Source of the DNA: an uncultured Clostridia bacterium
GTDB lineage: Bacteria; Bacillota; Clostridia; Oscillospirales; Acutalibacteraceae
Assembly: GCA_937892905.1 (NCBI GenBank)
Contig: CALBHS010000177.1
Span: forward strand, 25,286-89,285
Direction: 5' to 3'
Length of the DNA: 64,000 nucleotides
In this document: piece after piece, positions 1 to 64,000 of the stretch
Layout of the letters: each line of letters starts with the position of its first letter
How positions within the stretch are numbered: the first letter of the stretch is position 1
The notes under the pieces: model-generated
What the model saw: only the letters and a program-made list of their open reading frames with translations
Database searches by the model: none
Told to the model about the DNA's origin: nothing
Position numbers and translations under genes: made by a program

Positions 1-1640
1 CTTATTCGCGGACTGGTGGTCTTAACATTCTTTGCAAGCTCAACAGCGTCCTTGTCATCCGAAATTCCCTCGATGCTGTAAAGCTTATCCTTATTATCTC
101 CGGTACACATTTCCATCGCGTCAACCGTTCTGGAATGGACAATATAATTGTTCACTTCTCCGGTCAGGAGGAGAACTATGCCGGCGCCTGAAAATACGCT
201 GACCGTATTGCTGTCGGCAAAATAGAAAATGAGCATCAGCAAGCTCTGGAAAAAGCAAATAATTGATGAAATTGATATCATCGTATTAATATTGATCTTT
301 TTTCTTTTGAGCATTTCAACACTGCCGACAATAGTTTGGTTTGCAACAACAAGAGCACAGCAAAGCAATACAAAATTAGAAAAGATCGTAAGTATTCTGT
401 CGCCTGCAACCGTCGTTGAGGACGCGGAAAAAATACTAACCAAAATATCAAGTCCGAGTATAACTCCGAGTCCGACTATTTTGTTGAGAGATTTTTTCTT
501 TTGAGTGTTCAGGTATCTTATAACGCGTCGTGCGTCCTTAGTTTGCGAATACTCGACTCCGACAAAATTTTCCGATTCTTTTCTTCTCGGTCTTTCTTCG
601 TTGGACGCAAACAATTCGCCGATCTTACTGCTTTCGGAATCGGGTCCGTAAGGGTCGCCGTTTTCATCCTTTTCAAGCAGTGAAAATTTGCTGATTTTTT
701 CTCTTCGCTTTTCAAACAAAGCTTTTTCCGCTTCGCTTTCGTCGATCTGTTCCGGAATCAGATCATCGGTTTCCATTCCGGTGAACACCATCTGTCCGAC
801 CAGCTCCGCATCGCGAATTTTATTTTTAAAGTCACTGCTTTTATTCGGCTCGTCTGCCGTTTCTTTTCCCTCGGCGTAAGCTTCGTCCGAGGAACCCGTC
901 TGCACCTGATCCGTCTCTTCCGAAATATCCGTTTTAGGGATAGCTTTTGTCTTTTCCTCCAAAACCGGAAGGCTCTCCGCTTCAAATTCACTTTCGTATT
1001 CCGGTTCCTCAAGCTCTTCTTCAAAGCTCTCGTCCTCAGAATCCTCCTCTTCGTTTTTCGCTGATTTATTTTTAAAAATTGAAGTGAACTTTTCTCCGGT
1101 CGATTTAATTTTTTCGGCAAAGGATTTTAATCCCTTTTTTGCGGCGGCAGATTTTTTTTCACTTCTTTCAGGCGCAACATCATTCATTATTGAGGCGAGC
1201 TTTTCGTTTTTATCAACGCTCTCATGCGATTCGGCTATGTCAAAAACTTTGATATCCTCATCCTGCTCCGCTTCTGTTTCACCAGACAGATATTTTACGG
1301 CATTTTCCAGACTCTCGGCTTCAAACTCATCGTCCGATTCCTCGGTTAATGCAGGCTCATTTGTTTTTTCAACGAACTTGAACTTCGAACTTTTTTCGGG
1401 ATCTTCTTTGTCGGAGATATCTTTTTCCTCTTCCGAATCATTCACCGCATCGGTATCTGTTTTATCGGCATTTTCATCGGTTTCGCGGTCAAGCTCCTCA
1501 AGCTGTCTGCCCTTATCGGTCAGCTCAAGCAAACGGTCAATGTCCTCGTGCGACCAATTCCTCGCATTCGTTTCACCGCCGTTTTTCTTTTTTATTTCTT
1601 CAATCAGCTCCATGAGCTGTTCGTTGGTTAAATCTGACAA
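1..1640 (-). CDS. 5-prime part of a membrane protein gene that runs off the window start. It has a ~360-aa acidic low-complexity N-terminus followed by TM helices. Probable divergent P-type (P1B-like) cation ATPase.
   Basis: Hand translation of the minus strand gives an uninterrupted frame from 1640 to position 1. Candidate starts are TTG 1640 (AAAGGGG SD about 8 nt upstream), in-frame ATG 1613 and GTG 1650. It is absent from the ORF track because it has no stop inside the window. The distal part has hydrophobic helices and a VEMLKRKKININTMISISSIICFF segment resembling the NMDxLIxLG helix of heavy-metal ATPases. Plus-strand ORFs 229..504, 501..683, 688..879 and 1084..1662 are mirror-frame artefacts. 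Confidence 0.55.
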   Translation of the reverse strand, partial: MSDLTNEQLMELIEEIKKKNGGETNARNWSHEDIDRLLELTDKGRQLEELDRETDENADKTDTDAVNDSEEEKDISDKEDPEKSSKFKFVEKTNEPALTEESDDEFEAESLENAVKYLSGETEAEQDEDIKVFDIAESHESVDKNEKLASIMNDVAPERSEKKSAAAKKGLKSFAEKIKSTGEKFTSIFKNKSAKNEEEDSEDESFEEELEEPEYESEFEAESLPVLEEKTKAIPKTDISEETDQVQTGSSDEAYAEGKETADEPNKSSDFKNKIRDAELVGQMVFTGMETDDLIPEQIDESEAEKALFEKRREKISKFSLLEKDENGDPYGPDSESSKIGELFASNEERPRRKESENFVGVEYSQTKDARRVIRYLNTQKKKSLNKIVGLGVILGLDILVSIFSASSTTVAGDRILTIFSNFVLLCCALVVANQTIVGSVEMLKRKKININTMISISSIICFFQSLLMLIFYFADSNTVSVFSGAGIVLLLTGEVNNYIVHSRTVDAMEMCTGDNKDKLYSIEGISDDKDAVELAKNVKTTSPRI

Positions 1641-1645
1641 GGTTG

Positions 1646-2416
1646 TCACCCCTTTGCTTTGATTCCCGACCTCTGCCTTGCAACCTCATACATAAGCACG
1701 CCTGCAGCGACTGAGGCATTAAGTGAATTTATTTTACCCTTCATCGGCATTGAAACAATAAAATCACATTTTTCTTTCACAAGTCGGCTTATTCCTCTGC
1801 CCTCGGAGCCGATGACAAGACCAACTCCTCCGTCATAGTCCACTCCGCACCAGCTTTCGCCGTCCATATCGGCGCCGTAAAACCAGATTCCTTTTTCTTT
1901 AAGCTCCTCCATCGTCTGTGCAAGATTTGCAACCCTGACAACGGGAACATATTCTACCGCGCCTGCCGAAGCTTTACCGACAACATAGCTCAAGGAAGCA
2001 TTTCTTCTCTTCGGAATAATAACTCCGTGTACTCCGGTTGCCTCGGCGGTTCTGAGTATTGCACCGAGATTGTGCGGATCCTCAAGCTCATCACATATTA
2101 TAATAAAAGGTTTTTCGTCCCTCTCGCGGGCAAGAGCAAAAATATCATCCAAACTTGCATATTCATGCGAAGCGGCATAAGCGGCAACACCCTGATGAGT
2201 TGAAGAATTGCACATCATATCGAGCTTTTTTCTGTCAACCTCTTTGATCACAATTCCGAGATCGCGGCACTTCGCAAGTATTTGACCGATTGAACCGTTT
2301 CGCTCTCCCTTTGTCACAAGCAGAGTGTCAATTGCCCTGCCGCTTTTGAGAGCCTCGGAAACAGCATTTCTGCCTATTATAAGATCATCGCGTTCGGTTC
2401 GTTTTTCGTTCTCCAT
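1646..2416 (-). CDS. rlmB: 23S rRNA (guanosine-2'-O)-methyltransferase, SpoU/TrmH family (RlmB-like)
   Basis: 256-aa translation with an N-terminal substrate-binding region (GRNAVSEAL) and the SpoU methylase motifs (LEDPHNLGAILRTA, LVIGSEGRGIS, SLNASVAAGVLMYE). Confidence 0.85.
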   Translation of the reverse strand: MENEKRTERDDLIIGRNAVSEALKSGRAIDTLLVTKGERNGSIGQILAKCRDLGIVIKEVDRKKLDMMCNSSTHQGVAAYAASHEYASLDDIFALARERDEKPFIIICDELEDPHNLGAILRTAEATGVHGVIIPKRRNASLSYVVGKASAGAVEYVPVVRVANLAQTMEELKEKGIWFYGADMDGESWCGVDYDGGVGLVIGSEGRGISRLVKEKCDFIVSMPMKGKINSLNASVAAGVLMYEVARQRSGIKAKG

Positions 2417-2640
2417 AAAAATCCTCTATTCTGAAACTTTATAATCTTGTTTATTGTATCATACATCGGGGACAAAATACAAGACAAAACGGCTTTTATT
2501 TTCAAAGTTCCTCAAATGTTTCCTTAATGCTCCCGTTTCTTTCGACCTGTTTCTCTTTAGATGGGTTATAAAATGTTATGGAAGCCGTAAATCAGCGAAA
2601 ACTTGATTTATATAACAAATAAAACTGCGGGAGAAAAAAT

Positions 2641-4971
2641 ATGCTGAAAACAAGAGTAAAGAATTTTATTACCGTTAAAACCGATGAAAAACAGACAAAG
2701 CTTCAATTTAAACCTGTCATGAAAACAGTGCTATCATTCATCTTCGGATTTCTTCTGATGAATCCGTTTGTAACCGGAACAATTTCTCCGTTTTCAATCT
2801 CTCTGGCCGCTTCGCTCTCCGGTATGCAGTGTGCCGCCGCGGCAATCGGAACCGTCATCGGCTCGTTCGTTTTCTTTGACGCAACAGATACGGTAAAGTA
2901 TCTTGCCGTTGCCGTTTTCTGCTGTATAATCAACGAGCTTTGTTCTCGGTATTTCGGTTCGGATTTTATAAAGTTTACGCCGTACATTAATTCGTTTTTC
3001 AGTATGTTTGTTATAAGCGGCGCGATCATGTTTGCCACGGGATTTGAGATAGAAACATTTGTAACAATTGTCTACGAATCCATGCTGTGCGGTGTCGGAA
3101 CATACATATTCGTTCAGGGCAATTCGCTTGCGTTCGGTGAAAAAAACTTTGCGCGTTTCACAACAAAGGAGTTTATGATAACTCTTTTGACCGCAGGAAT
3201 TCTGCTGATGCCGTTTTACAAGTACACGGTTTTGCATTTTTCCTTTGTCGGAGTAATCTTTTCCTTTATTATTCTCCTCCTCGGCAGACTCAAGAGCGGA
3301 AACGGCGGAACTCTTGCTGGAGTCTGCGTCGGCATATGCGTCGGACTCAGCGGACAGGTATCGTTCCTTTCGGCAGGTTATGCGCTTTCCGGACTTCTGT
3401 GCGGCGAGCTTTCGAGAAAAAACAAGTACCTCTCCGTAGTCGGCTTTGTCGGCTGCATCGGTGTATGCGCGCTGATTGACTCTTCCCTCAAGGCATACCT
3501 TGCCGTTGCCGAATCAATAGTCGCCGCGGCAATATTTCTTCTTTTGCCCGACAGCATTTTTTCTTTCCTGAGTGAAAAAGTTAATTTGCCCACACCCGTG
3601 TATATCAAAAGCGACAACAGCCGCGTCCTGTCGCGCAGATTAAGCGAAGCGTCACGGGCAATAAACGAGCTTTCCGACTGCGTGGACACAGTTCAGCGCA
3701 CTCTTGCACCTCAGCATGAAAAAGAGCTGCGGCTTGCGGTTCGCTCGGCGTGGAACAAGGTTTGCGACAACTGCGATCTAAGAAACAGCTGCCGCGAGGA
3801 AATTCGATGTCCGAGCGATGAAACAATAGATAAAATTTCAAGAGCCTTAGCAGATCATGCGACTCTCGGTGAAATGCACTTTCCCAAGAATTTCGCCGAA
3901 TCCTGCTACTGCTTTGATGAAATGAAAGAAAAAATCACGATGAGATATATGTGCTACGTTGCTTCTCTCGGCGCACAGGGCAGGGTTGATCAAATGCAGG
4001 GACTTATGTCAGATCAATTCAAAAGCATGGCGGATATTCTCCGCGATATAGCCTGCGAGTTTGACGAGGATCTGAACTTAAATCCGGAGATTTCCGATGT
4101 TTGCAGTGAGGAAGCAAAAGAGTCCGGGCTTAATGTGCTTGAAAGTGAAAGTTTTCTTGACAAATTCGGCAGAATGAGCGTCAACCTCAAGGTTTCAATG
4201 CCAAGGGACAGCTTCAATGTGACCCAATTCACGGAATCGCTTTCAATGGCAACAGGAACATCCCTTGATCTTCCCGATATAGACTCCTGCGGCGATGAAT
4301 GTGTAATGAAATTTAAGCAGGAAATAACCTACGATGTTGAGGTCGGAGCCTTCAGCCGCTCTGCCGACGATATAAAGGTTTGCGGCGATTACTATCGGAG
4401 CTTTCGCGACGAAAACGGGAGGCATATAACGGTTCTGAGCGACGGCATGGGTACCGGCAGCCGCGCCGCGGTTGATTCGGCGATGGCGGCGGAACTTTTT
4501 TCAAAGCTTGTAAAATCCGGCCTGAGCTTTGACTGCGCTCTTCCGATTGCGAATTCGGCTCTGCTTGTTAAAAGCTCGGACGAATCTCTTGCAACGCTTG
4601 ATGTTGTCTGTGTGGATCTATATACAGGACGAACCGATTTCCTGAAAGCGGGAGCCGCAGCAACCTTTATCCGTCACAGGGACAATGTTGCCTCTCTTGA
4701 ACAGGCTTCGCTCCCGATCGGCATATTGCGTGAAATTGAATTTTCCAAAGCAACCGCAAAGCCCGAAAACGGTGACATTATACTCATGATATCGGACGGA
4801 GTTCTCGGCGACTGCAACGGATGGATCCAGCAGGAATTGAAGCTGTGGGACACAGCCCAAAGCCCACGCAAATTAGCGGAGTTTATTGTTAATTCCGCCT
4901 GCGAACGCAAGCTCGGCAAACAGCGCGATGATATGACGGCGGTTGCAATATATATAAAAGAAAAAGCATGA
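2641..4971 (+). CDS. spoIIE: Stage II sporulation protein E (membrane-bound PP2C phosphatase)
   Basis: 776 aa. The N-terminal ~330 aa form a polytopic membrane domain and the C-terminus is a PP2C domain (GDYY, VLSDGMGTGSRAA, DDMT). The architecture is diagnostic of SpoIIE. Confidence 0.9.
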   Translation: MLKTRVKNFITVKTDEKQTKLQFKPVMKTVLSFIFGFLLMNPFVTGTISPFSISLAASLSGMQCAAAAIGTVIGSFVFFDATDTVKYLAVAVFCCIINELCSRYFGSDFIKFTPYINSFFSMFVISGAIMFATGFEIETFVTIVYESMLCGVGTYIFVQGNSLAFGEKNFARFTTKEFMITLLTAGILLMPFYKYTVLHFSFVGVIFSFIILLLGRLKSGNGGTLAGVCVGICVGLSGQVSFLSAGYALSGLLCGELSRKNKYLSVVGFVGCIGVCALIDSSLKAYLAVAESIVAAAIFLLLPDSIFSFLSEKVNLPTPVYIKSDNSRVLSRRLSEASRAINELSDCVDTVQRTLAPQHEKELRLAVRSAWNKVCDNCDLRNSCREEIRCPSDETIDKISRALADHATLGEMHFPKNFAESCYCFDEMKEKITMRYMCYVASLGAQGRVDQMQGLMSDQFKSMADILRDIACEFDEDLNLNPEISDVCSEEAKESGLNVLESESFLDKFGRMSVNLKVSMPRDSFNVTQFTESLSMATGTSLDLPDIDSCGDECVMKFKQEITYDVEVGAFSRSADDIKVCGDYYRSFRDENGRHITVLSDGMGTGSRAAVDSAMAAELFSKLVKSGLSFDCALPIANSALLVKSSDESLATLDVVCVDLYTGRTDFLKAGAAATFIRHRDNVASLEQASLPIGILREIEFSKATAKPENGDIILMISDGVLGDCNGWIQQELKLWDTAQSPRKLAEFIVNSACERKLGKQRDDMTAVAIYIKEKA

Positions 4972-4976
4972 AAAAT

Positions 4977-5005
4977 CGGGACTGCGCCAAACAGTCCCGT
5001 TTTTC
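4977..5005. terminator. Bidirectional intrinsic terminator between convergent spoIIE and the hydrolase gene
   Basis: 8-bp stem CGGGACTG/CAGTCCCG (4977-4984, 4992-4999), flanked by an A-run on one side and a T-run on the other. Confidence 0.6.
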
Positions 5006-5009
5006 TGAT

Positions 5010-6833
5010 TTATGCAGCCTTTGCCTCTCCGAAGCCTCTCGGTCCGAAGAAATAATAGAGCAGCTCGCTCGCTGTTTTGCATACGAAAAGAAGTGCGTCA
5101 TCTTTAGCCGTGTTTTTCTTTTCATAAACACCGATTTCTGCAAGAGCATCGTAAAGCTCTGCTTCCGCCGCTTCTTCTTTGCCCTCAATAACAATGGTTG
5201 TTGCAAGGATCGCCTTTGCATCGGCAAGAGCCTTTGAAAGTCTTTCCGAATCCTCCGGACTGAGGGTTGAAAGATCTACCTTTTCCGCCTCGGCAATATA
5301 TTTCTTAAGATCGCGGGTGTTTCTGTGTCCGTTAAACTGAGGATATTCGACCGTTGTAAAAACATCCATTTCCTTTACAATCAGAAGCTTCATTGCAAGT
5401 GAGATTACAACATCGTTTCTTGCAAGCTTTTCATGATCCTGATTTCCGAAGAACCACGTAGTGTATGGGAATGCACAAGTCGATGCGTCAACCTGTCCGT
5501 CAGGTGAAATAAAGTTTGTATCCTTATACGCCTTCTGAGTATATCCCTTCGGGAGCTTCTCGTTTACCTTTGAAAAAGTCGCGCCGAGAGATGTTGATGC
5601 CGAATGAATGATCTTATCGGAATTTGAGTCGGAATCAATAAGGCTGTAAAGCTCCAGACCATATCCGCAGATATCGTAAATTTTCACACCGTTGGCGGCG
5701 TAGTTCTTAAGGTTCTTTTTATAATTTATTTGAGCGTTATGGAATCTTTCAACGTCTTCGGCAAATTTTGTACCCTTGACAAGATACTTCTCGGCAAGCT
5801 CATCGTACATTGATGACGGGACAAGTCCCCACATCGTTGTAACCCTTGCAAGTGCCGAATCGGCAAGTCCCGATGCAACGCCGTCAAGCAATCCGATAAC
5901 AACCTTTTTGGGCAGAACCCTTATTCCGATATTTATAAGCCAGCCTGTATAATTATCCTCACCGACAAGCTTTGTGAACATATTTCTGTAAAGACCCGCG
6001 TCACTGTAATCAAGCTGACCGAGCATGATTTTTCCGACGATTTCCGAACCGTCCGCAGCCGGGACCACCAGAACAATTTTATTGATGTCCTCTCCCTGCG
6101 GATGCTCGCCGACATATGCAACGGAAACCGCACCGCCAAGGCTGATCGGCAAAAGATTTACCTTGTCTTTTCCGGTATCCTTTTTTGCTTTTTCGATCAG
6201 CTCCTCAAGCTCATCAACAATTTCATACATATCGCCGAAGGAATTATAAGCAAAGTAATAGAGATTTTCTTCACCGACAACATCGGTATATCCCTTGATC
6301 GGGACATGATCGTAGATCGTTTCTTTTTCTTCCTCCGTACATTCCGCAACGGATCTGTTACCGTAGTTTTCAACTCTGAAATCATTTTTGGGCGATCCGT
6401 CCTCGTTGTACGCTATGTACTCCATCGCATCATAAACCGCATTGTATGCCATCTTTGAAAGACCGCAATCCTTCTGGGTTATGAGAGAAAGCATGATCGG
6501 AACAATAAGCTTAACAACAAGCTCAGGAATATAAAAATACAAGGGCCAGCCGGTAATTTTTTTACCGTCAGGATCAACGGCGTCATTGCCGTCCTCATCA
6601 AGCATAAAGGTTTTTGCCTGACCTATACCGTGAATAAGAATTGTCGGGTAAACCTCATCCGCCTCAAGCTCGTCAACGTGCTTATTGTTAAGAAGCACAT
6701 CGGTTGCCGCTTCAACACTGTCCGTTTTGGTAAAAAGACTTCCGTCGGCGGCGATTACAGCTACCGTACAGGATGAAACCGAAATAATTATTGTAAGAAT
6801 TATGGAAATAATTTTCTTCTCTAATCTGTGCAT
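5010..6833 (-). CDS. Exported alpha/beta-hydrolase, lipase/esterase-like
   Basis: 607 aa with an N-terminal signal/anchor, a PTILIHGIG oxyanion-type motif and a nucleophile-elbow-like ISLGG. The family assignment is not verified. Confidence 0.5.
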   Translation of the reverse strand: MHRLEKKIISIILTIIISVSSCTVAVIAADGSLFTKTDSVEAATDVLLNNKHVDELEADEVYPTILIHGIGQAKTFMLDEDGNDAVDPDGKKITGWPLYFYIPELVVKLIVPIMLSLITQKDCGLSKMAYNAVYDAMEYIAYNEDGSPKNDFRVENYGNRSVAECTEEEKETIYDHVPIKGYTDVVGEENLYYFAYNSFGDMYEIVDELEELIEKAKKDTGKDKVNLLPISLGGAVSVAYVGEHPQGEDINKIVLVVPAADGSEIVGKIMLGQLDYSDAGLYRNMFTKLVGEDNYTGWLINIGIRVLPKKVVIGLLDGVASGLADSALARVTTMWGLVPSSMYDELAEKYLVKGTKFAEDVERFHNAQINYKKNLKNYAANGVKIYDICGYGLELYSLIDSDSNSDKIIHSASTSLGATFSKVNEKLPKGYTQKAYKDTNFISPDGQVDASTCAFPYTTWFFGNQDHEKLARNDVVISLAMKLLIVKEMDVFTTVEYPQFNGHRNTRDLKKYIAEAEKVDLSTLSPEDSERLSKALADAKAILATTIVIEGKEEAAEAELYDALAEIGVYEKKNTAKDDALLFVCKTASELLYYFFGPRGFGEAKAA

Positions 6834-6836
6834 AAT

Positions 6837-7565
6837 TTACCTCACTGTTAATTTTATTAAAGCCATGTCTTTTTCGGCTGTAATTATAAATCCGCATTCC
6901 GCCGAATCTCCGGCAGCAATTTCTTCTCCGCCGAGGGTAACGCTTCTTCCCTCTACGAATGAATTGCAATCCCAGCTTTTTGTCAGTGAAACAACCTCTT
7001 TGTCAAAAATCACTGCCGCTTTCCATGAATCGGAATTGCTGTCGGAATCGTTGCGTATTGTCAGATTGATCTGGTACGAATGCGTTCCGTCATTATTGTC
7101 CCACTCGTTGACGATCTGAGCCGTTGATGTAAAGCTTCCCTCGGTAACCGTCTGCTTTCTCTTAAATGAGCTGTTAAGCAGGTTCTCTTTTTCTTCGTCA
7201 TAAGGGATCATCGAAATATCCCCGACAGAGTATCTGAGAATCAGCAGGGCGTCAAGAGAAGTAACCTCGCCGTCAAGATTTACATCCGCATTTTTAATTT
7301 GATTTTCAAAAAGCTCCTCGGAACCGATCAGGTACTTCACTATCTGAACCGCATCGGAGGAATTGATTTTTCCGTCGCCGTTTATATCTCCCACGGCGCA
7401 ATTGGCATAGGAGTTATTTGTAACCCTTGTTGTGAAATGAATAATCACTGCAAGCGCAGCAAACAAAACGGCAAGCGACAAAAGTATTACGATTATCTTT
7501 TTTGTGTTAAGCTTTTTCTTTGCGCGTTTCTTTATTACTTTTGTATTTACAGTATCCATAAACAT
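6837..7565 (-). CDS. Membrane-anchored dockerin-containing protein with a C-terminal CBM2-like beta-sandwich
   Basis: 242 aa: an N-terminal Lys-rich segment plus one TM; two dockerin Ca-binding repeats (GDINGDGKINSSDAVQIVKY, DVNLDGEVTSLDALLILRY); and a C-terminal W...N...W...G pattern typical of CBM2. It lies 3 nt upstream of the hydrolase gene. Confidence 0.65.
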   Translation of the reverse strand: MFMDTVNTKVIKKRAKKKLNTKKIIVILLSLAVLFAALAVIIHFTTRVTNNSYANCAVGDINGDGKINSSDAVQIVKYLIGSEELFENQIKNADVNLDGEVTSLDALLILRYSVGDISMIPYDEEKENLLNSSFKRKQTVTEGSFTSTAQIVNEWDNNDGTHSYQINLTIRNDSDSNSDSWKAAVIFDKEVVSLTKSWDCNSFVEGRSVTLGGEEIAAGDSAECGFIITAEKDMALIKLTVR

Positions 7566-7660
7566 CCTCTTTTAATATTTTTTTACATTATAACAAACAT
7601 AAAATATTTTTTCAATCCAATATAAAATGTTTTTTGTAAATAAAAGAGAATGTATAAAGC

Positions 7661-8389
7661 TTATGCCTTATAACCGAACCAGCCCCATGCGTGCCAGAAC
7701 TGAATCGAACCTGCCATAATTGCGGACACAACAACCGTCATAATAAGCAAAATGATGAACACGGTCAGCGCAGCCAATGTCATGTTGCGAACACGGCGGT
7801 TGCACTTCGGTGTGATCTGCGGATTTATCGGCAAGCTCGGCAGTACCGGCTGTCCGTTCGCCGAAGCAAGAGTATTGTGGTGAAAACGCGAATATGAACG
7901 GAACACCTGACACATAAAGGCAGTGTAATAAACTAAAAGTCCGACAAAAACCACAGCAAGCGATACAAGCGTTCCCGCAAATAAAATTGACGGAACAAGC
8001 GGCATCTCCGTAACAGGCTCGATTCCTGCGATGAGTCCGATTGCCGCAAGAAGAAATGCAAGAATCGAAGCGGCAATTACAATTTCAAAGGCTATCAGAC
8101 AAATAAAAAATATTCCGACAAAAAGATCCGCCCAGCAAAGGCCGAAAACGGTAAGAAACTTTTTTCCGCCGGAGCTTTTTTCTTTTTTGCCTGTTGTCGA
8201 ACCGACAACGAACTGCGCCGCAAGGTCCCTGGGCTTGCCGAGCTTTGCCGCAATTTCCTCTTCGCTGTATCCATCGGCAAGCTTAAAATCAAAATGCTCT
8301 CTGTATTCCTCAATGATATCCTCGGCGTCGGCAATTTTATATTTGTTGAGTGCCTCCGTAAATTCGGAAAGAAATTCATTCTTTGTCAT
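7661..8389 (-). CDS. DUF1700-type membrane protein, partner of the PadR regulator
   Basis: The N-terminal MTKNEFLSEFTEAL...EEYREHF helical domain followed by TM helices is the usual DUF1700 layout. There is a 4-nt overlap with the upstream padR-like gene. Confidence 0.6.
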   Translation of the reverse strand: MTKNEFLSEFTEALNKYKIADAEDIIEEYREHFDFKLADGYSEEEIAAKLGKPRDLAAQFVVGSTTGKKEKSSGGKKFLTVFGLCWADLFVGIFFICLIAFEIVIAASILAFLLAAIGLIAGIEPVTEMPLVPSILFAGTLVSLAVVFVGLLVYYTAFMCQVFRSYSRFHHNTLASANGQPVLPSLPINPQITPKCNRRVRNMTLAALTVFIILLIMTVVVSAIMAGSIQFWHAWGWFGYKA

Positions 8390-8703
8390 AACTCATCGTC
8401 CTCCAATAATTTTTCAACAGATTTTGCAAATTTAAGATATTCCGTCTTGTCCGCCGCATACTCTTCCTTGCCAAGCTCGGTAAGCGAATAATACTTTCTC
8501 GGCGGTCCGCCGCTTTCCTCCTGCAAATATGTGGTCAGCATTCCGTCTGCTTTCAGCTTTCGCAGAATCGGGTAAACCGTACCCTCCGAAATATCAATGT
8601 GCCGCGAAAGATAATCGGAAATCTCGTATCCGTAGCAGTCTTTTTTCTTAAGAAGCGACAGAACACAAAGTTCAACTACGCCTTTTTTATATTGTATGTT
8701 CAT
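8386..8703 (-). CDS. PadR family transcriptional regulator
   Basis: 105 aa with a winged helix (LSLLKKKDCYGYEI...GTVYPILRKLKADGMLT). Confidence 0.85.
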   Translation of the reverse strand: MNIQYKKGVVELCVLSLLKKKDCYGYEISDYLSRHIDISEGTVYPILRKLKADGMLTTYLQEESGGPPRKYYSLTELGKEEYAADKTEYLKFAKSVEKLLEDDEL

Positions 8704-8718
8704 TTAAACAACCCTCTC

Positions 8719-8892
8719 TCATTCAGCCTGCAAGACAGCCGCAAGCACGATTACAAGCACAACGGCAACAATCAGCAAAAGCAGTGCCGTTACGGCAACG
8801 GCGGCAATTTTGTTAATACTTCTTCCAAACAGCACAAACTGCGGGGTGTTTGCCTTTTGGCGGCGGTCTTTCTTCATAGAATTTTTATCCAT
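8719..8892 (-). CDS. Small single-pass membrane protein (57 aa), possible first gene of the padR operon
   Basis: Hand-found ORF MDKNSMKKDRRQKANTPQFVLFGRSINKIAAVAVTALLLLIVAVVLVIVLAAVLQAE. GAGG lies a few nt upstream of the ATG and the ORF ends 16 nt before padR. It is below the ORF-track length cutoff. Confidence 0.35.
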   Translation of the reverse strand: MDKNSMKKDRRQKANTPQFVLFGRSINKIAAVAVTALLLLIVAVVLVIVLAAVLQAE

Positions 8893-9015
8893 AGAACCTC
8901 GATCCTTTCCAATTGAATATCTTACACTACTATATTATATACAGTAGTTTTTAAAAGTCAATAGTTTTTTGAAAAATTTTTAAAAATACCGCTTAAAAAA
9001 TGTAATTGATAAAAC

Positions 9016-9044
9016 TTGACTACCGAACAATAATATATTAGAAT
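9016..9044 (+). promoter_or_regulatory. Sigma-A type promoter for typA
   Basis: TTGACT (9016-9021), a 17-nt spacer, then TAGAAT (9039-9044). Confidence 0.45.
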
Positions 9045-9153
9045 ATAATAATCAAAATATATTAAGCTGAGTGGCTCGAATTTTTGCAAAATCGGCACAT
9101 CCAATGCGGGATTTTGCAAGAACTCGAACCACGGGATTATGAAAGGTGATACT

Positions 9154-10974
9154 ATGTCAAAAAGAGAAAATCTCAGAAACGTTGCCATCATCGCTCACGT
9201 TGACCACGGCAAAACGACCCTGGTTGACGAGCTTCTTAAGCAGAGCGGAACGTTTCGTGAAAACGAGCAGGTTCAGGAGAGGGTCATGGACTCTAACGAC
9301 CTTGAAAGAGAGCGCGGAATAACAATTCTTTCAAAGAACACCGCGGTTCATTACAAAAACACAAAAATCAATATCGTTGATACTCCGGGTCATGCCGATT
9401 TCGGCGGTGAGGTTGAGCGAATTCTCACCATGGTTGACGGCGTTCTTCTGCTTGTTGACGCATTCGAGGGATGTATGCCGCAGACGAGATTTGTTCTCAA
9501 AAAGGCGCTTAACCTCAAGAAAAAGGTTCTTGTTGTTGTCAATAAAATCGACCGTCCGGGCGCAAGACCGGCGGAGGTTATTGATGAGGTTCTCGACCTC
9601 TTTATCGAACTTGGTGCCGATGAGGATCAGATAGAATTCCCCGTAGTATATGCTTCCGCAAAGGACGGATACTCTTCTCTCGACCCCGATGTTCGCGAGG
9701 GCGATATGCGGCCGCTCCTTGACGCGATTCTTGAGCATATCAGCGCTCCCGACGGCGACATTGACGGACCGCTTCAGATTCTCTTCTCCAGCCTTGACTA
9801 TGACGACTATATCGGCAGAATCGGTGTCGGAAGAGTTGAGAGAGGAAAAATTCTCCGCGGCGAAAGCGTAGTTCTCTGCAAACAGGACGGTTCGCAGGAG
9901 AATGTAAAAATCTCACGTCTTTATCAGTTTGAAGGACTTAAAAGAGTTGAGGTTGACAGTGCGATGATGGGCGATATTGTCTGCGTTTCCGGCATTGCCG
10001 ATCTCAATATCGGCGAAACAGCCTGCGACCCGGAGTGCATAGAGCCTCTCCCGTTCGTCAAAATCGATGAGCCGACAATATCTATGAACTTTATTGTTAA
10101 CGACAGCCCGTTTGCAGGCCGCGAGGGTAAGTTCGTTACATCAAGAAATCTCCGCGACCGTCTTTTCAAAGAGGTTGAAACAAACGTAAGCATGAGAGTC
10201 GAGGAAACAGACTCGACCGACACATTTAAGGTTTCCGGAAGAGGCGAGCTTCATCTTTCCATCCTTATTGAAACCATGCGCCGTCAGGGCTATGAATTTC
10301 AGGTTTCACGCCCTGAGGTAATTTACAAAAAAATTAACGGTCAACTCTGTGAGCCGATGGAGCTTCTCATCATCGAAGTTCCCGAACAGTATGTCGGCTC
10401 TGTTATTGAAAAGCTCGGCTCACGCAAAGGCGAGCTTGAGAATATGGGATCAAGAAACGGCGGAGCAACCCACCTTGAATTTAAAATTCCGGCAAGAGGT
10501 CTTATCGGATACCGTTCGGAATTTATGACAGATACAAACGGCAACGGAATTATGAATCAGCTCTTTGCAGGCTATGAGCCGTACAAGGGCGATATTCAGA
10601 CAAGAGAGCGCGGCTCAATCGTTGTTCACGAAACAGGCACAAGCACAGGCTACGGACTTTTCAACACTCAGGACAGAGGTCGTCTGTTTATCGGACCCGG
10701 TGTTGAGGTTTATGAGGGCATGATCGTCGGCGAATGTTCAAGAAACGAGGACATCGTTTGCAACGTTTGCAAGAAAAAGCAGATGACAAACACCCGTGCA
10801 GCCGGCAGTGACGATGCACTTCGTCTTGTACCTCATTCAACGCTCAGCCTTGAGCAGTCCATGGAGTTTATCAAGGACGATGAGCTTCTCGAAGTTACTC
10901 CCGAATCACTCAGACTTCGCAAGCGCGTTCTCTCAAAGGAACAGCGTATGAAGCAGATGTTCAGGAAGAAATAA
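9154..10974 (+). CDS. typA: Translational GTPase TypA/BipA
   Basis: N-terminal NVAIIAHVDHGKTTLVD, DTPGHADFGGEV and NKID GTPase motifs; ~606 aa. Start chosen at ATG 9154 (AAAGGTGA SD) rather than the track start 9139. Confidence 0.93.
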   Translation: MSKRENLRNVAIIAHVDHGKTTLVDELLKQSGTFRENEQVQERVMDSNDLERERGITILSKNTAVHYKNTKINIVDTPGHADFGGEVERILTMVDGVLLLVDAFEGCMPQTRFVLKKALNLKKKVLVVVNKIDRPGARPAEVIDEVLDLFIELGADEDQIEFPVVYASAKDGYSSLDPDVREGDMRPLLDAILEHISAPDGDIDGPLQILFSSLDYDDYIGRIGVGRVERGKILRGESVVLCKQDGSQENVKISRLYQFEGLKRVEVDSAMMGDIVCVSGIADLNIGETACDPECIEPLPFVKIDEPTISMNFIVNDSPFAGREGKFVTSRNLRDRLFKEVETNVSMRVEETDSTDTFKVSGRGELHLSILIETMRRQGYEFQVSRPEVIYKKINGQLCEPMELLIIEVPEQYVGSVIEKLGSRKGELENMGSRNGGATHLEFKIPARGLIGYRSEFMTDTNGNGIMNQLFAGYEPYKGDIQTRERGSIVVHETGTSTGYGLFNTQDRGRLFIGPGVEVYEGMIVGECSRNEDIVCNVCKKKQMTNTRAAGSDDALRLVPHSTLSLEQSMEFIKDDELLEVTPESLRLRKRVLSKEQRMKQMFRKK

Positions 10975-11156
10975 TCTGGTGTTGCAATTATAAACAAGTT
11001 GCAGAAACTTTTATCCGGCAGAATCTAATCAGCCTTCCCCTTGGTAAATTTCTTTTTCTCTGCAATTACACATTAACACCTGATATTGTTCTTGAATATA
11101 AAAATTAAAAATATCGAACTTTCACATTAACCAACCTACAACTACACGGTGATACT

Positions 11157-12035
11157 ATGACAGACGAAAAAAAAGCAAACAGAACAGCGGTCGCGCTCGG
11201 AAACTTTGACGGCATACACATCGGCCATATGGCGGTGCTTGACGCGGCAAAGTCTTTTAAACGCGATGGACTTGTTCCTGTTGCCGTCCTGTTTGATGAA
11301 CATAGCCTGAAAGCTATCACAGGTGTTGCACCGCCCATGCTTATGACGGTCGCCGATCGCAATGAATTTATAATCAACAGCGGACTCAGTTTAAAAACGC
11401 TCATCTTTAATGAAATAAAGAATTTATCTCCCGAAGATTTTGTTGAAAAGATTCTTGTTGAAAAGCTCGGTGCCGGCGCAGTCTGCTGCGGATATAATTA
11501 CCGCTTCGGAAAGAACGCCGCAGGCACGGCGGTAACCTTACAGCAAATTTGTAATCGTCTTGGCATCGCTTGCAAAATTGCTAAAGAGGTCGATGTTGCG
11601 GGGAACGCGGTCAGCTCAACGGAAATCAGAAACTTGATCGAGCTCGGTGATATCGAAAAAGCAAACGGGATGCTCGGTCATAAATTCGGTTTTTCAGCGC
11701 CCGTAATTGACGGCGACAAAAGAGGAAGAACGCTCGGATTTCCCACGGTTAATCAGGAGATTCCGCCTGAGCTTGTAATGCCGAAGTTCGGGGTGTACCG
11801 CTCCGATGTTCTCGTTGACGGCAGGCATTATGCAGGCGTAACCAATATAGGCAAACGACCGACCGTAGGCACCCAAAAGATTCTCAGCGAAACTCATATC
11901 CTTGATTTTGATGAGAATGTTTACGGGAAAAATATTGACATAAGACTTGTTAAATTTATAAGATCCGAAAAAAAATTCTCATCATTTGACGAGCTTGCCC
12001 GTCAAATAGAGTCCGACACGAAAGAGGTGCGTTGA
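11157..12035 (+). CDS. ribF: Bifunctional riboflavin kinase / FMN adenylyltransferase
   Basis: ALGNFDGIHIGH at the N-terminus; a C-terminal riboflavin kinase domain (GRTLGFPTVN, the YG...I motif before LVKFIRSEKKF). Confidence 0.9.
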   Translation: MTDEKKANRTAVALGNFDGIHIGHMAVLDAAKSFKRDGLVPVAVLFDEHSLKAITGVAPPMLMTVADRNEFIINSGLSLKTLIFNEIKNLSPEDFVEKILVEKLGAGAVCCGYNYRFGKNAAGTAVTLQQICNRLGIACKIAKEVDVAGNAVSSTEIRNLIELGDIEKANGMLGHKFGFSAPVIDGDKRGRTLGFPTVNQEIPPELVMPKFGVYRSDVLVDGRHYAGVTNIGKRPTVGTQKILSETHILDFDENVYGKNIDIRLVKFIRSEKKFSSFDELARQIESDTKEVR

Positions 12036-12607
12036 TGTATAATAACTGGAACGAGCTTAAATCCGACTGCTATGGCTGTAACAAGTGCGAACTCGGAGCA
12101 ACAAGGACAAATCTTGTTTTCGGCGTAGGAAACGAAAATGCCGAGGTTCTCTTTATCGGCGAAGGTCCCGGTGAGCAGGAGGATCTCAAGGGCGAACCGT
12201 TTGTCGGCAGGAGCGGTCAGCTTCTCGACAAATATCTTGACGCCATCGGACTTGACCGAAAGAAAAATATCTACATAGCTAACATGGTTAAATGCCGACC
12301 GCCGCACAATCGCGATCCGAAGCCGGAGGAGCAAAACGCGTGCATTACATGGCTTCGCGAGCAGGTCAGACTTATGCGTCCTAAGATTATTGTCTGCGTC
12401 GGAAGAATCTCCGCACAGCGTCTTATCGGACCCGACTTCAAGGTTACGAAGCAGCATGGGGAATTCATTGAGAAAAACGGCGTTCTTATGATGGGAACCT
12501 TTCACCCCGCGGCTTTGCTTCGCAACCCCAACAATAAGCCTCAGGCGCTTGAGGACTTCCTCAGGCTGAGAGATAAAATTAACGAGGTATGTGAACATAC
12601 ATACTGA
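12032..12607 (+). CDS. Uracil-DNA glycosylase, family 4
   Basis: CxxCxxCEL Fe-S motif, GEGPGEQEDLKGEPFVGRSGQLL and HPAALLR motifs. There is a 4-nt overlap with ribF. Confidence 0.85.
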   Translation: MMYNNWNELKSDCYGCNKCELGATRTNLVFGVGNENAEVLFIGEGPGEQEDLKGEPFVGRSGQLLDKYLDAIGLDRKKNIYIANMVKCRPPHNRDPKPEEQNACITWLREQVRLMRPKIIVCVGRISAQRLIGPDFKVTKQHGEFIEKNGVLMMGTFHPAALLRNPNNKPQALEDFLRLRDKINEVCEHTY

Positions 12608-12628
12608 GTCTGTGAGAGGAGAAAAACC

Positions 12629-13819
12629 ATGAAAAAAATTCTTTCTGTTCTTGTGGCAGCTGTAATGCTTTTCTCAACCTTCGCAATCGGCATCTCGGCT
12701 GAAAAGTCAGAACCGTCACTCCGCTTTAACAACGACGGAAAATTCAGAATCCTGCAGGTTGCAGACCTTCAGGATAACGCGGTTCTCAATCCTGTTGCCA
12801 AGGATTTTCTTAAGGCGGCAATTGAGAATGAAAAGCCGGATCTCATTGTTCTTTCCGGCGACAACTTTGCAGGCTATAAAACAGGCACTAACATTTTCCA
12901 TGGAATTGACAAGTCACTCGCGAAGAAAGCGATCAATGAGTATATGTCAATTTTCGAGAAATACGGCATTCCGGTTACGATGGTTCCAGGCAACCATGAT
13001 GATGACGACATCAAGCTCACAAAGGAAGAGGAGCTTGCAATGTACGAAAAGTACAACTGCTTTATCGGCTATGACGCAGATCCCGAAATGTACGGATGCG
13101 GCACTCATAATATCCCGATCTACTCTTCAAAAAATGCGTACAAGCTCGCCTATAACATCTGGATGTTTGATTCAAACACATACGATGAAGAGCTTGGCGG
13201 ATATGACTATGTTCATGACGATCAGGTTGAGTGGTATGTAAACAAATCAAACGAGCTTAAGGATGCAAACGGCGGCGTTCCGGTTCCGTCAATGGTTTTC
13301 CAGCACATTGTCGTTAAGGAAATTTATGATATTATCGAAGAATGTCCTGCAGGTACGCCGAACTCAATGGAAAGAGATGGCAAAACCTACAAGTTTAAAG
13401 ACGAGAACTATAAGACCGGAAGCTTTAAGGAGTGGCCCTGTCCCGGTACCAGACCGAGCAAGCAGTTCAATGCAATGGTAAATCAGGGCGATGTTGTCGC
13501 AATGTTCTTCGGACACGACCACAACAACTCATATGAAGTCAATTATAAAGGAATAGACCTTGTTGCAACACCCGGATTTACGCTTGCAAGCTATGGCAAC
13601 GAGGAAAAGGGCTTCAGAGTAATTGATCTTGACGAAAACGACACATCCTCATATGAATCACACGTTGTTCAATGGAAAGACTACTACGGTTCAAGCAAAA
13701 TGGCAATGAAGCACTACAATATGTATGCACAGGAGAACAGCGGCTGGGTTAAATTCACTTCGGCGCTTAAATATATTCCCTTTGTGCTTATTAAAGTTCT
13801 TTTCGGTTATGTTTTTTAA
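12629..13819 (+). CDS. Exported calcineurin-like metallophosphoesterase with a C-terminal hydrophobic tail
   Basis: Signal peptide; GDNF, GNHDDD and GHDHNN motifs; a hydrophobic C-terminal ~20 aa. Confidence 0.75.
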   Translation: MKKILSVLVAAVMLFSTFAIGISAEKSEPSLRFNNDGKFRILQVADLQDNAVLNPVAKDFLKAAIENEKPDLIVLSGDNFAGYKTGTNIFHGIDKSLAKKAINEYMSIFEKYGIPVTMVPGNHDDDDIKLTKEEELAMYEKYNCFIGYDADPEMYGCGTHNIPIYSSKNAYKLAYNIWMFDSNTYDEELGGYDYVHDDQVEWYVNKSNELKDANGGVPVPSMVFQHIVVKEIYDIIEECPAGTPNSMERDGKTYKFKDENYKTGSFKEWPCPGTRPSKQFNAMVNQGDVVAMFFGHDHNNSYEVNYKGIDLVATPGFTLASYGNEEKGFRVIDLDENDTSSYESHVVQWKDYYGSSKMAMKHYNMYAQENSGWVKFTSALKYIPFVLIKVLFGYVF

Positions 13820-13835
13820 TTTGAAATAAATAAAG

Positions 13836-13874
13836 AAAAATCCGTCGGAATTTCCTCCGGCGGATTTTGTTTTA
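13836..13874. terminator. Bidirectional intrinsic terminator (phosphoesterase gene / leuS)
   Basis: 10-bp stem ATCCGTCGGA/TCCGGCGGAT (one G-U pair), preceded by an A-run and followed by TTTTGTTTT. Confidence 0.6.
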
Positions 13875-13894
13875 TTATTGAGTTGTAATATCAA

Positions 13895-16303
13895 TTATTT
13901 TACAACGATGTTTACAAGTCTGCCCTTAACGTAAAGCTCCTTGACAACGTTCTTGCCCTCGATTGCGGCGGCAATTGCCGGATCCTTCTTGGCAAGCTCG
14001 ATTGCCTCTGCCGACTCGATCTCTGCGGGAATCATGAGCTTAGCGCGAACCTTGCCGTTGATCTGAGCAACGATTTCGATCTCATCGTCAACGCACTTTG
14101 CTTCATCGTAATCAACCCAGTGGCCGTTTGCGAGCATTCCGCCGTAGTTCTGAGCCGCCCAAATCTCCTCTGTAACATGGGGAGCGAACGGATTGAGAAG
14201 CGTTACAAACGTTTTCAGCTCGGCATTGTTGATTGAACCCTTGTTATAAATATCATTGAGCAAGGTCATGAGTGCGGCGATTGCCGTATTGAACTTCATG
14301 CCCTCGATATCCTCGGAAACCTTCTTTATCGTCTTATGGAAAGCGGACTCAAGCTCCTTGGAATACTCATCGCCCTCGGTCAGGATATCCTGAAGCGCCC
14401 ATACTCTGTCGATAAATCTCTTACAGCCCTTAACCGAAGATTTCGACCACGGAGCGGCTTTCTCATAGTCACCCATGAACAGAACATAGGTACGAAGTAC
14501 GTCTGCACCGTACTCGTCAACAACATCGTTCGGATCAACAACATTGCCCTTGGACTTGCTCATCTTGTCACCGTCAGGTCCGAGAATAAGACCCTGCGCG
14601 GTACGCTTTGCATACGGCTCATCATACGGAACCTCACCGATATCATAGAGGAACTTGTGCCAGAAGCGCGAATAGATCATATGACGCGTAACGTGTTCCA
14701 TTCCGCCGTTATACCAGTCAACCTCGCCCCAATACTTGAGCTTATCCTTATCGGCAAAAGCCTTGTCGTTATGGGGGTCAATGTATCTCAGGAAATACCA
14801 TGAAGAGCCTGCCCACTGAGGCATTGTGTCGGTTTCGCGCTTTGCGTCTGCGCCGCACTTAGGACACTTGCAGTTAACAAAAGAGTCAATCTTTGCAAGC
14901 GGACTTTCGCCGTCCGAACCGGGCTCGAAGTTTTCAACCTTCGGCAGCTTGAGCGGAAGCTCATCATACGGAACGGGAACCATGCCGCAATGCGGACAGT
15001 AAACGATCGGAATCGGCTCGCCCCAATAACGCTGACGGTTGAATGCCCAGTCCTTCATCTTGTACTGAACGCCCTTTTCGCCGATGCCCTTTTCGCTGAG
15101 ATAATCTGCCATCTTCTCAATGGCTTCTTTTTTATTTTTAATTCCGTCGAGGAAGCCTGAGTTCACACACTCACCCTCGCCGGTATATGCTTCCTTTGAG
15201 ATATCGCCGCCCTTGATAACCTCTATGATATCAATGCCGAACTTCTTGGCAAACTCATAGTCACGGGTATCATGAGCAGGAACAGCCATAATTGCGCCTG
15301 TACCGTAGCCCATCATAACGTAGTCGGAAATGTAGATCGGAATCTCCTTGCCGTTCACGGGGTTGATTCCCGAAAGGCCGTCTATCTTAACGCCTGTCTT
15401 ATCCTTGACAAGCTGTGTTCTCTCAAACTCAGTCTTTTTGGCGCACTCTTTTCTGTAATCCGTAATCGCGTCCATATTGGCGATTCGGTCGGCATACTTG
15501 TCAATCATCGGATGTTCGGGAGCCATAACCATGAATGTAACACCGAAAAGAGTATCAGGACGAGTCGTATAAATTTTGAGCTTCTCGTTATCCGATCCCT
15601 TGACATCAAAATCGACAAAAGCACCCGTTGACTTGCCGATCCAGTTTCTCTGCTGAAGCTTGATATTCGGGAGATAGTCAACCTCATCCAGACCCTCAAG
15701 GAGCTTATCGGCATACTTTGTAATACGAAGATACCAAACATCCTTTGACTTCTGAACAATGTCGCTGTGGCAGATATCACACTTGCCGCCCTGCGAATCC
15801 TCGTTTGAAAGAACAACCTTACACGAAGGGCAGTAGTTTACAAGGGTTTTATCTCTGAACGCAAGACCGTGTTCAAACATCTTGAGGAAAATCCACTGGG
15901 TCCACTTGTAGTAGTCCTCCTGAGTGGTGTCGATTACACGAGTCCAGTCAAAGGAGAAACCTACCTTTTTAAGCTGGCTTGAAAATCTTTCGATATTCAT
16001 GTCCGTAACCTTACGGGGATGAATACCTGTCTTTATAGCATAGTTTTCGGTCGGAAGTCCGTATGCGTCAAAGCCGATCGGGAACAGAACGTTATAGCCC
16101 TGCATTCTTCTTTTTCTCGAAACGACCTCAAGTCCCGAATAAGCCTTGATGTGTCCGACGTGCATACCTGCTCCGCTGGGATAAGGGAACTCAACAAGTC
16201 CGTAAAACTTCGGCTTATCCGAAAAATCCACCGCATGAAAAACGCCTGTTTCCTCCCATTTATCCTGCCACTTTTTTTCTACCGATTTAAAATCATAACC
16301 CAT
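13895..16303 (-). CDS. leuS: Leucine--tRNA ligase
   Basis: 802 aa with HVGH and KMSKS class-I signatures and LeuRS-specific blocks throughout. Confidence 0.97.
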   Translation of the reverse strand: MGYDFKSVEKKWQDKWEETGVFHAVDFSDKPKFYGLVEFPYPSGAGMHVGHIKAYSGLEVVSRKRRMQGYNVLFPIGFDAYGLPTENYAIKTGIHPRKVTDMNIERFSSQLKKVGFSFDWTRVIDTTQEDYYKWTQWIFLKMFEHGLAFRDKTLVNYCPSCKVVLSNEDSQGGKCDICHSDIVQKSKDVWYLRITKYADKLLEGLDEVDYLPNIKLQQRNWIGKSTGAFVDFDVKGSDNEKLKIYTTRPDTLFGVTFMVMAPEHPMIDKYADRIANMDAITDYRKECAKKTEFERTQLVKDKTGVKIDGLSGINPVNGKEIPIYISDYVMMGYGTGAIMAVPAHDTRDYEFAKKFGIDIIEVIKGGDISKEAYTGEGECVNSGFLDGIKNKKEAIEKMADYLSEKGIGEKGVQYKMKDWAFNRQRYWGEPIPIVYCPHCGMVPVPYDELPLKLPKVENFEPGSDGESPLAKIDSFVNCKCPKCGADAKRETDTMPQWAGSSWYFLRYIDPHNDKAFADKDKLKYWGEVDWYNGGMEHVTRHMIYSRFWHKFLYDIGEVPYDEPYAKRTAQGLILGPDGDKMSKSKGNVVDPNDVVDEYGADVLRTYVLFMGDYEKAAPWSKSSVKGCKRFIDRVWALQDILTEGDEYSKELESAFHKTIKKVSEDIEGMKFNTAIAALMTLLNDIYNKGSINNAELKTFVTLLNPFAPHVTEEIWAAQNYGGMLANGHWVDYDEAKCVDDEIEIVAQINGKVRAKLMIPAEIESAEAIELAKKDPAIAAAIEGKNVVKELYVKGRLVNIVVK

Positions 16304-16437
16304 TTCAATAATCCTCCGATGTGTATTGCGATTTAGATGAGAAGCAATTTAATAACCGCTTCAAACACATAATTTTCACATAAATTCACTCATAACAAAA
16401 AAGTCGCTGTCTTTATTTTTCAGCCTTCCCCTTGAGG

Positions 16438-16611
16438 CAATGTCATTAACTTAAGGAATTGTGTTTCACGTTATGATAAATGTAGCTGGATTTGGCAGTA
16501 TAATATGAGCATCACGCTCTACGCTTTGTTCTTTTTCACCATTTTATCGTAGGTTACGATACTCTCATCTCACCAAAATTTTGAGAAAAAAGTCTTAAGT
16601 TAATGACATTG
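16438..16611. mobile_element. 174-bp non-coding MITE-like insertion
   Basis: Perfect 18-bp terminal inverted repeats (CAATGTCATTAACTTAAG at 16438-16455; its reverse complement at 16594-16611). It is flanked by a perfect 9-bp direct repeat CCCTTGAGG (16429-16437 and 16612-16620). There is no ORF inside. Confidence 0.55.
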
Positions 16612-16728
16612 CCCTTGAGGGGAAGGTGGGCGGCGGATTGCGCCGCTCGGATGAGGTGGTAAATTTTCATACCTTTGTTCACTAAATTCAAACTCGAACC
16701 TTTCCACCTCATCAGTCGCTTATGCGAC

Positions 16729-16748
16729 AGCTTCCCCTCAAGGGGAAG
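16729..16748. repeat. REP-like palindromic hairpin (GCTTCCCC-TCAA-GGGGAAGC)
   Basis: Perfect 8-bp stem. The same hairpin in inverse orientation is reconstituted at 16424-16437/16621-16626 once the MITE is removed. A 14-nt arm copy lies at 11030-11043. Confidence 0.45.
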
Positions 16749-16821
16749 CCTTGGAAAAATTCTTCTAAAAGCAGCCTTAAATAAATGCTCACATAACAGT
16801 GTATCTATGCAAAATAAATAA

Positions 16822-17178
16822 TCAGTCCTCAGTCAGAACGTCGGAAAGGTCGATCCTCGCCGCGTCATTCCAAAGGCGCTCGATGTTGTAATACTGTCTG
16901 CTCTCCGGCTGGAAAACATGAACCAGAACATCGTTATAATCAAGCAGTATCCATCCCGTTGCTCTTCCCTCAATGTGGTCAACCTCAACGCCGAGCTTCT
17001 TCATCTCGTCGTCAACCTCATCGGCAAGTGCGCGAACGTGCGTATTTGACGTACCGCTTGCAATGATGAAATAGTCTGACATTACCGTCAGCTCTTTTGT
17101 TTCGATTCCGATGATATCAATTGCCTTTTTCTTATCCAAAATCTTCGCAATGTTTTTTGCTTTTTCGAGTGATGTCAT
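16822..17178 (-). CDS. rsfS: Ribosome silencing factor RsfS (YbeB/iojap)
   Basis: 118 aa with the typical DYFIIASGTSNTHVRALADEV and WILLDYNDVLVHVF motifs. Confidence 0.9.
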   Translation of the reverse strand: MTSLEKAKNIAKILDKKKAIDIIGIETKELTVMSDYFIIASGTSNTHVRALADEVDDEMKKLGVEVDHIEGRATGWILLDYNDVLVHVFQPESRQYYNIERLWNDAARIDLSDVLTED

Positions 17179-17765
17179 AAACTGTTTCCTCCCTGCTTTT
17201 TAATAATGACTTCGTTGTAAAGATCAATGCTGTCGGGGTGAATTACACGGCCCTTTGAAACGAGGTCGGGAATTCCGAACACAAGCGCATATTCAATCGC
17301 GGCGTCCATATCCTCTTTGCAAAGTCTTCGCATATCTTCAACGCCGTTATAGTCCCTCTCTGCGGAAATATAATCGGCAAGATAAACAATTTTTTCAAGC
17401 AGGCTCATTCCTGCTCTGCCCGTTGTGTGATATCTGACCGCTCTGATAATCTCGCGATCTTCGATCCCCATAACGAATCTTATGTAAGCTGCGCCTGCAA
17501 CTGCGTGCCACAGCTTTTTATTAGCCCTCTCAACAGGCATCAGCTCAATGCCTGCCTCGCTCAATACCCCTAACTGTTCCTCATCGGAAGCGTTTTTCAT
17601 TACGTCATGCAGAAGACCCGCCGTGTATGCCTTGTCCGCATCGCCGCCGTACCTGATTGCAAGCTCTCTTGCGCTGTCGGCAACATTAAGGCTATGATTA
17701 AATCTGTAATCATCCAGCCGTGATCTGATAAGCGTAATGATTTTTTCATCTGTCCAGTTGCTCAA
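17175..17765 (-). CDS. yqeK: HD-domain bis(5'-nucleosyl)-tetraphosphatase YqeK
   Basis: 196 aa with HSLNVA...LLHDV HD motifs. TTG start with an AAGGAG SD. Overlaps rsfS by 4 nt, as in the conserved yqeK-rsfS pair. Confidence 0.85.
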   Translation of the reverse strand: MSNWTDEKIITLIRSRLDDYRFNHSLNVADSARELAIRYGGDADKAYTAGLLHDVMKNASDEEQLGVLSEAGIELMPVERANKKLWHAVAGAAYIRFVMGIEDREIIRAVRYHTTGRAGMSLLEKIVYLADYISAERDYNGVEDMRRLCKEDMDAAIEYALVFGIPDLVSKGRVIHPDSIDLYNEVIIKKQGGNSL

Positions 17766-17861
17766 AGGGATATCTCCTTTTCTTTTGGTAATTGACGATA
17801 ATTCCGAACACTATTTCAGCGGCAAAGCATCCGCCGAAAACCATGTTAAAAATATCGTTGA

Positions 17862-18686
17862 TTATCTGATATTTACCTTCTTGTTCATTACATAGAACGT
17901 TGCATAGTAAAGACCTATGCCGAAGATAAGATAAGTTATAACCGAAACAAGGTCGGTAAAGCCTGCACCTGCCGCAAGCGAATCATAGTTTGTTATGAGC
18001 GAAAGCTTATTGCCTACAATCGAAATACCGAAAACAACGTTATCGGCGATAAATCCGGAAATTCTATCAACAACGAAGAATAATGCAATCGTAAAAACAA
18101 TCGTCCAAAGAAGATATTTTTTCTGGAAATAACGCGTGTTTGCAAGAGATATTGCGAAATACATTTCAATTGTAATAACGGCAAAACGCAGGAAATACGA
18201 AATCATTGAAATAACTATTGATGTAACGATGGTCGCAACGGATTTTCCCTCAAGGAACATCGGCAGAAGAGTTTCAAGCGTGGAAAATGTATCCTCGCCC
18301 AAAACGTCCTCCTTAACAACGAAGTAAGATATCGCCACCGTACCCATAAGGCAAACAAACGCCGCAACAAACCATACCGTTGAGGTAATTATTTTTGAGA
18401 TAAGAAGCGTTGAGCCTTTAACGGGAAGTGTGAAGCTGAGGTAGCCCTGATCACCGTAAAGTGACTTTTGAAAATTCGTTATCATAACGACAATTGTAAG
18501 AATAAAACTGCATGACGAAATGAGAAGAAGCACCGTTATACCGAGCATCTGACCGGTTGTGGCAGTGTCCTTTGCAATGTAGTAAGAGCCGAGAACATAT
18601 GCCATAATGACGGCAACAACTGCATAGAGCGCGCCCATGATTCTGCCCGTAGCAATAAATTCATTCTTTAAAAGCTTACCCAACAT
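17862..18686 (-). CDS. ABC-2 type transporter permease
   Basis: Polytopic membrane protein immediately after the ABC ATPase. Start moved to Met27 (MLGKLLKNEF, 18686), which gives the usual short overlap with the ATPase stop. Confidence 0.6.
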   Translation of the reverse strand: MLGKLLKNEFIATGRIMGALYAVVAVIMAYVLGSYYIAKDTATTGQMLGITVLLLISSCSFILTIVVMITNFQKSLYGDQGYLSFTLPVKGSTLLISKIITSTVWFVAAFVCLMGTVAISYFVVKEDVLGEDTFSTLETLLPMFLEGKSVATIVTSIVISMISYFLRFAVITIEMYFAISLANTRYFQKKYLLWTIVFTIALFFVVDRISGFIADNVVFGISIVGNKLSLITNYDSLAAGAGFTDLVSVITYLIFGIGLYYATFYVMNKKVNIR

Positions 18687-19380
18687 GGCTGAACACCTCC
18701 CTGAACAGATCCTCGACAGTCTTGCCGTCAGCCGTGATCCTTGAAACATCCGTGTTGACAACAAGCTTGCCGTCTTTAACCATCAGCACACGGTCAAGCA
18801 CCTTTTCAATATCATAAATAAGGTGGGTTGAAAGCAAAATAGTTGAATTTTCTGCGTGATTTTTCATGATCGTGTCAAGAATAAATTCTCTTGAAACAAG
18901 GTCAACGCCGCCGAGCGGTTCGTCAAGAATATAAAGATCTGCATTTCTGCTCATGACAAGCAAAAGCTGGAGCTTTTCCTGCTGACCCTTTGACATTGTC
19001 TTGATCTTCTGCTTCATCGGAAGCTCAAATCTTGCCGCCATATCAAGCGCCTTCTGCACATCAAAGTTGTCGTAGAAATCCGCCATGTACTTGATCGCGC
19101 TTTTCGGCGTCATCCATGCGGGAAGATAATTCTTCTCCGGCAGATATGCAATAATTTTTTTCGACTCAACGCCGGGTTCTTTTCCGTTAACAAGGATTTT
19201 ACCCTCATAGTCGTTGATAAGACCGACAATGGACTTTATCATTGAGGTTTTGCCGCATCCGTTCGGACCGAGCAATCCAACGATCTTGCCCTGTTCAATG
19301 TCGTAAGAAACCCCTTTAAGAACAGTGTGGTCACCGTAGCTTTTTTTGAGATCTCTCACCTTGAGAAGTGTTTCACTCAT
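18676..19380 (-). CDS. ABC transporter ATP-binding protein
   Basis: Walker A GPNGCGKTS, signature SKGQQEKL, Walker B LYILDEP. Confidence 0.9.
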   Translation of the reverse strand: MSETLLKVRDLKKSYGDHTVLKGVSYDIEQGKIVGLLGPNGCGKTSMIKSIVGLINDYEGKILVNGKEPGVESKKIIAYLPEKNYLPAWMTPKSAIKYMADFYDNFDVQKALDMAARFELPMKQKIKTMSKGQQEKLQLLLVMSRNADLYILDEPLGGVDLVSREFILDTIMKNHAENSTILLSTHLIYDIEKVLDRVLMVKDGKLVVNTDVSRITADGKTVEDLFREVFSHVG

Positions 19381-19413
19381 TGATGTATTCCTCCAATCCC
19401 ATCTGTGGGAAAA

Positions 19414-20907
19414 TCAATCATCAGCCATTCTGGCTTCTTTAATAATATCCTCTGTGATCTCCTCCGACTCGCCGTGTCTTACAAAGAGAATGCAGATAAG
19501 CGAAAGGACGAAGCAAATAGGACAATAATAGAACAGTGAGCCGTATGTACCTGTGAGCATACGAACAATACCGTAAACTATCGGTGTTGCTATCTGTGCA
19601 GAGAATGTAGCGGTATAGTAATAACCTGTAAAGGTTCCTACCTTGTCAAGTCCGCCTATTTCAAGGACAAGCGGAAGAGTGTTAACGGTGATAAGCATAT
19701 TTGCAAATCCACCGACAACAAGTGCAACATATACAAGCGTCAAAGCGTTGCCTGTTGTTGCATCAACTATAAGATAAACCACGAATGCGGTTATAAACAT
19801 AACCAGTCCGGAAACGATAGTCTTTTTTCTTCCGAATTTTCTTCCGAGAAGACCTGCCGGAATAGCGCCGATTGCAGTTGAAACTGCAAAAATCGTAAGC
19901 ATTGATGTTGCCTCGCCGCTTGACTTGCCGAGGATCTCAGCCGCAAACAGTGCGAAGAAGGTCTGAATTGCATTTGCTCCGCAGAAGAGGAAGAAAAGAC
20001 CTGCAAGCATACAGATAAGGCTGACTCTTTCGCCCTTGGAAAGCTTGATTGCCTTAAGACGCTCTTTCTCTTTCTTTGCCGCCTCTTTTTCTGCCTGACG
20101 CTTTGCCTTTGCGTCATTCTCCATGTTCGCCTGCATCTGAACCTTAAGTCGGCTGTCAGGCTCCTTAACAAAGAAAGCAACAACAAGAGTACAGATTATC
20201 ATAACTATTGAAGCGAAAAGGAAAACATACGGTATGTACTGCTCTTCCTGAGTACCCTTGTCCCAGCCGCCTATTGCGCAGACAATTGTCGCTGCCTGCA
20301 GAGCAAGAAGGCTGCCGACTCCGCCGACAAGGTTGATGACCGAGTTACCCTCACTGCGAAGGGCAGGCGGTGTAAGATCGGGCATGAGCGCAACGCAGGG
20401 CGCACGCCAGAAAGACATAACAAAAACAAAGAGAATAATGCAAACCATCATAGCGGAAATTCTTCCGTTTTCATGAAGAGCAACTCTCGGAATTATTGCA
20501 AAAATAACCGCGGCAAGAGGTGCGCCGATAAGGATAAACGGCTTACGCTTACCGATACGGGTATGGCATCTGTCGGAAATCTTGCCGAATGTCGGCTGGA
20601 AAATAACACCGAAGATGTTATCAAATGTCATTATAATACCAATGAAAAGGGGAACAAGTGTAAAGCCTGTTGCCGCAGAACCTACGTCCTCGCCCTGAGC
20701 CTGCATGAATTCAAGAAGAACAGGGAACTTTTCAACGAGCTTTGCGCTCCAGCCTGCAATCAATGCGGATTCTCCGAGAATCTTATTGAGCAGAGTGGTG
20801 ATATACGGGTCATAAACGCCCCATGCGATTGAAGAAGCCATGAATGCAAAACCGATCAAAAGGGTCTTGCCGTAATTAAGCTTCATTTTTTTTGCTTTTT
20901 CAGCCAT
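19414..20907 (-). CDS. MFS transporter (GPH/SLC45-like)
   Basis: 12 predicted TM helices, a DRxxxRxGKRKP loop motif (ISDRCHTRIGKRKPF), and a long charged central loop. Confidence 0.8.
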   Translation of the reverse strand: MAEKAKKMKLNYGKTLLIGFAFMASSIAWGVYDPYITTLLNKILGESALIAGWSAKLVEKFPVLLEFMQAQGEDVGSAATGFTLVPLFIGIIMTFDNIFGVIFQPTFGKISDRCHTRIGKRKPFILIGAPLAAVIFAIIPRVALHENGRISAMMVCIILFVFVMSFWRAPCVALMPDLTPPALRSEGNSVINLVGGVGSLLALQAATIVCAIGGWDKGTQEEQYIPYVFLFASIVMIICTLVVAFFVKEPDSRLKVQMQANMENDAKAKRQAEKEAAKKEKERLKAIKLSKGERVSLICMLAGLFFLFCGANAIQTFFALFAAEILGKSSGEATSMLTIFAVSTAIGAIPAGLLGRKFGRKKTIVSGLVMFITAFVVYLIVDATTGNALTLVYVALVVGGFANMLITVNTLPLVLEIGGLDKVGTFTGYYYTATFSAQIATPIVYGIVRMLTGTYGSLFYYCPICFVLSLICILFVRHGESEEITEDIIKEARMADD

Positions 20908-21148
20908 AAAAACAATCCTTTCTCATTGTGGATAATAACCGATAAACACTTACCGATTATTGTCCGTATCATTATATCACGAATTGACGCAAAAGCAAAT
21001 GCTTTTATGGCGTTTTTTGCATAATTTATGATATTATTTTTCCATCTAAATTTTAAAATTGTATGAATTGGCGGAAAAGAAAAGGTAAACATTAAAATTT
21101 AAGGCGATATTGCAAACAAAATCTTTGTTAACACAGTACAAATTACCC

Positions 21149-21177
21149 TTGACAAAAGCCAAAAGAAAGCATATAAT
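21149..21177 (+). promoter_or_regulatory. Consensus sigma-A promoter of the tRNA-Ala gene
   Basis: TTGACA (21149-21154), a 17-nt spacer, then TATAAT (21172-21177). Both hexamers are perfect. Confidence 0.65.
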
Positions 21178-21229
21178 TTCAGTGTCAAATAAGGTTTGCG
21201 CTTTAATATGCCGCACGGCCTTAATATTT

Positions 21230-21305
21230 GGGGGCGTAGCTCAGCTGGGAGAGCGTACGGTTCGCATCCGTAAGGTCGAGAGTTCGATCCTCTTCGTCTC
21301 CACCA
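21230..21305 (+). tRNA. tRNA-Ala (anticodon CGC), CCA encoded
   Basis: Hand-folded cloverleaf: acceptor GGGGGCG/CGTCTCC with the G3:U70 Ala identity pair; D arm GCTC-AGCTGGGA-GAGC; anticodon arm TACGG-TTCGCAT-CCGTA; T arm GAGAG-TTCGATC-CTCTT; 3-prime ACCA. Confidence 0.93.
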
Positions 21306-21308
21306 AAA

Positions 21309-21335
21309 AGTCACTCCGAGAGAAGTGGCTTTTTT
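21309..21335 (+). terminator. Intrinsic terminator after tRNA-Ala
   Basis: Stem AGTCACT/AGTGGCT (one G-U pair) followed by T6. Confidence 0.65.
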
Positions 21336-21519
21336 ATAACGTTCGCCCTTCGGCAAATTTTATTTTACTTTCTGCTTCGGCAGAAAATTTCATAATCCGT
21401 AAGGATTATTTTACATTGCATTGCAATATTTCATTAAAACAATATTCATAGCTATATTTAAAATCGTACCTATTCGTGTGCGGTTTATTTTTTTGCAAAA
21501 TTTTTTTAAAAAATATATC

Positions 21520-21550
21520 TTGACTCTACAATTATTGTAGAGTTTATGAT
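21520..21550 (+). promoter_or_regulatory. MerR-type promoter/operator of the MATE-merR operon
   Basis: TTGACT (21520-21525), a 19-nt spacer, then TATGAT (21545-21550). The spacer carries a perfect 9-1-9 palindrome CTCTACAAT-T-ATTGTAGAG (21524-21542). Confidence 0.6.
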
Positions 21551-21632
21551 ATAATCATCAAGGAGAGATCGGTACATTTCGGAGAGAAAATCAGCTGTTC
21601 CCCCACGCAGAAATGTACTGACAACAAAAACT

Positions 21633-22982
21633 ATGGAAAAGAATCTTACAACAGGCAGTGTATTTAAAAATCTTATATTCTTCTCCCTGCCTTATCTGCT
21701 CTCTTACTTTTTGCAGACGCTTTACGGCATGGCTGATCTTTTTATAGTCGGACAATTCAACGCAACAGCCAGTATTACTGGCGTTTCTATCGGCAGCCAG
21801 GTCATGCACATGATAACCGTTATGATAGTCGGTCTTGCGATGGGTGCAACGGTCACGATCGGCAGAAGCATCGGCGCACAGGATAAGAGATCAGCTTCAC
21901 GCTATGTCGGAAACACGGTCACATTATTTATGCTCGGATCACTCGCTTTGGCGGCACTTCTTTTGGCTTTTGTAAGACCTATTGTTTCGGTCATGTCCAC
22001 CCCCGCAGAAGCGGTTGAAAGCACAGTTGATTATCTGACGATCTGCTTTATCGGTATCCCGTTTATTACCGCATATAATATCATCAGCTCCGTTTTTCGC
22101 GGACTCGGCGACAGCAAAAGTCCGATGTATTTTATCGCCGTTGCCTGTGTCTGCAACATAGGTCTTGACTACCTTTTTATCGGTGCACTCAGTATGGGGC
22201 CTGCCGGCGCGGCTCTCGGCACAACCCTTTCACAAACAATTTCGGTTATAATTTCATTAATTTTCATCAAAAAAACGGATACCGGGATCAAGCTTTCAAA
22301 GGATGATTTCAGAATAAAAAAATCCACGATCGGCAATGTATTGAGAGTCGGCATTCCTGTTTCTTTGCAGGACGGATTTATTCAGATTTCATTTATTGTT
22401 ATCACGATAATCGCCAACCGCCGAGGACTTAACGATGCCGCGGCAGTCGGCATTGTTGAAAAAATAATAGGATTTTTGTTCCTCATTCCGTCTTCAATGC
22501 TTTCGGCGATTTCTGCTCTCGGAGCGCAGAATATCGGAGCCGGCAAGCCACAAAGGGCAAAGCTTACTTTGCGCTATGCAATTTATCTTATCATAATTTC
22601 GGGAATTTTTGTTATCGGTACGGTTGAGCTGATCGCCCCTCAGCTTGTCGGAATGTTTGACGACAGTCCGGAGGTTATTCGCCTCGGAACTCAATATCTC
22701 AGAAGCTACGTTGTCGATTACCTCTTTGCCGGAATTCATTTCTGTATGTCCGGCTACTTTTGCGCCATTGAAAAATCCGGAATCTCATTTCTTCATAATT
22801 CGGTTTCAATTGTACTCGCAAGAGTTCCCGTTGCATACCTTACGTCAAAGCGCTTTCCGCACACCCTTTTTCCGATGGGATGCGCCGCACCGGCAGGTTC
22901 GATCATTTCCATAATAATCTGCGTGATTGCATACATTATTATCAGCAAAAAAGAGAAAGGAGAACATACCGTTAATGGATAA
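21633..22982 (+). CDS. MATE family efflux transporter
   Basis: 449 aa, 12 TM helices, with the typical N-terminus (KNLIFFSLPYLLSYFLQTLYGMADLFIVGQ). Confidence 0.9.
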   Translation: MEKNLTTGSVFKNLIFFSLPYLLSYFLQTLYGMADLFIVGQFNATASITGVSIGSQVMHMITVMIVGLAMGATVTIGRSIGAQDKRSASRYVGNTVTLFMLGSLALAALLLAFVRPIVSVMSTPAEAVESTVDYLTICFIGIPFITAYNIISSVFRGLGDSKSPMYFIAVACVCNIGLDYLFIGALSMGPAGAALGTTLSQTISVIISLIFIKKTDTGIKLSKDDFRIKKSTIGNVLRVGIPVSLQDGFIQISFIVITIIANRRGLNDAAAVGIVEKIIGFLFLIPSSMLSAISALGAQNIGAGKPQRAKLTLRYAIYLIIISGIFVIGTVELIAPQLVGMFDDSPEVIRLGTQYLRSYVVDYLFAGIHFCMSGYFCAIEKSGISFLHNSVSIVLARVPVAYLTSKRFPHTLFPMGCAAPAGSIISIIICVIAYIIISKKEKGEHTVNG

Positions 22983-23802
22983 GAGTTCACTTTTTTCGAT
23001 TGGAGATATCTCAAAGATTTTTCATCTCAGTCCGGGCAGTCTGCGCCATTATGAGAATCTCGGCATTCTCATTCCCGAATATGTTGATCCGCAGACAAAT
23101 TATCGCTATTACAGCGCAAGACAGTTCGAAATTCTTAACACAGTTCGATATCTGCGCGCACTTGATATGCCGCTGCCGCAGATTGCCGATTTTTTTAAAA
23201 ACAGGGACATTGACGTTATTGAAAATAAGCTACTGATGCAGAAGCAAAAGGTTATTGAAAAGAAAAAAGAGCTTGAAAACGTTGAAAAGAAAATTGACAA
23301 TCGCCTGCGTCAGATTGATGATGCACGCAACTCCGAACTTGAGGCAATTAAACTTGTACCTTGCTCACCGTGCCGTATAATCAGGATAAAAGGCTCCCTT
23401 AAACTGAGGAATCAGGATGAAATTGAAGCTTCCGTCAGCGCACTGAGCGAGCGCGAAGATGCACCGGTTGTTTTTCTCGGAAAGGTGGGCTTCGGAATTT
23501 CCCGTGACAATCTGATAAAAGGCAATTATGAAAAATATGATTATGTTTTTCTCGTTATCGAAGATGAGGACAAGCACAGCGGCGACTCAGAGCTTTTGCC
23601 GGAAACGCTTTGTGTGTGCGTCCGTTTCCGCGGCAGTCACGGCGAAGCGGCAGCGCACTACCGTCAGCTTTCGGATTATATTGAGAACAGCAACCTCAGA
23701 ATCACGGGCTTTTCCCGCGAAATAACGATGATCGACTATGGAATTACAAACGACACGGGAAAGTTTGTAACGGAAATTAAAATTCCTGTTGAAAAAATTT
23801 AA
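22975..23802 (+). CDS. MerR family transcriptional regulator with a GyrI-like effector domain (BmrR-like)
   Basis: An HTH (FSIGDISKIFHLSPGSLRHYENLGIL), a coiled coil and a C-terminal GyrI-like domain. Start set at Met17 (22975), overlapping the MATE stop. Confidence 0.85.
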   Translation: MDKSSLFSIGDISKIFHLSPGSLRHYENLGILIPEYVDPQTNYRYYSARQFEILNTVRYLRALDMPLPQIADFFKNRDIDVIENKLLMQKQKVIEKKKELENVEKKIDNRLRQIDDARNSELEAIKLVPCSPCRIIRIKGSLKLRNQDEIEASVSALSEREDAPVVFLGKVGFGISRDNLIKGNYEKYDYVFLVIEDEDKHSGDSELLPETLCVCVRFRGSHGEAAAHYRQLSDYIENSNLRITGFSREITMIDYGITNDTGKFVTEIKIPVEKI

Positions 23803-23821
23803 AAAATTTTCATTTAACCTA

Positions 23822-23850
23822 TTGACAAGGTAGGTAATATGTGCTATCAT
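23822..23850 (+). promoter_or_regulatory. Sigma-A promoter of the metY leader
   Basis: TTGACA (23822-23827), a 17-nt spacer, then TATCAT (23845-23850). Confidence 0.55.
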
Positions 23851-23887
23851 ACACCCAACCTAATAAATTCAACGGGAGGTAAGCAAA

Positions 23888-23977
23888 ATGAAAAACATTT
23901 CCTCAATGCTTTTTGTGATGTGTATTTGCGAATGCACTTCCTTTGCTGCGCCTTCCGATAGTAAAAAATTGAGTTAA
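23888..23977 (+). CDS. 29-codon leader peptide ORF rich in Cys/Met codons (MKNISSMLFVMCICECTSFAAPSDSKKLS)
   Basis: GGGAGG SD 8 nt upstream of the ATG. The ORF sits between a good promoter and an intrinsic terminator, directly upstream of metY. It is below the ORF-track cutoff and was found by hand. Confidence 0.45.
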   Translation: MKNISSMLFVMCICECTSFAAPSDSKKLS

Positions 23978-23982
23978 AACTA

Positions 23983-24013
23983 ACGGAAAGCCGAAAGAGC
24001 TTTCCGTTTTTTT
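23983..24013 (+). terminator. Intrinsic terminator (putative attenuator) in the metY leader
   Basis: 9-bp stem ACGGAAAGC/GCTTTCCGT with a 7-nt loop, followed by T7. It begins 6 nt after the leader ORF stop. Confidence 0.7.
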
Positions 24014-24137
24014 ATAGGTGATTTTATGAACAATATTTTTGAAAAGCTGTTACGTCAAAATTTCAGATTCGGACGAATGTAATTCTTTCCCCAAAAACAT
24101 TATAAAAAATATTTTTAAACAAGAAAGGAAAATTACC

Positions 24138-25421
24138 ATGTCAGATTATAAATTTGAAACACTTCAGCTTCATGTAGGTCAGGAGAATCCTGATCCGGCA
24201 ACCGATTCAAGAGCAGTTCCCATCTATGCAACAACTTCATATGTTTTCAAGGACTCCGCGCAGGCGGCAGGCCGTTTCGGTCTGACCGAGGGCGGCAACA
24301 TATACACAAGACTGATGAACCCGACTTCTGACGTTTTCGAAAAGAGAATCGCGGCTCTTGAGGGCGGCGCAGCGGCACTCGCAACGGCTTCAGGCTCGGC
24401 TGCAATCTCTTATGCAATTCAAAACATTGCAATCGCGGGCGACCATATTGTTTCTTCAACTAATCTTTACGGCGGCACACACAATCTTTTTGCAAACACG
24501 CTTAAGGAGCAGGGACTTGACACAACATTTGTTGATCCCTCGGATCCCGAAAATTTTGAAAAGGCAATTCAGCCGAACACCAAGCTTCTCTATGCCGAAA
24601 CGCTCGGCAATCCGAACTCCGATGTAATCGACCTTGAGGCAATTGCAGCTATTGCACACAAGCACGGTATTCCGTTCATCGTTGACAGCACCTTTGCAAC
24701 CCCGTATTTGCTCCGTCCGATTGAGCATGGAGCGGATGTTGTTGTTCATTCTGCCACAAAATTCATCGGCGGTCACGGCACGGTAATGGGCGGCGTCGTC
24801 ATTGACTCAGGCAAATTTGACTGGGCGCAGAACGACAAGTTCCCCGGACTTTCAAAGCCGAACCCGTCATATCACGGTGTTGTTTTCACCGAGGCTTGCG
24901 GCAATCTTGCTTATATTCTCAAGCTTCGCACAACACTGATGAGAGATCAAGGCGCAACTATTTCTCCGTTCAACTCGTTCCTGCTTCTCCAGGGGCTTGA
25001 AACTCTTTCGCTCAGAGTAGAGCGCCACGTTGAAAACGCTCTCAAAGTCGTTGATTTTCTCAAAAACCATCCGCAGGTTGAAAAGGTTAATCACCCCTCA
25101 CTCGCAACAGGCAAGCAGAAGGAGCTTTATGATAAATACTTTAAGAAAGGCGCAGCTTCAATCTTTACTTTTGAAATAAAAGGCGATGCCGAAACCGCCA
25201 AAAAGTTTACCGAAAGCCTTAAGCTTTTCTCGCTTCTTGCAAATGTTGCCGACGTTAAGTCGCTCGTTATTCATCCTGCATCAACAACCCATTCACAGCT
25301 CTCCGAAGAGGAGCTTCTCTCCTGCGGAATTAAGCCGAACACCGTTCGTCTTTCAATCGGCACAGAGCATATAGACGATATTATTGCCGACCTTCAGCAG
25401 GGCTTTGATGCGGTTAAATAA
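24138..25421 (+). CDS. metY: O-acetylhomoserine sulfhydrylase (PLP-dependent Cys/Met metabolism enzyme)
   Basis: [16 protein letters not shown]-terminus and the [13 protein letters not shown]-lysine motif; 427 aa. Start set at ATG 24138 (AAAGGAAA SD). The track start at 24039 adds a non-homologous extension. Confidence 0.92.
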
Positions 25422-25470
25422 ATTTCAATAATTAGAATTTTCCTTCTCATTTTCTTCCCCTTTAAAAACG

Positions 25471-25506
25471 AAGGCTCCGATTTATTTTGATCGGAGCTTT
25501 TGTTTT
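25471..25506. terminator. Bidirectional terminator between metY and the DUF2798 gene
   Basis: Stem GCTCCGAT/ATCGGAGC with extension, followed by TTTTGTTTT. Confidence 0.6.
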
Positions 25507-25993
25507 ATTTAAAAATTGCTTTGTGTATTTTTCTTGCAGCAGGACCGGCAATTAAAAGCTGAACCGGCAAAGCAAAAATAAAATTCATGCAATATGCCTT
25601 GATATAATTCGGCGCAAAATTTATACATAATCCTTCCGCCTTATACGCTCCGATTATGCTTGCAAAAAACACCTGAAAAATCACCGTAAAAATCTGAATT
25701 ACCAGCACTATAGCAATAGGTCTGTCGGTCGGCTCAACAATTTTAAAAGCGCATTTTTTTGCAAGCGGCGACGAAATAAAATAGGCACACAAAAAAATAA
25801 TTATGTACTCGATCCACATACCCTTTATCGCCGACAAAAATGTTTGATTAGTAAAGCTGCCGCTTGCCAAAACGATGTTATACACCGTCATTATATAAAC
25901 CATAATAAACGCTGTAATCGCCGTAAAAATCAGGGATTGCGATTTTGTTTTCGGCATCGGAACTTGTCTATTTTTGTCGTTTTCTTCTTTCAT
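25505..25993 (-). CDS. DUF2798-like membrane protein
   Basis: 162 aa, four TM helices in two repeats. The C-terminal NFIFALPVQLLIAGPAARKI matches my recollection of the DUF2798 signature. Confidence 0.55.
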   Translation of the reverse strand: MKEENDKNRQVPMPKTKSQSLIFTAITAFIMVYIMTVYNIVLASGSFTNQTFLSAIKGMWIEYIIIFLCAYFISSPLAKKCAFKIVEPTDRPIAIVLVIQIFTVIFQVFFASIIGAYKAEGLCINFAPNYIKAYCMNFIFALPVQLLIAGPAARKIHKAIFK

Positions 25994-26134
25994 GCTTTTG
26001 CTCCTCTCAAAAAAAGAAAGACAATAAATGCTCTCCCGTCCGACAGTAGGAAAGTAACATTTATTGTCTTGGTTTTTTATTTAATTTGAGTATATTTTAT
26101 CACTTGAAATTGCAAAAATCAAGCATTAATTCGG

Positions 26135-27604
26135 TTAATTAATTGAATACGGATGGAAAAATCTGTCGAACACATTATATCCGAGCGCAACATATTTGAA
26201 CAGCCAGATAATCGGATTAAAACGGAAGAACAGCCAATCCGTTACCGTTGCAAGTCCGCGCAGGAATGTTGAAATATCATGTGTTTCGGGAACATCAACG
26301 GGAGTAAATTCTTCGCCCTCAACATTAAGCACGAACGGCTGAGCATAACAGATTCCGTTCTCGCCCGTGATATAAAATCTTACATAAAGATACGGATCAT
26401 CGAGCAGGTTATCGCTATAGAGATTAAGAGTTGCCTTTCCGTTTGTAATGTTTTCCTCACGCTTGATAACGTTGCCGTTTGAAACCCAAGTTATGCGGTC
26501 AAAGTTTGTACCCTCAACCTTGATCGTGCCGCTTTCCTGATCAACATCAATGCGTGTAACCATTGGCGTATTATCCTGAAGATAAAGCTTCTCGTCATAA
26601 ACCTTATCCTCATCAAAGCCGGGCATTTCCTCCATGCCGTTAAGCTCAACGCCGTTCGAATAATGTGAAACGGCAAAGCTCCAGCCATTCTCCATGCTTG
26701 CACGGACATTGTTCATATCAAAGTCTTTCATCATAAGCATTGTGTAAGCGTCGTTAAGCGATCTTACGTCATGTGAGTCGGAAAAAGCAAATCCCCAGGG
26801 AACAACACCATTCGGAATTGTTTTTTGAAGAATCTGATCGTAAAGAATTCTGTCACAGCGTGTGTGCGCATCGGTCGCACTGTTAATACCCATGCCAACG
26901 CTTGATCCGGCGTTGTCAAGGAAAAGGCGTGCAAACTTGTTTGCATAATAATCGTCAACCTTTTGACCGACATGGTCAGCACTGTCCTTATCGGTGTAAA
27001 CATATTCGCCGACATGAGAAAGCATCGAAATTCCGCCTGCTTCTCTTACGCCCTTACTCGGCGTTTCATAATCACCGTAAACTCCGGCAAGTCCCTGACC
27101 GTAATCCGAAAAATAGCCCGTCAAATGGCAGTCCGCCTTTGGTGTTGCCATATTAAGTTCAATACCCTGCGGAACGTCCAGCATTCCGTTCTTATGCGTT
27201 CTCTCGGCCGAAGCCGCTGTTCCATTCTGGTATGAATCATATTCCTCATCCGTCAACGGAATGATCGGCGCCATATGTGTTCTTTCATATTTTACAAGAC
27301 GGATAAGCGGAACCAGATCGGGTTTTTGATTCCAGCCCTTGTTGATCGTTCCGTGATCTGTCAACGCAACTACATCATAATTAAGATCGTAGTGCATCTG
27401 AACGAATTCCTTAATTGTAAGATATCCGTCGCTTGCATTTGTCTGGCAGTGAGGCTGGAATTTATAGCTTCCCCACTCGTCCCAATCAACGGCCTCATAC
27501 GGATTTGTAATTACATACCTCTTGCTTTTTGCCGATACACCGATTACAAAAAGCTGTGCAGCAAGGATCACACTCAAAAATACGGCTAAAACTTTCTTTG
27601 CCAC
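26135..27604 (-). CDS. Exported PHP-domain (CehA/McbA-like) metallophosphoesterase with a C-terminal hydrophobic tail
   Basis: Signal peptide; NPY...W...PHCQTNASDG...ALTDHG and later SHVGEY / FSDSHD motifs resembling PHP metal ligands (the second His of HxH is replaced by Gln). Confidence 0.5.
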   Translation of the reverse strand: MAKKVLAVFLSVILAAQLFVIGVSAKSKRYVITNPYEAVDWDEWGSYKFQPHCQTNASDGYLTIKEFVQMHYDLNYDVVALTDHGTINKGWNQKPDLVPLIRLVKYERTHMAPIIPLTDEEYDSYQNGTAASAERTHKNGMLDVPQGIELNMATPKADCHLTGYFSDYGQGLAGVYGDYETPSKGVREAGGISMLSHVGEYVYTDKDSADHVGQKVDDYYANKFARLFLDNAGSSVGMGINSATDAHTRCDRILYDQILQKTIPNGVVPWGFAFSDSHDVRSLNDAYTMLMMKDFDMNNVRASMENGWSFAVSHYSNGVELNGMEEMPGFDEDKVYDEKLYLQDNTPMVTRIDVDQESGTIKVEGTNFDRITWVSNGNVIKREENITNGKATLNLYSDNLLDDPYLYVRFYITGENGICYAQPFVLNVEGEEFTPVDVPETHDISTFLRGLATVTDWLFFRFNPIIWLFKYVALGYNVFDRFFHPYSIN

Positions 27605-27790
27605 TCTGTTTTCCTCCTCCGATAAATGATAGGTTTATTTAATTATGAATGGTTTTGTGCTGTTTGTCAATTGTTTGATGTGTAGACATTTTATGTTTGC
27701 TTTTTGTTGAAAATGCTAAAAGAAAAACCGCATTCATCCTTTCGGTGAATTACGGCTTTTGTTTGTATCCATTTTTATTAAATCAATAAA

Positions 27791-28060
27791 CTATTTTCTT
27801 TGGTTCTTTCTTTTTATTTCGTGAAGCCTTTCAAGCTCTTCGTTGCGTTCCTTTTCGACCTTTTTCTTAGCATTTTCTGCTTTTTTCGCCTTTATCTTTC
27901 CGCTTATGTCGAATTTTATCTGACTTAACACAACGCAGATGATAATAATCGCAACAAGAGCTATTATCCATACAGCCTTTTGCTTCTCGCCGCCGTCATT
28001 TTGAATAGGGTCAAGCTCGCTTACGCTTATTGCCAAGGTATTCAGAAAATATTTAAACAA
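27791..28060 (-). CDS. Hypothetical single-pass membrane protein with a Lys/Glu-rich tail
   Basis: 89-aa ORF overlapping the maf stop by 8 nt, with one TM helix. It is followed by a hairpin and T-run. Confidence 0.4.
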   Translation of the reverse strand: MFKYFLNTLAISVSELDPIQNDGGEKQKAVWIIALVAIIIICVVLSQIKFDISGKIKAKKAENAKKKVEKERNEELERLHEIKRKNQRK

Positions 28061-28610
28061 AATCGCTCATCTCCCTGTAAAGTCTTGAAATAGGCAATCC
28101 CATAACATTAAAGAAATCGCCGTTGATTTTTTTGACAAGCACAGCGCCCTTGCCCTGAATTCCGTACGCGCCCGCCTTGTCCATCGGCTCGCCTGTTGCA
28201 ACATACCTTTTTATTTCCTCATCATTAAGAGGATAGAACTCAACGTCCGTTTCGTCATAGAAATTTTTTGATTTATCTCCGCAAACTATCGCAACTCCGG
28301 TGAAAACCTTATGTGTTCTGCCCGAAAGCATACGAAGCATTTCACAAGCCTCTTGCTCCGAATGCGGCTTGCCGAGAATTTTTCCGTCAAGCTCAACCAC
28401 AGTATCCGAGCCGACAACTGCCGCGTTATCATGTTCCTTTGCCACAGCCTGTGCCTTTTGCATCGCGAGCGACATAACGACCTCATACGGAGGAACATTT
28501 TTCGGAACTGTTTCAACTATATCGGCGCAGATAACATCGAATTTATACCCTGCCAGCTCCATAAGTTCCCTGCGTCTTGGCGAAGCGGAGGCGAGAATCA
28601 AACCAGTCAT
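28053..28610 (-). CDS. maf: Maf-like nucleoside triphosphate pyrophosphatase
   Basis: LILASASPRRRELM, GSDTVV and AYGIQG motifs. The ATG at 28610 overlaps the NUDIX stop (TGATG). Confidence 0.88.
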   Translation of the reverse strand: MTGLILASASPRRRELMELAGYKFDVICADIVETVPKNVPPYEVVMSLAMQKAQAVAKEHDNAAVVGSDTVVELDGKILGKPHSEQEACEMLRMLSGRTHKVFTGVAIVCGDKSKNFYDETDVEFYPLNDEEIKRYVATGEPMDKAGAYGIQGKGAVLVKKINGDFFNVMGLPISRLYREMSDFV

Positions 28611-29155
28611 CACCACAGCCCCTTATCTCTGAGCTGTTTAACCTTAAGAACTGCCGCCTGGCTTTTTCCGTCCTTTATCTCGTTGCTCATTACCATATCA
28701 ACCGCCGTTTCAAGCGGAATCTTTTCCACGTTAAGAAACTCATCCTCGTCAAGGTGCTGATGAGTATATGTCAGTCCCTTTGCGGCATAAAGGTGTATTA
28801 TTTCTCCGCAGTATCCGGGAGAGGGATAAAACTTTCCGAGATCATAATACTCCTCGGCAACGCAGCCGGCTTCCTCTTCGAGTTCGCGCTTGCCCGTTTC
28901 AAAGGGATCCTCTCCTTTTTCAAGCTTACCTGCCGGAAGTTCGGGAATGACCTCCATATACGGATATCTGAACTGACGAACAAACAAAAGCTCTCCGCTG
29001 TCGGTAAGTGCCGCTATACATACTCCGCCGGGATGCTCAACAACCTCACGCTGACAAGGTTTGCCGTTCGGAAGCTCCGCATCATCGTTGCGAACATTAA
29101 TTATTCTGCCGTGATATATATAATTTTTCTTAACTGTTTTTTCTTCAAGCTTCAT
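28610..29155 (-). CDS. NUDIX hydrolase (ADP-ribose pyrophosphatase-like)
   Basis: Nudix box GKLEKGEDPFETGKRELEEEAG. Start set at Met19 (GGAG SD). Confidence 0.85.
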   Translation of the reverse strand: MKLEEKTVKKNYIYHGRIINVRNDDAELPNGKPCQREVVEHPGGVCIAALTDSGELLFVRQFRYPYMEVIPELPAGKLEKGEDPFETGKRELEEEAGCVAEEYYDLGKFYPSPGYCGEIIHLYAAKGLTYTHQHLDEDEFLNVEKIPLETAVDMVMSNEIKDGKSQAAVLKVKQLRDKGLW

Positions 29156-29227
29156 AATTTCTCCAAAAGAAAAGGGCAACCGAGGAAACGAAATCTCGCC
29201 CAAGGTCACCCCCGTTTTTAAATATTA

Positions 29228-29650
29228 TTATTCTTCGTCGCTGTCTTCGTCTTCATCTTCATCGTCAAAATCAAATTCAAGTGTTTCTCCGCAAGCGGGA
29301 CACTCAATTGATTCTTCATCGAGAACGCTCTCGTCAAGGCAGATTGTTTCTCCGCAAGCGGGACACTCAACCTCAAAATAATCGCCGTCCTCGTGGCAGC
29401 AGCAATCATCATCGCAGCAGTCGTCATCGTCATAGATGCACTCTTCAACGTCGCCGAGATCCTCGTCGATTTCGTCAACAACCTCTGTAAGAGCTGCAAC
29501 CTCGTCCTCAAGGTCTGCGATCGTAAGAGCCATCTCATCAATAGCGTCAACCATTGCCTTGATGATCTTTACTTCATCTGTATCTTTCTCAAAGTGAGCC
29601 ATCTCAACAAGACCCTTGAGATATGCTGCTTTTTCGGTAACTGTCATCAT
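29228..29650 (-). CDS. Highly acidic zinc-ribbon protein with a duplicated ECPACGET motif and a DDDDCCDDDCCCH cluster
   Basis: 140 aa. Start at the MMTVTEK ATG (GAAAGGA SD). Two CPxCG knuckles are present. Confidence 0.6.
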   Translation of the reverse strand: MMTVTEKAAYLKGLVEMAHFEKDTDEVKIIKAMVDAIDEMALTIADLEDEVAALTEVVDEIDEDLGDVEECIYDDDDCCDDDCCCHEDGDYFEVECPACGETICLDESVLDEESIECPACGETLEFDFDDEDEDEDSDEE

Positions 29651-29686
29651 TGTGAACCATCCTTTCAATTAAGGTAAATGAATAAC

Positions 29687-30244
29687 TTACGCTCTGCCGA
29701 GATACTCGCCTGTACGGGTATCGATCTGAACCTTCTCGCCCTCGTTGATAAAGAGCGGAACCTTAATCTCTGCGCCTGTTTCAAGCGTTGCCGGCTTTGT
29801 AGCGTTTGTAGCTGTGTTGCCTGCGAAGCCCGGATCGGTCTTTGCAATCTCAAGCTCAACAAATGTCGGCGGCTCAACGCCGAAAACCTTGCCCTTATAG
29901 GAGAGGATCTTGCAAACCATACCGTCCTTTACAAACTTAAAGTTATCGGAAAGATCGGAAGAGTTGATCGGAATAAGCTCATATGACTCCGGATCCATGA
30001 AATAATAAAGATCGCCGTCGCTGTATGAGAATTCCATATCCTTTCTCTCGATAAATGCTGTCGGGAATTTAGCTGTCGGGTTGTAGCTCTTTTCAACTAC
30101 GGAACCCGTAAGAACGTTCTTTGTCTTTGTTCTGACAAAAGCTGCGCCCTTACCCGGCTTAACATGCTGGAATTCAACAACCTGAAGTACGTTGCCGTCC
30201 TCTTCAAATGTCATGCCGTTTCTGAAATCACCTGCTGAAATCAT
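29687..30244 (-). CDS. efp: Elongation factor P
   Basis: 185 aa: [14 protein letters not shown]...[18 protein letters not shown]... Confidence 0.97.
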
Positions 30245-30383
30245 GTGTTATTCCTCCGATTTGTTTTCTAAATTATGAATAGGTTGATTGTTGCCTATTC
30301 GTGTTTTTCTATATTATTTTATACTATTATCATTCGTTTTTCAAGTCTTTTCCGCTAAAAAGCATTGCTGCACCCTTATTTTT

Positions 30384-31433
30384 TTATAAAATAATAAGTT
30401 CTTTCGGCGCTTTTGTAAGATTTTCGCATCCGTTTTCCGTTATCAGCGCCATATCCTCGATCCTGACTCCGAAATTCTCCGGAATATAAATTCCGGGTTC
30501 GACTGTCACAATATTGCCGGGACGAAGCGTTGCGACCGACTTCGGCGAAAGATTCGGCTTCTCGTGTATTTCAATTCCGACTCCGTGACCTGTGGAATGA
30601 CGGAAAAAATCACCGTAACCTGCCTCGGTAATTACATCCCTTGCCGCCTTATCACCGTCCGAACATTTCAATCCGCTTTTTAAAATTTCAAGCGTTGCAA
30701 GCTGAGCCTCAAGCACAGTGTTATAAACTCTCCTTTGCTCATCGTTGATACTGCCGACCGCAACTGTCCTTGTCATGTCGGAATGATAACCGTTGACAAC
30801 CGCGCCGTAATCCATCGTTACAAAGTCGCCTTTTTCAACCTTTTTTTCTGTCGGAACGCCGTGCGGCTTTGAAGTATTCGCTCCGCTGATTGCTATTGTT
30901 TCAAAAGAGAGAGACTCTGCACCGTGACCGAGCATAAAGTAATCAAGCTCCAATGATATTTCTTTTTCTGTCACACCGGGCTTGATAAAACCGAGAATGT
31001 GTTCAAGTGCATCCTCGGCAATGCGCTGAGCTTTGCAGATGTTTTTTACTTCCTCATCGGATTTTACCGCACGGAACGAATCGATTATTCTATCTGTCCC
31101 CACAGTTGTCAGCTTTATTCCGTGAAGAGCTTTTCTCAGATTTTTCAGCTGAGAAACCGTCAGTCTGTCCGCTTCGACCGCAAGAGTTTTGCAATCGAAT
31201 CTTGCTGCATATTCAATTAGTTTTGCTTTCTGTTCTTCAACGTCACAGCATTTTATTTTATCCCTTGCCGCTTCAATATAACGGCTGTCGGTCAGGAAAA
31301 GTGATCCGTTTTTTGTTGCAAAAAGGAATCCGTCCGAAGCATCAAAGCCCGTAAAATACCTTCTGTTTTCCTGCGAAACTATAAGCGCTCCGTCAACATT
31401 TTTCGGCAAACATTTTATAAAATCGTTGATCAT
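30384..31433 (-). CDS. pepP: Xaa-Pro aminopeptidase (M24B)
   Basis: Creatinase-like N domain plus M24 metal ligands (DYGA, HGVGIEIHE, EPG). Start set at Met10 (AGGGGTGA SD). Confidence 0.88.
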   Translation of the reverse strand: MINDFIKCLPKNVDGALIVSQENRRYFTGFDASDGFLFATKNGSLFLTDSRYIEAARDKIKCCDVEEQKAKLIEYAARFDCKTLAVEADRLTVSQLKNLRKALHGIKLTTVGTDRIIDSFRAVKSDEEVKNICKAQRIAEDALEHILGFIKPGVTEKEISLELDYFMLGHGAESLSFETIAISGANTSKPHGVPTEKKVEKGDFVTMDYGAVVNGYHSDMTRTVAVGSINDEQRRVYNTVLEAQLATLEILKSGLKCSDGDKAARDVITEAGYGDFFRHSTGHGVGIEIHEKPNLSPKSVATLRPGNIVTVEPGIYIPENFGVRIEDMALITENGCENLTKAPKELIIL

Positions 31434-31443
31434 TTTTTCACCC

Positions 31444-32544
31444 CTATATAAGATCGGCAATTATTGAATTAGAAATCAAAAATCCATTTTCCGTCAAAGC
31501 CATTGATTCCTTATCACATTTCATTAGACCGTTTTTGATATATTTTTCGGTCTTGTTTATTATTTCCTGCGGAAAATCCTTTTTGAATCTTTCTTCATAA
31601 TTTTTAAAAATTATTCCATTGCTCAAGCGCAGACGAAGCATAATATATTCTTCCTCATCTCCGCCGTTTCCGTCGGGAATCGGTTCGCCTCCGTTTTTGA
31701 AATATTCAACATCTCTCGGATAATAAAATCTTTTTTCGTCAATAAAAGAGTGCGCCGACGGTCCGAGTCCGAGATATTCTTCGCAGTTCCAATATTTAAG
31801 ATTGTGCCTGCCCTCATAGCCGTTTCGCGAAAAGTTGGAGATCTCGTAATGTTCAAATCCGTTTTCTCGGAGCTTTTCGCTCATAAACAGATACATATCC
31901 GTAACCTCGTCTTCATCAGGCAAGCAAAGCGTTTTCCTCTTAATATAATATGGAGTTCCTTCTTCAATTTTCAGCATATATGCGCTGATATGATCCGCTC
32001 CCGAATTGATGCAAAAATCAAGGGTTTCTTCTAGGCTTTTTATCGTTTGATCCTGAACGCCGAGCATAACGTCAAGCGAAATATTATTTATTCCTGCCGT
32101 GCGGCTTTGTTCAATTCTTTTTTCGATAAGCTCTCTGTCCGAAAATCTGCCGAGCTTTTTTCTTTCGTTTTCAATCACGGACTGGACGCCGAGAGAAATT
32201 CTGTTTACACCTGCACCCGCCACCGTTTCAAAAAAATCCTCCTCGACCGCCGATGGATTGCATTCAACTGTTATTTCCCCGTCAACGCCGAAAAGATTTT
32301 TCGCGCGCCGTGTCAGCATCGCAATATTTTCACCGCCGAGAACCGACGGAGTTCCGCCGCCGAAATAAAGCGTATCGGCTTTTCTGCACAGCTTGTCCGC
32401 CCAATTCTCCATACTTTCTATGAGCGAAACGGTATACATATCGCGATCGGATTCATCGCCGCGCACGGAATAAAAATCACAGTAGGGACATTTTGTTTTA
32501 CAGAATGGTATGTGAAGATATAGTCCAATATTTTTCATTTGCAC
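31444..32544 (-). CDS. hemW: Radical SAM heme chaperone HemW (HemN-like)
   Basis: YLHIPFCKTKCPYCDF radical-SAM cluster motif; 366 aa. Confidence 0.88.
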   Translation of the reverse strand: MQMKNIGLYLHIPFCKTKCPYCDFYSVRGDESDRDMYTVSLIESMENWADKLCRKADTLYFGGGTPSVLGGENIAMLTRRAKNLFGVDGEITVECNPSAVEEDFFETVAGAGVNRISLGVQSVIENERKKLGRFSDRELIEKRIEQSRTAGINNISLDVMLGVQDQTIKSLEETLDFCINSGADHISAYMLKIEEGTPYYIKRKTLCLPDEDEVTDMYLFMSEKLRENGFEHYEISNFSRNGYEGRHNLKYWNCEEYLGLGPSAHSFIDEKRFYYPRDVEYFKNGGEPIPDGNGGDEEEYIMLRLRLSNGIIFKNYEERFKKDFPQEIINKTEKYIKNGLMKCDKESMALTENGFLISNSIIADLI

Positions 32545-32634
32545 TCTCCAATTATTTTTCTGTAATTATTTTAGCGAAATTTTCATTGTTTTTCAAGGTG
32601 TAGATTTAAAATCTCAAATAAAAGCTTCAGGAAA

Positions 32635-32667
32635 TAGAAAAAACGGCAGGCACTTTCGTGTCTGCCG
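32635..32667 (-). terminator. Intrinsic terminator at the end of the ribosomal super-operon
   Basis: 10-bp stem (CGGCAGACAC/GTGCCTGCCG on the minus strand, one G-U pair) with a GAAA loop and a following U-run. Confidence 0.6.
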
Positions 32668-32692
32668 CTGATTTATACGGATTTATACCTGA

Positions 32693-33049
32693 TTATTTCG
32701 ACTCGGTGTCAACCAACTCGATGATGCACATCTCAGCAGCATCACCGCGGCGGGCGCCTGTCTTGATAATGCGGCAATAACCGCCGTTTACGTCCTTATA
32801 TTTCGGAGCAATTTCATCAAAAAGCTTCTTAACAACGTCCTCTTTTGTAACGTATGCTAAAACCTGTCTTCTTGAGTGAAGTGTGTTGTCCTTAGCAATG
32901 GTGATCATCTTCTCAGCCATTGCACGAACCTCTTTTGCTCTCGTAACGGTGGTTTCTATTCTGCCGTTTTCTAAAAGGTATGTTACCATGCCTCTGAGCA
33001 TTGACTTGCGATGGTCACTTGCTCTTCCAAGCTTTCTGGATCCTGGCAT
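32693..33049 (-). CDS. rplQ: 50S ribosomal protein L17
   Basis: The translation matches L17. It is the last gene of the alpha operon. Confidence 0.97.
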
Positions 33050-33105
33050 TAAAAGTCACTCCTTTACCGTTAGTGTGTTGTTTGTTTTAGTTACAGCTCT
33101 GACGA

Positions 33106-34056
33106 TCAGTCGTCATCCCTGCGAAGATCGTATCCGAGGGAAGCAAGCTTTGCAACAACCTCATCAAGCGACTTCCTGCCAAGGTTACGAACCTTCATCA
33201 TATCGTCTTCGGACTTACCGATCAAGTCCTCAACTGTATTGATTCCTGCTCTCTTCAAGCAGTTAAAAGAGCGCACAGACAGGTCAAGTTCCTCAATGGT
33301 CATCTCTAAGACTTTTTCCTTGCCATTCTTACTCTTCTCAACCATTATCTCAGTTTCAAAAGCCTCATCAGAGAGATCTCCGAAAAGACTGAGATGCTCG
33401 TTGAGGATCTTGGCGCCCAGAGAAACGGCTTCCTTAGCGGAAATTGTACCGTTTGTCCACACTTCAAGTGTCAGCTTATCATAGTCGGTTATCTGGCCGA
33501 CACGTGTGTTCTCGACTGTGTAATTTACCTTTAATACCGGTGAATAGATCGAGTCGATTGCAATTACGCCGATCGGCGGCTGAAGATACTGCTTATTTTT
33601 CTCGGCAGAATCATAGCCACGACCATTGCTGCAGGTCAACTCCATTACCACATGAGCGTCGCTGTCAAGAGATGCGATATGAAGATCCGGATTAAGGATT
33701 TCAACATCGGAATCTGTCTTGAAGGAGCCTGCGGTGATTTCACCTTCACCTTTAACATCAACGTACATGGTCTTGGGACCATCGCCGTGAATTTTAAGGA
33801 TTACGCTCTTCAAGTTAAGAACGATTTCCGTAACGTCTTCCTTGACGCCGGGGATCGTTGAGAACTCGTGAAGAATTCCGTCAATCTTAACGGAAGTTAT
33901 TGCGTAGCCCGGCAATGAAGAAAGAAGAACACGTCTGAGGCTGTTGCCCAGAGTTGTGCCGTAACCTCTCTCCAAAGGTTCTACTACAAATTTACCGTAA
34001 GTACCGTCAGGTAAAACATCGGCTGTTTCGATTCTTGGTTTTTCTATGCCAATCAT
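33106..34056 (-). CDS. rpoA: DNA-directed RNA polymerase subunit alpha
   Basis: 316 aa with the conserved N-terminal and C-terminal domain sequences of RpoA. Confidence 0.97.
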
Positions 34057-34092
34057 TCAAAACCCTCCTTGTTGTATTAAGTATACGGTTAA

Positions 34093-34695
34093 TTATTTTG
34101 AATAAAGCTCGACAATGAGATGCTCCTCAACGGGGTAGTCTATATCGTCGCGTGACGGCATAGCAATAACCTTACCGGTAAACGGATCATCTGTCTTTTC
34201 AAGCCACTTCGGGAGAAGAACAACAGGAGCCTTCTCACCTGTAAGCTCTGTGAATACAGAACTTGATCTGCTGTTCTCACATACTGCGATAACCTCGCCC
34301 GGCTTAACCATGTATGACGGAATGTCAACACGCTTGCCGTTGATTGTAAAGTGGCCGTGAGAAACAAGCTGACGAGCCTGACGACGAGTTGCTGCAAATC
34401 CAAGACGGAAAACAACATTGTCAAGACGGCGTTCGCAAAGAACAAGGAGATTTTCACCTGCTTTGCCCTGCATCTTCGTAGCCTTTTCATAATATGAATA
34501 GAACTGCTTCTCAAGCATACCATATATGAACTTAACCTTCTGCTTCTCGTTGAGCTGAAGGGCATACTCGGACTTCTTTCTTCTCATCTGACCCTTAGGA
34601 TTACGTCTTGTTTCCTTGTTCTTGTAACCCATAACAGCCGGAGAAATGCCGAGAGCCTTGCAACGCTTAGCAATAGGCTGCATATTTCTTGCCAT
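34093..34695 (-). CDS. rpsD: 30S ribosomal protein S4
   Basis: The translation matches S4 and includes the S4 RNA-binding domain (RRLDNVVFRLGFA). Confidence 0.97.
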   Translation of the reverse strand: MARNMQPIAKRCKALGISPAVMGYKNKETRRNPKGQMRRKKSEYALQLNEKQKVKFIYGMLEKQFYSYYEKATKMQGKAGENLLVLCERRLDNVVFRLGFAATRRQARQLVSHGHFTINGKRVDIPSYMVKPGEVIAVCENSRSSSVFTELTGEKAPVVLLPKWLEKTDDPFTGKVIAMPSRDDIDYPVEEHLIVELYSK

Positions 34696-34718
34696 ATCAA
34701 TATCCTCCTTCTTCTGAA

Positions 34719-35126
34719 TTATACACGTCTTCTCTTCGGCGGACGGCAGCCGTTGTGCGGGATAGGAGTAACGTCCTTGATAAGGCTTACTTCCAAGCCT
34801 GCTGTCTGCAACGCTCTGATTGCAGCCTCACGTCCTGCTCCCGGACCCTTAACGTAAACCTCAACTGTCTTCATACCATGCTCGATAGCGATCTTAGCGG
34901 CAGTTTCGGCAGCGGTCTGAGCTGCGAACGGAGTTGACTTCTTTGAACCTCTGAAGCCCATCTCACCAGCGCTTGCCCATGATACTGCGTTGCCCTGTGT
35001 GTCACTGATGGTAACGATAGTATTGTTGAAGGTGGATTGGATATGAGCTGCGCCGCGTTCAATGTTCTTACGTTCACGGCGTCTGCGAGTGGCAGTGCCC
35101 TTCTTAGCGGAACCCTTAGGTGCCAT
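34719..35126 (-). CDS. rpsK: 30S ribosomal protein S11
   Basis: The translation matches S11. Confidence 0.97.
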
Positions 35127-35140
35127 ATTATCCCTCCTAA

Positions 35141-35509
35141 TTACTTCTTCTTGTTAGCAATAGTCTTCTTCGGACCCTTGCGTGTACGTGCGTTTGTCTT
35201 TGAGCGCTGTCCTCTTACGGGCAGACCCTTTCTGTGGCGTACGCCACGATAACAACCGATTTCAATAAGTCTTTTAATATCAAAAGCGGTTTCTCTGCGA
35301 AGATCACCCTCAACCTTAACGTTGTGGTCAATATACTCACGCAGTTTTGCTACATCGTCTTCCGACAGATCCTTGACTCTGATGTCAGGATTTACGCCTG
35401 TAGCTGCGATAATGTCGCCGGCAGTTTTACGACCGATACCGTAGATATAAGTAAGAGCGATTTCAATTCTCTTCTCTCTCGGCAAGTCAACACCTGATAT
35501 ACGCGCCAT
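35141..35509 (-). CDS. rpsM: 30S ribosomal protein S13
   Basis: [14 protein letters not shown]... matches S13. Confidence 0.97.
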
Positions 35510-35545
35510 TTCTCAGTTGCACCTCCATAAATGGTTTGCGTCGGA

Positions 35546-35659
35546 TTAGCCCTGACGCTGTTTGTGCTTGGGATTTTCACAGATGACCATGATTTTTCCC
35601 TTGCGCTTAATAATCTTGCACTTCTCGCAAATTTTCTTTACAGAAGGTCTGACTTTCAT
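35546..35659 (-). CDS. rpmJ: 50S ribosomal protein L36
   Basis: Hand-found 37-aa [40 protein letters not shown] between infA and rpsM. Confidence 0.95.
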
Positions 35660-35691
35660 TTGAATGCCCTCCTTGAAAAATTAGCCTTAGC

Positions 35692-35910
35692 TTATTTTGA
35701 TCGCCATGTTATTCTTCCTTTGGTGAGGTCATATGGCGAAACTTCGACCGTCACCTTATCTCCGGGAAGGATACGAATGTAATTCATTCTGAGCTTACCG
35801 GAAATATGTGCTAAAATCTTGTGTCCGTTTTCGAGCTCTACCTGAAATATTGCGTTCGGCAATGCCTCAACAACAACACCTTCAAGCTCAAGCATATCCT
35901 GTTTTGACAT
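35692..35910 (-). CDS. infA: Translation initiation factor IF-1
   Basis: 72 aa: [30 protein letters not shown]... The track ORF 35692..36003 has a spurious 5-prime extension. Confidence 0.96.
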
Positions 35911-35923
35911 ATACTGCACCTCC

Positions 35924-36673
35924 TTAAAGCAGAGTGAGTATCTTCGGACCGCTCGGTGTGATTGCCACCGTGTGTTCGAAGTGCGCCGACAGCTTGCCGT
36001 CACGGGTTTTTACTGTCCATCCGTCCGGCAACGTTTTGACGTCTGCCTTGCCGAGATTGATCATCGGTTCAATCGCGATCGTCATGCCCGGCAACAGGCG
36101 AACTCCCCTTCCGGGGGTTCCGTAATTCGGTACACTGGGGTCCTCATGGAGCTTGTGACCGACTCCGTGTCCGACAAACTCGCGGACTACGGAATAGCCT
36201 CTCGACTCGCAATGATGCTGTACCGCATAGCCTATATCGCCGATTCTGCCGCCTGCGACAGCCTTTTCGATGCCTAAGAACAGGCTCTCCTTGGTTGTGT
36301 CGCACAGCCGCTTCGCCTCGGAGCTTATCGCTCCTGCAGCGAAAGTAGCAGCATTGTCGCCGTTAAAGCCTTCGAGAACCGCACCTAAGTCTATGCTTAC
36401 GATGTCGCCCTCTTCGATAACACGCTTCTTGCTGGGTATTCCATGAATAACCTCATCGTTTATGGAAATGCATGCGGTGGCAGGGTAGCCGTTATAATTA
36501 AGGAAGTTCGGCTTAGCACCGCACTTAATGATATAATCATAGGCTATCTTGTCTATCTCAGCCGTGGTAACACCCGGCTCGACAGCTTCTCCTGCCAACT
36601 TTAATGCTCCTGCCGAAATGATGCAAGCTTCTCTCATGAGAGCAAGCTCTCTGTTCGTTTTGAGCACTATCAT
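35924..36673 (-). CDS. map: Type I methionine aminopeptidase
   Basis: 249 aa with conserved M24A metal ligands. Confidence 0.95.
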
Positions 36674-36675
36674 GC

Positions 36676-37308
36676 TTAATCCTCCAATGCCTTGAGTGTG
36701 AGTGCCGATGTATCGGCAACCTCCTCCTGGCCTTCAACTATTCTGAGAATTCCCTTCTTAGAATAGAAATCTTTAAGCGGCTCTGTCTGCTCGTGATAAA
36801 CAGCGAGTCTGTCAAGAACCGTTTCGGGAGCGTCGTCCTTACGCTGAATAAGTTCACCGTCGCAGGAATCGCATTTGCCCTCTGCCTTCGGAGCCTTGTA
36901 CTCCAAATGGTATGAAGAACCGCAATCCTTGCATACACGTCTGCCCGACATTCTTGCAGCGATCTTCTCATCGGGAACCTCAATATCAATGACCTTGTCG
37001 ATGACAACGCCCATTGCATCGAGTGCTTCCGCCTGAGGAATCGTGCGCGGGAAACCGTCAAGGATAAAACCGTTTACACAGTCATCCTTTGCGAGTCTTT
37101 CCTTGATGATGCCGATAACGACATCATCGGGAACGAGCTTACCCTCGTCCATGAAAGACTTTGCCTTAAGTCCCATTTCCGTACCCTGCGCGAGGGCTTC
37201 ACGGATTATATTGCCCGTTGAAATTGCAGGAATATTGAGAGCCTTGCAGATAACCTCTGCCTGTGTTCCCTTGCCTGCACCGGGGGCACCAAGAAGAATT
37301 AATTTCAT
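36676..37308 (-). CDS. adk: Adenylate kinase (four-Cys zinc lid)
   Basis: [11 protein letters not shown]-loop and a CxxC...CxxC lid. Confidence 0.97.
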
Positions 37309-37325
37309 AATTAACTCCTTTTTAA

Positions 37326-38651
37326 TTAGTCAAGGAATCCCTTATAATGACGCATCATCATCTGAGACTCAAGCTGCTTAACTGTTTCGATCGCAACACC
37401 AACAAGGATGATGATCGAAGTACCGCCGAGCGATACATTCATTGCAACTCCGCAAGCCTTTGTGATAAGCTGGAACAGAATCGGGAAGAGTGCAACAACC
37501 GAGAGGAGAAGAGCGCCGAGAAGAGTAATTCTTGACAGGATCTTCTGAATATAATCGGATGTCGGCTTGCCGGGACGAATACCCGGAATAGCACCGCTGT
37601 TCTTACGGATATTGTTAGCCATCTCAATCGGGTTGTACTGAATTGAAGCATAGAAATATGCGAAGAAGATTATAAGAAGGAAATACAGGATCGCATAAAC
37701 CCAGCTCTCGCTTGAGAAAAACTTGAAGAAATGGTCATACCAGCCTTCGCCCGCCTTTGCACCAACGAAGAGGTTGATTGTCGGGGGAAGAGAGAGGATT
37801 GAAGAAGCAAAGATGATCGGCATAACACCGGACATATTAACCTTGATTGGAATATGTGTACTCTGTCCGCCGTACATCTTACGGCCTACAACTCTCTTTG
37901 CGTACTGGACAGGAATTCTTCTTTCGGCGTTATCCATCCAAACGATGTAAGCGATCATGAGAATCATACATATCGCAACTACAACAGAAAGGACTGCATA
38001 TACGCCGCCGTATGAGAAATAACCGCCGTTTCCATCGAAAAGCGAAGCGATGATTGACGGAATTCTTGCAACGATACCGGCGAAAAGAATAATTGAGATT
38101 CCGTTGCCGATTCCCTTGTCATTGATCTGCTCACCGAGCCACATGATGAGTGCGCATCCTGCGGAGAAGCAGAGGATAATAACAAGTGCCTGGAAGATAT
38201 CGGCAAATACGCCGACGTCTTTCATAAGAAGATAATTATTTCCACGAAGGTAGAAATAGTAAGCTGTACTCTGAAGAAGAGCAAGACCGACCGTTACGTA
38301 ACGGGTGATCGTTGCGATCTTCTTGCGTCCCTCCTCGCCGTCTTTTGAAAGACGCTCAAGTGCGGGAATAGCAACTGTCAACAACTGAACTATAATGGAG
38401 CTGTTAATGTACGGTGTGATTGACATTGCGAAAATCGTACCGTAGTTAAAAGCATTACCTGTCATCATGTTCAGGTATTCCATGAATGTTCCGGACATCT
38501 GTGAGTCGGAGAAGATACCGTTGGCACCCGCTGCAACAAACGGAACCGGAATGGCTGCACCGATTCTGAAGATCAGAACAATGAGAGCCGTGAATAAAAT
38601 TTTCTTACGAAGATCTGCGATTTTCCATGCGTTGGCAAGCGTCCTCAACAT
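37326..38651 (-). CDS. secY: Preprotein translocase subunit SecY
   Basis: 441 aa, 10 TM helices, in the conserved position. Confidence 0.97.
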
Positions 38652-38652
38652 T

Positions 38653-39096
38653 TCAAATCACCTCTGCAATTCCGCCCGCAGCCTCGATCTTCTGCTTCGC
38701 AGACTCTGAGAATGCGTTAGCTTTAACTGTGAGCTTCTTCGTAAGCTCGCCGTTACCAAGGATCTTTACGCCGTCGAAGGAATTCTTAACAAGTCCTGCT
38801 GCTCTGAGAGCCTCAGTGTCAACAACTGCATCGTTGTCAAACTTCTTCTCAAGATCCTTAACATTAAGAGCTACGATCTCTTTGCGGAATATATTGTTGA
38901 AACCTCTCTTGGGAAGACGTCTCTGTAAAGGCATCTGGCCGCCTTCAAAGCCCGGACGCATACCGCGGCCTGCTCTGGCTTTCTGACCCTTATGACCTTT
39001 ACCTGCAGTTTTACCCTGACCGGAACCTGCACCTCTACCGATACGCTTACGCTCCTTTGTTGAGCCGGGCGCCGGTGAAAGTTCGTGCAACTTCAT
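38653..39096 (-). CDS. rplO: 50S ribosomal protein L15
   Basis: [12 protein letters not shown]... Start set at ATG 39096 (AAGGAGGTG SD). Confidence 0.96.
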
Positions 39097-39113
39097 AATT
39101 CGCACCTCCTTGC

Positions 39114-39293
39114 TTATGCTTCGGTTACATCGATAAGATGCTGAATTTTCTTTACCTTACCGAGTGTCTGCGGATTGTTCGGCTGAACCGAAACATCTCC
39201 GATCTTATGAAGACCAAGTGCATGAGCGGTGGCAATCTGGTCCTTTTTGCTGCCGATCAAGCTCTTAACGAGCTTTACCTGTACATCTGCCAT
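39114..39293 (-). CDS. rpmD: 50S ribosomal protein L30
   Basis: Hand-found 59-aa [62 protein letters not shown] between rpsE and rplO. Confidence 0.93.
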
Positions 39294-39307
39294 TTGTACC
39301 GCCCTCC

Positions 39308-39808
39308 TTAACCTAAAATTTCCTTAGCTGACTTGTCACGAACTGCTGCAACCTCGTCAACGTCACGGAGTTTTGAAAGTCCGTCAATAGTAGCTCTTAC
39401 TACATTGCACGGATTGTTTGAACGCAGTGCCTTTGAACGGATGTCCCTGATTCCGACGGACTCAACGACAGCACGAACCGGGCCGCCTGCGATAACACCG
39501 GTACCGGGAGCAGCCGGCTTGAGAAGTACAACGCCTGCGCCGTATTTACCGATGATCTCATGAGGAATAGTTGTTCCTCTGAGAGAAACTTTAATAAGGT
39601 TCTTCTTCGCATCCTCGATACCCTTACGGATAGCGTCCGGAACTTCGCCCGACTTACCGATACCGAAGCCAACTGTTCCGTTGCCGTCACCGACAACTAC
39701 AAGAGCAGCGAACTTGAAGATACGACCACCTTTAACTGTCTTAGAAACACGGTTGATAGTAACAACGCGTTCCGTAAGTTCCATAGCCGATGCATCAATC
39801 TTAGCCAA
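39308..39808 (-). CDS. rpsE: 30S ribosomal protein S5
   Basis: The translation matches S5. Confidence 0.97.
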
Positions 39809-39826
39809 AAGTAATTCCTCCTTACC

Positions 39827-40186
39827 TTAGAACTTGAGGCCGCCCTCACGGGCGCCTTCGGCCAGTTCCTGAACACGGCCGTGATATATATAGCCACCGC
39901 GGTCAAATACGCATTCTTCAATGCCTTTGTCCTTAGCGCGCTGTGCGAGTACCTCGCCCACCTTGTGAGCTGCAGCTTTGTTTCCGCCGTATTCCGTGAA
40001 ATCCTTCTCAACAGTAGAAGCGCTGACAAGTGTTACGCCTGCCTCGTCATCTATTAACTGAGCGTAGATGTTCTGTAATGAGCGGAATACATCAAGGCGG
40101 GGGCACTGAGCTGTGCCGGAGATCTTGTTACGCACTCTCTGGTGACGTGCAAGTCTTGCCTTATTACTGTCTGGTCTGTTAACCAT
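39827..40186 (-). CDS. rplR: 50S ribosomal protein L18
   Basis: The translation matches L18. Confidence 0.97.
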
Positions 40187-40210
40187 AAGTTTTTCACTCC
40201 TTCATTAAGA

Positions 40211-40756
40211 TTATTTGCCACCCTTACCGGCTTTACCTTCCTTACGGCGGATATGCTCATCAACATACTTGATGCCCTTACCCTTATAAGGCTCCGGAGG
40301 ACGCTTCTCGCGTACTTCAGCGGCAAACTGACCTACCTTCTGCTTGTCAGGACCGGAAATAACGATTTTGTTCGGTGCGGGAACTTCGATCTTGATGCCC
40401 TCAGGCTGATCCATGATTACCTGATGTGAAAATCCGATATTCATTACAAGCTGTGTTCCCTGCATAGCGGCACGGTAACCGATACCGTTGATCTCAAGCT
40501 CCTTCTTGTATCCGTGAGCAGCACCCTCAACCATGTTGGCGATGAGTGTTCTCGTAAGACCGTGAAGTGATCTGTTGAGCTTTTCATCATTCGGACGAGT
40601 AACAACGATCTCGTTGTTCTCAACTGCAACAGCGATATTGCTGTGCACTGTTCTGGTAAGAGTTCCCTGAGGACCCTTTACGGTAACAGTGCTGCCGTCG
40701 ATCGTAACATCAACGCCTGCAGGAATTGCGATTGGCAACTTACCTATACGTGACAT
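40211..40756 (-). CDS. rplF: 50S ribosomal protein L6
   Basis: [15 protein letters not shown]... Start set at Met9 of the track ORF (GGGGAGGTG SD). Confidence 0.96.
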
Positions 40757-40773
40757 TCTAACAGCACCTCCCC

Positions 40774-41172
40774 TTACCAAACGAATGCAAGAACTTCACC
40801 GCCGACGTTAGCCTTGCGTGCGTCCTTGTCTGTCATAACGCCCTTGGATGTAGAAACGATTGCGATGCCAAGACCCTTCATAACCTTCGGCATATCTTCG
40901 CAACCGGAATAAATTCTCAAACCGGGCTTGGAAACTCTGCGTAAACCTGTGATGGCTGCGGTCTTGTTCTGACCGTACTTGAGGGTGATCTCGATCATGC
41001 CCTGCTTACCGTCATCCTCAACCTTAAAGCCTTTGATATAACCTTCATCAACAAGAATCTGAGCAATTGCCTTCTTCATGTTAGATGCCGGGATTTTGAC
41101 AGAATCATGTTTTGCAGAACTTGCGTTGCGAATTCTGGTTAACATATCTGCGATTGAATCTGTAGTTTGCAT
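40774..41172 (-). CDS. rpsH: 30S ribosomal protein S8
   Basis: The translation matches S8. Confidence 0.97.
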
Positions 41173-41204
41173 ACCGTCAACCTCCTTAATGCAATTACTC
41201 TAAA

Positions 41205-41390
41205 TTACCAACTTGCTTTCTTTACTCCGGGGATCTGACCTGCATGAGCAAGCTCCCTGAAGCAGATACGGCAAACGCCGTACTTACGAAGATACGCATG
41301 TGGTCTTCCGCAGATCTTGCATCTGTTGTATGCTCTTGATGAATACTTTGCAGTCTTGGCCTGCTTAACCTTCATTGATGTCTTAGCCAC
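41205..41390 (-). CDS. rpsZ: 30S ribosomal protein S14, type Z (zinc-binding)
   Basis: 61 aa with [23 protein letters not shown]. Confidence 0.96.
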
Positions 41391-41402
41391 AATTATACCT
41401 CC

Positions 41403-41945
41403 TTATTTCTCGAACGGAGCACCCATAAGCGTAAGCAGCTCACGAGCCTCTTCGTCTGTTTTTGCTGTGGTTACGAAACAGATATCCATACCACGAACCT
41501 TATCTACCTTATCATAATCGATTTCGGGGAAGATAAGCTGCTCTTTGATGCCCATGGAATAGTTTCCGCGGCCGTCAAAAGAGTTAGCGTTGATTCCTCT
41601 GAAGTCACGAACACGGGGAAGAGCGAGATTGAAGAATCTGTCAAGGAATTCATACATTCTATCTCCTCTGAGCGTGACCTTAACGCCGATTGTCATGCCT
41701 TCACGGAGCTTGAAGTTAGCAACTGACTTCTTAGCCTTGCAAAGAACAGGCTTCTGACCTGTGATCTGGCTGAGATCGCTTACGATAGCATCAACAACCT
41801 TCGGGTTATCTCTTGCTTCGCCGCAAGCAACGTTGATAACGATCTTCTCAAGCTTAGGGATCTGCATGACACTCTTGTATTCAAACTTTTTCATCAAAGC
41901 CGGTGCGACTTCGTTAACATAGGTTTCTTTTAACCTTGCTGCCAT
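41403..41945 (-). CDS. rplE: 50S ribosomal protein L5
   Basis: The translation matches L5. Confidence 0.97.
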
Positions 41946-41964
41946 TTGTCATGTACCTCCCTTA

Positions 41965-42291
41965 TTAAAATTCCGCGTTGCACTTTTTGCAAATGCGTTT
42001 CTTATCTTTCTTGCCGTCAGCCTTAGCTGCGTGACCAACTCTTGTCGGTCTGCCGCACTTCGGGCAAACGAGCTGTACCTTATCGGCATAGAGTGCGCTC
42101 TCAGCCTTTACAAGGCCTCCCTGCTCACCCATCTGTCTGGGCTTAACGTGCTTTGTAACAATGTTAATGCCCTCAACGATAACCTTACCCTCCGAAGGAG
42201 CAACCTGGAGAACCTTACCTTTAGCTCCACGGTACTTACCGTTGATTACTATGACCTGATCACCGGTCTTAACGTGTACTTTATTACTCAT
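41965..42291 (-). CDS. rplX: 50S ribosomal protein L24 (variant with CxxC...CxxC in the C-terminal part)
   Basis: KOW motif at the N-terminus. The C-terminal part reads VCPKCGRPTRVG...RICKKCNAEF. Confidence 0.95.
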   Translation of the reverse strand: MSNKVHVKTGDQVIVINGKYRGAKGKVLQVAPSEGKVIVEGINIVTKHVKPRQMGEQGGLVKAESALYADKVQLVCPKCGRPTRVGHAAKADGKKDKKRICKKCNAEF

Positions 42292-42306
42292 AGTTGCACC
42301 CCCTGA

Positions 42307-42675
42307 TTAAAGCACTTCGGGAGCGAGTGAAAGGATCTTCATGAAGTCATGGTCACGAAGCTCTCTTGCAACAGGTCCAAAAATACGTGTGCCCTTTGGG
42401 TTTTTGTCTTCTCTGATGATGACAGCTGCATTCTCGTCGAAACGAATATATGTGCCGTCGTTGCGGCGTACGCCGCTTGCAGTACGAACAACTACTGCCT
42501 TTACAACCTCGCCCTTCTTTACGACGCCGCCGGGTGTTGCTTTCTTAACCGAAGCAACGATAACGTCGCCGATGTTGGCGTATCTTCTGCCGGTACCACC
42601 GAGAACTCGGATACATCTGATCTCCTTCGCTCCGGTGTTGTCGGCAACTTTGAGGTTACTTTCTTGCTGTATCAC
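42307..42675 (-). CDS. rplN: 50S ribosomal protein L14
   Basis: [18 protein letters not shown]... matches L14. Confidence 0.97.
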
Positions 42676-42703
42676 AGTGTTTGCCTCCTTACACCTGCGC
42701 CAA

Positions 42704-42961
42704 TTATTTGGCTTTCTCGATAATCTCGACTACACGCCATCTCTTGTCCTTTGAAAGAGGACGTGTTTCCATAATCAATACCTTGTCGCCTACGCCGCAC
42801 TCGTTCTTCTCGTCATGAGCCTTGAACTTGATTGTACGATTGACGATCTTCTTATAAAGCGGATGCTTTATCTTATCCTTAACAGTGACAACGACTGTCT
42901 TGTCCATCTTGTCGCTGCTGACAACGCCTACGCGCGTCTTTCTGAGGTTTCTTTCTTCCAT
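42704..42961 (-). CDS. rpsQ: 30S ribosomal protein S17
   Basis: [22 protein letters not shown]... Start set at Met8 of the track ORF (GGGAGG SD). Confidence 0.96.
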
Positions 42962-42981
42962 TACAGTTAACCTCCCTTTCA

Positions 42982-43185
42982 TTACGACTCAGCGCCGTGG
43001 AGTTCGATATCTCTCTGAACAGTCTTTATTCTTGCGATATCCTTTTTAACGGCGTTAATACGCATTGGGTTGTCGAGCTGGTTAATGGCCTGCTGGAAAC
43101 GAAGCTTGAAAAGCTCATCCTTAAGATCGTGAAGCTTAGAATCAAGCTCGCTTGCGGACATTTTTCTGATTTCACTTGCTTTCAT
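42982..43185 (-). CDS. rpmC: 50S ribosomal protein L29
   Basis: The translation matches L29. Confidence 0.96.
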
Positions 43186-43610
43186 TACTGCTCACCACCC
43201 GTTTCTTCTTTAGTAACAAACTTGCATTTGATCGGGAGCTTGTTAGCTGCAAGACGAAGAGCCTCGCGAGCTGTGTCCTCATCAACACCTGCAATTTCAA
43301 ACATAACTCTGCCCGGCTTAACAACTGCAACCCAGTATTCAGGTGATCCTTTACCTGAACCCATCCGGGTTTCAGCCGGCTTCTCTGTGATCGGCTTATC
43401 CGGGAAAATCTTAATCCAAACCTGACCGTTACGCTTGATGTAACGAGTCATAGCGATACGAGCTGCCTCGATCTGGTTTGATGTGATCCATGCCGGTTCG
43501 AGAGCCTGAAGTCCAAATTCACCGTTAGTAACCTTGTTACCACGTGTTGCCTTACCCTTCAGACGACCTCTCTGAACGCGACGATATTTAACTCTTTTAG
43601 GTAACAGCAT
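43185..43610 (-). CDS. rplP: 50S ribosomal protein L16
   Basis: [16 protein letters not shown]... matches L16. Confidence 0.97.
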
Positions 43611-44293
43611 TATTTAGCTCCCTCCTTACGGCGCGGTCTGCGATGATTGTTGTTAGCCTCATGGAGAACCTCGCCCTTGTAAAGCCAAACCTTGATGCCG
43701 ATACGACCGTAAGTTGTCTTTGCCTCAGCAAAGCCGTAGTCGATATCTGCACGGATTGTCTGAAGGGGAATTGTTCCCTCATGATAAGTTTCAGAACGAG
43801 CGATTTCCGCTCCGCCAAGACGGCCTGAACACTGAATCTTAATACCCTTTGCGCCGAGCTTCATTGTGCGTCCGATGCACTGCTTCATAGCACGACGGAA
43901 AGAAATACGTCTTTCAAGCTGAGATGCGATGTTCTCAGCAACAAGCTGTGCGTCAAGGTCGGGCTGCTTGATCTCAATAATGTTGATCGAAACATCCTTG
44001 TCGCCGCCAAGCTTCTTCTTACAAACTTCCTTGAGCTTCTCGATCTCCGAGCCGCCGCGGCCGATAACCATGCCGGGCTTCGCGCAATGAATGTTGATAT
44101 AAACACGCTTTGCGTCACGCTCGATCTCAACCTTAGGTACACCTGCAGGAGCGAGTGTATCGAGAAGGTATTCACGAAGATTATAATCCTCAACAAGTGT
44201 ATCGCCGAAAGTACTCTTACCGGCATACCAGCGGGATTCCCAATTCTTAATAACACCGATTCTAAGACCGGTAGGATTTATTTTCTGGCCCAT
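43610..44293 (-). CDS. rpsC: 30S ribosomal protein S3
   Basis: [13 protein letters not shown]... matches S3. Confidence 0.97.
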
Positions 44294-44312
44294 ATGTTTA
44301 CCTCCTCCTCGC

Positions 44313-44645
44313 TTATTCTGCTTCTCTGAGTACTAATGTGATGTGAGAAGTCTTCTTGTTTATTCTGTATGCACGTCCCTGTGCGCGAGGTCTGATTCTC
44401 TTAAGAGTCGGACCCTGACCTACGAAGCATTCTGCAACGTAGAGGTTGGAAACGTCCATATCTTTGTTTTCCGCATTTGCCATAGCTGACTTAAGCAGCT
44501 TTTCAAGCGGTTCACACGCAGCCTTCGGCGTGTGTTTAAGGATAGCCATTGCCTGGTCGCAAGGCTTATTTCTGATAAGGTCAAGCACAATCTGAACCTT
44601 TCTCGGTGCAATACGCACGTAGGTTACTTTTGCTGTTGCTTCCAT
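44313..44645 (-). CDS. rplV: 50S ribosomal protein L22
   Basis: The translation matches L22. Confidence 0.97.
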
Positions 44646-44668
44646 GAATACACACTCCTTTCGGCTAA

Positions 44669-44950
44669 TTATTTACCATTATTTGTTGTCTTTGAACCTG
44701 CATGACCTCTGAAGGTTCTTGTAGGTGCAAATTCGCCCAACTTATGACCAACCATGTCCTCTGTAACATATACGGGAACGTGTTTGCGTCCGTCATGAAC
44801 CGCAAATGTGTGGCCGACAAAGTCAGGGAAGATTGTGGAGCTGCGGCTCCATGTCTTGAGAACTATTTTTTCGCCCTTCTCGTTCATGGCCTGTACTCTC
44901 TGGAGCAACTTAGCCTGCACGTAGGGACCTTTCTTTATGCTTCTGCCCAT
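44669..44950 (-). CDS. rpsS: 30S ribosomal protein S19
   Basis: [11 protein letters not shown]... matches S19. Confidence 0.97.
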
Positions 44951-44971
44951 AGATCTTTATCTCCTTTCAAC

Positions 44972-45805
44972 TTATTTGCCGTTACGACGTCTTACGATCA
45001 TCTTGTTGGAAGCCTTCTTCTTGTTACGAGTCTTGTAACCGAGAGCCGGCTTGCCCCAAGGTGTAACAGGGCCGGGACGACCGATAGGTGACTTACCTTC
45101 ACCACCGCCGTGGGGGTGATCGTTCGGGTTCATGACAGAACCGCGGACTGTAGGTCTCCAACCCATATGACGTTTTCTACCTGCGTTACCGATCTTAACG
45201 TTCTCGTGATCAAGGTTACCAACCTGGCCTACAGTAGCCATACAAGTTGCGGGAACCTTGCGAAGCTCGCCGGACGGAAGTCTGAGGAGAGCATATTCGC
45301 CTTCCTTAGCCATAAGCTGTGCAGCGTTGCCTGCAGCTCTTGCAAGCTGACCGCCGCGGCCCGGATAAAGCTCAACGTTATGAACAACGGTACCTGTGGG
45401 GATGTTTATGAGCGGCAGTGCATTGCCCGGCTTGATATCGGCATCGGGACCTGCCATAACCTTGTCACCGACCTTAAGGCCTGCGGGAGCAAGGATGTAG
45501 CTCTTTACGCCGTCCTCATACTTGATGAGAGCGATGTGAGCTGAACGGTTCGGGTCATATTCGAGTGAAACTACCTCAGCAGGAATATCGAACTTGGAAC
45601 GCTTGAAGTCGATTACACGGTACTTTCTGCGGTTTGCGCCGCCGCGGTGACGTACTGTGATGCGACCGTAATTGTTACGACCCGATTTATTCTTGAGCGG
45701 CTCAAGGAGGCTTCTTTCGGGAGCAACCTTTGAAAGCTCTGAATAATCTGTAACCGACATATTTCTACGTGAATTTGAAGTCGGCTTATAGACTTTGATC
45801 GACAT
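44972..45805 (-). CDS. rplB: 50S ribosomal protein L2
   Basis: [15 protein letters not shown]... Start set at Met4 of the track ORF (AAAGGAG SD). Confidence 0.97.
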
Positions 45806-45895
45806 TTGATTCACACTCCTTTAAGTGGCTTCGCGGAGTATGTCGAACTCCATACATTACCACCGGAATTTTACGGTTTGTTTTGTGATGTCAGA

Positions 45896-46192
45896 TTACA
45901 TCATGCCATCGAAGAACTCGATGGTCTTAGAATCCTCTGTAAGAGTAACGATCGCCTTTTTCCAAGAAGCTGTGAAGCCCTGGGAAACGCCCTGTCTGCG
46001 AAGCTTGCCGAGGCAGTTGATGGTATTAACCTTAGCTACCTTTACGCCGAAAAGCTCTTCAACAGCTGCAGCGATTTCGATCTTGTTTGCATCCTTGGCA
46101 ACCGAGAAGGTGTACTTCTTGTCAGCAGTGCCGAGCATACTCTCTTCTGTGATAATCGGACGGAGGATTATGTCCTGTGCTGCTTTACTCAT
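45896..46192 (-). CDS. rplW: 50S ribosomal protein L23
   Basis: The translation matches L23. Confidence 0.96.
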   Translation of the reverse strand: MSKAAQDIILRPIITEESMLGTADKKYTFSVAKDANKIEIAAAVEELFGVKVAKVNTINCLGKLRRQGVSQGFTASWKKAIVTLTEDSKTIEFFDGMM

Positions 46193-46812
46193 GCATATAC
46201 CTCCTCAATCTTTGCAACGCTGTCCTTAAGAACAAGCATTGTGTCACAATTAAGAATGTCATAAACATTCAATGTGTTTACGGTTGAAACCTTAACACCG
46301 GCAATGTTTCTTGCGCTTCTGTAAAGAACATCGTTGTTCTCCGGAAGAACGAGAAGAACCTTCTTGCCTGTTTCAAGAGCTGTAAGAACCTTTACAACCT
46401 CTTTAGTCTTGATTGCGTCAAGCTTGAACTCGTCAAGAACTACAAGCTCCTCCGCTGCAACCTTTGAAGAGAAAGCCGACTTCATAGCAAGTCTTCTTAC
46501 CTTCTTGTTGATTGAGAAGCCGTACTCTCTCGGCTTGGGGCCGTGTGCGATACCGCCGTGTGTCCACTGAGGAGCTCTTGTTGAACCCTGACGTGCACGA
46601 CCTGTACCCTTCTGCTTCCACGGCTTCTTGCCGCCGCCGCTTACCTCTGAGCGTGTACGGGTTGACTGTGTGCCCTGACGCTGATTTGCCAAATAGTTAA
46701 CTACGCAAAGGTGCATAGCATAAGTATTCGGCTCGATTCCGAAAACAGACTCTGCAAGAGCAAGATCGGAAACCTTTTTACCGTTCATATCGAATACTGA
46801 TACATTAGGCAT
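46189..46812 (-). CDS. rplD: 50S ribosomal protein L4
   Basis: The translation matches L4. Confidence 0.97.
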   Translation of the reverse strand: MPNVSVFDMNGKKVSDLALAESVFGIEPNTYAMHLCVVNYLANQRQGTQSTRTRSEVSGGGKKPWKQKGTGRARQGSTRAPQWTHGGIAHGPKPREYGFSINKKVRRLAMKSAFSSKVAAEELVVLDEFKLDAIKTKEVVKVLTALETGKKVLLVLPENNDVLYRSARNIAGVKVSTVNTLNVYDILNCDTMLVLKDSVAKIEEVYA

Positions 46813-46830
46813 ACCTTAACACTCCTTCCG

Positions 46831-47463
46831 TTACGCTTTCTTGGCATCGGCGATAACAACGATTCCGCCCTTCGGGCCCGGAATTGCGCCCTTAACGGCG
46901 ATGAGGTTGTTCTCAACGTCAACCTTAGCAATAGTTAAATTCTGAACTGTGGTGCGGTCTACACCGTAGTGACCTGCAAGCTTCTTTCCCTTGTAAACAC
47001 GGGAAGGAGTTGAACAAGCACCCAATGAACCGGCGTGTCTTGCAACGGGACCTGTACCATGTGACTCTCTGAGTCTTGCAAAATTCCAACGCTTGATGGA
47101 ACCTGCTGTTCCGTGACCCTTGCTTGTGCCGATAACGTCAACCTTGTCGCCTGCTGCGAACACGTCAGCCTTGAGGATGTCGCCTACGTTAACGTCTGCA
47201 ATGTTCTCAAGACAGAACTCTTTAAGTACCTTCTTGGGCGCAACGTTGTTCTTTGCGAAGTGACCCTTCATAGCCTTGTTGACTCTCTGTGCCTTTACGT
47301 CACCGAAGCCGACCTGAACAGCCTCGTAGCCGTCATTCTCGATCGTCTTCTTCTGTGTGATTACACACGGACCTGCTTCAACGACTGTTACGGGAATTAC
47401 ATTGCCCTTTTCGTCGAAGATCTGTGTCATACCGATTTTCTTTCCGATAAGACCCTTTTTCAT
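46831..47463 (-). CDS. rplC: 50S ribosomal protein L3
   Basis: The translation matches L3. Confidence 0.97.
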
Positions 47464-47527
47464 ATAAGTTTTCCTCCTTATAGGTTATTGGTTGGCAACT
47501 GCGCCAACTTGACCTGTTAGCGTGAAA

Positions 47528-47839
47528 TCAAAGCTTGATTTCGATTTCTACGCCGGCAGGAAGCTCAAGACCTCTCAAAGCGTCAACAGTCTTAGCTGAC
47601 GGTCTGATGATGTCGATAAGCCTTTTGTGTGTGCGCTGTTCGAACTGCTCTCTGGAGTCCTTGTACTTGTGAACAGCACGAAGGATCGTAACGACCTCTT
47701 TCTCTGTCGGAAGGGGAACGGGACCTGAAACCTGAGCGCCTGTGCGCTTAGCAGTTTCAACGATCTTCTCCGCTGCCTTATCAACGAGATTGTGGTCATA
47801 GCCCTTCAATCTGATTCTGATTTTTCCCTTTACTGCCAT
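47528..47839 (-). CDS. rpsJ: 30S ribosomal protein S10
   Basis: The translation matches S10. It is the first gene of the cluster. Confidence 0.97.
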
Positions 47840-48125
47840 GATTTTGCCTCCTTACAAAGTTTGGCGGGCAACGTTTAAAACCTACTTTAGCAACGTTTCC
47901 GGGTGTTTCCACCCTCTGCATTTAAAAACCGGAAATGGGTTAGTTTCCGGGATAGTGCATTTAAGGTCTTAAACGCACATACACGCACAGGTCCGCTAAG
48001 GGATAGCAAGCCCGTGCTGTAAGTTATTTAAACGCCCGGTTTTAAATCGGACATACTCCGTGAGAATTCCCGACTTCTACGAGCCGCCACCTCTCACATC
48101 GACGCACATCTACGCACTAAACTAC
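47840..48125 (-). promoter_or_regulatory. Long structured 5-prime leader of the S10 operon (candidate cis-regulatory RNA)
   Basis: A ~285-nt ORF-free stretch that is visibly more GC-rich than neighbouring spacers. It contains several hairpins, a 17-nt tandem motif, a terminator-like hairpin and a long-range helix abutting the SD. A possible extended -10 (TGCTATATT, minus strand, 48131-48139) lies just upstream. Confidence 0.5.
47924..47950 (-). terminator. Terminator-like hairpin inside the rpsJ leader (possible attenuator)
   Basis: On the minus strand: CCGGAAA-8 nt loop-TTTCCGG followed by U5, about 75 nt upstream of the rpsJ SD. Confidence 0.45.
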
Positions 48126-48221
48126 ATAATAATATAGCATGCTTGAATAGAATACCACACTTTACTGTCAATTGCAAGCATTTTTTTAAATTTTTTCAAA
48201 AATTTTTTCAGCAAAAATATA

Positions 48222-48261
48222 CCCCGAAAGCAAGCAGTATCAAGGCTTTCGGGGATTTTTT
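48222..48261. terminator. Bidirectional intrinsic terminator insulating the S10 promoter region
   Basis: 10-bp stem CCCCGAAAGC/GCTTTCGGGG, with ATTTTTT on the plus strand and TATATTTTT on the minus strand. Confidence 0.6.
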
Positions 48262-48571
48262 GCTCGGATTTTCCACACTTTCCCATATAGTCGGTTCTGC
48301 ACAAAAACCGCACCCATATATTGTGGTTTATGACGATTGACAATTTGTTAATTTTCGTTAATCTCTATACTTTTCTAACTTAGATATTTTACTTTTTCCT
48401 TTATTTCTATAAAAAAGAAAGTATCAGCACGCATACGCTTGACTTGCTTTGCTCCATTTTGAATTGCAGCTTAGAGGACATCGCCGAATACAAAGAAAAA
48501 TAACCGTCAACTTTTTGTTTGGCGGTTATTTTTATATTTATTATATATAGTATAACAATTATATAAAGTTT

Positions 48572-48603
48572 TATAAAGAACGAACCGCTCTTTCGAGCGG
48601 TTC
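48572..48603 (-). terminator. Terminator of the GPH transporter gene
   Basis: 9-bp stem GAACCGCTC/GAGCGGTTC with a 4-nt loop, located 10 nt after the stop. The trailing tract is T-rich. Confidence 0.55.
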
Positions 48604-48612
48604 AATAATAAT

Positions 48613-50142
48613 TTATTTCTGTTCTGCAGCAGCCTCTGCCATTTCAAGCTCATGAGCCTTATTAAGCTCCTTTGCTGTTTCGGCACGACGAATTGCAAGC
48701 TCCTTATACATTCTTTCTCTTGTTTCGGAGTCAATGTTGTAGAAGAGCTTCGGAATGATACCGACAAGTCCTGTTACTGCCGGAAGAAGAGTTGTCATTG
48801 TAAACAGAAGCCTTTCTGTTCTGTCACTCTGCTGCTTCGGCTTAAGACCCTGCTTGTAACCGATGATACCGAGAAGAGCCGAGCTGAAGCCGTTTGTAAA
48901 GGTTGCAACAAGTTTTCTTGCAAGACCCTTAACAACGCCTGCCATAGCCTCTGTGCGGTAGCCATTCTGCCATTCACCGTAGTCAATAGCCTCATTTCGG
49001 ATTTCCTCCGGAACAACCTTACGCATAGCGTAAACAAAGTTCCAGAGAGTTTCTCTCATCATGAATGCAGCAATCATCGGAACCGTCTTTTTATAATTCT
49101 TGTTTATACTACCGAATAGGTAAACGCCGAGATAGAGGAAGTCGCCCCAGTGAGAACCGACCGCCCACAAAGTTCTCGTTGAGAACTTCTCACGAAGCTT
49201 GTCAACATAAGCATAGGAAGCATATGTAACAAACATTCCGGGAATACCTACGATCAGCTTAGCCGATCCGGCGTTCAGAACGCTGATATAATACAGCGAG
49301 ATATTTGTTCCTACGGCAAACTGACCGAGGAACTCGGAAATTGTCAAAAGCATAAGCGGACGGGATTTGAACAGCGAACCGACCGCGCCCTTGAATGTCG
49401 GCTTTTCAACCGACTGAAGAACTCTTTCTCTAACCTTAAAGGAGAAGAACAGAGCCAAGATGCCTGCGCCGAGCGCAGTGCCGACACCCATGTAAACGAA
49501 CAACGATGTCATCTTAATTTTGAGCTTGTTGTGGTTAACAAGGTCGATGAGAACCGTACATACCTGGTTCGGAATGTTCTCAACAAGGCTTGAGAACAGG
49601 TTCGCCTGGTTGATAAGACGGGTTCTGTCGAAAACGTCGGGTGTAATTGTAGCGATAATACCTGTTTTTGAAATCTCATAAAGCGAAGTCGCCAGGTTTT
49701 GCAGCATTTGCAGCACGAAATACGTTATTATCTTAGGCACATATGTACCCGATGTTTCGGGGAACATGACGGGCATACCCCAGAAAATCATTGCCATGAT
49801 CGTGCCGGGGAGAGCATAGATAATAAGATACGGTTTGAATTTACCGAATCTCGTGTTTGTACGGTCAACAATAGACGCAAGAAACAAATCGTTGATGATG
49901 TCCCAGATGCTGACAACAACGCTGATGATTGCCTGCCACCAATAGGAGATGACGAGAACGTCGGTCAGGTAATATGTCTTGTTCTGATCCAGATTGAAGC
50001 TCTGAGCGATATCGAAAAGAACATAGGTGAAAGTTTCTCTACTTCCGACGTAACGTCTGCCCTTGGGCAGCTTACGCTTGGCAGCCTTCTGCTCCTCCGG
50101 CTCTGCCTGAGAGGTCTGAACTTCTTTAGTTTCAGCAGCCAT
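48613..50142 (-). CDS. MFS transporter, glycoside-pentoside-hexuronide (GPH):cation symporter-like
   Basis: 509 aa, 12 TM helices, with a DRTNTRFGKFKPY loop motif typical of GPH. The N- and C-terminal tails are charged. Confidence 0.8.
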   Translation of the reverse strand: MAAETKEVQTSQAEPEEQKAAKRKLPKGRRYVGSRETFTYVLFDIAQSFNLDQNKTYYLTDVLVISYWWQAIISVVVSIWDIINDLFLASIVDRTNTRFGKFKPYLIIYALPGTIMAMIFWGMPVMFPETSGTYVPKIITYFVLQMLQNLATSLYEISKTGIIATITPDVFDRTRLINQANLFSSLVENIPNQVCTVLIDLVNHNKLKIKMTSLFVYMGVGTALGAGILALFFSFKVRERVLQSVEKPTFKGAVGSLFKSRPLMLLTISEFLGQFAVGTNISLYYISVLNAGSAKLIVGIPGMFVTYASYAYVDKLREKFSTRTLWAVGSHWGDFLYLGVYLFGSINKNYKKTVPMIAAFMMRETLWNFVYAMRKVVPEEIRNEAIDYGEWQNGYRTEAMAGVVKGLARKLVATFTNGFSSALLGIIGYKQGLKPKQQSDRTERLLFTMTTLLPAVTGLVGIIPKLFYNIDSETRERMYKELAIRRAETAKELNKAHELEMAEAAAEQK

Positions 50143-50225
50143 GCTTTACCTCCTTACTGATTTATACAAATTTGCTTTTACATTATAGCACAAATTATAT
50201 TCAACTTGCAACACTTATTTTAATA

Positions 50226-52037
50226 TTATTCGTCAAGTTTCAAAATTGACATAAAGGCTTCCTGCGGAACCTCGACCGTACCGAACTGCCTCATGCGCTT
50301 TTTGCCCTCTTTCTGCTTTTCAAGCAGCTTCTTTTTTCTTGTAATATCGCCGCCATAGCACTTGGCAAGGACATCCTTTCGCATAGCTTTGATCGTTTCA
50401 CGCGCAATAACCTTTCCGCCGACTGCGATCTGCACGGGAATTTCGAACATCTGCCTTGGAATGTTGTCCTTAAGCTTTTCGGCTATCTTCCTTGCTCTTC
50501 CGTAAGCCTTTTCGCTGTGGATAATGAATGACAGCGCGTCTATCATATCGCCGTTAAGAAGAACATCAAGCTTAACAAGGTTGGAACGTGCATAGCCCTC
50601 GATCTCATAATCAAACGAAGCATAGCCCTTTGTCCTCGACTTAAGCACATCAAAGAAATCATAAATAATTTCATTTAACGGCAGATCATAAGCGATGTCC
50701 ACTCGATCGGGAGTAACATATGTCATGTTTTTAAATACTCCGCGGCGCTCCTGACAAAGATCCATAATCGCACCGACATACTCATTCGGAGCATAGATAT
50801 TGGCATTGGTAATCGGCTCTTCGCAGTAGTCGATAAACGCAGGGTCGGGATATTTGGTCGGATTGTCTATTTCAATAACCGAACCGTCGGTCAAATGAAT
50901 TTTATAAACAACGCTCGGAACAGTGGTAACAAGATCAAGGTCATATTCTCTTTCCAGTCGCTCCTGAATTATCTCAAGATGAAGCAATCCGAGAAATCCG
51001 CAGCGAAAACCGAATCCCAAAGCGCCCGATGTTTCAGGTTCAAACGAGAGGGAAGCATCATTAAGCTGAAGCTTACTCAGAGCATCACGCAACGCCTCAT
51101 AATCCGCACCGTCGGCAGGATAAACTCCGCAGAAAACCATCGGATTAACTTTTCTGTAGCCCGGCAAAGCTTCTGTGGCGGGATATTCCGCAGTTGTAAC
51201 CGTGTCGCCGACTCTTGCATCGCCGACTGTTTTAATTGATGCCGTTATATATCCAACCTCGCCGGAAGTAAGCTCCTTTGCCGGCTCCATGGAGGTTGCC
51301 CTCATATAGCCGACCTCGACAACGGTAAACTCAGCTCCCGTTGCCATCATTCTCATCGTGTCGCCGGCTTTAATTTTTCCGTCAACAACACGGACATAAA
51401 CAATAACGCCCTTATAGTTATCATATACCGAATCAAAAACAAGTGCGCGAAGCGGCTTGTCGTCATCAGAATCAAGCGGGGCGGGAATATCGGAAACAAT
51501 TTTTTCAAGCACCGCTTCAACATTTTCGCCTGTCTTTGCCGAAACTCTCGGAGCATCGGAGCAGTCAAGGCCTATAACTTCCTCAACCTCTTCGGCAACG
51601 CGATCCGGATCTGCTGCCGGCAAATCAATCTTGTTTATTATCGGAACAATTTCAAGGTCATGATCCAGCGCAAGGTAAGTATTGGCAAGCGTCTGCGCTT
51701 CAACGCCCTGCGAAGCGTCAACGATCAGCAATGCACCCTCACACGCCGCAAGCGAACGGGAAACCTCATAGTTGAAGTCAACGTGACCCGGTGTGTCAAT
51801 CAAATTGAGTTCGTATTCCTCTCCGTCTTTTGCCTTATAATTAAGCTTAACTGCGTGAGCCTTAATGGTTATGCCTCTCTCCCTTTCGAGATCCATATCA
51901 TCAAGAAGCTGTTCGGTCATGTCGCGGACAGCAACGGATTCCGTCAGCTCAAGCAAACGGTCGGCAAGAGTTGACTTGCCGTGGTCAATATGAGCAATTA
52001 TTGAAAAATTTCTGATGTGATCCTTTTTAATTGCCAA
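50226..52037 (-). CDS. lepA: Translation elongation factor 4 (LepA)
   Basis: [20 protein letters not shown] and DTPGHVDF motifs plus the LepA C-terminal domain. TTG start with an AGGGGTGA SD. Confidence 0.97.
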
Positions 52038-52108
52038 AATATCACCCCTGTGACAAAGTATATAAAACCTCAGTAACCGCCGACTTAACCTTGCTAAACC
52101 GGTGGTTA

Positions 52109-52145
52109 CTTAAAGAAGACAGGCTATTTAATCCGATAGCCTGTC
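52109..52145 (-). terminator. Hairpin terminating the EPS operon
   Basis: 10-bp stem GACAGGCTAT/ATAGCCTGTC, 9 nt after the aminotransferase stop. The trailing tract is only weakly T-rich. Confidence 0.5.
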
Positions 52146-52153
52146 CGGGTTAA

Positions 52154-53293
52154 TTATTTATTTTCAAAAACGCTTCTGAAGACAGCAGCAACTCTTTCGA
52201 GGTCCTCCTCGGTCATTGCCGTTCCGGACGGCATACATATACCGCGGCGGAAAACATCGTTGCCGACGCTTTCGCCTTCCTTGCAGCTGATGAAATCCAT
52301 CTCGGAGAAAATCGGCTGATTGTGCATCGGGTTCCAAGCACGTCTTGATTCTATGTTATCGTTCTCAAGAGCCTTAATTATATCGTCCGGTGTAACATTG
52401 CAGCCCTCATCTATTGTTATAACGCTGAGCCAGAAATTCGGCTGACAGCCCTCAAGCACCGGGGCCATCGTTACCGGAAGATCGGCAAAAGCTTTTTTAT
52501 AGAACTCATAGTTGCGAACTCTCGCCGCAATTCTTTCGTCCATATTTTTAAGCTGTCCTCTGCCGATGCCTGCACATATATTGGACATTCTGTAATTGTA
52601 TCCGATTTCATTATGGAGATAATAATTGACGTTTTCCTTAGACTGGTTTGACCAGAAGTGTATCTTTTCAATCGCGTCGGGATCATCCGAAAGAGCCATT
52701 CCGCCGCCGGAAGTCGTCACAATTTTATTTCCGTTAAAAGAGAGTGCGCTCACTTTTCCGAAAGTTCCGCACTTTCTTCCCTTATATGTAGTACCGAGAG
52801 CCTCGGCAGCGTCCTCCAAAACAGGAACATTATATTTCTCGCACAAAGGAAGAATCTTATCATAATTTGCACTGTTGCCGTAAAGATCAACAACAATAAC
52901 CGCCTTCGGGAGTCTGCCCATTGCGTCATATTTTTCAAAAGCAGCTTTCAGGGCATTCGGATCCATGTTGAAGCTCTCGTAGTCGGAATCAATAAATACA
53001 AGCTCCGCTCCGAGGTAAGCAACAGGATTACAGCTTCCCGAAAATGTGAAATCGGAGCAGAACACAATATCCCCGCGGCCAACGCCGAGATATTTTAGTC
53101 CCATGTGTATTGCACCGGTACCCGAAGAGAGCGCAACGCTGTACTTTGAGCCGACGTATTCACACATTTCCTTTTCAAATCCTGTAAGATTCGGACCGAA
53201 GGGGGAGATCCAGTTTGTCTGAAATGCCTCATTAATAAATTCAATCTCCGTTCCGTTCATGCACGGAGGGGATAGATAGATTCTTTTGTTCAT
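52154..53293 (-). CDS. DegT/DnrJ/EryC1/StrS family sugar aminotransferase (PglE/WcfR-like)
   Basis: PLP-dependent fold with typical blocks (SSGTGAIHMGL, DFTFSGS, NGNKIVTTSGGGM). Start placed at ATG 53293; a GTG at 53302 is also possible. Confidence 0.88.
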   Translation of the reverse strand: MNKRIYLSPPCMNGTEIEFINEAFQTNWISPFGPNLTGFEKEMCEYVGSKYSVALSSGTGAIHMGLKYLGVGRGDIVFCSDFTFSGSCNPVAYLGAELVFIDSDYESFNMDPNALKAAFEKYDAMGRLPKAVIVVDLYGNSANYDKILPLCEKYNVPVLEDAAEALGTTYKGRKCGTFGKVSALSFNGNKIVTTSGGGMALSDDPDAIEKIHFWSNQSKENVNYYLHNEIGYNYRMSNICAGIGRGQLKNMDERIAARVRNYEFYKKAFADLPVTMAPVLEGCQPNFWLSVITIDEGCNVTPDDIIKALENDNIESRRAWNPMHNQPIFSEMDFISCKEGESVGNDVFRRGICMPSGTAMTEEDLERVAAVFRSVFENK

Positions 53294-53316
53294 CTGATAC
53301 ACTTCTTTTCAGAAAA

Positions 53317-55065
53317 TTATTCGTTATCAATCTTGTTGCCCTTGTCAGGCTCTTGCTTTTGAGAAGTATTTCCGTAGCCATAACCGCCGTAACCGTAGCC
53401 GCCGTAACCGTAGCCGCCGTAGCCGTAATTGTTTCCGTAACCATAGCCATAACCGCCGTTTCCATAGCCATAACCACCGTAGCCGTAACCGCCGTAGCCA
53501 TAGCCGCCGTAACCGTAGCCGCCGCCATAGCCGTATCCGCCTGACTTTTTCTTCTTGCGGCCGTATCTGCCATAGTATCCGCCGTAACGAAGGTAGCCCT
53601 TACGTCTGTAATATCTGCTGTTTTCTTCACCGGCACTCATTGTAAATACCGCACCGAAAATCTCAATATCCGCACTTCTGATTTCATCAAGAGTACGGTT
53701 GATCTCAGTAACCTTGGCATAGTCGCGGCGAATACTGTATATGATTCCGTCGGCAAGAGGAGCAATAACAAGGCTGTCCGATACAACGTGAGCCGGCGGA
53801 GAATCTATGATAATATAATCGAATTCCTTTCTCGCCTGTTCAATAACCGCTTTAACCTTATCCGTGTCAAGAACCTCCGTTGACTTAAGTGATATTCCTC
53901 CTGTCGGAAGCACAAAAATACCGAGAGATTTAATGAACTTTATTGAATCAACATACGTTGATGTTCCCTTGATTATAGGAATAAGACCGTATCGTGTATC
54001 GCTCTTAACGCCGACCGCGTGCAAAACGGCAGGTTTTCTGAGGTCACTGTCTATAAGCAGTACCGACTTTCCTTTCTGAGCAAGGGAACAGGCAATATTT
54101 ACCGAAACGGTCGTTTTTCCTTCGTCCTCGTAGGTACTTGTAATAACAAAGACCTTATGACCCTTTTCCGCCTTGATATTCTCTATCTTTGTTCTTATCG
54201 CCTTAAAGCTCTCAACAAAAGCAAAGCTGACCTTTGATGTATCTGTTATAAGCAGCGATCCCTGCGGCGATTTTTTCTTTTGATTAAACAGTCCGGATCT
54301 CTTTTCGAGCAGGGGAACCGAACCGAGAACAGTAACGTTAATATCACGCCTCATGTTGTCGAGCGTAAGAACCGTATTTGTGGTAATTGTAATAATAAAG
54401 ATAATAAATGCAACTATTACTACGCCGAGTGCAAAGCCATAAACCGCTTTTTTCGTAGCGTCATCCGAATTGACTATTGACGGAGCGGTGGGATTCTTGA
54501 TCAGTTTGATAGAAATGGTATTATCGTAACTTTGAACATATTCCGGGAACTTTTCCAGTACAACCTTTAAGGCTCTTTCACAGTAGCCTTGATCCGTGCT
54601 TGTAACATTAACCGTAAAAAATCCGCCGATACCGGTATCCTCAATAGAAAGACTGTTTTCGACAAATGACGTTGAATACTCTTTTCCGACCTCATCGTTC
54701 GCCAGGGTGTTCTGTATCGTTGAAAGCATTTCGCTTCCCTTGATAAGATATTGATAATATGCGATCTGATTATTTGAAGAAAATTTCGTTTCCTGTTTAT
54801 ATTGTGTTGTTGAATCCTTACTGTTTGAATAGTCCTTAACAATAACATATTGAGTTGACATAAAACCCAGCGTCATTGACGCTCTGTAGGTTTCGACATA
54901 GGTTGCTTTGGCGATTGCAAATGCCGCACCGGAAAAGACCGCACCGACAAGCAGCATGATCCAAAGTTTTGAAATAAGATTCTTTGCCAGTCTGCCCATA
55001 TCGAGCGTGGGACCGGATTCGTTATAATATATACTCTTACCTACATCGAGTTCCTGCATTTCCAA
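53317..55065 (-). CDS. Fused polysaccharide co-polymerase (Wzz-like) / BY-tyrosine kinase with a very long Gly-Tyr C-terminal tail
   Basis: Two TM helices flank a periplasmic-type Wzz domain. The CpsD/CapB-type kinase has Walker A STYEDEGKTT, Walker A-prime LLIDSDLRKP and Walker B DYIIIDSPP. The C-terminal cluster has about 28 Tyr. Confidence 0.85.
   Translation of the reverse strand: MEMQELDVGKSIYYNESGPTLDMGRLAKNLISKLWIMLLVGAVFSGAAFAIAKATYVETYRASMTLGFMSTQYVIVKDYSNSKDSTTQYKQETKFSSNNQIAYYQYLIKGSEMLSTIQNTLANDEVGKEYSTSFVENSLSIEDTGIGGFFTVNVTSTDQGYCERALKVVLEKFPEYVQSYDNTISIKLIKNPTAPSIVNSDDATKKAVYGFALGVVIVAFIIFIITITTNTVLTLDNMRRDINVTVLGSVPLLEKRSGLFNQKKKSPQGSLLITDTSKVSFAFVESFKAIRTKIENIKAEKGHKVFVITSTYEDEGKTTVSVNIACSLAQKGKSVLLIDSDLRKPAVLHAVGVKSDTRYGLIPIIKGTSTYVDSIKFIKSLGIFVLPTGGISLKSTEVLDTDKVKAVIEQARKEFDYIIIDSPPAHVVSDSLVIAPLADGIIYSIRRDYAKVTEINRTLDEIRSADIEIFGAVFTMSAGEENSRYYRRKGYLRYGGYYGRYGRKKKKSGGYGYGGGYGYGGYGYGGYGYGGYGYGNGGYGYGYGNNYGYGGYGYGGYGYGGYGYGNTSQKQEPDKGNKIDNE
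53368..53544 (-). repeat. Coding microsatellite-like GGY/GY repeat (59 codons)
   Basis: Reiterated GGCTACGGx units visible as ccgtaaccgtagccgccgta... on the plus strand. It produces spurious A/T/V-rich ORFs in other frames. Confidence 0.8.
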
Positions 55066-55114
55066 ATCAACTCCATTTTATTAATTATAGTTTAAAATTT
55101 GCAATTAGTCAACA

Positions 55115-55873
55115 TCAAAAGCCCCTTTTGTATATTTCTCCTCTGTTTACGAGCGGAACTTCCTTGTTTGTAAGCACGCATTTTGCTGCATCATGAACCA
55201 TCATCTGCATATTGAACTGACTGATATCGGGAGGGAAGAAATTCATCATTTTCATAAGATCGTTCATTCTGTAGTGGGTCGAATGAGCATCCGTCGCAAT
55301 AAACGACGCTGCGCCGGCATATGCCATCGCATAAGCAAGCTCAAATTCCTGCGGTCCGTCAAGGCTTGCAAGGCTGGAGGCATTTATCTGGAACAGAACT
55401 CCGTTTCTTATTAAAGCATTGACCGCGTCATAATCAAACTGAAAATACTCGTATCTCTCCGGATGAGCAATTATGGGTATAAGTCCCATGTCAATAATTG
55501 TGTTGAGATATCCTATTATTCTTTTCATCGAAACATTCTTAAATGCAAATTCAATGAGAACATATCGGCTGCCGTTAATTGCAAGTCTTTTGAGATCCGT
55601 TGCAAAGAAAATATCGTCATCAACATATATCTCCGCTCCGGGATAAAGCGTTATTCCGAGATCAAGGTTTCGGACAATACCCTGAAGCTCCCTGATCTTA
55701 TCATTTCTGACTCTGACAAAATTATCTATATCGCCCATCGTAGTTATATGCGGAGTGCAAACAATATGTTTAATTCCGTTTTGCCCGGCAATTCTGCACA
55801 TTTGCACGGACATATCCATATTTTTAGATCCGTCATCCATTCCCGGAAGAATGTGGCAATGCAAATCAATCAT
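55115..55873 (-). CDS. CpsB/YwqE-type protein-tyrosine phosphatase (PHP family)
   Basis: The MIDLHCHILPGMDDGS N-terminus and later metal-binding His motifs. Confidence 0.88.
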   Translation of the reverse strand: MIDLHCHILPGMDDGSKNMDMSVQMCRIAGQNGIKHIVCTPHITTMGDIDNFVRVRNDKIRELQGIVRNLDLGITLYPGAEIYVDDDIFFATDLKRLAINGSRYVLIEFAFKNVSMKRIIGYLNTIIDMGLIPIIAHPERYEYFQFDYDAVNALIRNGVLFQINASSLASLDGPQEFELAYAMAYAGAASFIATDAHSTHYRMNDLMKMMNFFPPDISQFNMQMMVHDAAKCVLTNKEVPLVNRGEIYKRGF

Positions 55874-55901
55874 ATCAAGCCATCCTTTGTCAAAATAACT
55901 C

Positions 55902-57065
55902 TTATTGCTCTTTGTTCAATATATTGTCGGCAGCAATCGCAAAGCCCTGTGCGGCAGGCACAATGCAAAGCTTTTCCGAATAAAAGCCGATTCCGTGTGT
56001 GTCACCCTGTGAAAAATCCACAATTCCGTTTCTTCTTGTTACGGACCTGAGTTTTTCCCTCATCTTGAGTGCAAGCTCTTTATATTCTTCGTTTTTTAAC
56101 AGATCTGCCAGATAAGCATAGCAATATGCAAGCATCGCACACGCCGAGCTGTCCTGCGTTGAAAAGCTTATCACTATTCTGTCAACGGTACCGTCATCAT
56201 GAATATATTTCTTCAAGGCTTCAAAAAACTCCATTGAAATTTTAAGAAGTTCAGCCTTTTCCTTGTTGTATCCGTCTGTTTCGAGCAAGGCACGCAAGCT
56301 GTCAACGAGTCCGATTCCCCACCAGGCACATCCTCTGCCCCAACCGCATATGCCAAGCGGTTCAAGCGAGCCTTCGCAAAAGCCATGGAAAGGAAGTTTT
56401 GTTGTTTTATCAATTCCGTTTTCACGGTATTCTCTTATTTGTTTAACGGCAAGATCAATATACTCTTTTTCATTATAAGTAATAGCATATTTTATAAGAA
56501 ACGGACAAGCCATTCCCACCGTGTCAACAAGCCTGTATTTCGGAAAAGACTCGTTATACGGGATCGTACCGTTCTTTTCCGCAGAAATCTTAAGCATATA
56601 TGCGGCATTCTCCATCGCAGGCTTGATCTCTTTGCTGTCAACATACTTGCTTGACAAAAGCTCATAGCAAAGCATTGCACTGTCCATTCTTTTCGGCAAA
56701 ACCTTCCATTCACCGTCTTCTACCGGAATGTATCTCGTTGCAAGGAGTCTGACTTCCGTTTCAACATTTTCATCCATGCCGTTTGCCGCTTTCAAAAGAG
56801 AGGCGTCCTGCCAATACATCACGGAAGTAATTTTTCCGTAGTCATTTATCTTTTTTATAAAGCTGATTTTTCTGTTGTCATTTATTAAAACCTCAGGCGC
56901 ACCTTTTTCCATCCAACGCAGAAGGATTTTCCGTGTTTTTTTATGCCACTCGGATTCGGCAAGCTGTCCGATTTTTATACGTCCGAGCCATGTAAAAAAT
57001 TCTTCCCACCTATCATAGCCGAGAACAGCTATTACAATTAAAAGCAGTATCACAATTATAGTCAT
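55902..57065 (-). CDS. Membrane-anchored glycoside hydrolase family 88/105-like (six-hairpin) protein
   Basis: An N-terminal TM helix, then DTVGMACPFL, GWGRGCAWWGIGL and QDSSACAM, which resemble the Glyco_hydro_88 blocks. Not verified by an HMM. Confidence 0.5.
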   Translation of the reverse strand: MTIIVILLLIVIAVLGYDRWEEFFTWLGRIKIGQLAESEWHKKTRKILLRWMEKGAPEVLINDNRKISFIKKINDYGKITSVMYWQDASLLKAANGMDENVETEVRLLATRYIPVEDGEWKVLPKRMDSAMLCYELLSSKYVDSKEIKPAMENAAYMLKISAEKNGTIPYNESFPKYRLVDTVGMACPFLIKYAITYNEKEYIDLAVKQIREYRENGIDKTTKLPFHGFCEGSLEPLGICGWGRGCAWWGIGLVDSLRALLETDGYNKEKAELLKISMEFFEALKKYIHDDGTVDRIVISFSTQDSSACAMLAYCYAYLADLLKNEEYKELALKMREKLRSVTRRNGIVDFSQGDTHGIGFYSEKLCIVPAAQGFAIAADNILNKEQ

Positions 57066-57075
57066 TTGATTTGCC

Positions 57076-58263
57076 TCACCCGTTAATTATATTATAAAGT
57101 TTATTCAATTCCTCTTCATTACCGATCTTTTCTTTTTTCAGATTCTCACTCAGCTTTTCCCTTTCTTCCGATCGGTCTATAAGCTTTTCTATTTTATCAG
57201 CCATATCAATTTTATTCATTTGACAAACAATTCCGTTAACGCCGTTATTAATCTGATCGCGGACTGTCGAAAAATCCGTAACCACTATCGGACGGCAAAG
57301 ACATTTTGCTTCATCAATCGCAATTGATTTACCCTCATAAAGGGACGGCTGAACATAGATGTCGCATTGTCCGATATACGGGTACGGCTCCGATTTTTCT
57401 CCGAGCAGAATAAAGACATTATCAAGTCCGCTGTCGGAAATTTGATTCTTAATCTGTTCTTTTAACGGTCCGTCACCGATATGATACCATTTAACTTTTT
57501 TCTTTCTGCGTACAAGCTCGGCGCAAGCGTCAACGGCAAGAGAAATATTCTTCTGCTCAAAAAATCTGCCGACCGTACAAATAATTATATCACTGTTTCG
57601 GTCGGGATACGCATTAAATCTTGCACTTTCTTTTTTTATAATTTCTCCGCTTGTTATGTTTTCAACAACGCAAAGTTTTTCTGTGAACTCCGGAAAATTA
57701 TGTAACAGACTTTGCAAGCACTTCTCGGAAACGGTCACAATTTCATCTGCTTTTTCAAATGTTTTTCTGCAAATTTTTATACTGAGTCCAAGCTTTTCAA
57801 TATCATTATGAACATAACATATTTTTCGCGAAGCATTTACGTTTTCAACAACAAAACGGTTTGCATTTCCCTCAAGATATCCTATTGCACAGTCGTATTT
57901 TTTATTAATTTTCGGAAGCTGTTTTTTTAAATATTTCCACTGTTGTTCCTCGGCTTTTTCATTGTCATTTTCAGCTGAAATTTTTGAATACTTCCATCTG
58001 TCTGCCGCCGAGGAGAACATTCCTTTTTTCAGGAAATATTTTACCGCCGCAACCGCGTCACCGTCAAACATCTCATAGCTTTCGTTACCGCCGATTATGT
58101 TGACGCTGTCGGGAATTTTCTCAAAGAACAATCCGTCATGGCGAAAACAAAGCAAGTCCACATCGTATTTATCATAGTCAAAAAGTGTAAGCACTGTCAG
58201 CAGACTTTTTTCTGCGCCTCCGCTTCGCATTGAGGGAATAACAAAAAGTATTTGCTTTTTCAA
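57076..58263 (-). CDS. Glycosyltransferase family 4 (GT-B)
   Basis: ILFVIPSMRSGGAEKS N-terminus and a C-terminal E-x7-E-like region (PSLYEGKSIAIDEA). Start placed at TTG 58263 (GGGAG SD) to avoid a 38-nt overlap. Confidence 0.8.
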   Translation of the reverse strand: MKKQILFVIPSMRSGGAEKSLLTVLTLFDYDKYDVDLLCFRHDGLFFEKIPDSVNIIGGNESYEMFDGDAVAAVKYFLKKGMFSSAADRWKYSKISAENDNEKAEEQQWKYLKKQLPKINKKYDCAIGYLEGNANRFVVENVNASRKICYVHNDIEKLGLSIKICRKTFEKADEIVTVSEKCLQSLLHNFPEFTEKLCVVENITSGEIIKKESARFNAYPDRNSDIIICTVGRFFEQKNISLAVDACAELVRRKKKVKWYHIGDGPLKEQIKNQISDSGLDNVFILLGEKSEPYPYIGQCDIYVQPSLYEGKSIAIDEAKCLCRPIVVTDFSTVRDQINNGVNGIVCQMNKIDMADKIEKLIDRSEEREKLSENLKKEKIGNEEELNKLYNIING

Positions 58264-58276
58264 GCTACCACTCCCG

Positions 58277-59425
58277 TCAGATTTTCTGAAGCGTTTCTCC
58301 CGCTTCCATGGCACTTCTCATTCTCAGAGGAATACTTCTCATAAGCTCACCTCTGATGTCGTTCTCGTTCACAACCATTTTTAAGAATTCTTTTTTTAAC
58401 GGCTCGGCGTCAGTCATTGAGCCGAAATTCAGAACGTATTTCTCTTCACCGAAAATGTCCTTTGCAATTCCCCTCGCTTTAACGCTGTAACCGAGAGCAA
58501 CCGTGGGTACTCCGCTTGAATATGCGGCAATGGTTGCGTGGGTTCTTGCGCCGATAAAAAATCTTGTATGTGCAATATAACCCTTATACTGTCTTGCGTC
58601 AAAAGTCGGCGGCAAAATCGTTATTCTGCCCGTGTCGGCAAATTTGTCATAGAAGGGCTTCATATAATCATAGTCGTTATTGTTATCCTCGACAACATGA
58701 GGAATAAGCATTATTTTCATTGTTGTGTTTTTAAATACAAAGCTTATAAAATCCTCGACGATTTCTCTTTTTTTCGGATCGCCCTTTGTGATAAGGGGAC
58801 TTATATTAAATCCGAGCGTGTTTTCTCTTGTAAAGCCCTCTATCGGCTCTACATCTGCCCTTTCTAAGCAAAAGGCCGGATCGGAATATAAGTATATATT
58901 ATCATTTGCTGCTTTCTCTTTCAGAAGCTCATATGTAATCGGCTCTCTTGCAAAGATTGCGTCAAAATCGGCAAGACTTTCAAGCTTTTCGTCAGAGAGA
59001 TCCTCTGCGCCGATCGAGGCACCCCAAAGCACTGTTTTCTTCCCTGCTTTTTTAAGCTCTCTTGTCAACACACGAATTCCGTGATTATCCCCGTAGCAAT
59101 ATGTATCACCGCCTACAGAAAGACAAATGTCGCTTTTCTCTGCATCGGACACAATCGGCGAATACATTTTTTCAAGTGCATACTCCTCGGACTTGTTTAT
59201 TTTCAAATCCATCACGGCAATTATTTTTTCGGGAATTGTCAGCTCTCTACGAACTGCCGGCTTCACTTCAACACCCTTAATTATTTTATCTGCTTCGGCA
59301 TCATTTGAAGAAAGAATAAATTCCGCCTTTTCGTCACTGTTTTCAATAATGTTGACAGTACCTCTGACAAGCGCCTCGCAGCCATGGTTTTTGCTGCCGG
59401 CATGATTAAACATAAAATACTTCAT
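58277..59425 (-). CDS. Polysaccharide pyruvyl transferase family protein
   Basis: The MKYFMFNHAGSKNHGCEAL N-terminus and overall layout are typical of the CsaB/WcaK-type family. Start set at Met80 of the track ORF. Confidence 0.8.
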   Translation of the reverse strand: MKYFMFNHAGSKNHGCEALVRGTVNIIENSDEKAEFILSSNDAEADKIIKGVEVKPAVRRELTIPEKIIAVMDLKINKSEEYALEKMYSPIVSDAEKSDICLSVGGDTYCYGDNHGIRVLTRELKKAGKKTVLWGASIGAEDLSDEKLESLADFDAIFAREPITYELLKEKAANDNIYLYSDPAFCLERADVEPIEGFTRENTLGFNISPLITKGDPKKREIVEDFISFVFKNTTMKIMLIPHVVEDNNNDYDYMKPFYDKFADTGRITILPPTFDARQYKGYIAHTRFFIGARTHATIAAYSSGVPTVALGYSVKARGIAKDIFGEEKYVLNFGSMTDAEPLKKEFLKMVVNENDIRGELMRSIPLRMRSAMEAGETLQKI

Positions 59426-59435
59426 TATAAAATCC

Positions 59436-60578
59436 TCATCTGAAAAGTTTTCTTCCCGGTAGGAAATAATCTGATTGATACATATAAATCTGATATGCCA
59501 TAAATCGTGAATATAGGAAGAACAATAAAACAAGTCCGGTTGTGTATATCGCGCGATCCTTTTGCTTAACGGCATAGAAAACAACCCATCCCGTAAAGAT
59601 AATGAAAAACGGCTGCAAGTAAATTCCCAGTCTTGCAAAAATCCAGTTATAGCTGGCAACAATGTATACTGCCATGTTGAGGAACGCCATATTTATCAGA
59701 ATATCTCCGATATGTCCGAGCTTATTCATTCTCTCACGGTTAAGGTAAGCAACAACAATCGGTGCTGCGGCAACGACAGCCCTGAACAAGCTGCTTCCGC
59801 CCTCTTTACCCTCGGTAAACCAACCGTTATCGGCATATGCCGCATAGCTTGTATCTCTAAGTGCATTTAAAAACGAAGGCAGTATAGCGTCAAAGCAAAC
59901 CGTTACAATAACACTGCCCAATACGATTATATAGGAGCTTCTTTTCCACGCCTTTCTGCGTACAATAAAAAACACGACTAACATTATTATGGCACTGCTG
60001 TGCATCCAGTACGCCAGTATAACGAAAATGGCATATTTAAAAAACGCTCCGCGTTTCATCGAAAAAAGGAATTTTGTTCCGAGCAAAATTATTGCCGCGG
60101 CCATATATTGGCGCATTCCGTCCATCATTCCGCCGAGATATCCGTATGCAACAAACATATAAATAGACAATTCAAACGGCGATGAATAAAAATAAAAAAT
60201 CAGCAGCGGCGGAACCAATGCAATTACGGCACAAATAAAAATCAAAATCTGCGGATCATCCGTATGATTTCTGATAATATTCTGAATAAATTCAAACATT
60301 CTGCCTTCGGTTATCATTGACAGCGAAACTTCATTTTCATCCGGCATTCCCTGAAAGGAATACATATAAAAATAGGTATCTCCGATAGTTCTTCTGAGTC
60401 CTGCGAATGAAACATAAAAGGCAATCGGAAAGATAGCGGCGATAGGATTAGGTAACGGCTGACCAAGACCTCCTTGTGCCTTGAGCGGAAACGAACGAGC
60501 TGCCATTGCAATAAGACACATCGCAAACGTGGCAACCCAAACGACTATTTCGTAGAAGTCAAAATCAAAATTAATCAT
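59436..60578 (-). CDS. EpsG family membrane protein (Wzy-type polymerase candidate)
   Basis: Polytopic membrane protein with the RRTIGDTYFYMYSF motif characteristic of EpsG. The start at 60578 (GGAGAAAGGA SD) or at 60620 is ambiguous. Confidence 0.7.
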   Translation of the reverse strand: MINFDFDFYEIVVWVATFAMCLIAMAARSFPLKAQGGLGQPLPNPIAAIFPIAFYVSFAGLRRTIGDTYFYMYSFQGMPDENEVSLSMITEGRMFEFIQNIIRNHTDDPQILIFICAVIALVPPLLIFYFYSSPFELSIYMFVAYGYLGGMMDGMRQYMAAAIILLGTKFLFSMKRGAFFKYAIFVILAYWMHSSAIIMLVVFFIVRRKAWKRSSYIIVLGSVIVTVCFDAILPSFLNALRDTSYAAYADNGWFTEGKEGGSSLFRAVVAAAPIVVAYLNRERMNKLGHIGDILINMAFLNMAVYIVASYNWIFARLGIYLQPFFIIFTGWVVFYAVKQKDRAIYTTGLVLLFFLYSRFMAYQIYMYQSDYFLPGRKLFR

Positions 60579-60606
60579 TCCGTTCCTTTCTCCGTAGAAA
60601 AAATCT

Positions 60607-61719
60607 CTAACAATATCCATCGTAAACCGTTTCCACTTCGTTTAATACTTTTTCTTTTGAAAAAGGTTCCGCAAGTTTTACACCGTTATCCGAAAGCTTA
60701 TTATACAAATCTTTATTATTATTTATCAGCCTTATTTTGTCTGCCATTGCCGCATCATCGTTCGGTGAAATGATATATCCGTTATATCCGTCACGGCATA
60801 ATTCGCGATGCCCTCTGTTGTCGGCAAGAACTACGGGAAGTCCGCACGCCATAGCCTCCATTACATTGACGGGCAAGCCCTCGCGAAGACTGGAACACAC
60901 TGCGATATCGCTCATATGCACAAGATCGCTCACGTCATTTCTGTGTCCGAGGAATTCAACACAGTCGGACACTCCGAGTTCTTCTGCGAGCCTGATATAT
61001 CTGCCGTTATAATTATCCGCTCCGACCAAAAGCAAGCGATATTTTCCGTCAGCTTTTTTCAGCCTTTGCATGGCACGAATCAGCATTCCCTGATTCTTAT
61101 TTTCATTCATCTCCGCAACATAGATCAGGACTGTTTCATCAGTATCATAGCCCTTTTCACGGCGAAGTCTTAATTTCTCTTCATCTGTCACTTTATAAAA
61201 AAGATCGCTGTTAAAACCGACACCGTTGACCTTAACTGTTTTTTTTGCTTTTAAATGCTTTTTGGCAAATTCATAGTCTTCGTTATTTATCGTTATCAGG
61301 CAATCCGTTACCGTTGAAAAAGCAAGCTCGATCGGATAAAAAACAAGCCAGTTAAGAAGCGGCGCTCCCTTATAAAAATGAAAGCCGTGGGCTGTGTAAA
61401 TAACCTTCACACCTTTTTTTCTTTCGCCCATCGCGGCAAGTCTTGCAAGAATTCCACCCATCGGAGTATGGCAATGTATAATGCTGTAGCCGCCGTTTTT
61501 TATAATTGATTTCAGCTCTTTATATGCCTTTAAATTTTCTCTGTCGGCAGGGGAGCGTCTGATGGGAATTTCAAACCTATTGTCGCAATACGGCAATTCT
61601 CTGTCGCCGTGGCAGGCAACATCCACTTGCCACCCTTTTTCTTTAAACAACTTAAAACAAGGCAAATGAAAATAAAAAAAATGTTCCGCAACCGTTGCGA
61701 CAAAAAGTATTTTTTTCAT
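60607..61719 (-). CDS. Glycosyltransferase family 4 (GT-B)
   Basis: MKKILFVATVAEHF... N-terminus and a C-terminal SLREGLPVNVMEAMACGLPVV motif. Confidence 0.85.
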   Translation of the reverse strand: MKKILFVATVAEHFFYFHLPCFKLFKEKGWQVDVACHGDRELPYCDNRFEIPIRRSPADRENLKAYKELKSIIKNGGYSIIHCHTPMGGILARLAAMGERKKGVKVIYTAHGFHFYKGAPLLNWLVFYPIELAFSTVTDCLITINNEDYEFAKKHLKAKKTVKVNGVGFNSDLFYKVTDEEKLRLRREKGYDTDETVLIYVAEMNENKNQGMLIRAMQRLKKADGKYRLLLVGADNYNGRYIRLAEELGVSDCVEFLGHRNDVSDLVHMSDIAVCSSLREGLPVNVMEAMACGLPVVLADNRGHRELCRDGYNGYIISPNDDAAMADKIRLINNNKDLYNKLSDNGVKLAEPFSKEKVLNEVETVYDGYC

Positions 61720-61737
61720 TACGGAGCATCCTTTCAT

Positions 61738-62367
61738 TCAGACTCTCTCTGTTTCTTTATTTCCGCTGAATTTTTCCATTGTGTTTTCTTTTCCGCTGTT
61801 TATTCCGTCCTGGCGAATAACATTTTGAATGGTTTTGAAAAATATTTTCATATCCATAAGAAAACCGTAATGGTCAACATAATAAATATCATAAGAAAAT
61901 TTTTCATCCCAAGTCAGCGTGTTGCGTCCGTTTACCTGCGCCCAACCTGAGATTCCGGGTAAAACATCATGTCTTCGCATCTGTTCCGGCGAATACAGAT
62001 CAAGGTATTCAATAAGCAGCGGCCTGGGACCGATAAAGCTCATATCGCCCTTGATAATATTGAAAAGCTGCGGCAGCTCGTCCACGCTTGTCTTTCTGAG
62101 AATTCTGCCGATTTTTGTCATTCTTTCAAAATCGCTCAGTTCTCTGCCATTTTCGTCACAGAGCTTTGTTGACATCGTTCTGAACTTATAAACCGTAAAT
62201 ATCTTACCGTTTTTCCCCGGTCTTTTTTGCTTAAAAAGAACCGGGCCGTCACGATTTGCCGCAATAAGGATTGCCGACAAAATCATAAGCGGCGACAACA
62301 ATATCGCCAGCAAAACCGCCGTCAGCAAATCCATTATTCTTTTAATATACTTATACACCCGATTCAC
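61738..62367 (-). CDS. Small monotopic phosphoglycosyl (sugar) transferase, PglC/WcfS/EpsL-like
   Basis: 209 aa with one N-terminal re-entrant helix, and KFRTM, DELPQL and SFIGPRP motifs. Confidence 0.9.
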   Translation of the reverse strand: MNRVYKYIKRIMDLLTAVLLAILLSPLMILSAILIAANRDGPVLFKQKRPGKNGKIFTVYKFRTMSTKLCDENGRELSDFERMTKIGRILRKTSVDELPQLFNIIKGDMSFIGPRPLLIEYLDLYSPEQMRRHDVLPGISGWAQVNGRNTLTWDEKFSYDIYYVDHYGFLMDMKIFFKTIQNVIRQDGINSGKENTMEKFSGNKETERV

Positions 62368-62386
62368 TCTCTCGCAAAAAATTCAA

Positions 62387-64000
62387 TCAATTAATTTCAG
62401 CTTCATGATAATTCGGAACAATTTCTTTAATAATTCCTCTTACCTCATTTTCATCGGCTTTCTTAAGTTTTTCAAGCTCCTGCTCAAAGAGATTGTCGTC
62501 CATATCGACAGGCTTGGTAACAAATATTTTGTTGTTTGCCGTCATCTTTCTCTCATCGCTTTCTTCGTCAAGCACAAGCTCCTCATAGAGCTTTTCACCC
62601 GGACGAAGACCGGAGAATTTGATTTCAATTTCTGTATAGGGCTTATATCCCGAAAGCATGATAAGGTTCTCGGCAAGAGTAACTATTTTAACGGGTTCTC
62701 CCATATCGAGAACAAAAATTTCTCCGCCCTTTGCAAGACCGCCTGCCTGAACAACAAGCTGTGCGGCTTCGGGAATAGTCATAAAATATCTTGTTATATT
62801 CGGATGCGTTACCATAACCGGTCCGCCGTTTTTAATCTGCTCTGTAAAAATCGGAATTACACTTCCGCTTGAACCGAGAACATTGCCGAAGCGTACAGCG
62901 GCAAAGATCGTGCTGTTTTTGCATTTGCGTTCAAAGTACTGCACAATCATCTCGGTAATTCTTTTTGTGGCGCCCATGACGTTAGCCGGATTAACGGCCT
63001 TGTCCGATGATATGTTTACAAAACGCTTTACATTATATTCGACAGCGATGCTCGCAACATTGAATGTGCCGAAAACATTATTTTTAACCGCTTCTTTCGG
63101 ACTGTCCTCCATGAGCGGAACGTGTTTATGCGCCGCCGCATGAAAAACAATCGACGGGTGGAACTCTTCAAAAATCTCTCTGAGTCTTGCCTGATCTCTG
63201 ACAGATCCTATCCTGATATCAATTTCGGGATTGCCGTGATGATATGCGTCAAGCTGCTGCTTGAGAAGATATGCGCTGTTCTCATATATATCGAACACAA
63301 CGATTTTTTTCGGGTGATATTTTGAAACCTGACGGCAAAGCTCGCTTCCGATAGAACCGCCGCCGCCCGTTACAAGTACGACCTGATCCTTAAGATATCC
63401 GCAGACATCTCTGTTCAGTTCAACTTCGGGTCTTGAGAGAAGATCCGTAATATTTACATCTCTGATTCTTCCGCCCTTGGAGGTATCGGTCATTTCCAGA
63501 AGGCTCGGAGAGGTTTTGAGCTTACATCCTGTCTTGACCGCTATGCGGAGAATTTCCGTCTGCCTTTCGCTGTCAACCGACGGCAGGCACATGATTATCG
63601 TGTTAATGTTATATTTTTTTGCAAGTTCGGGTATCTGATCGCAGGTTCCCTTGACAGGAATTCCGCGAATTCTTTTTCCGACCTTAAGAGGGTTGTCGTC
63701 TACGGCAATAATCGGTTTGCCCCTTGCATAGTTGTTAACTTCAAGCTCGTTAATAATGATCATTCCCATATCGCCCGCGCCGACGATCATTACACGATCG
63801 AGTTTTTCGTCCATCTTGAGATTTCTCTCACGGTAATATCTTCTTACAAGGCGATATATAATTCTCATTCCCGCAACAAGTATAATTGCGACGAGAGTTC
63901 CGAAAATATAAAAGAAAGCGTCAAAACAACCGTTTTTAAGTTGGGAAGCAGCTCCGCCGATGCTGGAAAGAATCAAATCAACGGCAATTCCCGAAATTCC
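62387..64000 (-). CDS. Membrane-bound NDP-sugar 4,6-dehydratase (CapD/PglF/WbpM family); 5-prime end is outside the window
   Basis: Two Rossmann motifs (VMIVGAGDMG, VLVTGGGGSIGSEL). The frame stays open from the track start 63976 (TTG) to position 64000, so the gene continues upstream. Confidence 0.88.
   Translation of the reverse strand, partial: GISGIAVDLILSSIGGAASQLKNGCFDAFFYIFGTLVAIILVAGMRIIYRLVRRYYRERNLKMDEKLDRVMIVGAGDMGMIIINELEVNNYARGKPIIAVDDNPLKVGKRIRGIPVKGTCDQIPELAKKYNINTIIMCLPSVDSERQTEILRIAVKTGCKLKTSPSLLEMTDTSKGGRIRDVNITDLLSRPEVELNRDVCGYLKDQVVLVTGGGGSIGSELCRQVSKYHPKKIVVFDIYENSAYLLKQQLDAYHHGNPEIDIRIGSVRDQARLREIFEEFHPSIVFHAAAHKHVPLMEDSPKEAVKNNVFGTFNVASIAVEYNVKRFVNISSDKAVNPANVMGATKRITEMIVQYFERKCKNSTIFAAVRFGNVLGSSGSVIPIFTEQIKNGGPVMVTHPNITRYFMTIPEAAQLVVQAGGLAKGGEIFVLDMGEPVKIVTLAENLIMLSGYKPYTEIEIKFSGLRPGEKLYEELVLDEESDERKMTANNKIFVTKPVDMDDNLFEQELEKLKKADENEVRGIIKEIVPNYHEAEIN

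Follow-up and report, generated by a model that had tools for sequence, protein, structure and literature searches.

How metY is controlled is the question raised by this locus, which lies in 64,000 nt of DNA from an uncultured Clostridia bacterium (the window, that is, the whole stretch analyzed). In Firmicutes, riboswitches and T-boxes are the textbook regulators of methionine and cysteine genes. In Rfam searches no S-box, T-box or other family was found at gathering score in the whole window, and over positions 23700-24250 only unrelated families far below thresholds were retrieved at E<=10. The earlier reading of this leader as free of S-box and T-box elements thus holds; no riboswitch was found by Rfam upstream of metY in 37 related loci. 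The metY leader looks like an undescribed ribosome-read sulfur amino-acid sensor of gut Clostridia. On balance, and with confidence only a little better than even, we regard it as a tandem leader in which ribosomes read the supply of sulfur amino acids at two stages, placed under a promoter with a probable repressor operator.

The gene and its promoter region comprise the following elements:

23818..23834, + strand, palindrome CCTATTGACAAGGTAGG (CCTA-N9-TAGG) spanning the -35 box; probably the operator of a repressor
23822..23850, + strand, sigma-70-type promoter (TTGACA, 17 nt, TGn-TATCAT) matching 11 of 12 consensus positions, with an extended -10
24123..24129, + strand, metY SD region GAAAGGA
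24138..25421, + strand, metY, O-acetylhomoserine sulfhydrylase (homocysteine synthase), start ATG at 24138; the presumed regulated gene

The product of metY matches Pfam PF01053 at 2.6e-139 and NCBIfam TIGR01326 with 657 bits, above the cut-off of 495, in agreement with the original prediction of an O-acetylhomoserine sulfhydrylase. The near-consensus promoter reported earlier was also recovered, with TTGACA at 23822-27, a 17-nt spacer, TATCAT at 23845-50 and TG at 23842-43; transcription would start near 23857. At least 11 consensus matches are reached by only 3 of the 27 promoter-like sites located between 21000 and 28000, and an identical promoter type is found in related loci immediately ahead of a conserved short ORF (sORF). 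The CCTA-N9-TAGG palindrome has a single match across the 64 kb window, and in 23 of 72 related loci it lies no more than 300 nt ahead of metY, where chance would give 0.006 per locus. Its position over the -35 box suggests a putative operator and control by a repressor in addition. A promoter scan detected no promoter between the terminator described below and metY, and metY mRNA must therefore read through that terminator.

The first part of the leader holds a short ORF, sORF1, and the terminator:

23874..23879, + strand, SD1 GGGAGG of sORF1, also region 1 of a predicted 1:2 helix (23871-23887)
23888..23977, + strand, sORF1, 29 codons, MKNISSMLFVMCICECTSFAAPSDSKKLS, with a Met/Cys cluster at codons 7-16 (23906-23935)
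23942..23959, + strand, region 2, CUUUGCUGCGCCUUCCGA, able to pair with SD1 (1:2) or with the terminator 5' arm (2:3)
23950..23957, + strand, GCCUUCCG, the part of region 2 pairing with the terminator 5' arm; candidate antiterminator
23982..24013, + strand, intrinsic terminator, stem 23982-91 with 23999-24008, loop CGAAAGA, seven T

The SD and the leader ORF are as originally described, GGGAGG being found 8 nt before ATG 23888 and followed by 29 codons, and translation places Met at codons 7 and 11 and Cys at codons 12, 14 and 16. Among 388 ATG-started ORFs of 15-60 codons, collected from both strands and all frames of the window, sORF1 alone features at least five Met/Cys in 10 residues. As a sequence, it is restricted to the window lineage, made up by the window and its two closest related lineages, L001 and L188, in which the frame is kept through 3-nt indels. 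Conservation of the Cys/Met codons within this lineage holds for M7, M11, C12 and C14, but not for C16, replaced by Tyr in both relatives. Strain variants in sORF1, monitored in 10 contigs with identical MetY, are mostly synonymous, the variation being too little to test selection.

The architecture is more widespread than the sequence. A short Met/Cys-dense ORF followed by a terminator was found at the same position in 10 of 63 non-redundant related leaders, corresponding to about 8 lineages, the terminators being intrinsic and located close upstream of the next SD. ORFs analogous to sORF1 occur in loci L126, L135, L139, L170, L178, L184 and L192. The encoded peptides are mutually unrelated and have Met/Cys codons as their sole common feature, a result in line with the comparative expectation that such codons are retained in a peptide otherwise free to change. 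In 8 loci (7 lineages, that of the window included) 5-8 of 12 residues are Met or Cys; the figure is 4 in L001 and L188, and 4 is also the maximum in 72 control windows. No Met/Cys-dense leader ORF above control level was detected upstream of metY in genome loci devoid of the second sORF described below.

The strong terminator reported after sORF1 was confirmed by a scan giving a 10-bp stem and seven T; the hairpin, with its 7-nt loop, folds at -14.3 kcal/mol. Homologous terminators are present in related units, and in relatives one-sided changes are found with pairs retained. The original prediction had identified no 1:2 pairing partner. One was found: 23942-59 is predicted to form a helix of -20.7 kcal/mol with SD1 and its flank, whereas shuffles average -11.2 +/- 2.2. 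In the window the energies range from -13.7 to -20.7 kcal/mol for the 1:2 pairing and amount to -11.0 kcal/mol for 2:3. In about half of the loci the 1:2 helix scores significantly; it is invariant across the window, L001 and L188, and RNAalifold run on the three sequences reveals almost no covariation. The location of GCCTTCCG at 23950-57 was correct. Its proposed role as antiterminator stays that of a candidate: among related loci, the 2:3 pairing exceeds that of shuffled region 2 in only two of five (p = 0.01-0.03), and is not significant in three.

The effect of ribosomes was followed in a co-transcriptional folding model with imposed ribosome positions. For the window it predicts that the terminator 5' arm is paired at 0.76-0.78 when a ribosome occupies the Met/Cys codons, and at 0.09 without one. 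Across loci, the predicted values are 0.54-0.80 for a ribosome stalled on the cluster; when the ribosome stands at the stop codon instead, pairing is lower in six of seven scorable loci (0.16-0.48) and equal in L184, and without ribosome it varies from 0.09, the window value, to 0.80, being lower than in the cluster-stalled state in seven of nine loci. The sORF1 stop lies 4-12 nt from the terminator stem in the window lineage (4 nt in the window), and the regulatory sign of this first stage is therefore ambiguous: a ribosome terminating at the sORF1 stop could itself block the terminator in the window.

The 125 nt between terminator and metY (24013-24137), first read as AT-rich spacer, contain a second ORF with its own SD:

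24016..24021, + strand, SD2 AGGTGA of sORF2, read from the sequence
24026..24082, + strand, sORF2, 18 codons from ATG 24026, stop TAA at 24080-82, with CGA-ATG at 24074-24079
24083..24090, + strand, anti-SD UUCUUUCC, directly 3' of the sORF2 stop and predicted to pair with the metY SD

The product of sORF2 is a member of a large unnamed family of peptides fitting M-x3-F-x2-L-x-R-x-N-F-R-F-G-R-M, usually followed by Cys codons. In a set of 80 loci fetched via the MetY protein alone, relatives of sORF2 reside just upstream of metY in 19, and at no other place in those loci. A DNA pattern scan detected at least 120 metagenome loci, about 100 of which, among the matches listed, carry the full peptide motif; the genes found downstream, again among the matches listed, are metY, metN or metQ, in Clostridia. 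In L135, L178 and L188 the terminator is followed by a similar SD of the GAGGTGATTTT type; the sORF2 start of L188 is one base out of frame. No family was found for sORF1 or five sORF2 relatives by Pfam and NCBIfam profiles at E<=10; similarly, none of 140 predicted small proteins carrying the motif has a Pfam match, and 'hypothetical protein' is the sole name given to them.

Conservation of sORF2 concerns the peptide. In 54 peptides R10, N12, G16, R17 and M18 are invariant, and F13, R14 and F15 at least 90% conserved. Codons vary: the Arg at -8, invariant as residue, is encoded by all six Arg codons, the Arg at -4 by five, AGA <-> CGN switches included, and the Gly at -2 by three, and complete Arg codon switches separate close relatives. 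The entropy at codon positions 1, 2 and 3 is 0.80, 0.48 and 1.18 bits, and codon differences at nine conserved positions are synonymous in 466 cases and non-synonymous in 132. Judged from these codon patterns, the peptide is under purifying selection. As a leader peptide, sORF2 is far more widespread and conserved than sORF1. The Arg preceding the final Met is encoded by CGA in 19 of 19 loci, and also in three degenerate copies inspected by eye; CGA makes up 4.8% of the Arg codons in 14 window genes. RNA pairing was rejected as the general reason for the invariant CGA, since it fits some loci (L016, CGAAU-AUUCG) but not the common class. The distance from the start is similarly constrained: of 69 non-redundant leaders, 46 have their ATG exactly 17 codons ahead of the conserved Met. 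Conservation ends at this Met. The next codon is Cys in 34 of the 69 leaders and a stop in 14, and Cys codons are enriched in the tail after the Met in 46; in the window, the stop directly follows Met18 and there is no Cys codon.

The hypothesis that sORF1 and its terminator are a decayed tandem copy of the sORF2 unit was rejected, local alignments of the two units, and of unit A with five canonical leaders, being no better than those of shuffles. The idea had been prompted by a CGAATG in another frame, followed by Cys-Cys, which reads CGAATA in L001 and L188.

The metY SD is predicted to be masked by the sequence at the end of sORF2. In the window, blocking positions -14..+15 around the Met codon lowers the pairing probability of the SD from about 0.65 to about 0.2. 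Paired anywhere, the metY SD scores 0.68 against 0.54 in shuffles, only a modest excess; pairing to the ribosome footprint and the comparison of own with foreign SDs were therefore used instead. Pairing of the SD with the stretch -18..+15 at the Met codon is predicted at 0.46, shuffles giving 0.11 (52 loci, p=1e-6), and each locus pairs better with its own SD than with those of other loci (-8.9 vs. -7.1 kcal/mol, p<=3e-4), both p-values being optimistic because the loci are mutually related. L001 and L188 feature differing anti-SDs at the same place, each matched to the flank of its own SD. The class I pairing may in part simply reflect two sequences that are conserved for separate reasons.

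From the sequence and the predicted pairings we infer stalling, the signal sensed and the direction of control in the tandem leader as follows. The Met/Cys codon cluster of sORF1 would serve in stage 1 (23888-24013) as the sensor for transcription attenuation. When charged tRNA-Met and tRNA-Cys are plentiful, or sORF1 is untranslated, region 2 would be covered by the ribosome or paired with SD1, the terminator would form and most transcripts would stop near 24013. A ribosome held at the Met/Cys codons would allow region 2 to pair with the terminator 5' arm, and RNA polymerase to read through. In transcripts reaching stage 2 (24016-24137), the metY SD would be masked by the stretch just 3' of sORF2, and freed when a ribosome lingering at the end of sORF2 covers that stretch. 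Lingering would take place at the invariant rare CGA and the single Met codon, while the tunnel holds the conserved nascent chain of 17 residues, and would be most likely under scarcity of Met-tRNA; the Cys codons found after the Met in most relatives may add sensitivity to Cys-tRNA. Methionine, not cysteine, is pointed to as the main signal because the genes downstream of the family are metY, metN and metQ, and sORF2 is probably the main control of metY translation. The ribosome-mediated Cys/Met attenuator originally proposed thus survives in part: recurrent leaders and the 1:2 helix speak for it, but sORF2 had been missed, the antiterminator is weak and Cys16 is lost in relatives. A single Met codon would be a thin sensor for a hungry-codon mechanism, which counts against the tandem reading.

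Alternatively, sORF2 may encode a ligand-dependent arrest peptide, of TnaC/SpeFL type or like the plant CGS1 leader, the nascent chain binding free methionine, S-adenosylmethionine or a pathway intermediate and altering how the ribosome elongates or terminates at Met18. Sensing would then be done by the peptide itself and not through charged-tRNA supply. The strongly conserved sequence and fixed N-terminal length, neither of which is found in classical hungry-codon leaders, agree with this, as does the end of conservation at one residue, with a stop next in 14 of 69 leaders, window included, as in TnaC and SpeFL. We nevertheless hold it unlikely: stalling is predicted to unmask the SD and turn the gene on, so that an inducing ligand must signal methionine shortage, and Cys codons after the Met, present in 46 of 69 tails, better suit tRNA sensing. 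The conserved peptide might also act in trans, as a small protein that is partner or regulator of methionine enzymes or of a transporter. Purifying selection on sORF2 and the prediction of the family as small proteins in public data fit this reading, which is very improbable: among the matches listed sORF2 always lies directly 5' of one of three kinds of methionine gene, the tail after Met18 is freely variable and often absent, CGA is invariant at the nucleotide level, and the anti-SD falls inside the footprint of the last codons. Placement, variable tail, invariant CGA and anti-SD position argue therefore for action in cis during translation.

Another reading concerns sORF1: only sORF2 and the promoter operator would regulate metY, and sORF1 with the terminator would be a lineage-specific insertion, either a leaky brake of constant strength or a tiny gene in its own right, whose Met/Cys codons sense nothing in this organism. 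In accord with this, the sORF1 sequence is limited to the window, L001 and L188, the two relatives have lost Cys16 and, with a Met/Cys density of 4, do not exceed the controls, the sORF1 stop is too near the stem for classical geometry, and antiterminator support in related loci is weak. Yet the same architecture recurs in about seven other lineages at much higher Met/Cys density, the sORF1 frame survives 3-nt indels with mostly synonymous strain changes, the 1:2 helix of the window is far stronger than in shuffles, and an unregulated strong terminator would be costly for a metY lacking any other promoter; an insertion of this kind is decidedly unlikely. That the leader is an undescribed riboswitch or a protein-bound RNA in which the ORFs are incidental is scarcely credible. 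RNA sensors are usual for Firmicutes met genes, and the whole leader folds somewhat better than shuffles (z = -2.1), but three-base periodicity, synonymous turnover, complete Arg codon switches between close relatives, the fixed length of sORF2 and the lack of any Rfam match stand against it.

The data suggest that a large group of gut and rumen Clostridia may use translated leaders instead of riboswitches or T-boxes, sometimes two kinds serially. With its invariant CGA-AUG end, sORF2 is a testable candidate for a new regulatory nascent peptide, and touches on two open questions, the use of one codon as amino-acid sensor and peptide-based methionine sensing in bacteria. A bolder proposal, doubtful but possible, is that M-x3-F-x2-L-x-R-x-N-F-R-F-G-R-M peptides are new bacterial nascent-chain methionine sensors, in which the conserved chain of 17 residues and an obligatory CGA in the P site jointly make decoding of the one Met codon, or termination after it, rate-limiting and signal-dependent. 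If true, metY and metNIQ would form a ribosome-read methionine regulon in gut and rumen Clostridia, sORF2 control being stacked in some lineages behind a separate Met/Cys hungry-codon attenuator, and bacteria would have their first known equivalent of the CGS1-type control of plants. A literature search retrieved no description of the FRFGRM motif, of Met/Cys leader peptides in Firmicutes, or of methionine-sensing arrest peptides. Neither sORF1 nor sORF2 is annotated as a gene in the public assemblies examined, and such leaders are therefore likely misread as spacer.

Stage 1 resembles the trpL, hisL, leuL, thrL, pheL and ilvL leaders of E. coli and Salmonella in being a short leader ORF with codons for the pathway amino acids, followed by an intrinsic terminator before the structural gene, with predicted alternative pairings at the terminator 5' arm; it also keeps the regulatory codons while the remaining peptide drifts. 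It differs from these classical attenuators in the proposed sensing of both Met and Cys, in having as region 1 the SD of the ORF itself rather than the codons of the stalled ribosome, in the weakly supported antiterminator, and in being followed by a second, different leader peptide. We know of no precedent for attenuation by Met/Cys-codon leaders in Firmicutes. In Actinobacteria, no Met leader was found (PMC1262725). In mycobacteria, polycysteine sORF attenuators consist of an upstream short ORF with Cys codons near the 3' end (Canestrari et al., bioRxiv 10.1101/834739). Their output logic is that proposed here for stage 2, but they are leaderless, unconserved except for the Cys runs, and control cysteine genes (bioRxiv 10.1101/834739). 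In contrast, sORF2 has an SD, encodes a conserved 18-residue peptide ending in CGA-AUG, contains few Cys codons (none in the window), and precedes genes of methionine synthesis and uptake.

Like TnaC, SpeFL, SecM, MifM, ErmCL/ErmBL and MsrDL, sORF2 is a conserved peptide with a fixed distance from the N-terminus to a critical codon, and its conservation ends at one codon, often beside the stop; in erm leaders, too, the stalled ribosome exposes a downstream signal, as proposed for sORF2. It has no sequence similarity to any of these peptides, and arrest is for sORF2 a matter of resemblance only. To our knowledge, none of these arrest peptides has been described as having an invariant rare codon in the presumed P site. 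In yeast, CGA-CGA and CGA-CCG pairs slow elongation, an effect partly rescued by more tRNA (Tesina et al., bioRxiv 10.1101/755652), and ribosomes paused at inhibitory CGA pairs have empty A sites (bioRxiv 10.1101/755652). This is the behaviour needed for one following Met codon to sense the supply of Met-tRNA, and by analogy CGA pausing may carry over from yeast to the Clostridia leader.

The Arabidopsis CGS1 gene (MTO1 region) is similar in that a nascent peptide controls the first committed sulfur-incorporating step of methionine synthesis. In CGS1, SAM triggers the arrest within the coding sequence itself, and expression falls through mRNA decay; sORF2 differs in being a separate leader ORF, at which a stall would be expected to increase expression. 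Clostridia and other Firmicutes normally control met and cys genes by S-box and T-box RNAs. With S-box (SAM-I) and Met/Cys T-box RNAs the metY leader shares the genes controlled and the position in the mRNA, and stage 1 shares the terminator output; unlike them, its signal would be read by the ribosome, not through an RNA aptamer or the binding of uncharged tRNA.

The leader of metY in the window is, from sequence comparison, a tandem: a predicted Met/Cys attenuator that varies among lineages, then a conserved leader peptide that is widely distributed, has escaped annotation and is linked to methionine genes. The features of the original observation are confirmed, and are of greater interest than was first described. 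The elements are:

23818-34, CCTA-N9-TAGG palindrome CCTATTGACAAGGTAGG, surrounding the -35 box of the metY promoter
23822-27 and 23845-50, metY promoter read from the sequence (TTGACA, 17 nt, TATCAT), with TG at 23842-43
23874-79, SD1 (GGGAGG), 8 nt before ATG 23888
23888-23977, sORF1, encoding MKNISSMLFVMCICECTSFAAPSDSKKLS
23982-91 with 23999-24008, intrinsic terminator found by scan (10-bp stem, 7-nt loop, seven T)
24016-21, SD2 (AGGTGA)
24026-24082, sORF2 (ATG 24026, TAA 24080-82)
24138-25421, metY, O-acetylhomoserine sulfhydrylase

The SD and the 29-codon Cys/Met-rich ORF lie where they had been predicted, and among the 388 window ORFs that begin with ATG and span 15-60 codons, sORF1 alone features at least 5 Met/Cys per 10 residues. 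The strong terminator reported after it was retrieved by the scan, and its hairpin folds at -14.3 kcal/mol. The sORF1 sequence is confined to the window, L001 and L188 (a metagenome contig, MetY 95% identical), where the frame survives one codon insertion and one codon deletion; M7, M11, C12 and C14 are conserved, while C16 is changed to Tyr in L001 and L188. Between strains, sORF1 varies only by K27N and two synonymous changes. Both sORF1 and sORF2 are present, neither called as a gene, in ten public contigs whose MetY is identical (L206-L215); in these, the variant 23983 A to G still allows G-U pairing in the stem of the terminator. That the sORF1 unit arose by duplication of the sORF2 unit and later decay was considered and rejected, alignment scores being at shuffle level. 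The reported lack of S-box and T-box elements holds: no Rfam family reached gathering score in the window, and nothing relevant was detected at E<=10 in 23700-24250. Neither these nor other known riboswitches were found upstream of metY in 37 related Clostridia loci (20 without sORF2, from L002-L037, and 17 with sORF2), and the usual Firmicute RNA sensors for metY appear absent from this clade.

A similar architecture, a Met/Cys-dense ORF plus terminator, recurs in other lineages, as seen when the region 5' of sORF2 was inspected in each of the 63 non-redundant leaders whose flank was long enough:

L184, ...IMMMVMRMQTCCMCMILAP...
L126, ...ATMCIMGMCGEFRMCMM..., preceding a metQ-type gene
L135, ...KSMMCYDMHCEMRMRLIM...
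L139, ...AMMELWMCMSEDMCMRL...
L170, ...TGMCMCMRTV...
L192, ...TVMMCMCMRFR...
L178, ...NCMMSRDMRCDERM...

In all seven loci the ORF is preceded by a strong SD and followed by an intrinsic terminator close 5' of the sORF2 SD, the T-run beginning 17-27 nt before the sORF2 start in loci scored by scan. Met plus Cys density in such ORFs is 5-8 per 12 residues, vs. a maximum of 4 in 72 control windows; within this class, sORF1 of the window (5) has the lowest density, and L001 and L188 (4) fall inside the control range. Peptides of different lineages have no common feature besides Met/Cys, so that the signature anticipated in the original prediction, Cys/Met codons persisting while the rest of the peptide drifts, is found in seven further loci.

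A partner for classical 1:2 pairing, originally reported as missing, is provided by SD1: the predicted helix between ACGGGAGGUAAGCAAAA and CUUUGCUGCGCCUUCCGA (23942-59) has -20.7 kcal/mol, vs. -11.2 +/- 2.2 for shuffled sequences, none of 200 shuffles reaching this value. The helix is part of the MFE fold and unchanged across three relatives. Helices joining SD1 to the 3' end are significant in L184, L170 and L188, but not, relative to shuffles, in L126, L135, L178 and L192. The proposed antiterminator 2:3 (GCCUUCCG with CGGAAAGC) is predicted to pair at -11.0 kcal/mol in the window, but beats shuffles in only 2 of the 5 related loci scored. Pairing was modeled on the RNA preceding the terminator 3' arm, the ribosome being placed on the Met/Cys cluster, placed at the stop codon, or absent. 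With the ribosome at the cluster, the terminator 5' arm is 0.54-0.80 paired in 9/9 loci; pairing is lower with the ribosome at the stop codon in 6/7 scorable loci (0.16-0.48; L184 unchanged), and without ribosome in 7/9. Modeled values for the window are 0.76-0.78 with a stalled ribosome and 0.09 without. These predicted pairings fit classical attenuation, with moderate support. The caveat that a terminating ribosome could also block the hairpin stands, because in the window and L188 only 4-12 nt separate the sORF1 stop from the stem, vs. 19-44 nt elsewhere.

What had been described as an AT-rich spacer before metY contains sORF2 with its own SD. Small ORFs upstream of metY were listed in 80 loci retrieved via the MetY protein alone. 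The sORF1 peptide was found in L001 only, whose MetY is identical; the recurring ORF is a different one, ending in ...NFRFGRM, usually followed by Cys codons. It resides in 19/80 loci, always directly 5' of metY, and has no other copy in the 3 kb flanking each side. A pattern scan of metagenome DNA detected at least 120 loci; among the matches listed, about 100 carry the full motif and about 15 are chance matches within long ORFs. Among the same matches the next gene is mostly metY, about 17 encoding a MetQ/NlpA-type lipoprotein and 4 a MetN-type ABC ATPase (best NCBIfam matches, below curated cut-offs), and the leader thus marks genes of methionine synthesis and uptake. No Pfam or NCBIfam model matches sORF1 or the five sORF2 relatives scanned. 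In a collection of 5.8 billion proteins, 140 predicted small proteins feature the motif, all unnamed or hypothetical; the two checked for genomic context again lie at metY. In the openly accessible literature that was searched, neither the motif nor a leader of this kind was found described. In L188 the sORF2 ATG is one base out of frame in an A-run, the remaining frame being intact, which would reflect either misassembly or decay of the leader.

Selection was analyzed on the loci found through MetY, a sample therefore free of bias from the nucleotide pattern. The invariant Arg at -8 uses all six codons, Arg -4 and Leu -10 five each, Gly -2 three. Window and L001 leaders are 95% identical, and a TTA-CGT to CTG-AGA replacement in sORF2 involves four base changes, all silent. 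Entropy at codon positions 1/2/3 is 0.80/0.48/1.18 bits, and at nine conserved positions synonymous differences outnumber non-synonymous ones (466 vs. 132), a pattern arguing for selection on the sORF2 peptide. In two respects the constraint exceeds that usual for coding sequence. The Arg preceding the final Met is encoded by CGA in 19/19 loci (also in three degenerate copies, by eye), although this codon makes up only 4.8% of Arg usage across 14 genes of the window; and the start lies exactly 17 codons before this Met in 46/69 non-redundant leaders. Conservation ends at the Met. The following codon is Cys in 34 of the 69 leaders, stop in 14 (window included), Tyr in 5, Arg in 5, with others making up the remainder, and 46/69 tails have Cys within eight residues.

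The conserved Met codon is mostly 50-80 nt from the next gene start, a gap too short for a terminator. In partition-function folds the gene SD pairs with the -18..+15 interval around this codon with probability 0.46, vs. 0.11 once the RNA upstream has been dinucleotide-shuffled (Wilcoxon p=1e-6 over 52 non-redundant loci), and duplexes of the footprint with its own SD average -8.9 kcal/mol, vs. -7.1 with SDs of other loci (p 6e-5 to 3e-4), all p-values being optimistic because the loci are related to one another. Anti-SD sequences reside either within the N-F-R-F codons (class I, AAUUUCCGnUUCG with CGAAAGGAAAU) or in the 15 nt that directly follow the Met codon (class II), both inside the footprint of a ribosome with P or A site on that codon. 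The window lineage is a good example, with three different post-Met sequences each matching their own SD flank:

Window, UUCUUUC with GAAAGGA
L001, UUCU..CUUGU with ACAAG..AGGA
L188, ACAUUUCC with GGAAAUGU

Blocking -14..+15 around 24077 in the window is predicted to lower pairing of AAGG (24125-28) from ~0.65 to ~0.2. The strain variant 24088 T to C (L206-L215) falls inside the anti-SD. In the MFE fold the SD2 region GGUGAUUUU (24017-24025) pairs with AAAAUUACC (24129-24137), just 5' of the metY ATG, a predicted pairing, identical in L001 and lost in L188, which would link initiation at sORF2 with accessibility of the metY start. In L084, L143 and L165 a long-tailed sORF2 is followed by ~240 nt with an intrinsic terminator, whose 5' arm UCCGGGAG is complementary to CUCCCGGA right after the conserved Met codon; in this lineage the peptide may drive transcriptional output.

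The near-consensus promoter at 23822-23850 is present as described, being one of only three sites with at least 11/12 consensus matches in 21000-28000. The palindrome around its -35 box is the sole copy in the window, and is found within 300 nt upstream of metY in 23/72 related loci (L002, L005, L008, L011, L020, L025-L027, L031, L036, L061, L063, L075 and others; 0.006 expected per locus), typically as CCTATTGACAAAGTAGG around the -35 box, in loci with and without leader ORFs alike. Often there is also a second, less strict copy, overlapping the first sORF's SD. The palindrome is probably a repressor operator, a third layer of metY control. As for neighbors, a MATE efflux gene and an overlapping MerR/GyrI-like regulator gene (21633-23802) lie directly upstream of the promoter in the window and are common to all strain-level relatives, a link to metY control not being evident; Rrf2-type genes adjoin L080, L168 and L204/L205. 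A lone tRNA-Ala(CGC) gene (21230-21305) lies behind a perfect 12/12 consensus promoter (21149-21177).

The mechanism proposed here starts from what the sequences show, namely the leader parts and how they are conserved, the selection acting on the sORF2 peptide, the methionine-gene link and the predicted pairings. When charged tRNA is short, ribosomes would slow at the sORF1 Met/Cys codons, favoring read-through of the terminator; on the read-through RNA, a ribosome lingering at the sORF2 CGA-AUG would cover the anti-SD and make metY translatable. The invariant CGA may matter because this codon is decoded via inosine-adenosine wobble. In yeast, CGA-containing codon pairs cause slow elongation with an empty A site, partially rescued by more tRNA (10.1101/755652), and by analogy CGA-dependent slowing would allow a single Met codon to serve as a sensor. 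The conserved chain may contribute to this slowing, or it may bind a ligand. In a rival and less likely reading, sORF2 would be a ligand-dependent arrest peptide, the ligand being bound by the nascent chain; since the stall should switch the gene on, however, the ligand would have to signal shortage.

The two proposed stages can be compared with known systems. Stage 1, sORF1 and its terminator, would work as trp/his-type attenuation does, a Met/Cys form of which is not known to us from Firmicutes. Cys-codon leaders have been described in Actinobacteria (PMC1262725; 10.1101/834739), an earlier survey of which did not find a methionine leader (PMC1262725). sORF2 resembles arrest peptides in conserved sequence and fixed length, but is not classed among them here. 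Stage 2, sORF2 and the metY SD, would be alike in output to erm leaders and mycobacterial polycysteine sORFs.

What the first reader, a model, noticed from the sequence alone, without database searches (positions are those of the whole stretch)
53368..53625. Fused Wzz/BY-kinase with an unusually long Gly-Tyr tail encoded by a slippage-prone repeat
Seen: the C-terminus of the 582-aa kinase reads ...RYYRRKGYLRYGGYYGRYGRKKKKSGGYGYGGGYGYGGYGYGGYGYGGYGYGNGGYGYGYGNNYGYGGYGYGGYGYGGYGYGN... I count about 28 tyrosines in roughly 85 residues. Of these, 59 codons are a nearly pure (G)GY repeat built from reiterated GGCTACGGx DNA units (53368-53544). Established: BY-kinases autophosphorylate a C-terminal Tyr cluster that, as far as I recall, normally holds only a handful of tyrosines. 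In Firmicutes the modulator (CpsC/CapA) and kinase (CpsD/CapB) are usually separate proteins, whereas here they are fused as in proteobacterial Wzc. Inference: the tail could be a very high-capacity phospho-acceptor. GY-rich low-complexity regions in eukaryotic proteins self-associate, so it could also be a phosphorylation-tunable self-association module for the capsule machinery. The DNA repeat could also vary in length between strains.
Basis: partly seen in the sequence, partly recalled or inferred. Interest (0 to 1): 0.6.

Follow-up and report, generated by a model that had tools for sequence, protein, structure and literature searches.

The report
Capsule tyrosine kinase, expanded Gly-Tyr tail
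A gut Clostridia bacterium's polysaccharide-regulating tyrosine kinase really does end in a disordered tail with 28 tyrosines, about three times the family median. Such tails are normal for its own clade and have expanded repeatedly in related kinases, so this is an extreme natural variant of a known regulator, not a new system.

Summary
ORF 53317-55065 (minus strand, 580-582 aa) is a fused two-TM modulator plus BY-kinase. All 28 tail tyrosines lie in residues 485-564. The 58-codon Gly-Tyr core (21 Y, 33 G) lies at 53371-53544. A CpsB PHP phosphatase gene sits directly upstream, inside a Wzy-type polysaccharide locus.

The tail is long against characterised kinases (2-6 Tyr) and against 130 family representatives (median 9 Tyr, 2 with 28 or more). 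It is ordinary for its own clade: every complete homologue at 64% identity or more carries 16-26 Tyr, and relatives at 46-61% carry 20-34. A tree needs 5-7 gains or losses of tails with 20 or more Tyr. Phe is almost absent from the repeats, and the body shows 28 synonymous and 0 non-synonymous changes against the nearest relative, so the protein is under selection.

The DNA repeat is no more perfect than synonymously shuffled versions (p about 0.06). It is not a fast slippage switch, although unit number differs between close assemblies.

Fusion is common among its Clostridia relatives and paralogues.

The best reading is an expanded autophosphorylation Y-cluster cycled by CpsB. The condensate idea is untested. 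This scan noted the same kind of tail before on other DNA (e1-2003218).

The parts
53317..55065 (-). Fused modulator plus BY-kinase gene (582 aa from TTG 55065; 580 aa if ATG 55059 is the start; stop codon at 53317-53319)
   Evidence: ORF. TIGR01007 135.6 bits, above the cutoff of 108.05, over residues 285-487; weak TIGR01006 CpsC-type match over residues 20-255. Foldseek top hits are full-length Wzc 7NHR and the CapA1B1 chimera 4JLV, TM 0.91.
54904..54966 (-). Transmembrane helix 1 (residues 34-54)
   Evidence: AF2 helix 34-54 with pLDDT 86-91; Kyte-Doolittle peak starts near residue 30.
54460..54903 (-). Extracellular alpha/beta loop, 148 residues (55-202). Its size is that of CpsC/CapA, not Wzc.
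   Evidence: AF2 secondary structure and confidence; weak TIGR01006 match.
54379..54459 (-). Transmembrane helix 2 (residues 203-229)
   Evidence: AF2 helix 203-229; strongest hydrophobic peak at residues 207-229.
54214..54378 (-). Juxtamembrane segment (residues 230-284), equivalent to the CapA C-terminal activator peptide
   Evidence: PDB sequence hits to the engineered CapA-Ct/CapB chimeras 3BFV, 2VED and 4JLV begin at query residues 236-238, so they cover the CapA part.
53626..54213 (-). BY-kinase catalytic domain (residues 285-480): ESFKAIR 285-291, Walker A ..EGKT 309-318, Walker A' VLLIDSDLR 335-343, Walker B YIIIDSPP 417-424
   Evidence: Motif scan; these residues are invariant in the 42-sequence alignment A2; Pfam AAA_31/ParA/CbiA.
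53545..53625 (-). Proximal basic Tyr cluster, ENSRYYRRKGYLRYGGYYGRYGRKKKK (residues 481-507; 7 Tyr). It resembles the whole tail of shorter-tailed relatives.
   Evidence: Relatives of 505-513 aa have only YYYRRRKGYYKGYY-type tails. VpsO (6U1Q) aligns through this stretch to residue 501.
53371..53544 (-). Gly-Tyr repeat core (residues 508-565; 58 aa, 21 Tyr, 33 Gly, no charged residue)
   Evidence: AF2 pLDDT below 50 with no secondary structure across residues 478-582.
53320..53370 (-). Polar C-terminal end, NTSQKQEPDKGNKIDNE (residues 566-582). The last residues, [KQ]-I-[DE]-[NK]-[EK], are conserved behind the variable repeat.
   Evidence: Tail listing of homologues at 64% identity or more.
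55115..55873 (-). CpsB/CapC-type PHP phosphotyrosine phosphatase gene, directly upstream on the same strand
   Evidence: PF19567, E 2.8e-52. A CpsB gene lies directly upstream of the kinase in every long-tail locus that has upstream sequence: L001, L002, L004-L010.
52154..53302 (-). DegT/LegC-type sugar aminotransferase, the last gene of the locus; it starts 14 nt after the kinase stop
   Evidence: PF01041, E 4.8e-91; TIGR04181.
55902..63976 (-). Rest of the Wzy-type polysaccharide locus: GH88-like, GT1, pyruvyl transferase, EpsG-type polymerase, GT4, Bac_transf initiating transferase, CapD-type dehydratase
   Evidence: Pfam scans.

Best explanation
The gene encodes a polysaccharide co-polymerase/BY-kinase of a Wzy-dependent capsule or exopolysaccharide locus. 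Two transmembrane helices and a small outer loop (the CpsC part) are joined in one chain to the cytoplasmic P-loop tyrosine autokinase (the CpsD part).

The disordered C-terminal tail is an expanded version of the family's Y-cluster. It has three parts: a basic proximal cluster of 7 Tyr, which matches the entire tail of shorter relatives; an uncharged (G)GY repeat of 21 Tyr inserted behind it; and a short conserved polar end.

By analogy with CapAB and Wzc, the tail of one subunit is fed into the active site of its ring neighbour and phosphorylated stepwise. The accumulating charge opens the ring. The CpsB phosphatase encoded directly upstream resets the tail. This cycle paces polymerisation and export.

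The extra tyrosines most likely enlarge the number of phosphorylation steps, and therefore the charge range and cycle time. They do not add a new activity. The repeat number is an evolvable quantitative trait that has expanded and shrunk many times in Clostridia.

Shown here: architecture, motifs, fold, predicted disorder, conserved phosphatase pairing, distribution, and selection on Tyr. Inferred: that the repeat tyrosines are actually phosphorylated, and what that does to the cycle.
For: Family and fold:
- TIGR01007 scores above its cutoff. The Walker A, A' and B motifs are present and invariant.
- Sequence hits include VpsO, BceF, Wzc and CapAB. Foldseek matches Wzc 7NHR and CapA1B1 (TM 0.91).
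- The tail, residues 478-582, is predicted unstructured.

Locus and partner:
- It is a Wzy-type locus.
- CpsB lies directly upstream here and in every long-tail relative that has upstream sequence.

Continuity with the known Y-cluster:
- 130 family representatives form a continuum of G/Y/K/R-rich tails with median 9 Tyr, interquartile range 6-12, maximum 31.
- CpsD's tail is a (YGX)4 repeat (title of PMC154072, cited).

Selection:
- In the repeat cores, Tyr is 35% and Phe 0.08-0.11% of 9159 and 2848 residues.
- The body shows 28 synonymous and 0 non-synonymous codon changes against L001.
- Synonymous sites in the repeat are as scrambled as chance allows, so the repeat is old and is kept at the protein level.
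- Long tails are retained from 93% down to 46% identity.

Mechanistic analogy: octamer, tail in the neighbour's active site, extent-dependent disassembly after about 4 pTyr, a ratchet through the YxY motif, and a PHP phosphatase in Gram-positives (PMC9800525; PMC11986026; PMC2422856).
Against: - There is no phosphorylation data for this protein or for any long-tailed relative.
- In Wzc about four phosphates are enough to open the ring, so 28 acceptors are far more than the known mechanism needs.
- Tail length is not tightly constrained. It ranges from 53 to 94 residues within the clade at 64% identity or more. Assemblies with a near-identical body encode 531-547-aa forms that lack most of the repeat. 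If those are real, the repeat is dispensable at least in the short term.
- The first Arg of the oligomerisation motif ExxRxxR is a Lys here (ESFKAIR).
Confidence: 0.65

Rival explanations
1. Low-complexity self-association module. The uncharged, aromatic, glycine-rich repeat (about 21 [G]Y[G] motifs in 58 residues) makes kinase tails stick to each other or to partner proteins. This would cluster capsule machines, and tyrosine phosphorylation would dissolve the cluster. It would act as a bacterial counterpart of FUS-type [G/S]Y[G/S] domains.
For: The core has no charged residue and is 93% Gly plus Tyr. It is predicted disordered. Tyr is strongly preferred over Phe, as reported for eukaryotic GY domains (my own knowledge, not tested). 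A basic patch precedes the core and a conserved polar motif follows it. A kinase and a phosphatase that could tune it are both encoded on the spot.
Against: Nothing computed here tests self-association. The preference for Tyr over Phe is explained equally well by phosphorylation. Shorter-tailed relatives interleave K/R with YG (YGKYGRYG), which suits a kinase substrate more than a sticker array. I found no paper linking BY-kinase tails to condensates; the only co-occurrences were in reference lists. In an octameric ring the tails are already held at high local concentration.
Confidence: 0.12
2. Largely neutral repeat expansion. Only the proximal Tyr cluster is the working Y-cluster. The GY repeat is a tolerated, drifting expansion in a disordered tail, acting at most as a flexible spacer for the conserved C-terminal ..KIDNE end.
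For: The proximal segment alone equals the complete tail of relatives of 505-513 aa. The unit number varies among close relatives and may drop to almost nothing in assemblies with a near-identical body. Long and short tails interchange 5-7 times on the tree. The terminal motif is conserved behind the variable repeat.
Against: Every complete homologue from 93% down to 64% identity keeps 16-26 Tyr, and relatives at 46-61% keep 20-34. Synonymous sites are randomised while Gly and Tyr are kept. Phe, His, Cys, Asp and Asn, each one base change from Tyr, stay rare in the cores. A neutral spacer would decay in composition.
Confidence: 0.18
3. Fast contingency locus. The DNA repeat slips frequently, so a population carries kinases with different tail lengths as a bet-hedging device for capsule regulation.
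For: Tail indels occur between assemblies whose kinase body has no amino-acid difference. The repeat units are in frame. The contig of the closest named relative (L002) ends inside the tail, which hints at assembly trouble or heterogeneity there.
Against: The longest perfectly periodic tract is 23 nt at offset 15 (38 nt in all). The longest exact repeat is 24 nt. Neither exceeds synonymously shuffled versions (p 0.06 and 0.08). TRF finds only 65-70% matches. The 'near-identical' relative L001 is in fact separated by 28 synonymous changes across 491 codons, against only a few tail indels, so the indel rate is modest. No frameshift switching is possible.
Confidence: 0.04
4. Assembly artefact: the repeat was mis-built from short reads.
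For: Repeats can be mis-assembled, and reads could not be checked. Cluster members of 531-547 aa could be collapsed assemblies.
Against: More than 100 independent assemblies from several sources give the same tail type. Four of seven members of the 90% cluster are 580-581 aa. The reading frame and the conserved C-terminal end are intact. The longest exact internal repeat (24 nt) is shorter than the usual final assembly k-mers and shorter than read length.
Confidence: 0.01

Closest known systems
Streptococcus pneumoniae CpsB/CpsC/CpsD (F-type, PCP-2b BY-kinase system)
   Same: Small two-TM modulator part. P-loop autokinase with Walker A, A' and B motifs. A C-terminal YG-type repeat as the autophosphorylation site; CpsD has (YGX)4 with 3 phosphorylated Tyr. 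A PHP-type CpsB phosphatase gene next to the kinase. A Wzy-dependent locus.
   Different: Here the modulator and the kinase are one polypeptide. The tail has 28 Tyr rather than 3-4, including a 58-residue uncharged (G)GY core. The gene order is cpsB then the fused gene, with no separate cpsC.
Staphylococcus aureus CapA/CapB, and the engineered CapA-Ct/CapB chimera (PDB 3BFV, 2VED, 4JLV)
   Same: Best structural match to the cytoplasmic part (TM 0.91 to 4JLV). The sequence alignment starts in the CapA activator peptide, so the natural fusion here reproduces the engineered chimera. In CapAB the Tyr cluster is a flexible loop that enters the neighbour's active site in an octamer.
   Different: CapB's cluster is about 16 residues with 4 Tyr. 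Here the tail is about 100 residues with 28 Tyr. CapA and CapB are separate genes.
Escherichia coli Wzc (P-type, PCP-2a; PDB 7NHR, 9EXO, 3LA6)
   Same: A single chain of TM, loop, TM, kinase and Tyr-rich tail. Top Foldseek hits over the full length. It supplies the best mechanistic model: octamer, ratchet, and disassembly after about 4 pTyr.
   Different: Wzc has a periplasmic domain of about 400 residues that contacts Wza, an LMW-PTP partner (Wzb) and 6-7 tail Tyr. Here the loop is 148 residues, there is no outer-membrane partner, the phosphatase is PHP-type, and the Wzc equivalog models score far below their cutoffs (83.7 against 1068).
Long-tailed fused BY-kinases of gut and rumen Clostridia (uncharacterised; MAGs labelled Ruminococcus sp., Acutalibacteraceae, Oscillospiraceae, Clostridia bacterium)
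   Same: Direct relatives at 46-98% identity with the same architecture, the same upstream CpsB, and tails of 16-34 Tyr. This scan reported the same kind of tail earlier in another genome (e1-2003218).
   Different: None in kind. The window's copy sits at the upper end of its immediate clade, with 25 Tyr after the anchor against 16-26 there. Relatives at 46-53% identity place the basic patch after the repeat, not before it, and add a long polar extension.

Membership tests
BY-kinase (bacterial tyrosine autokinase, TIGR01007 / CpsD-CapB-Wzc catalytic domain) | Profile match above the curated threshold | tested here: met
   TIGR01007 scores 135.6 bits against a cutoff of 108.05, over residues 285-487.
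BY-kinase (bacterial tyrosine autokinase, TIGR01007 / CpsD-CapB-Wzc catalytic domain) | Walker A (GK[ST]), Walker A' (hhhhDxDxR) and Walker B (hhhhDxxP) motifs | tested here: met
   EGKT at 315-318, VLLIDSDLR at 335-343, YIIIDSPP at 417-424. The key residues are invariant in 42 homologues.
BY-kinase (bacterial tyrosine autokinase, TIGR01007 / CpsD-CapB-Wzc catalytic domain) | C-terminal tyrosine cluster on a flexible tail | tested here: met
   28 Tyr in residues 485-564. pLDDT is below 50 with no secondary structure over residues 478-582.
BY-kinase (bacterial tyrosine autokinase, TIGR01007 / CpsD-CapB-Wzc catalytic domain) | Fold of the solved kinase domains | tested here: met
   Foldseek: 4JLV TM 0.91, 3BFV 0.87, 6Z0P 0.86, 3LA6 0.84, with E from 1e-16 to 1e-18.
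BY-kinase (bacterial tyrosine autokinase, TIGR01007 / CpsD-CapB-Wzc catalytic domain) | Oligomerisation motif ExxRxxR on helix alpha-2 | tested here: inconclusive
   The sequence is ESFKAIR (285-291), with Lys in place of the first Arg. E285 and R291 are invariant or nearly so in homologues.
BY-kinase (bacterial tyrosine autokinase, TIGR01007 / CpsD-CapB-Wzc catalytic domain) | Autophosphorylation on tail tyrosines | not testable with these tools
   Needs a biochemical assay.
P-type Wzc (PCP-2a) | Modulator and kinase in one polypeptide | tested here: met
   A single ORF with TM1 34-54, TM2 203-229 and kinase 285-480.
P-type Wzc (PCP-2a) | Large periplasmic domain (about 400 aa) and a match to the Wzc/Etk equivalog models | tested here: not met
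   The loop is 148 residues. NF008568 scores 83.7 against a cutoff of 1068, and NF007350 scores 98.1 against 1248.
P-type Wzc (PCP-2a) | Cognate LMW-PTP (Wzb) phosphatase | tested here: not met
   The adjacent phosphatase is PHP-type CpsB (PF19567). I did not search the genome for an LMW-PTP.
F-type CpsC/CpsD (PCP-2b) | Modulator and kinase as two separate polypeptides | tested here: not met
   They are fused in one ORF, both here and in nearly all relatives listed.
F-type CpsC/CpsD (PCP-2b) | Small extracellular loop between two TM helices (CpsC family) | tested here: met
   A 148-residue loop. The TIGR01006 match is weak, 23.9 bits and far below its cutoff of 296, so this rests on topology rather than on the profile.
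F-type CpsC/CpsD (PCP-2b) | PHP-family CpsB phosphatase encoded alongside | tested here: met
   PF19567, E 2.8e-52, at 55115-55873. The pairing is conserved in the long-tail relatives.
F-type CpsC/CpsD (PCP-2b) | YG-type repeat tail ((YGX)n) | tested here: met
   The tail consists of GY/YG units. The number is about seven times that of CpsD.

The most novel reading that the evidence does not exclude
The uncharged 58-residue (G)GY core is a bacterial low-complexity 'sticker' domain. It would drive reversible higher-order clustering of polysaccharide-assembly machines. Multisite tyrosine phosphorylation by the protein's own kinase domain would dissolve the clusters, and CpsB would restore them. 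If so, gut Clostridia have repeatedly evolved a kinase with a built-in, phospho-tunable condensation module.
Probability: 0.1. Interest if true: 0.75.

Novelty: new variant of a known kind. Interest (0 to 1): 0.38.

Why it matters
BY-kinase function is thought to depend on the extent of tail phosphorylation, not on particular sites. In Wzc the ring opens after about four phosphates. A natural lineage with 20-34 tail tyrosines, a conserved partner phosphatase, and close relatives with 5-12 tyrosines offers a ready-made series for testing this model. The question is whether the number of acceptor sites sets the cycle time, and with it polymer length or amount.

The result also corrects a textbook simplification. 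In gut and rumen Clostridia the fused architecture, usually called proteobacterial, is common among this protein's relatives. It comes with a Gram-positive-sized outer loop and a PHP phosphatase.

For genome annotation the practical message is that long Gly-Tyr tails on these kinases are genuine and conserved. They are not assembly errors or pseudogene debris.

Tried and rejected
- **Read support and strain polymorphism.** I did not try another route.
- **Literature on long GY tails.** 'tyrosine kinase' + 'YGYG' + 'polysaccharide' gave 0 papers. 'BY-kinase' + 'phase separation' gave only reference-list co-occurrences. I found no description of such tails in Clostridia.
- **Contingency-locus reading.** Rejected after the synonymous-codon shuffle, and because L001 differs from the window by 28 synonymous changes.
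- **Membership in Wzc proper.** Rejected: small loop, PHP phosphatase, and equivalog scores far below cutoff.
- **Single origin of long tails.** Rejected by the kinase-domain tree, which needs 5-7 changes; starred branches alone force at least 5. This was a FastTree analysis with weak deep support, so the exact number is soft.
- **Shadow ORFs.** The ORFs across the repeat on the other strand or frame (53353-53544 plus strand, 53241-53636 minus strand) are by-products of the repeat, not genes.
- **Collapsed-tail cluster members.** I did not look up the contigs of P0269, P0270 and P0272, because proteins from the listing of cluster members are outside the stated scope of the look-up of encoding contigs.
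- **Bias caveat.** The representative and homologue searches used the full-length fused protein. They therefore favour fused relatives, so 'fusion is common' is shown for this protein's relatives and paralogues, not for all Clostridia.
Full report
**1. What is there**

The ORF listing shows a single ORF at 53317..55065 on the minus strand, 582 aa from a TTG. An ATG two codons downstream (55059) is the start used by gene callers in other assemblies, and a GGAG lies 5 nt upstream of the TTG and 11 nt upstream of the ATG.

After residue 480 there are 102 residues with 28 Tyr and 39 Gly. I divide them into three parts:
- a basic proximal cluster, ENSRYYRRKGYLRYGGYYGRYGRKKKK (residues 481-507, 7 Tyr);
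- an uncharged (G)GY core (residues 508-565, window 53371-53544: 58 residues with 21 Tyr, 33 Gly, 3 Asn, 1 Ser);
- a polar end, NTSQKQEPDKGNKIDNE.

Tandem Repeats Finder reports overlapping degenerate arrays. The best has period 15, 10.2 copies and 70% matches. Only the description of the DNA as a clean GGCTACGGx array is too generous.

**2. What the protein is**

- NCBIfam TIGR01007 (polysaccharide biosynthesis tyrosine autokinase) scores 135.6 bits, above its cutoff of 108, over residues 285-487. A weak CpsC-family match covers residues 20-255. The Wzc and Etk equivalog models score far below their cutoffs. Pfam finds only the generic P-loop families.
- The Walker A (EGKT 315-318), A' (VLLIDSDLR) and B (YIIIDSPP) motifs are present and invariant in 42 homologues. 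The oligomerisation motif reads ESFKAIR, with Lys in place of the first Arg.
- PDB sequence hits are VpsO, BceF, Wzc, the CapA-Ct/CapB chimeras and Etk. The alignments to the CapAB chimeras begin in the CapA activator peptide.
- An AlphaFold2 model built on 42 sequences (mean pLDDT 70.7) gives confident TM helices at 34-54 and 203-229, a 148-residue alpha/beta loop and the kinase domain. Residues 478-582 have pLDDT below 50 and no secondary structure.
- Foldseek places the model on full-length Wzc (7NHR and others, E about 1e-27) and on CapA1B1 (TM 0.91).

The gene sits in a Wzy-type polysaccharide locus. In minus-strand order the genes are: CapD-type dehydratase, Bac_transf initiating transferase, GT4, EpsG-type polymerase, pyruvyl transferase, GT1, GH88-like, CpsB PHP phosphatase (55115-55873, PF19567, E 2.8e-52), the kinase, and a DegT/LegC-type aminotransferase.

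**3. How unusual the tail is**

Against characterised kinases it is extreme:
- Wzc has Y705-Y715 (6 Tyr), CpsD has 3 phosphorylated Tyr, and EpsB has 2 (PMC9800525).
- CapB has 4 Tyr in a cluster of about 16 residues (PMC2422856).
- CpsD's tail is described as a (YGX)4 repeat (title cited).

Against the family at large it lies in the upper tail of a continuum. I took the 150 best cluster representatives, each cluster defined at 50% identity, out of 64,576 hits in 1.84 billion proteins. Of these, 130 have an alignable kinase end and a tail shorter than 200 residues. They show median 9 Tyr, quartiles 6 and 12, and maximum 31. Eight have 20 or more Tyr and two have 28 or more. The median tail length is 39 residues. 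Nearly all of these tails are G/Y-rich with interspersed K, R or S.

Within its own clade it is normal. In the tail table, counts run from the 'RKGYL' anchor at residue 491; by that count the window has 25 Tyr in 91 residues.
- All 68 best hits (65-98% identity) carry 16-26 Tyr in tails of 53-94 residues.
- A second group at 45-53% identity carries 16-33 Tyr in tails of 74-177 residues.
- A third group at about 48-50% identity (505-513 aa) has only YYYRRRKGYYKGYY-type tails of 9-12 Tyr.

Named genome records tell the same story.
- The closest is an uncultured Ruminococcus sp. MAG (93%). Next come Clostridia and Acutalibacteraceae MAGs from goat, sheep, yak and deer gut.
- Loci L002-L010 have 20-34 Tyr.
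- Other Oscillospiraceae, Ruminococcaceae, Lachnospiraceae and Blautia copies mostly have 6-15 Tyr in YGYGYG runs.
- Acidobacteriota, Actinomycetota and Proteobacteria copies have 3-8 Tyr.

A FastTree of 145 kinase domains, with tails excluded, needs 7 changes of the state '20 or more Tyr'. Starred branches force at least 5, against a shuffled mean of 14.4. The window lies in a well-supported 17-row clade that holds 9 long-tailed and 8 shorter-tailed members. Long tails are thus clustered but have expanded or contracted repeatedly.

**4. Is the repeat under selection, and is it slippage-prone?**

- *Body.* Against the nearest public relative (L001, same gene neighbourhood), the 491-codon body differs at 28 codons, all synonymous. 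The protein is under strong purifying selection, and the two strains are not near-clonal.
- *Tail.* Over the same divergence the tail shows a few in-frame unit gains and losses and one Gly-to-Asp change.
- *Composition.* In the repeat cores of 246 homologues, Tyr makes up 34.7% and Phe 0.08% of 9159 residues. In the representatives alone, Tyr is 36.5% and Phe 0.11%. His, Asp, Asn, Cys and Ser, all one base change from Tyr, are also minor. The hydroxyl-bearing aromatic residue itself is being kept.
- *DNA.* The longest perfectly periodic run is 23 nt at offset 15, and the longest exact repeat is 24 nt. When codons are shuffled among identical amino acids, 6% and 8% of 1000 shuffles reach these values. 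The DNA is about as scrambled as the protein repeat allows. That marks an old repeat kept by selection on the protein, not a recently amplified or highly slippage-prone array.
- *Frame.* All repeat units are multiples of three, so no frameshift switching is possible.
- *Short variants.* Members of the 90% cluster with 0-3 body substitutions are 580-581 aa in four cases and 531, 539 and 547 aa in three. The short ones lack most of the core. They may be real in-frame deletions or assembly collapses. Because the longest exact internal repeat is only 24 nt, collapse at the usual final k-mer sizes seems less likely, but this is inference.

**5. Architecture in context**

The literature calls the split form the Firmicutes type. 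Shi et al. report 98.7% of Firmicutes BY-kinases as CD type (PMC4007543). Among this protein's relatives, nearly every Clostridia copy has 240-300 residues ahead of the kinase domain, which means it is fused.

The window's own genome (231 contigs, 2.39 Mb) carries at least three more fused paralogues with 5-12 tail Tyr. One is on contig C197 and two are adjacent on C111. It also has a CD-only copy without tail tyrosines on C18. These searches used a fused query, so they over-sample fused proteins. They show that fusion is common here, not what its exact frequency is.

The outer loop of 148 residues and the PHP phosphatase are Gram-positive features. The protein is best described as a naturally fused CpsC-CpsD, not as a Wzc.

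CpsB lies directly upstream of the kinase in the window and in every long-tail locus with upstream sequence (L001, L002, L004-L010, at 45-99% identity). In the window's genome, this kinase is the only one with a close CpsB neighbour.

**6. Most likely mechanism**

By homology the kinase domains form a ring. Each tail enters the neighbour's active site, phosphates accumulate, the ring opens, and the phosphatase resets it. The extent of phosphorylation matters, not the particular site. In Wzc, YxY motifs order the tail as a one-way ratchet, and the ring disassembles after the fourth phosphate.

The proximal basic cluster here corresponds to the complete tail of shorter relatives, and it aligns with the tail of VpsO. 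The GY core is an insertion of further substrate units behind it. I therefore read the tail as an expanded Y-cluster that enlarges the number of phosphorylation steps and the attainable charge, cycled by the adjacent CpsB. I put this at about 0.65.

No data show that the repeat tyrosines are phosphorylated, and 28 acceptors exceed what the known mechanism needs. Two rivals therefore remain:
- The repeat is a tolerated, drifting spacer for the conserved ..KIDNE end (about 0.18). Long-term retention and compositional purity argue against it.
It is compatible with the composition and the predicted disorder but is untested. I found no literature on it.

A fast contingency locus (about 0.04) and an assembly artefact (about 0.01) are unlikely.

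**7. Novelty and verdict**

The feature is real and conserved. It is an extreme natural variant of the BY-kinase Y-cluster, in a fused architecture that is ordinary for gut and rumen Clostridia. I found no published description of it. This scan reported the same kind of tail before in another genome (e1-2003218) and Gly-Tyr tails in Bacteroidota Wzc. I used those notes as leads and re-tested the claims on this DNA.

It is a new variant of a known kind and of moderate interest. Its main value is as a natural series for testing how the number of acceptor tyrosines sets the kinase cycle.

Noticed in passing
own genome contig C111, about 9184-11352 (minus strand); not in the window: Two fused modulator plus BY-kinase genes lie side by side, with tails of 5 and 12 Tyr. 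A further fused paralogue is on C197, with a catalytic domain 44.5% identical. None of them has a close CpsB gene next to it. An earlier scan note (e1-2316054) calls such pairs normal in gut and rumen Clostridia.
   Followed up: partly
window 55057-55074: The start codon is ambiguous. TTG 55065 lies 5 nt after a GGAG, and ATG 55059 lies 11 nt after it. Gene calls in other assemblies start at the ATG (MQELD...), which would make the protein 580 aa.
   Followed up: partly
window 53320-53337 and homologues P0001-P0068: The extreme C-terminus, [KQ]-I-[DE]-[NK]-[EK] (here KIDNE), is conserved behind the length-variable repeat across the clade at 64% identity or more. This suggests a terminal docking or recognition motif. 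It lies before the stop codon and does not overlap the ribosome-binding site of the downstream gene.
   Followed up: no
family representatives P0142, P0158, P0164, P0165, P0193, P0228, P0195, P0223: A subclade of proteins of about 900 aa ends exactly at the kinase domain, with no tyrosine tail at all. Two others (942 and 879 aa) appear to hold two modulator-kinase units in one chain.
   Followed up: no
window 53371-53592 compared with 53593-55065: Codon use in the tail differs from the body. In the tail, TAC:TAT is 17:8 and GGC is 24 of 38 Gly codons. In the body, TAC:TAT is 8:16 and GGC is 7 of 30 Gly codons.
   Followed up: no
window 53353-53544 (+) and 53241-53636 (-): ORFs of 63 and 131 aa lie across the repeat in other frames (Ala/Val/Thr-rich). 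They are shadow ORFs produced by the repeat, not genes.
   Followed up: yes
window 52154-63976: The surrounding polysaccharide locus combines a pyruvyl transferase, a DegT/LegC-type aminotransferase, a CapD-type dehydratase and a GH88-like protein. Another first-stage note (e1-3702481) flags this gene set as a possible signature of a zwitterionic or pyruvylated polysaccharide. I did not examine that idea.
   Followed up: no
L002 (CALBHM010000284.1, uncultured Ruminococcus sp. MAG): The contig of the closest named relative ends inside the tail-coding repeat, and its last residues (APPPKKGKGKRK) differ from the clade's usual ending. This may be an assembly break at the repeat.
   Followed up: no
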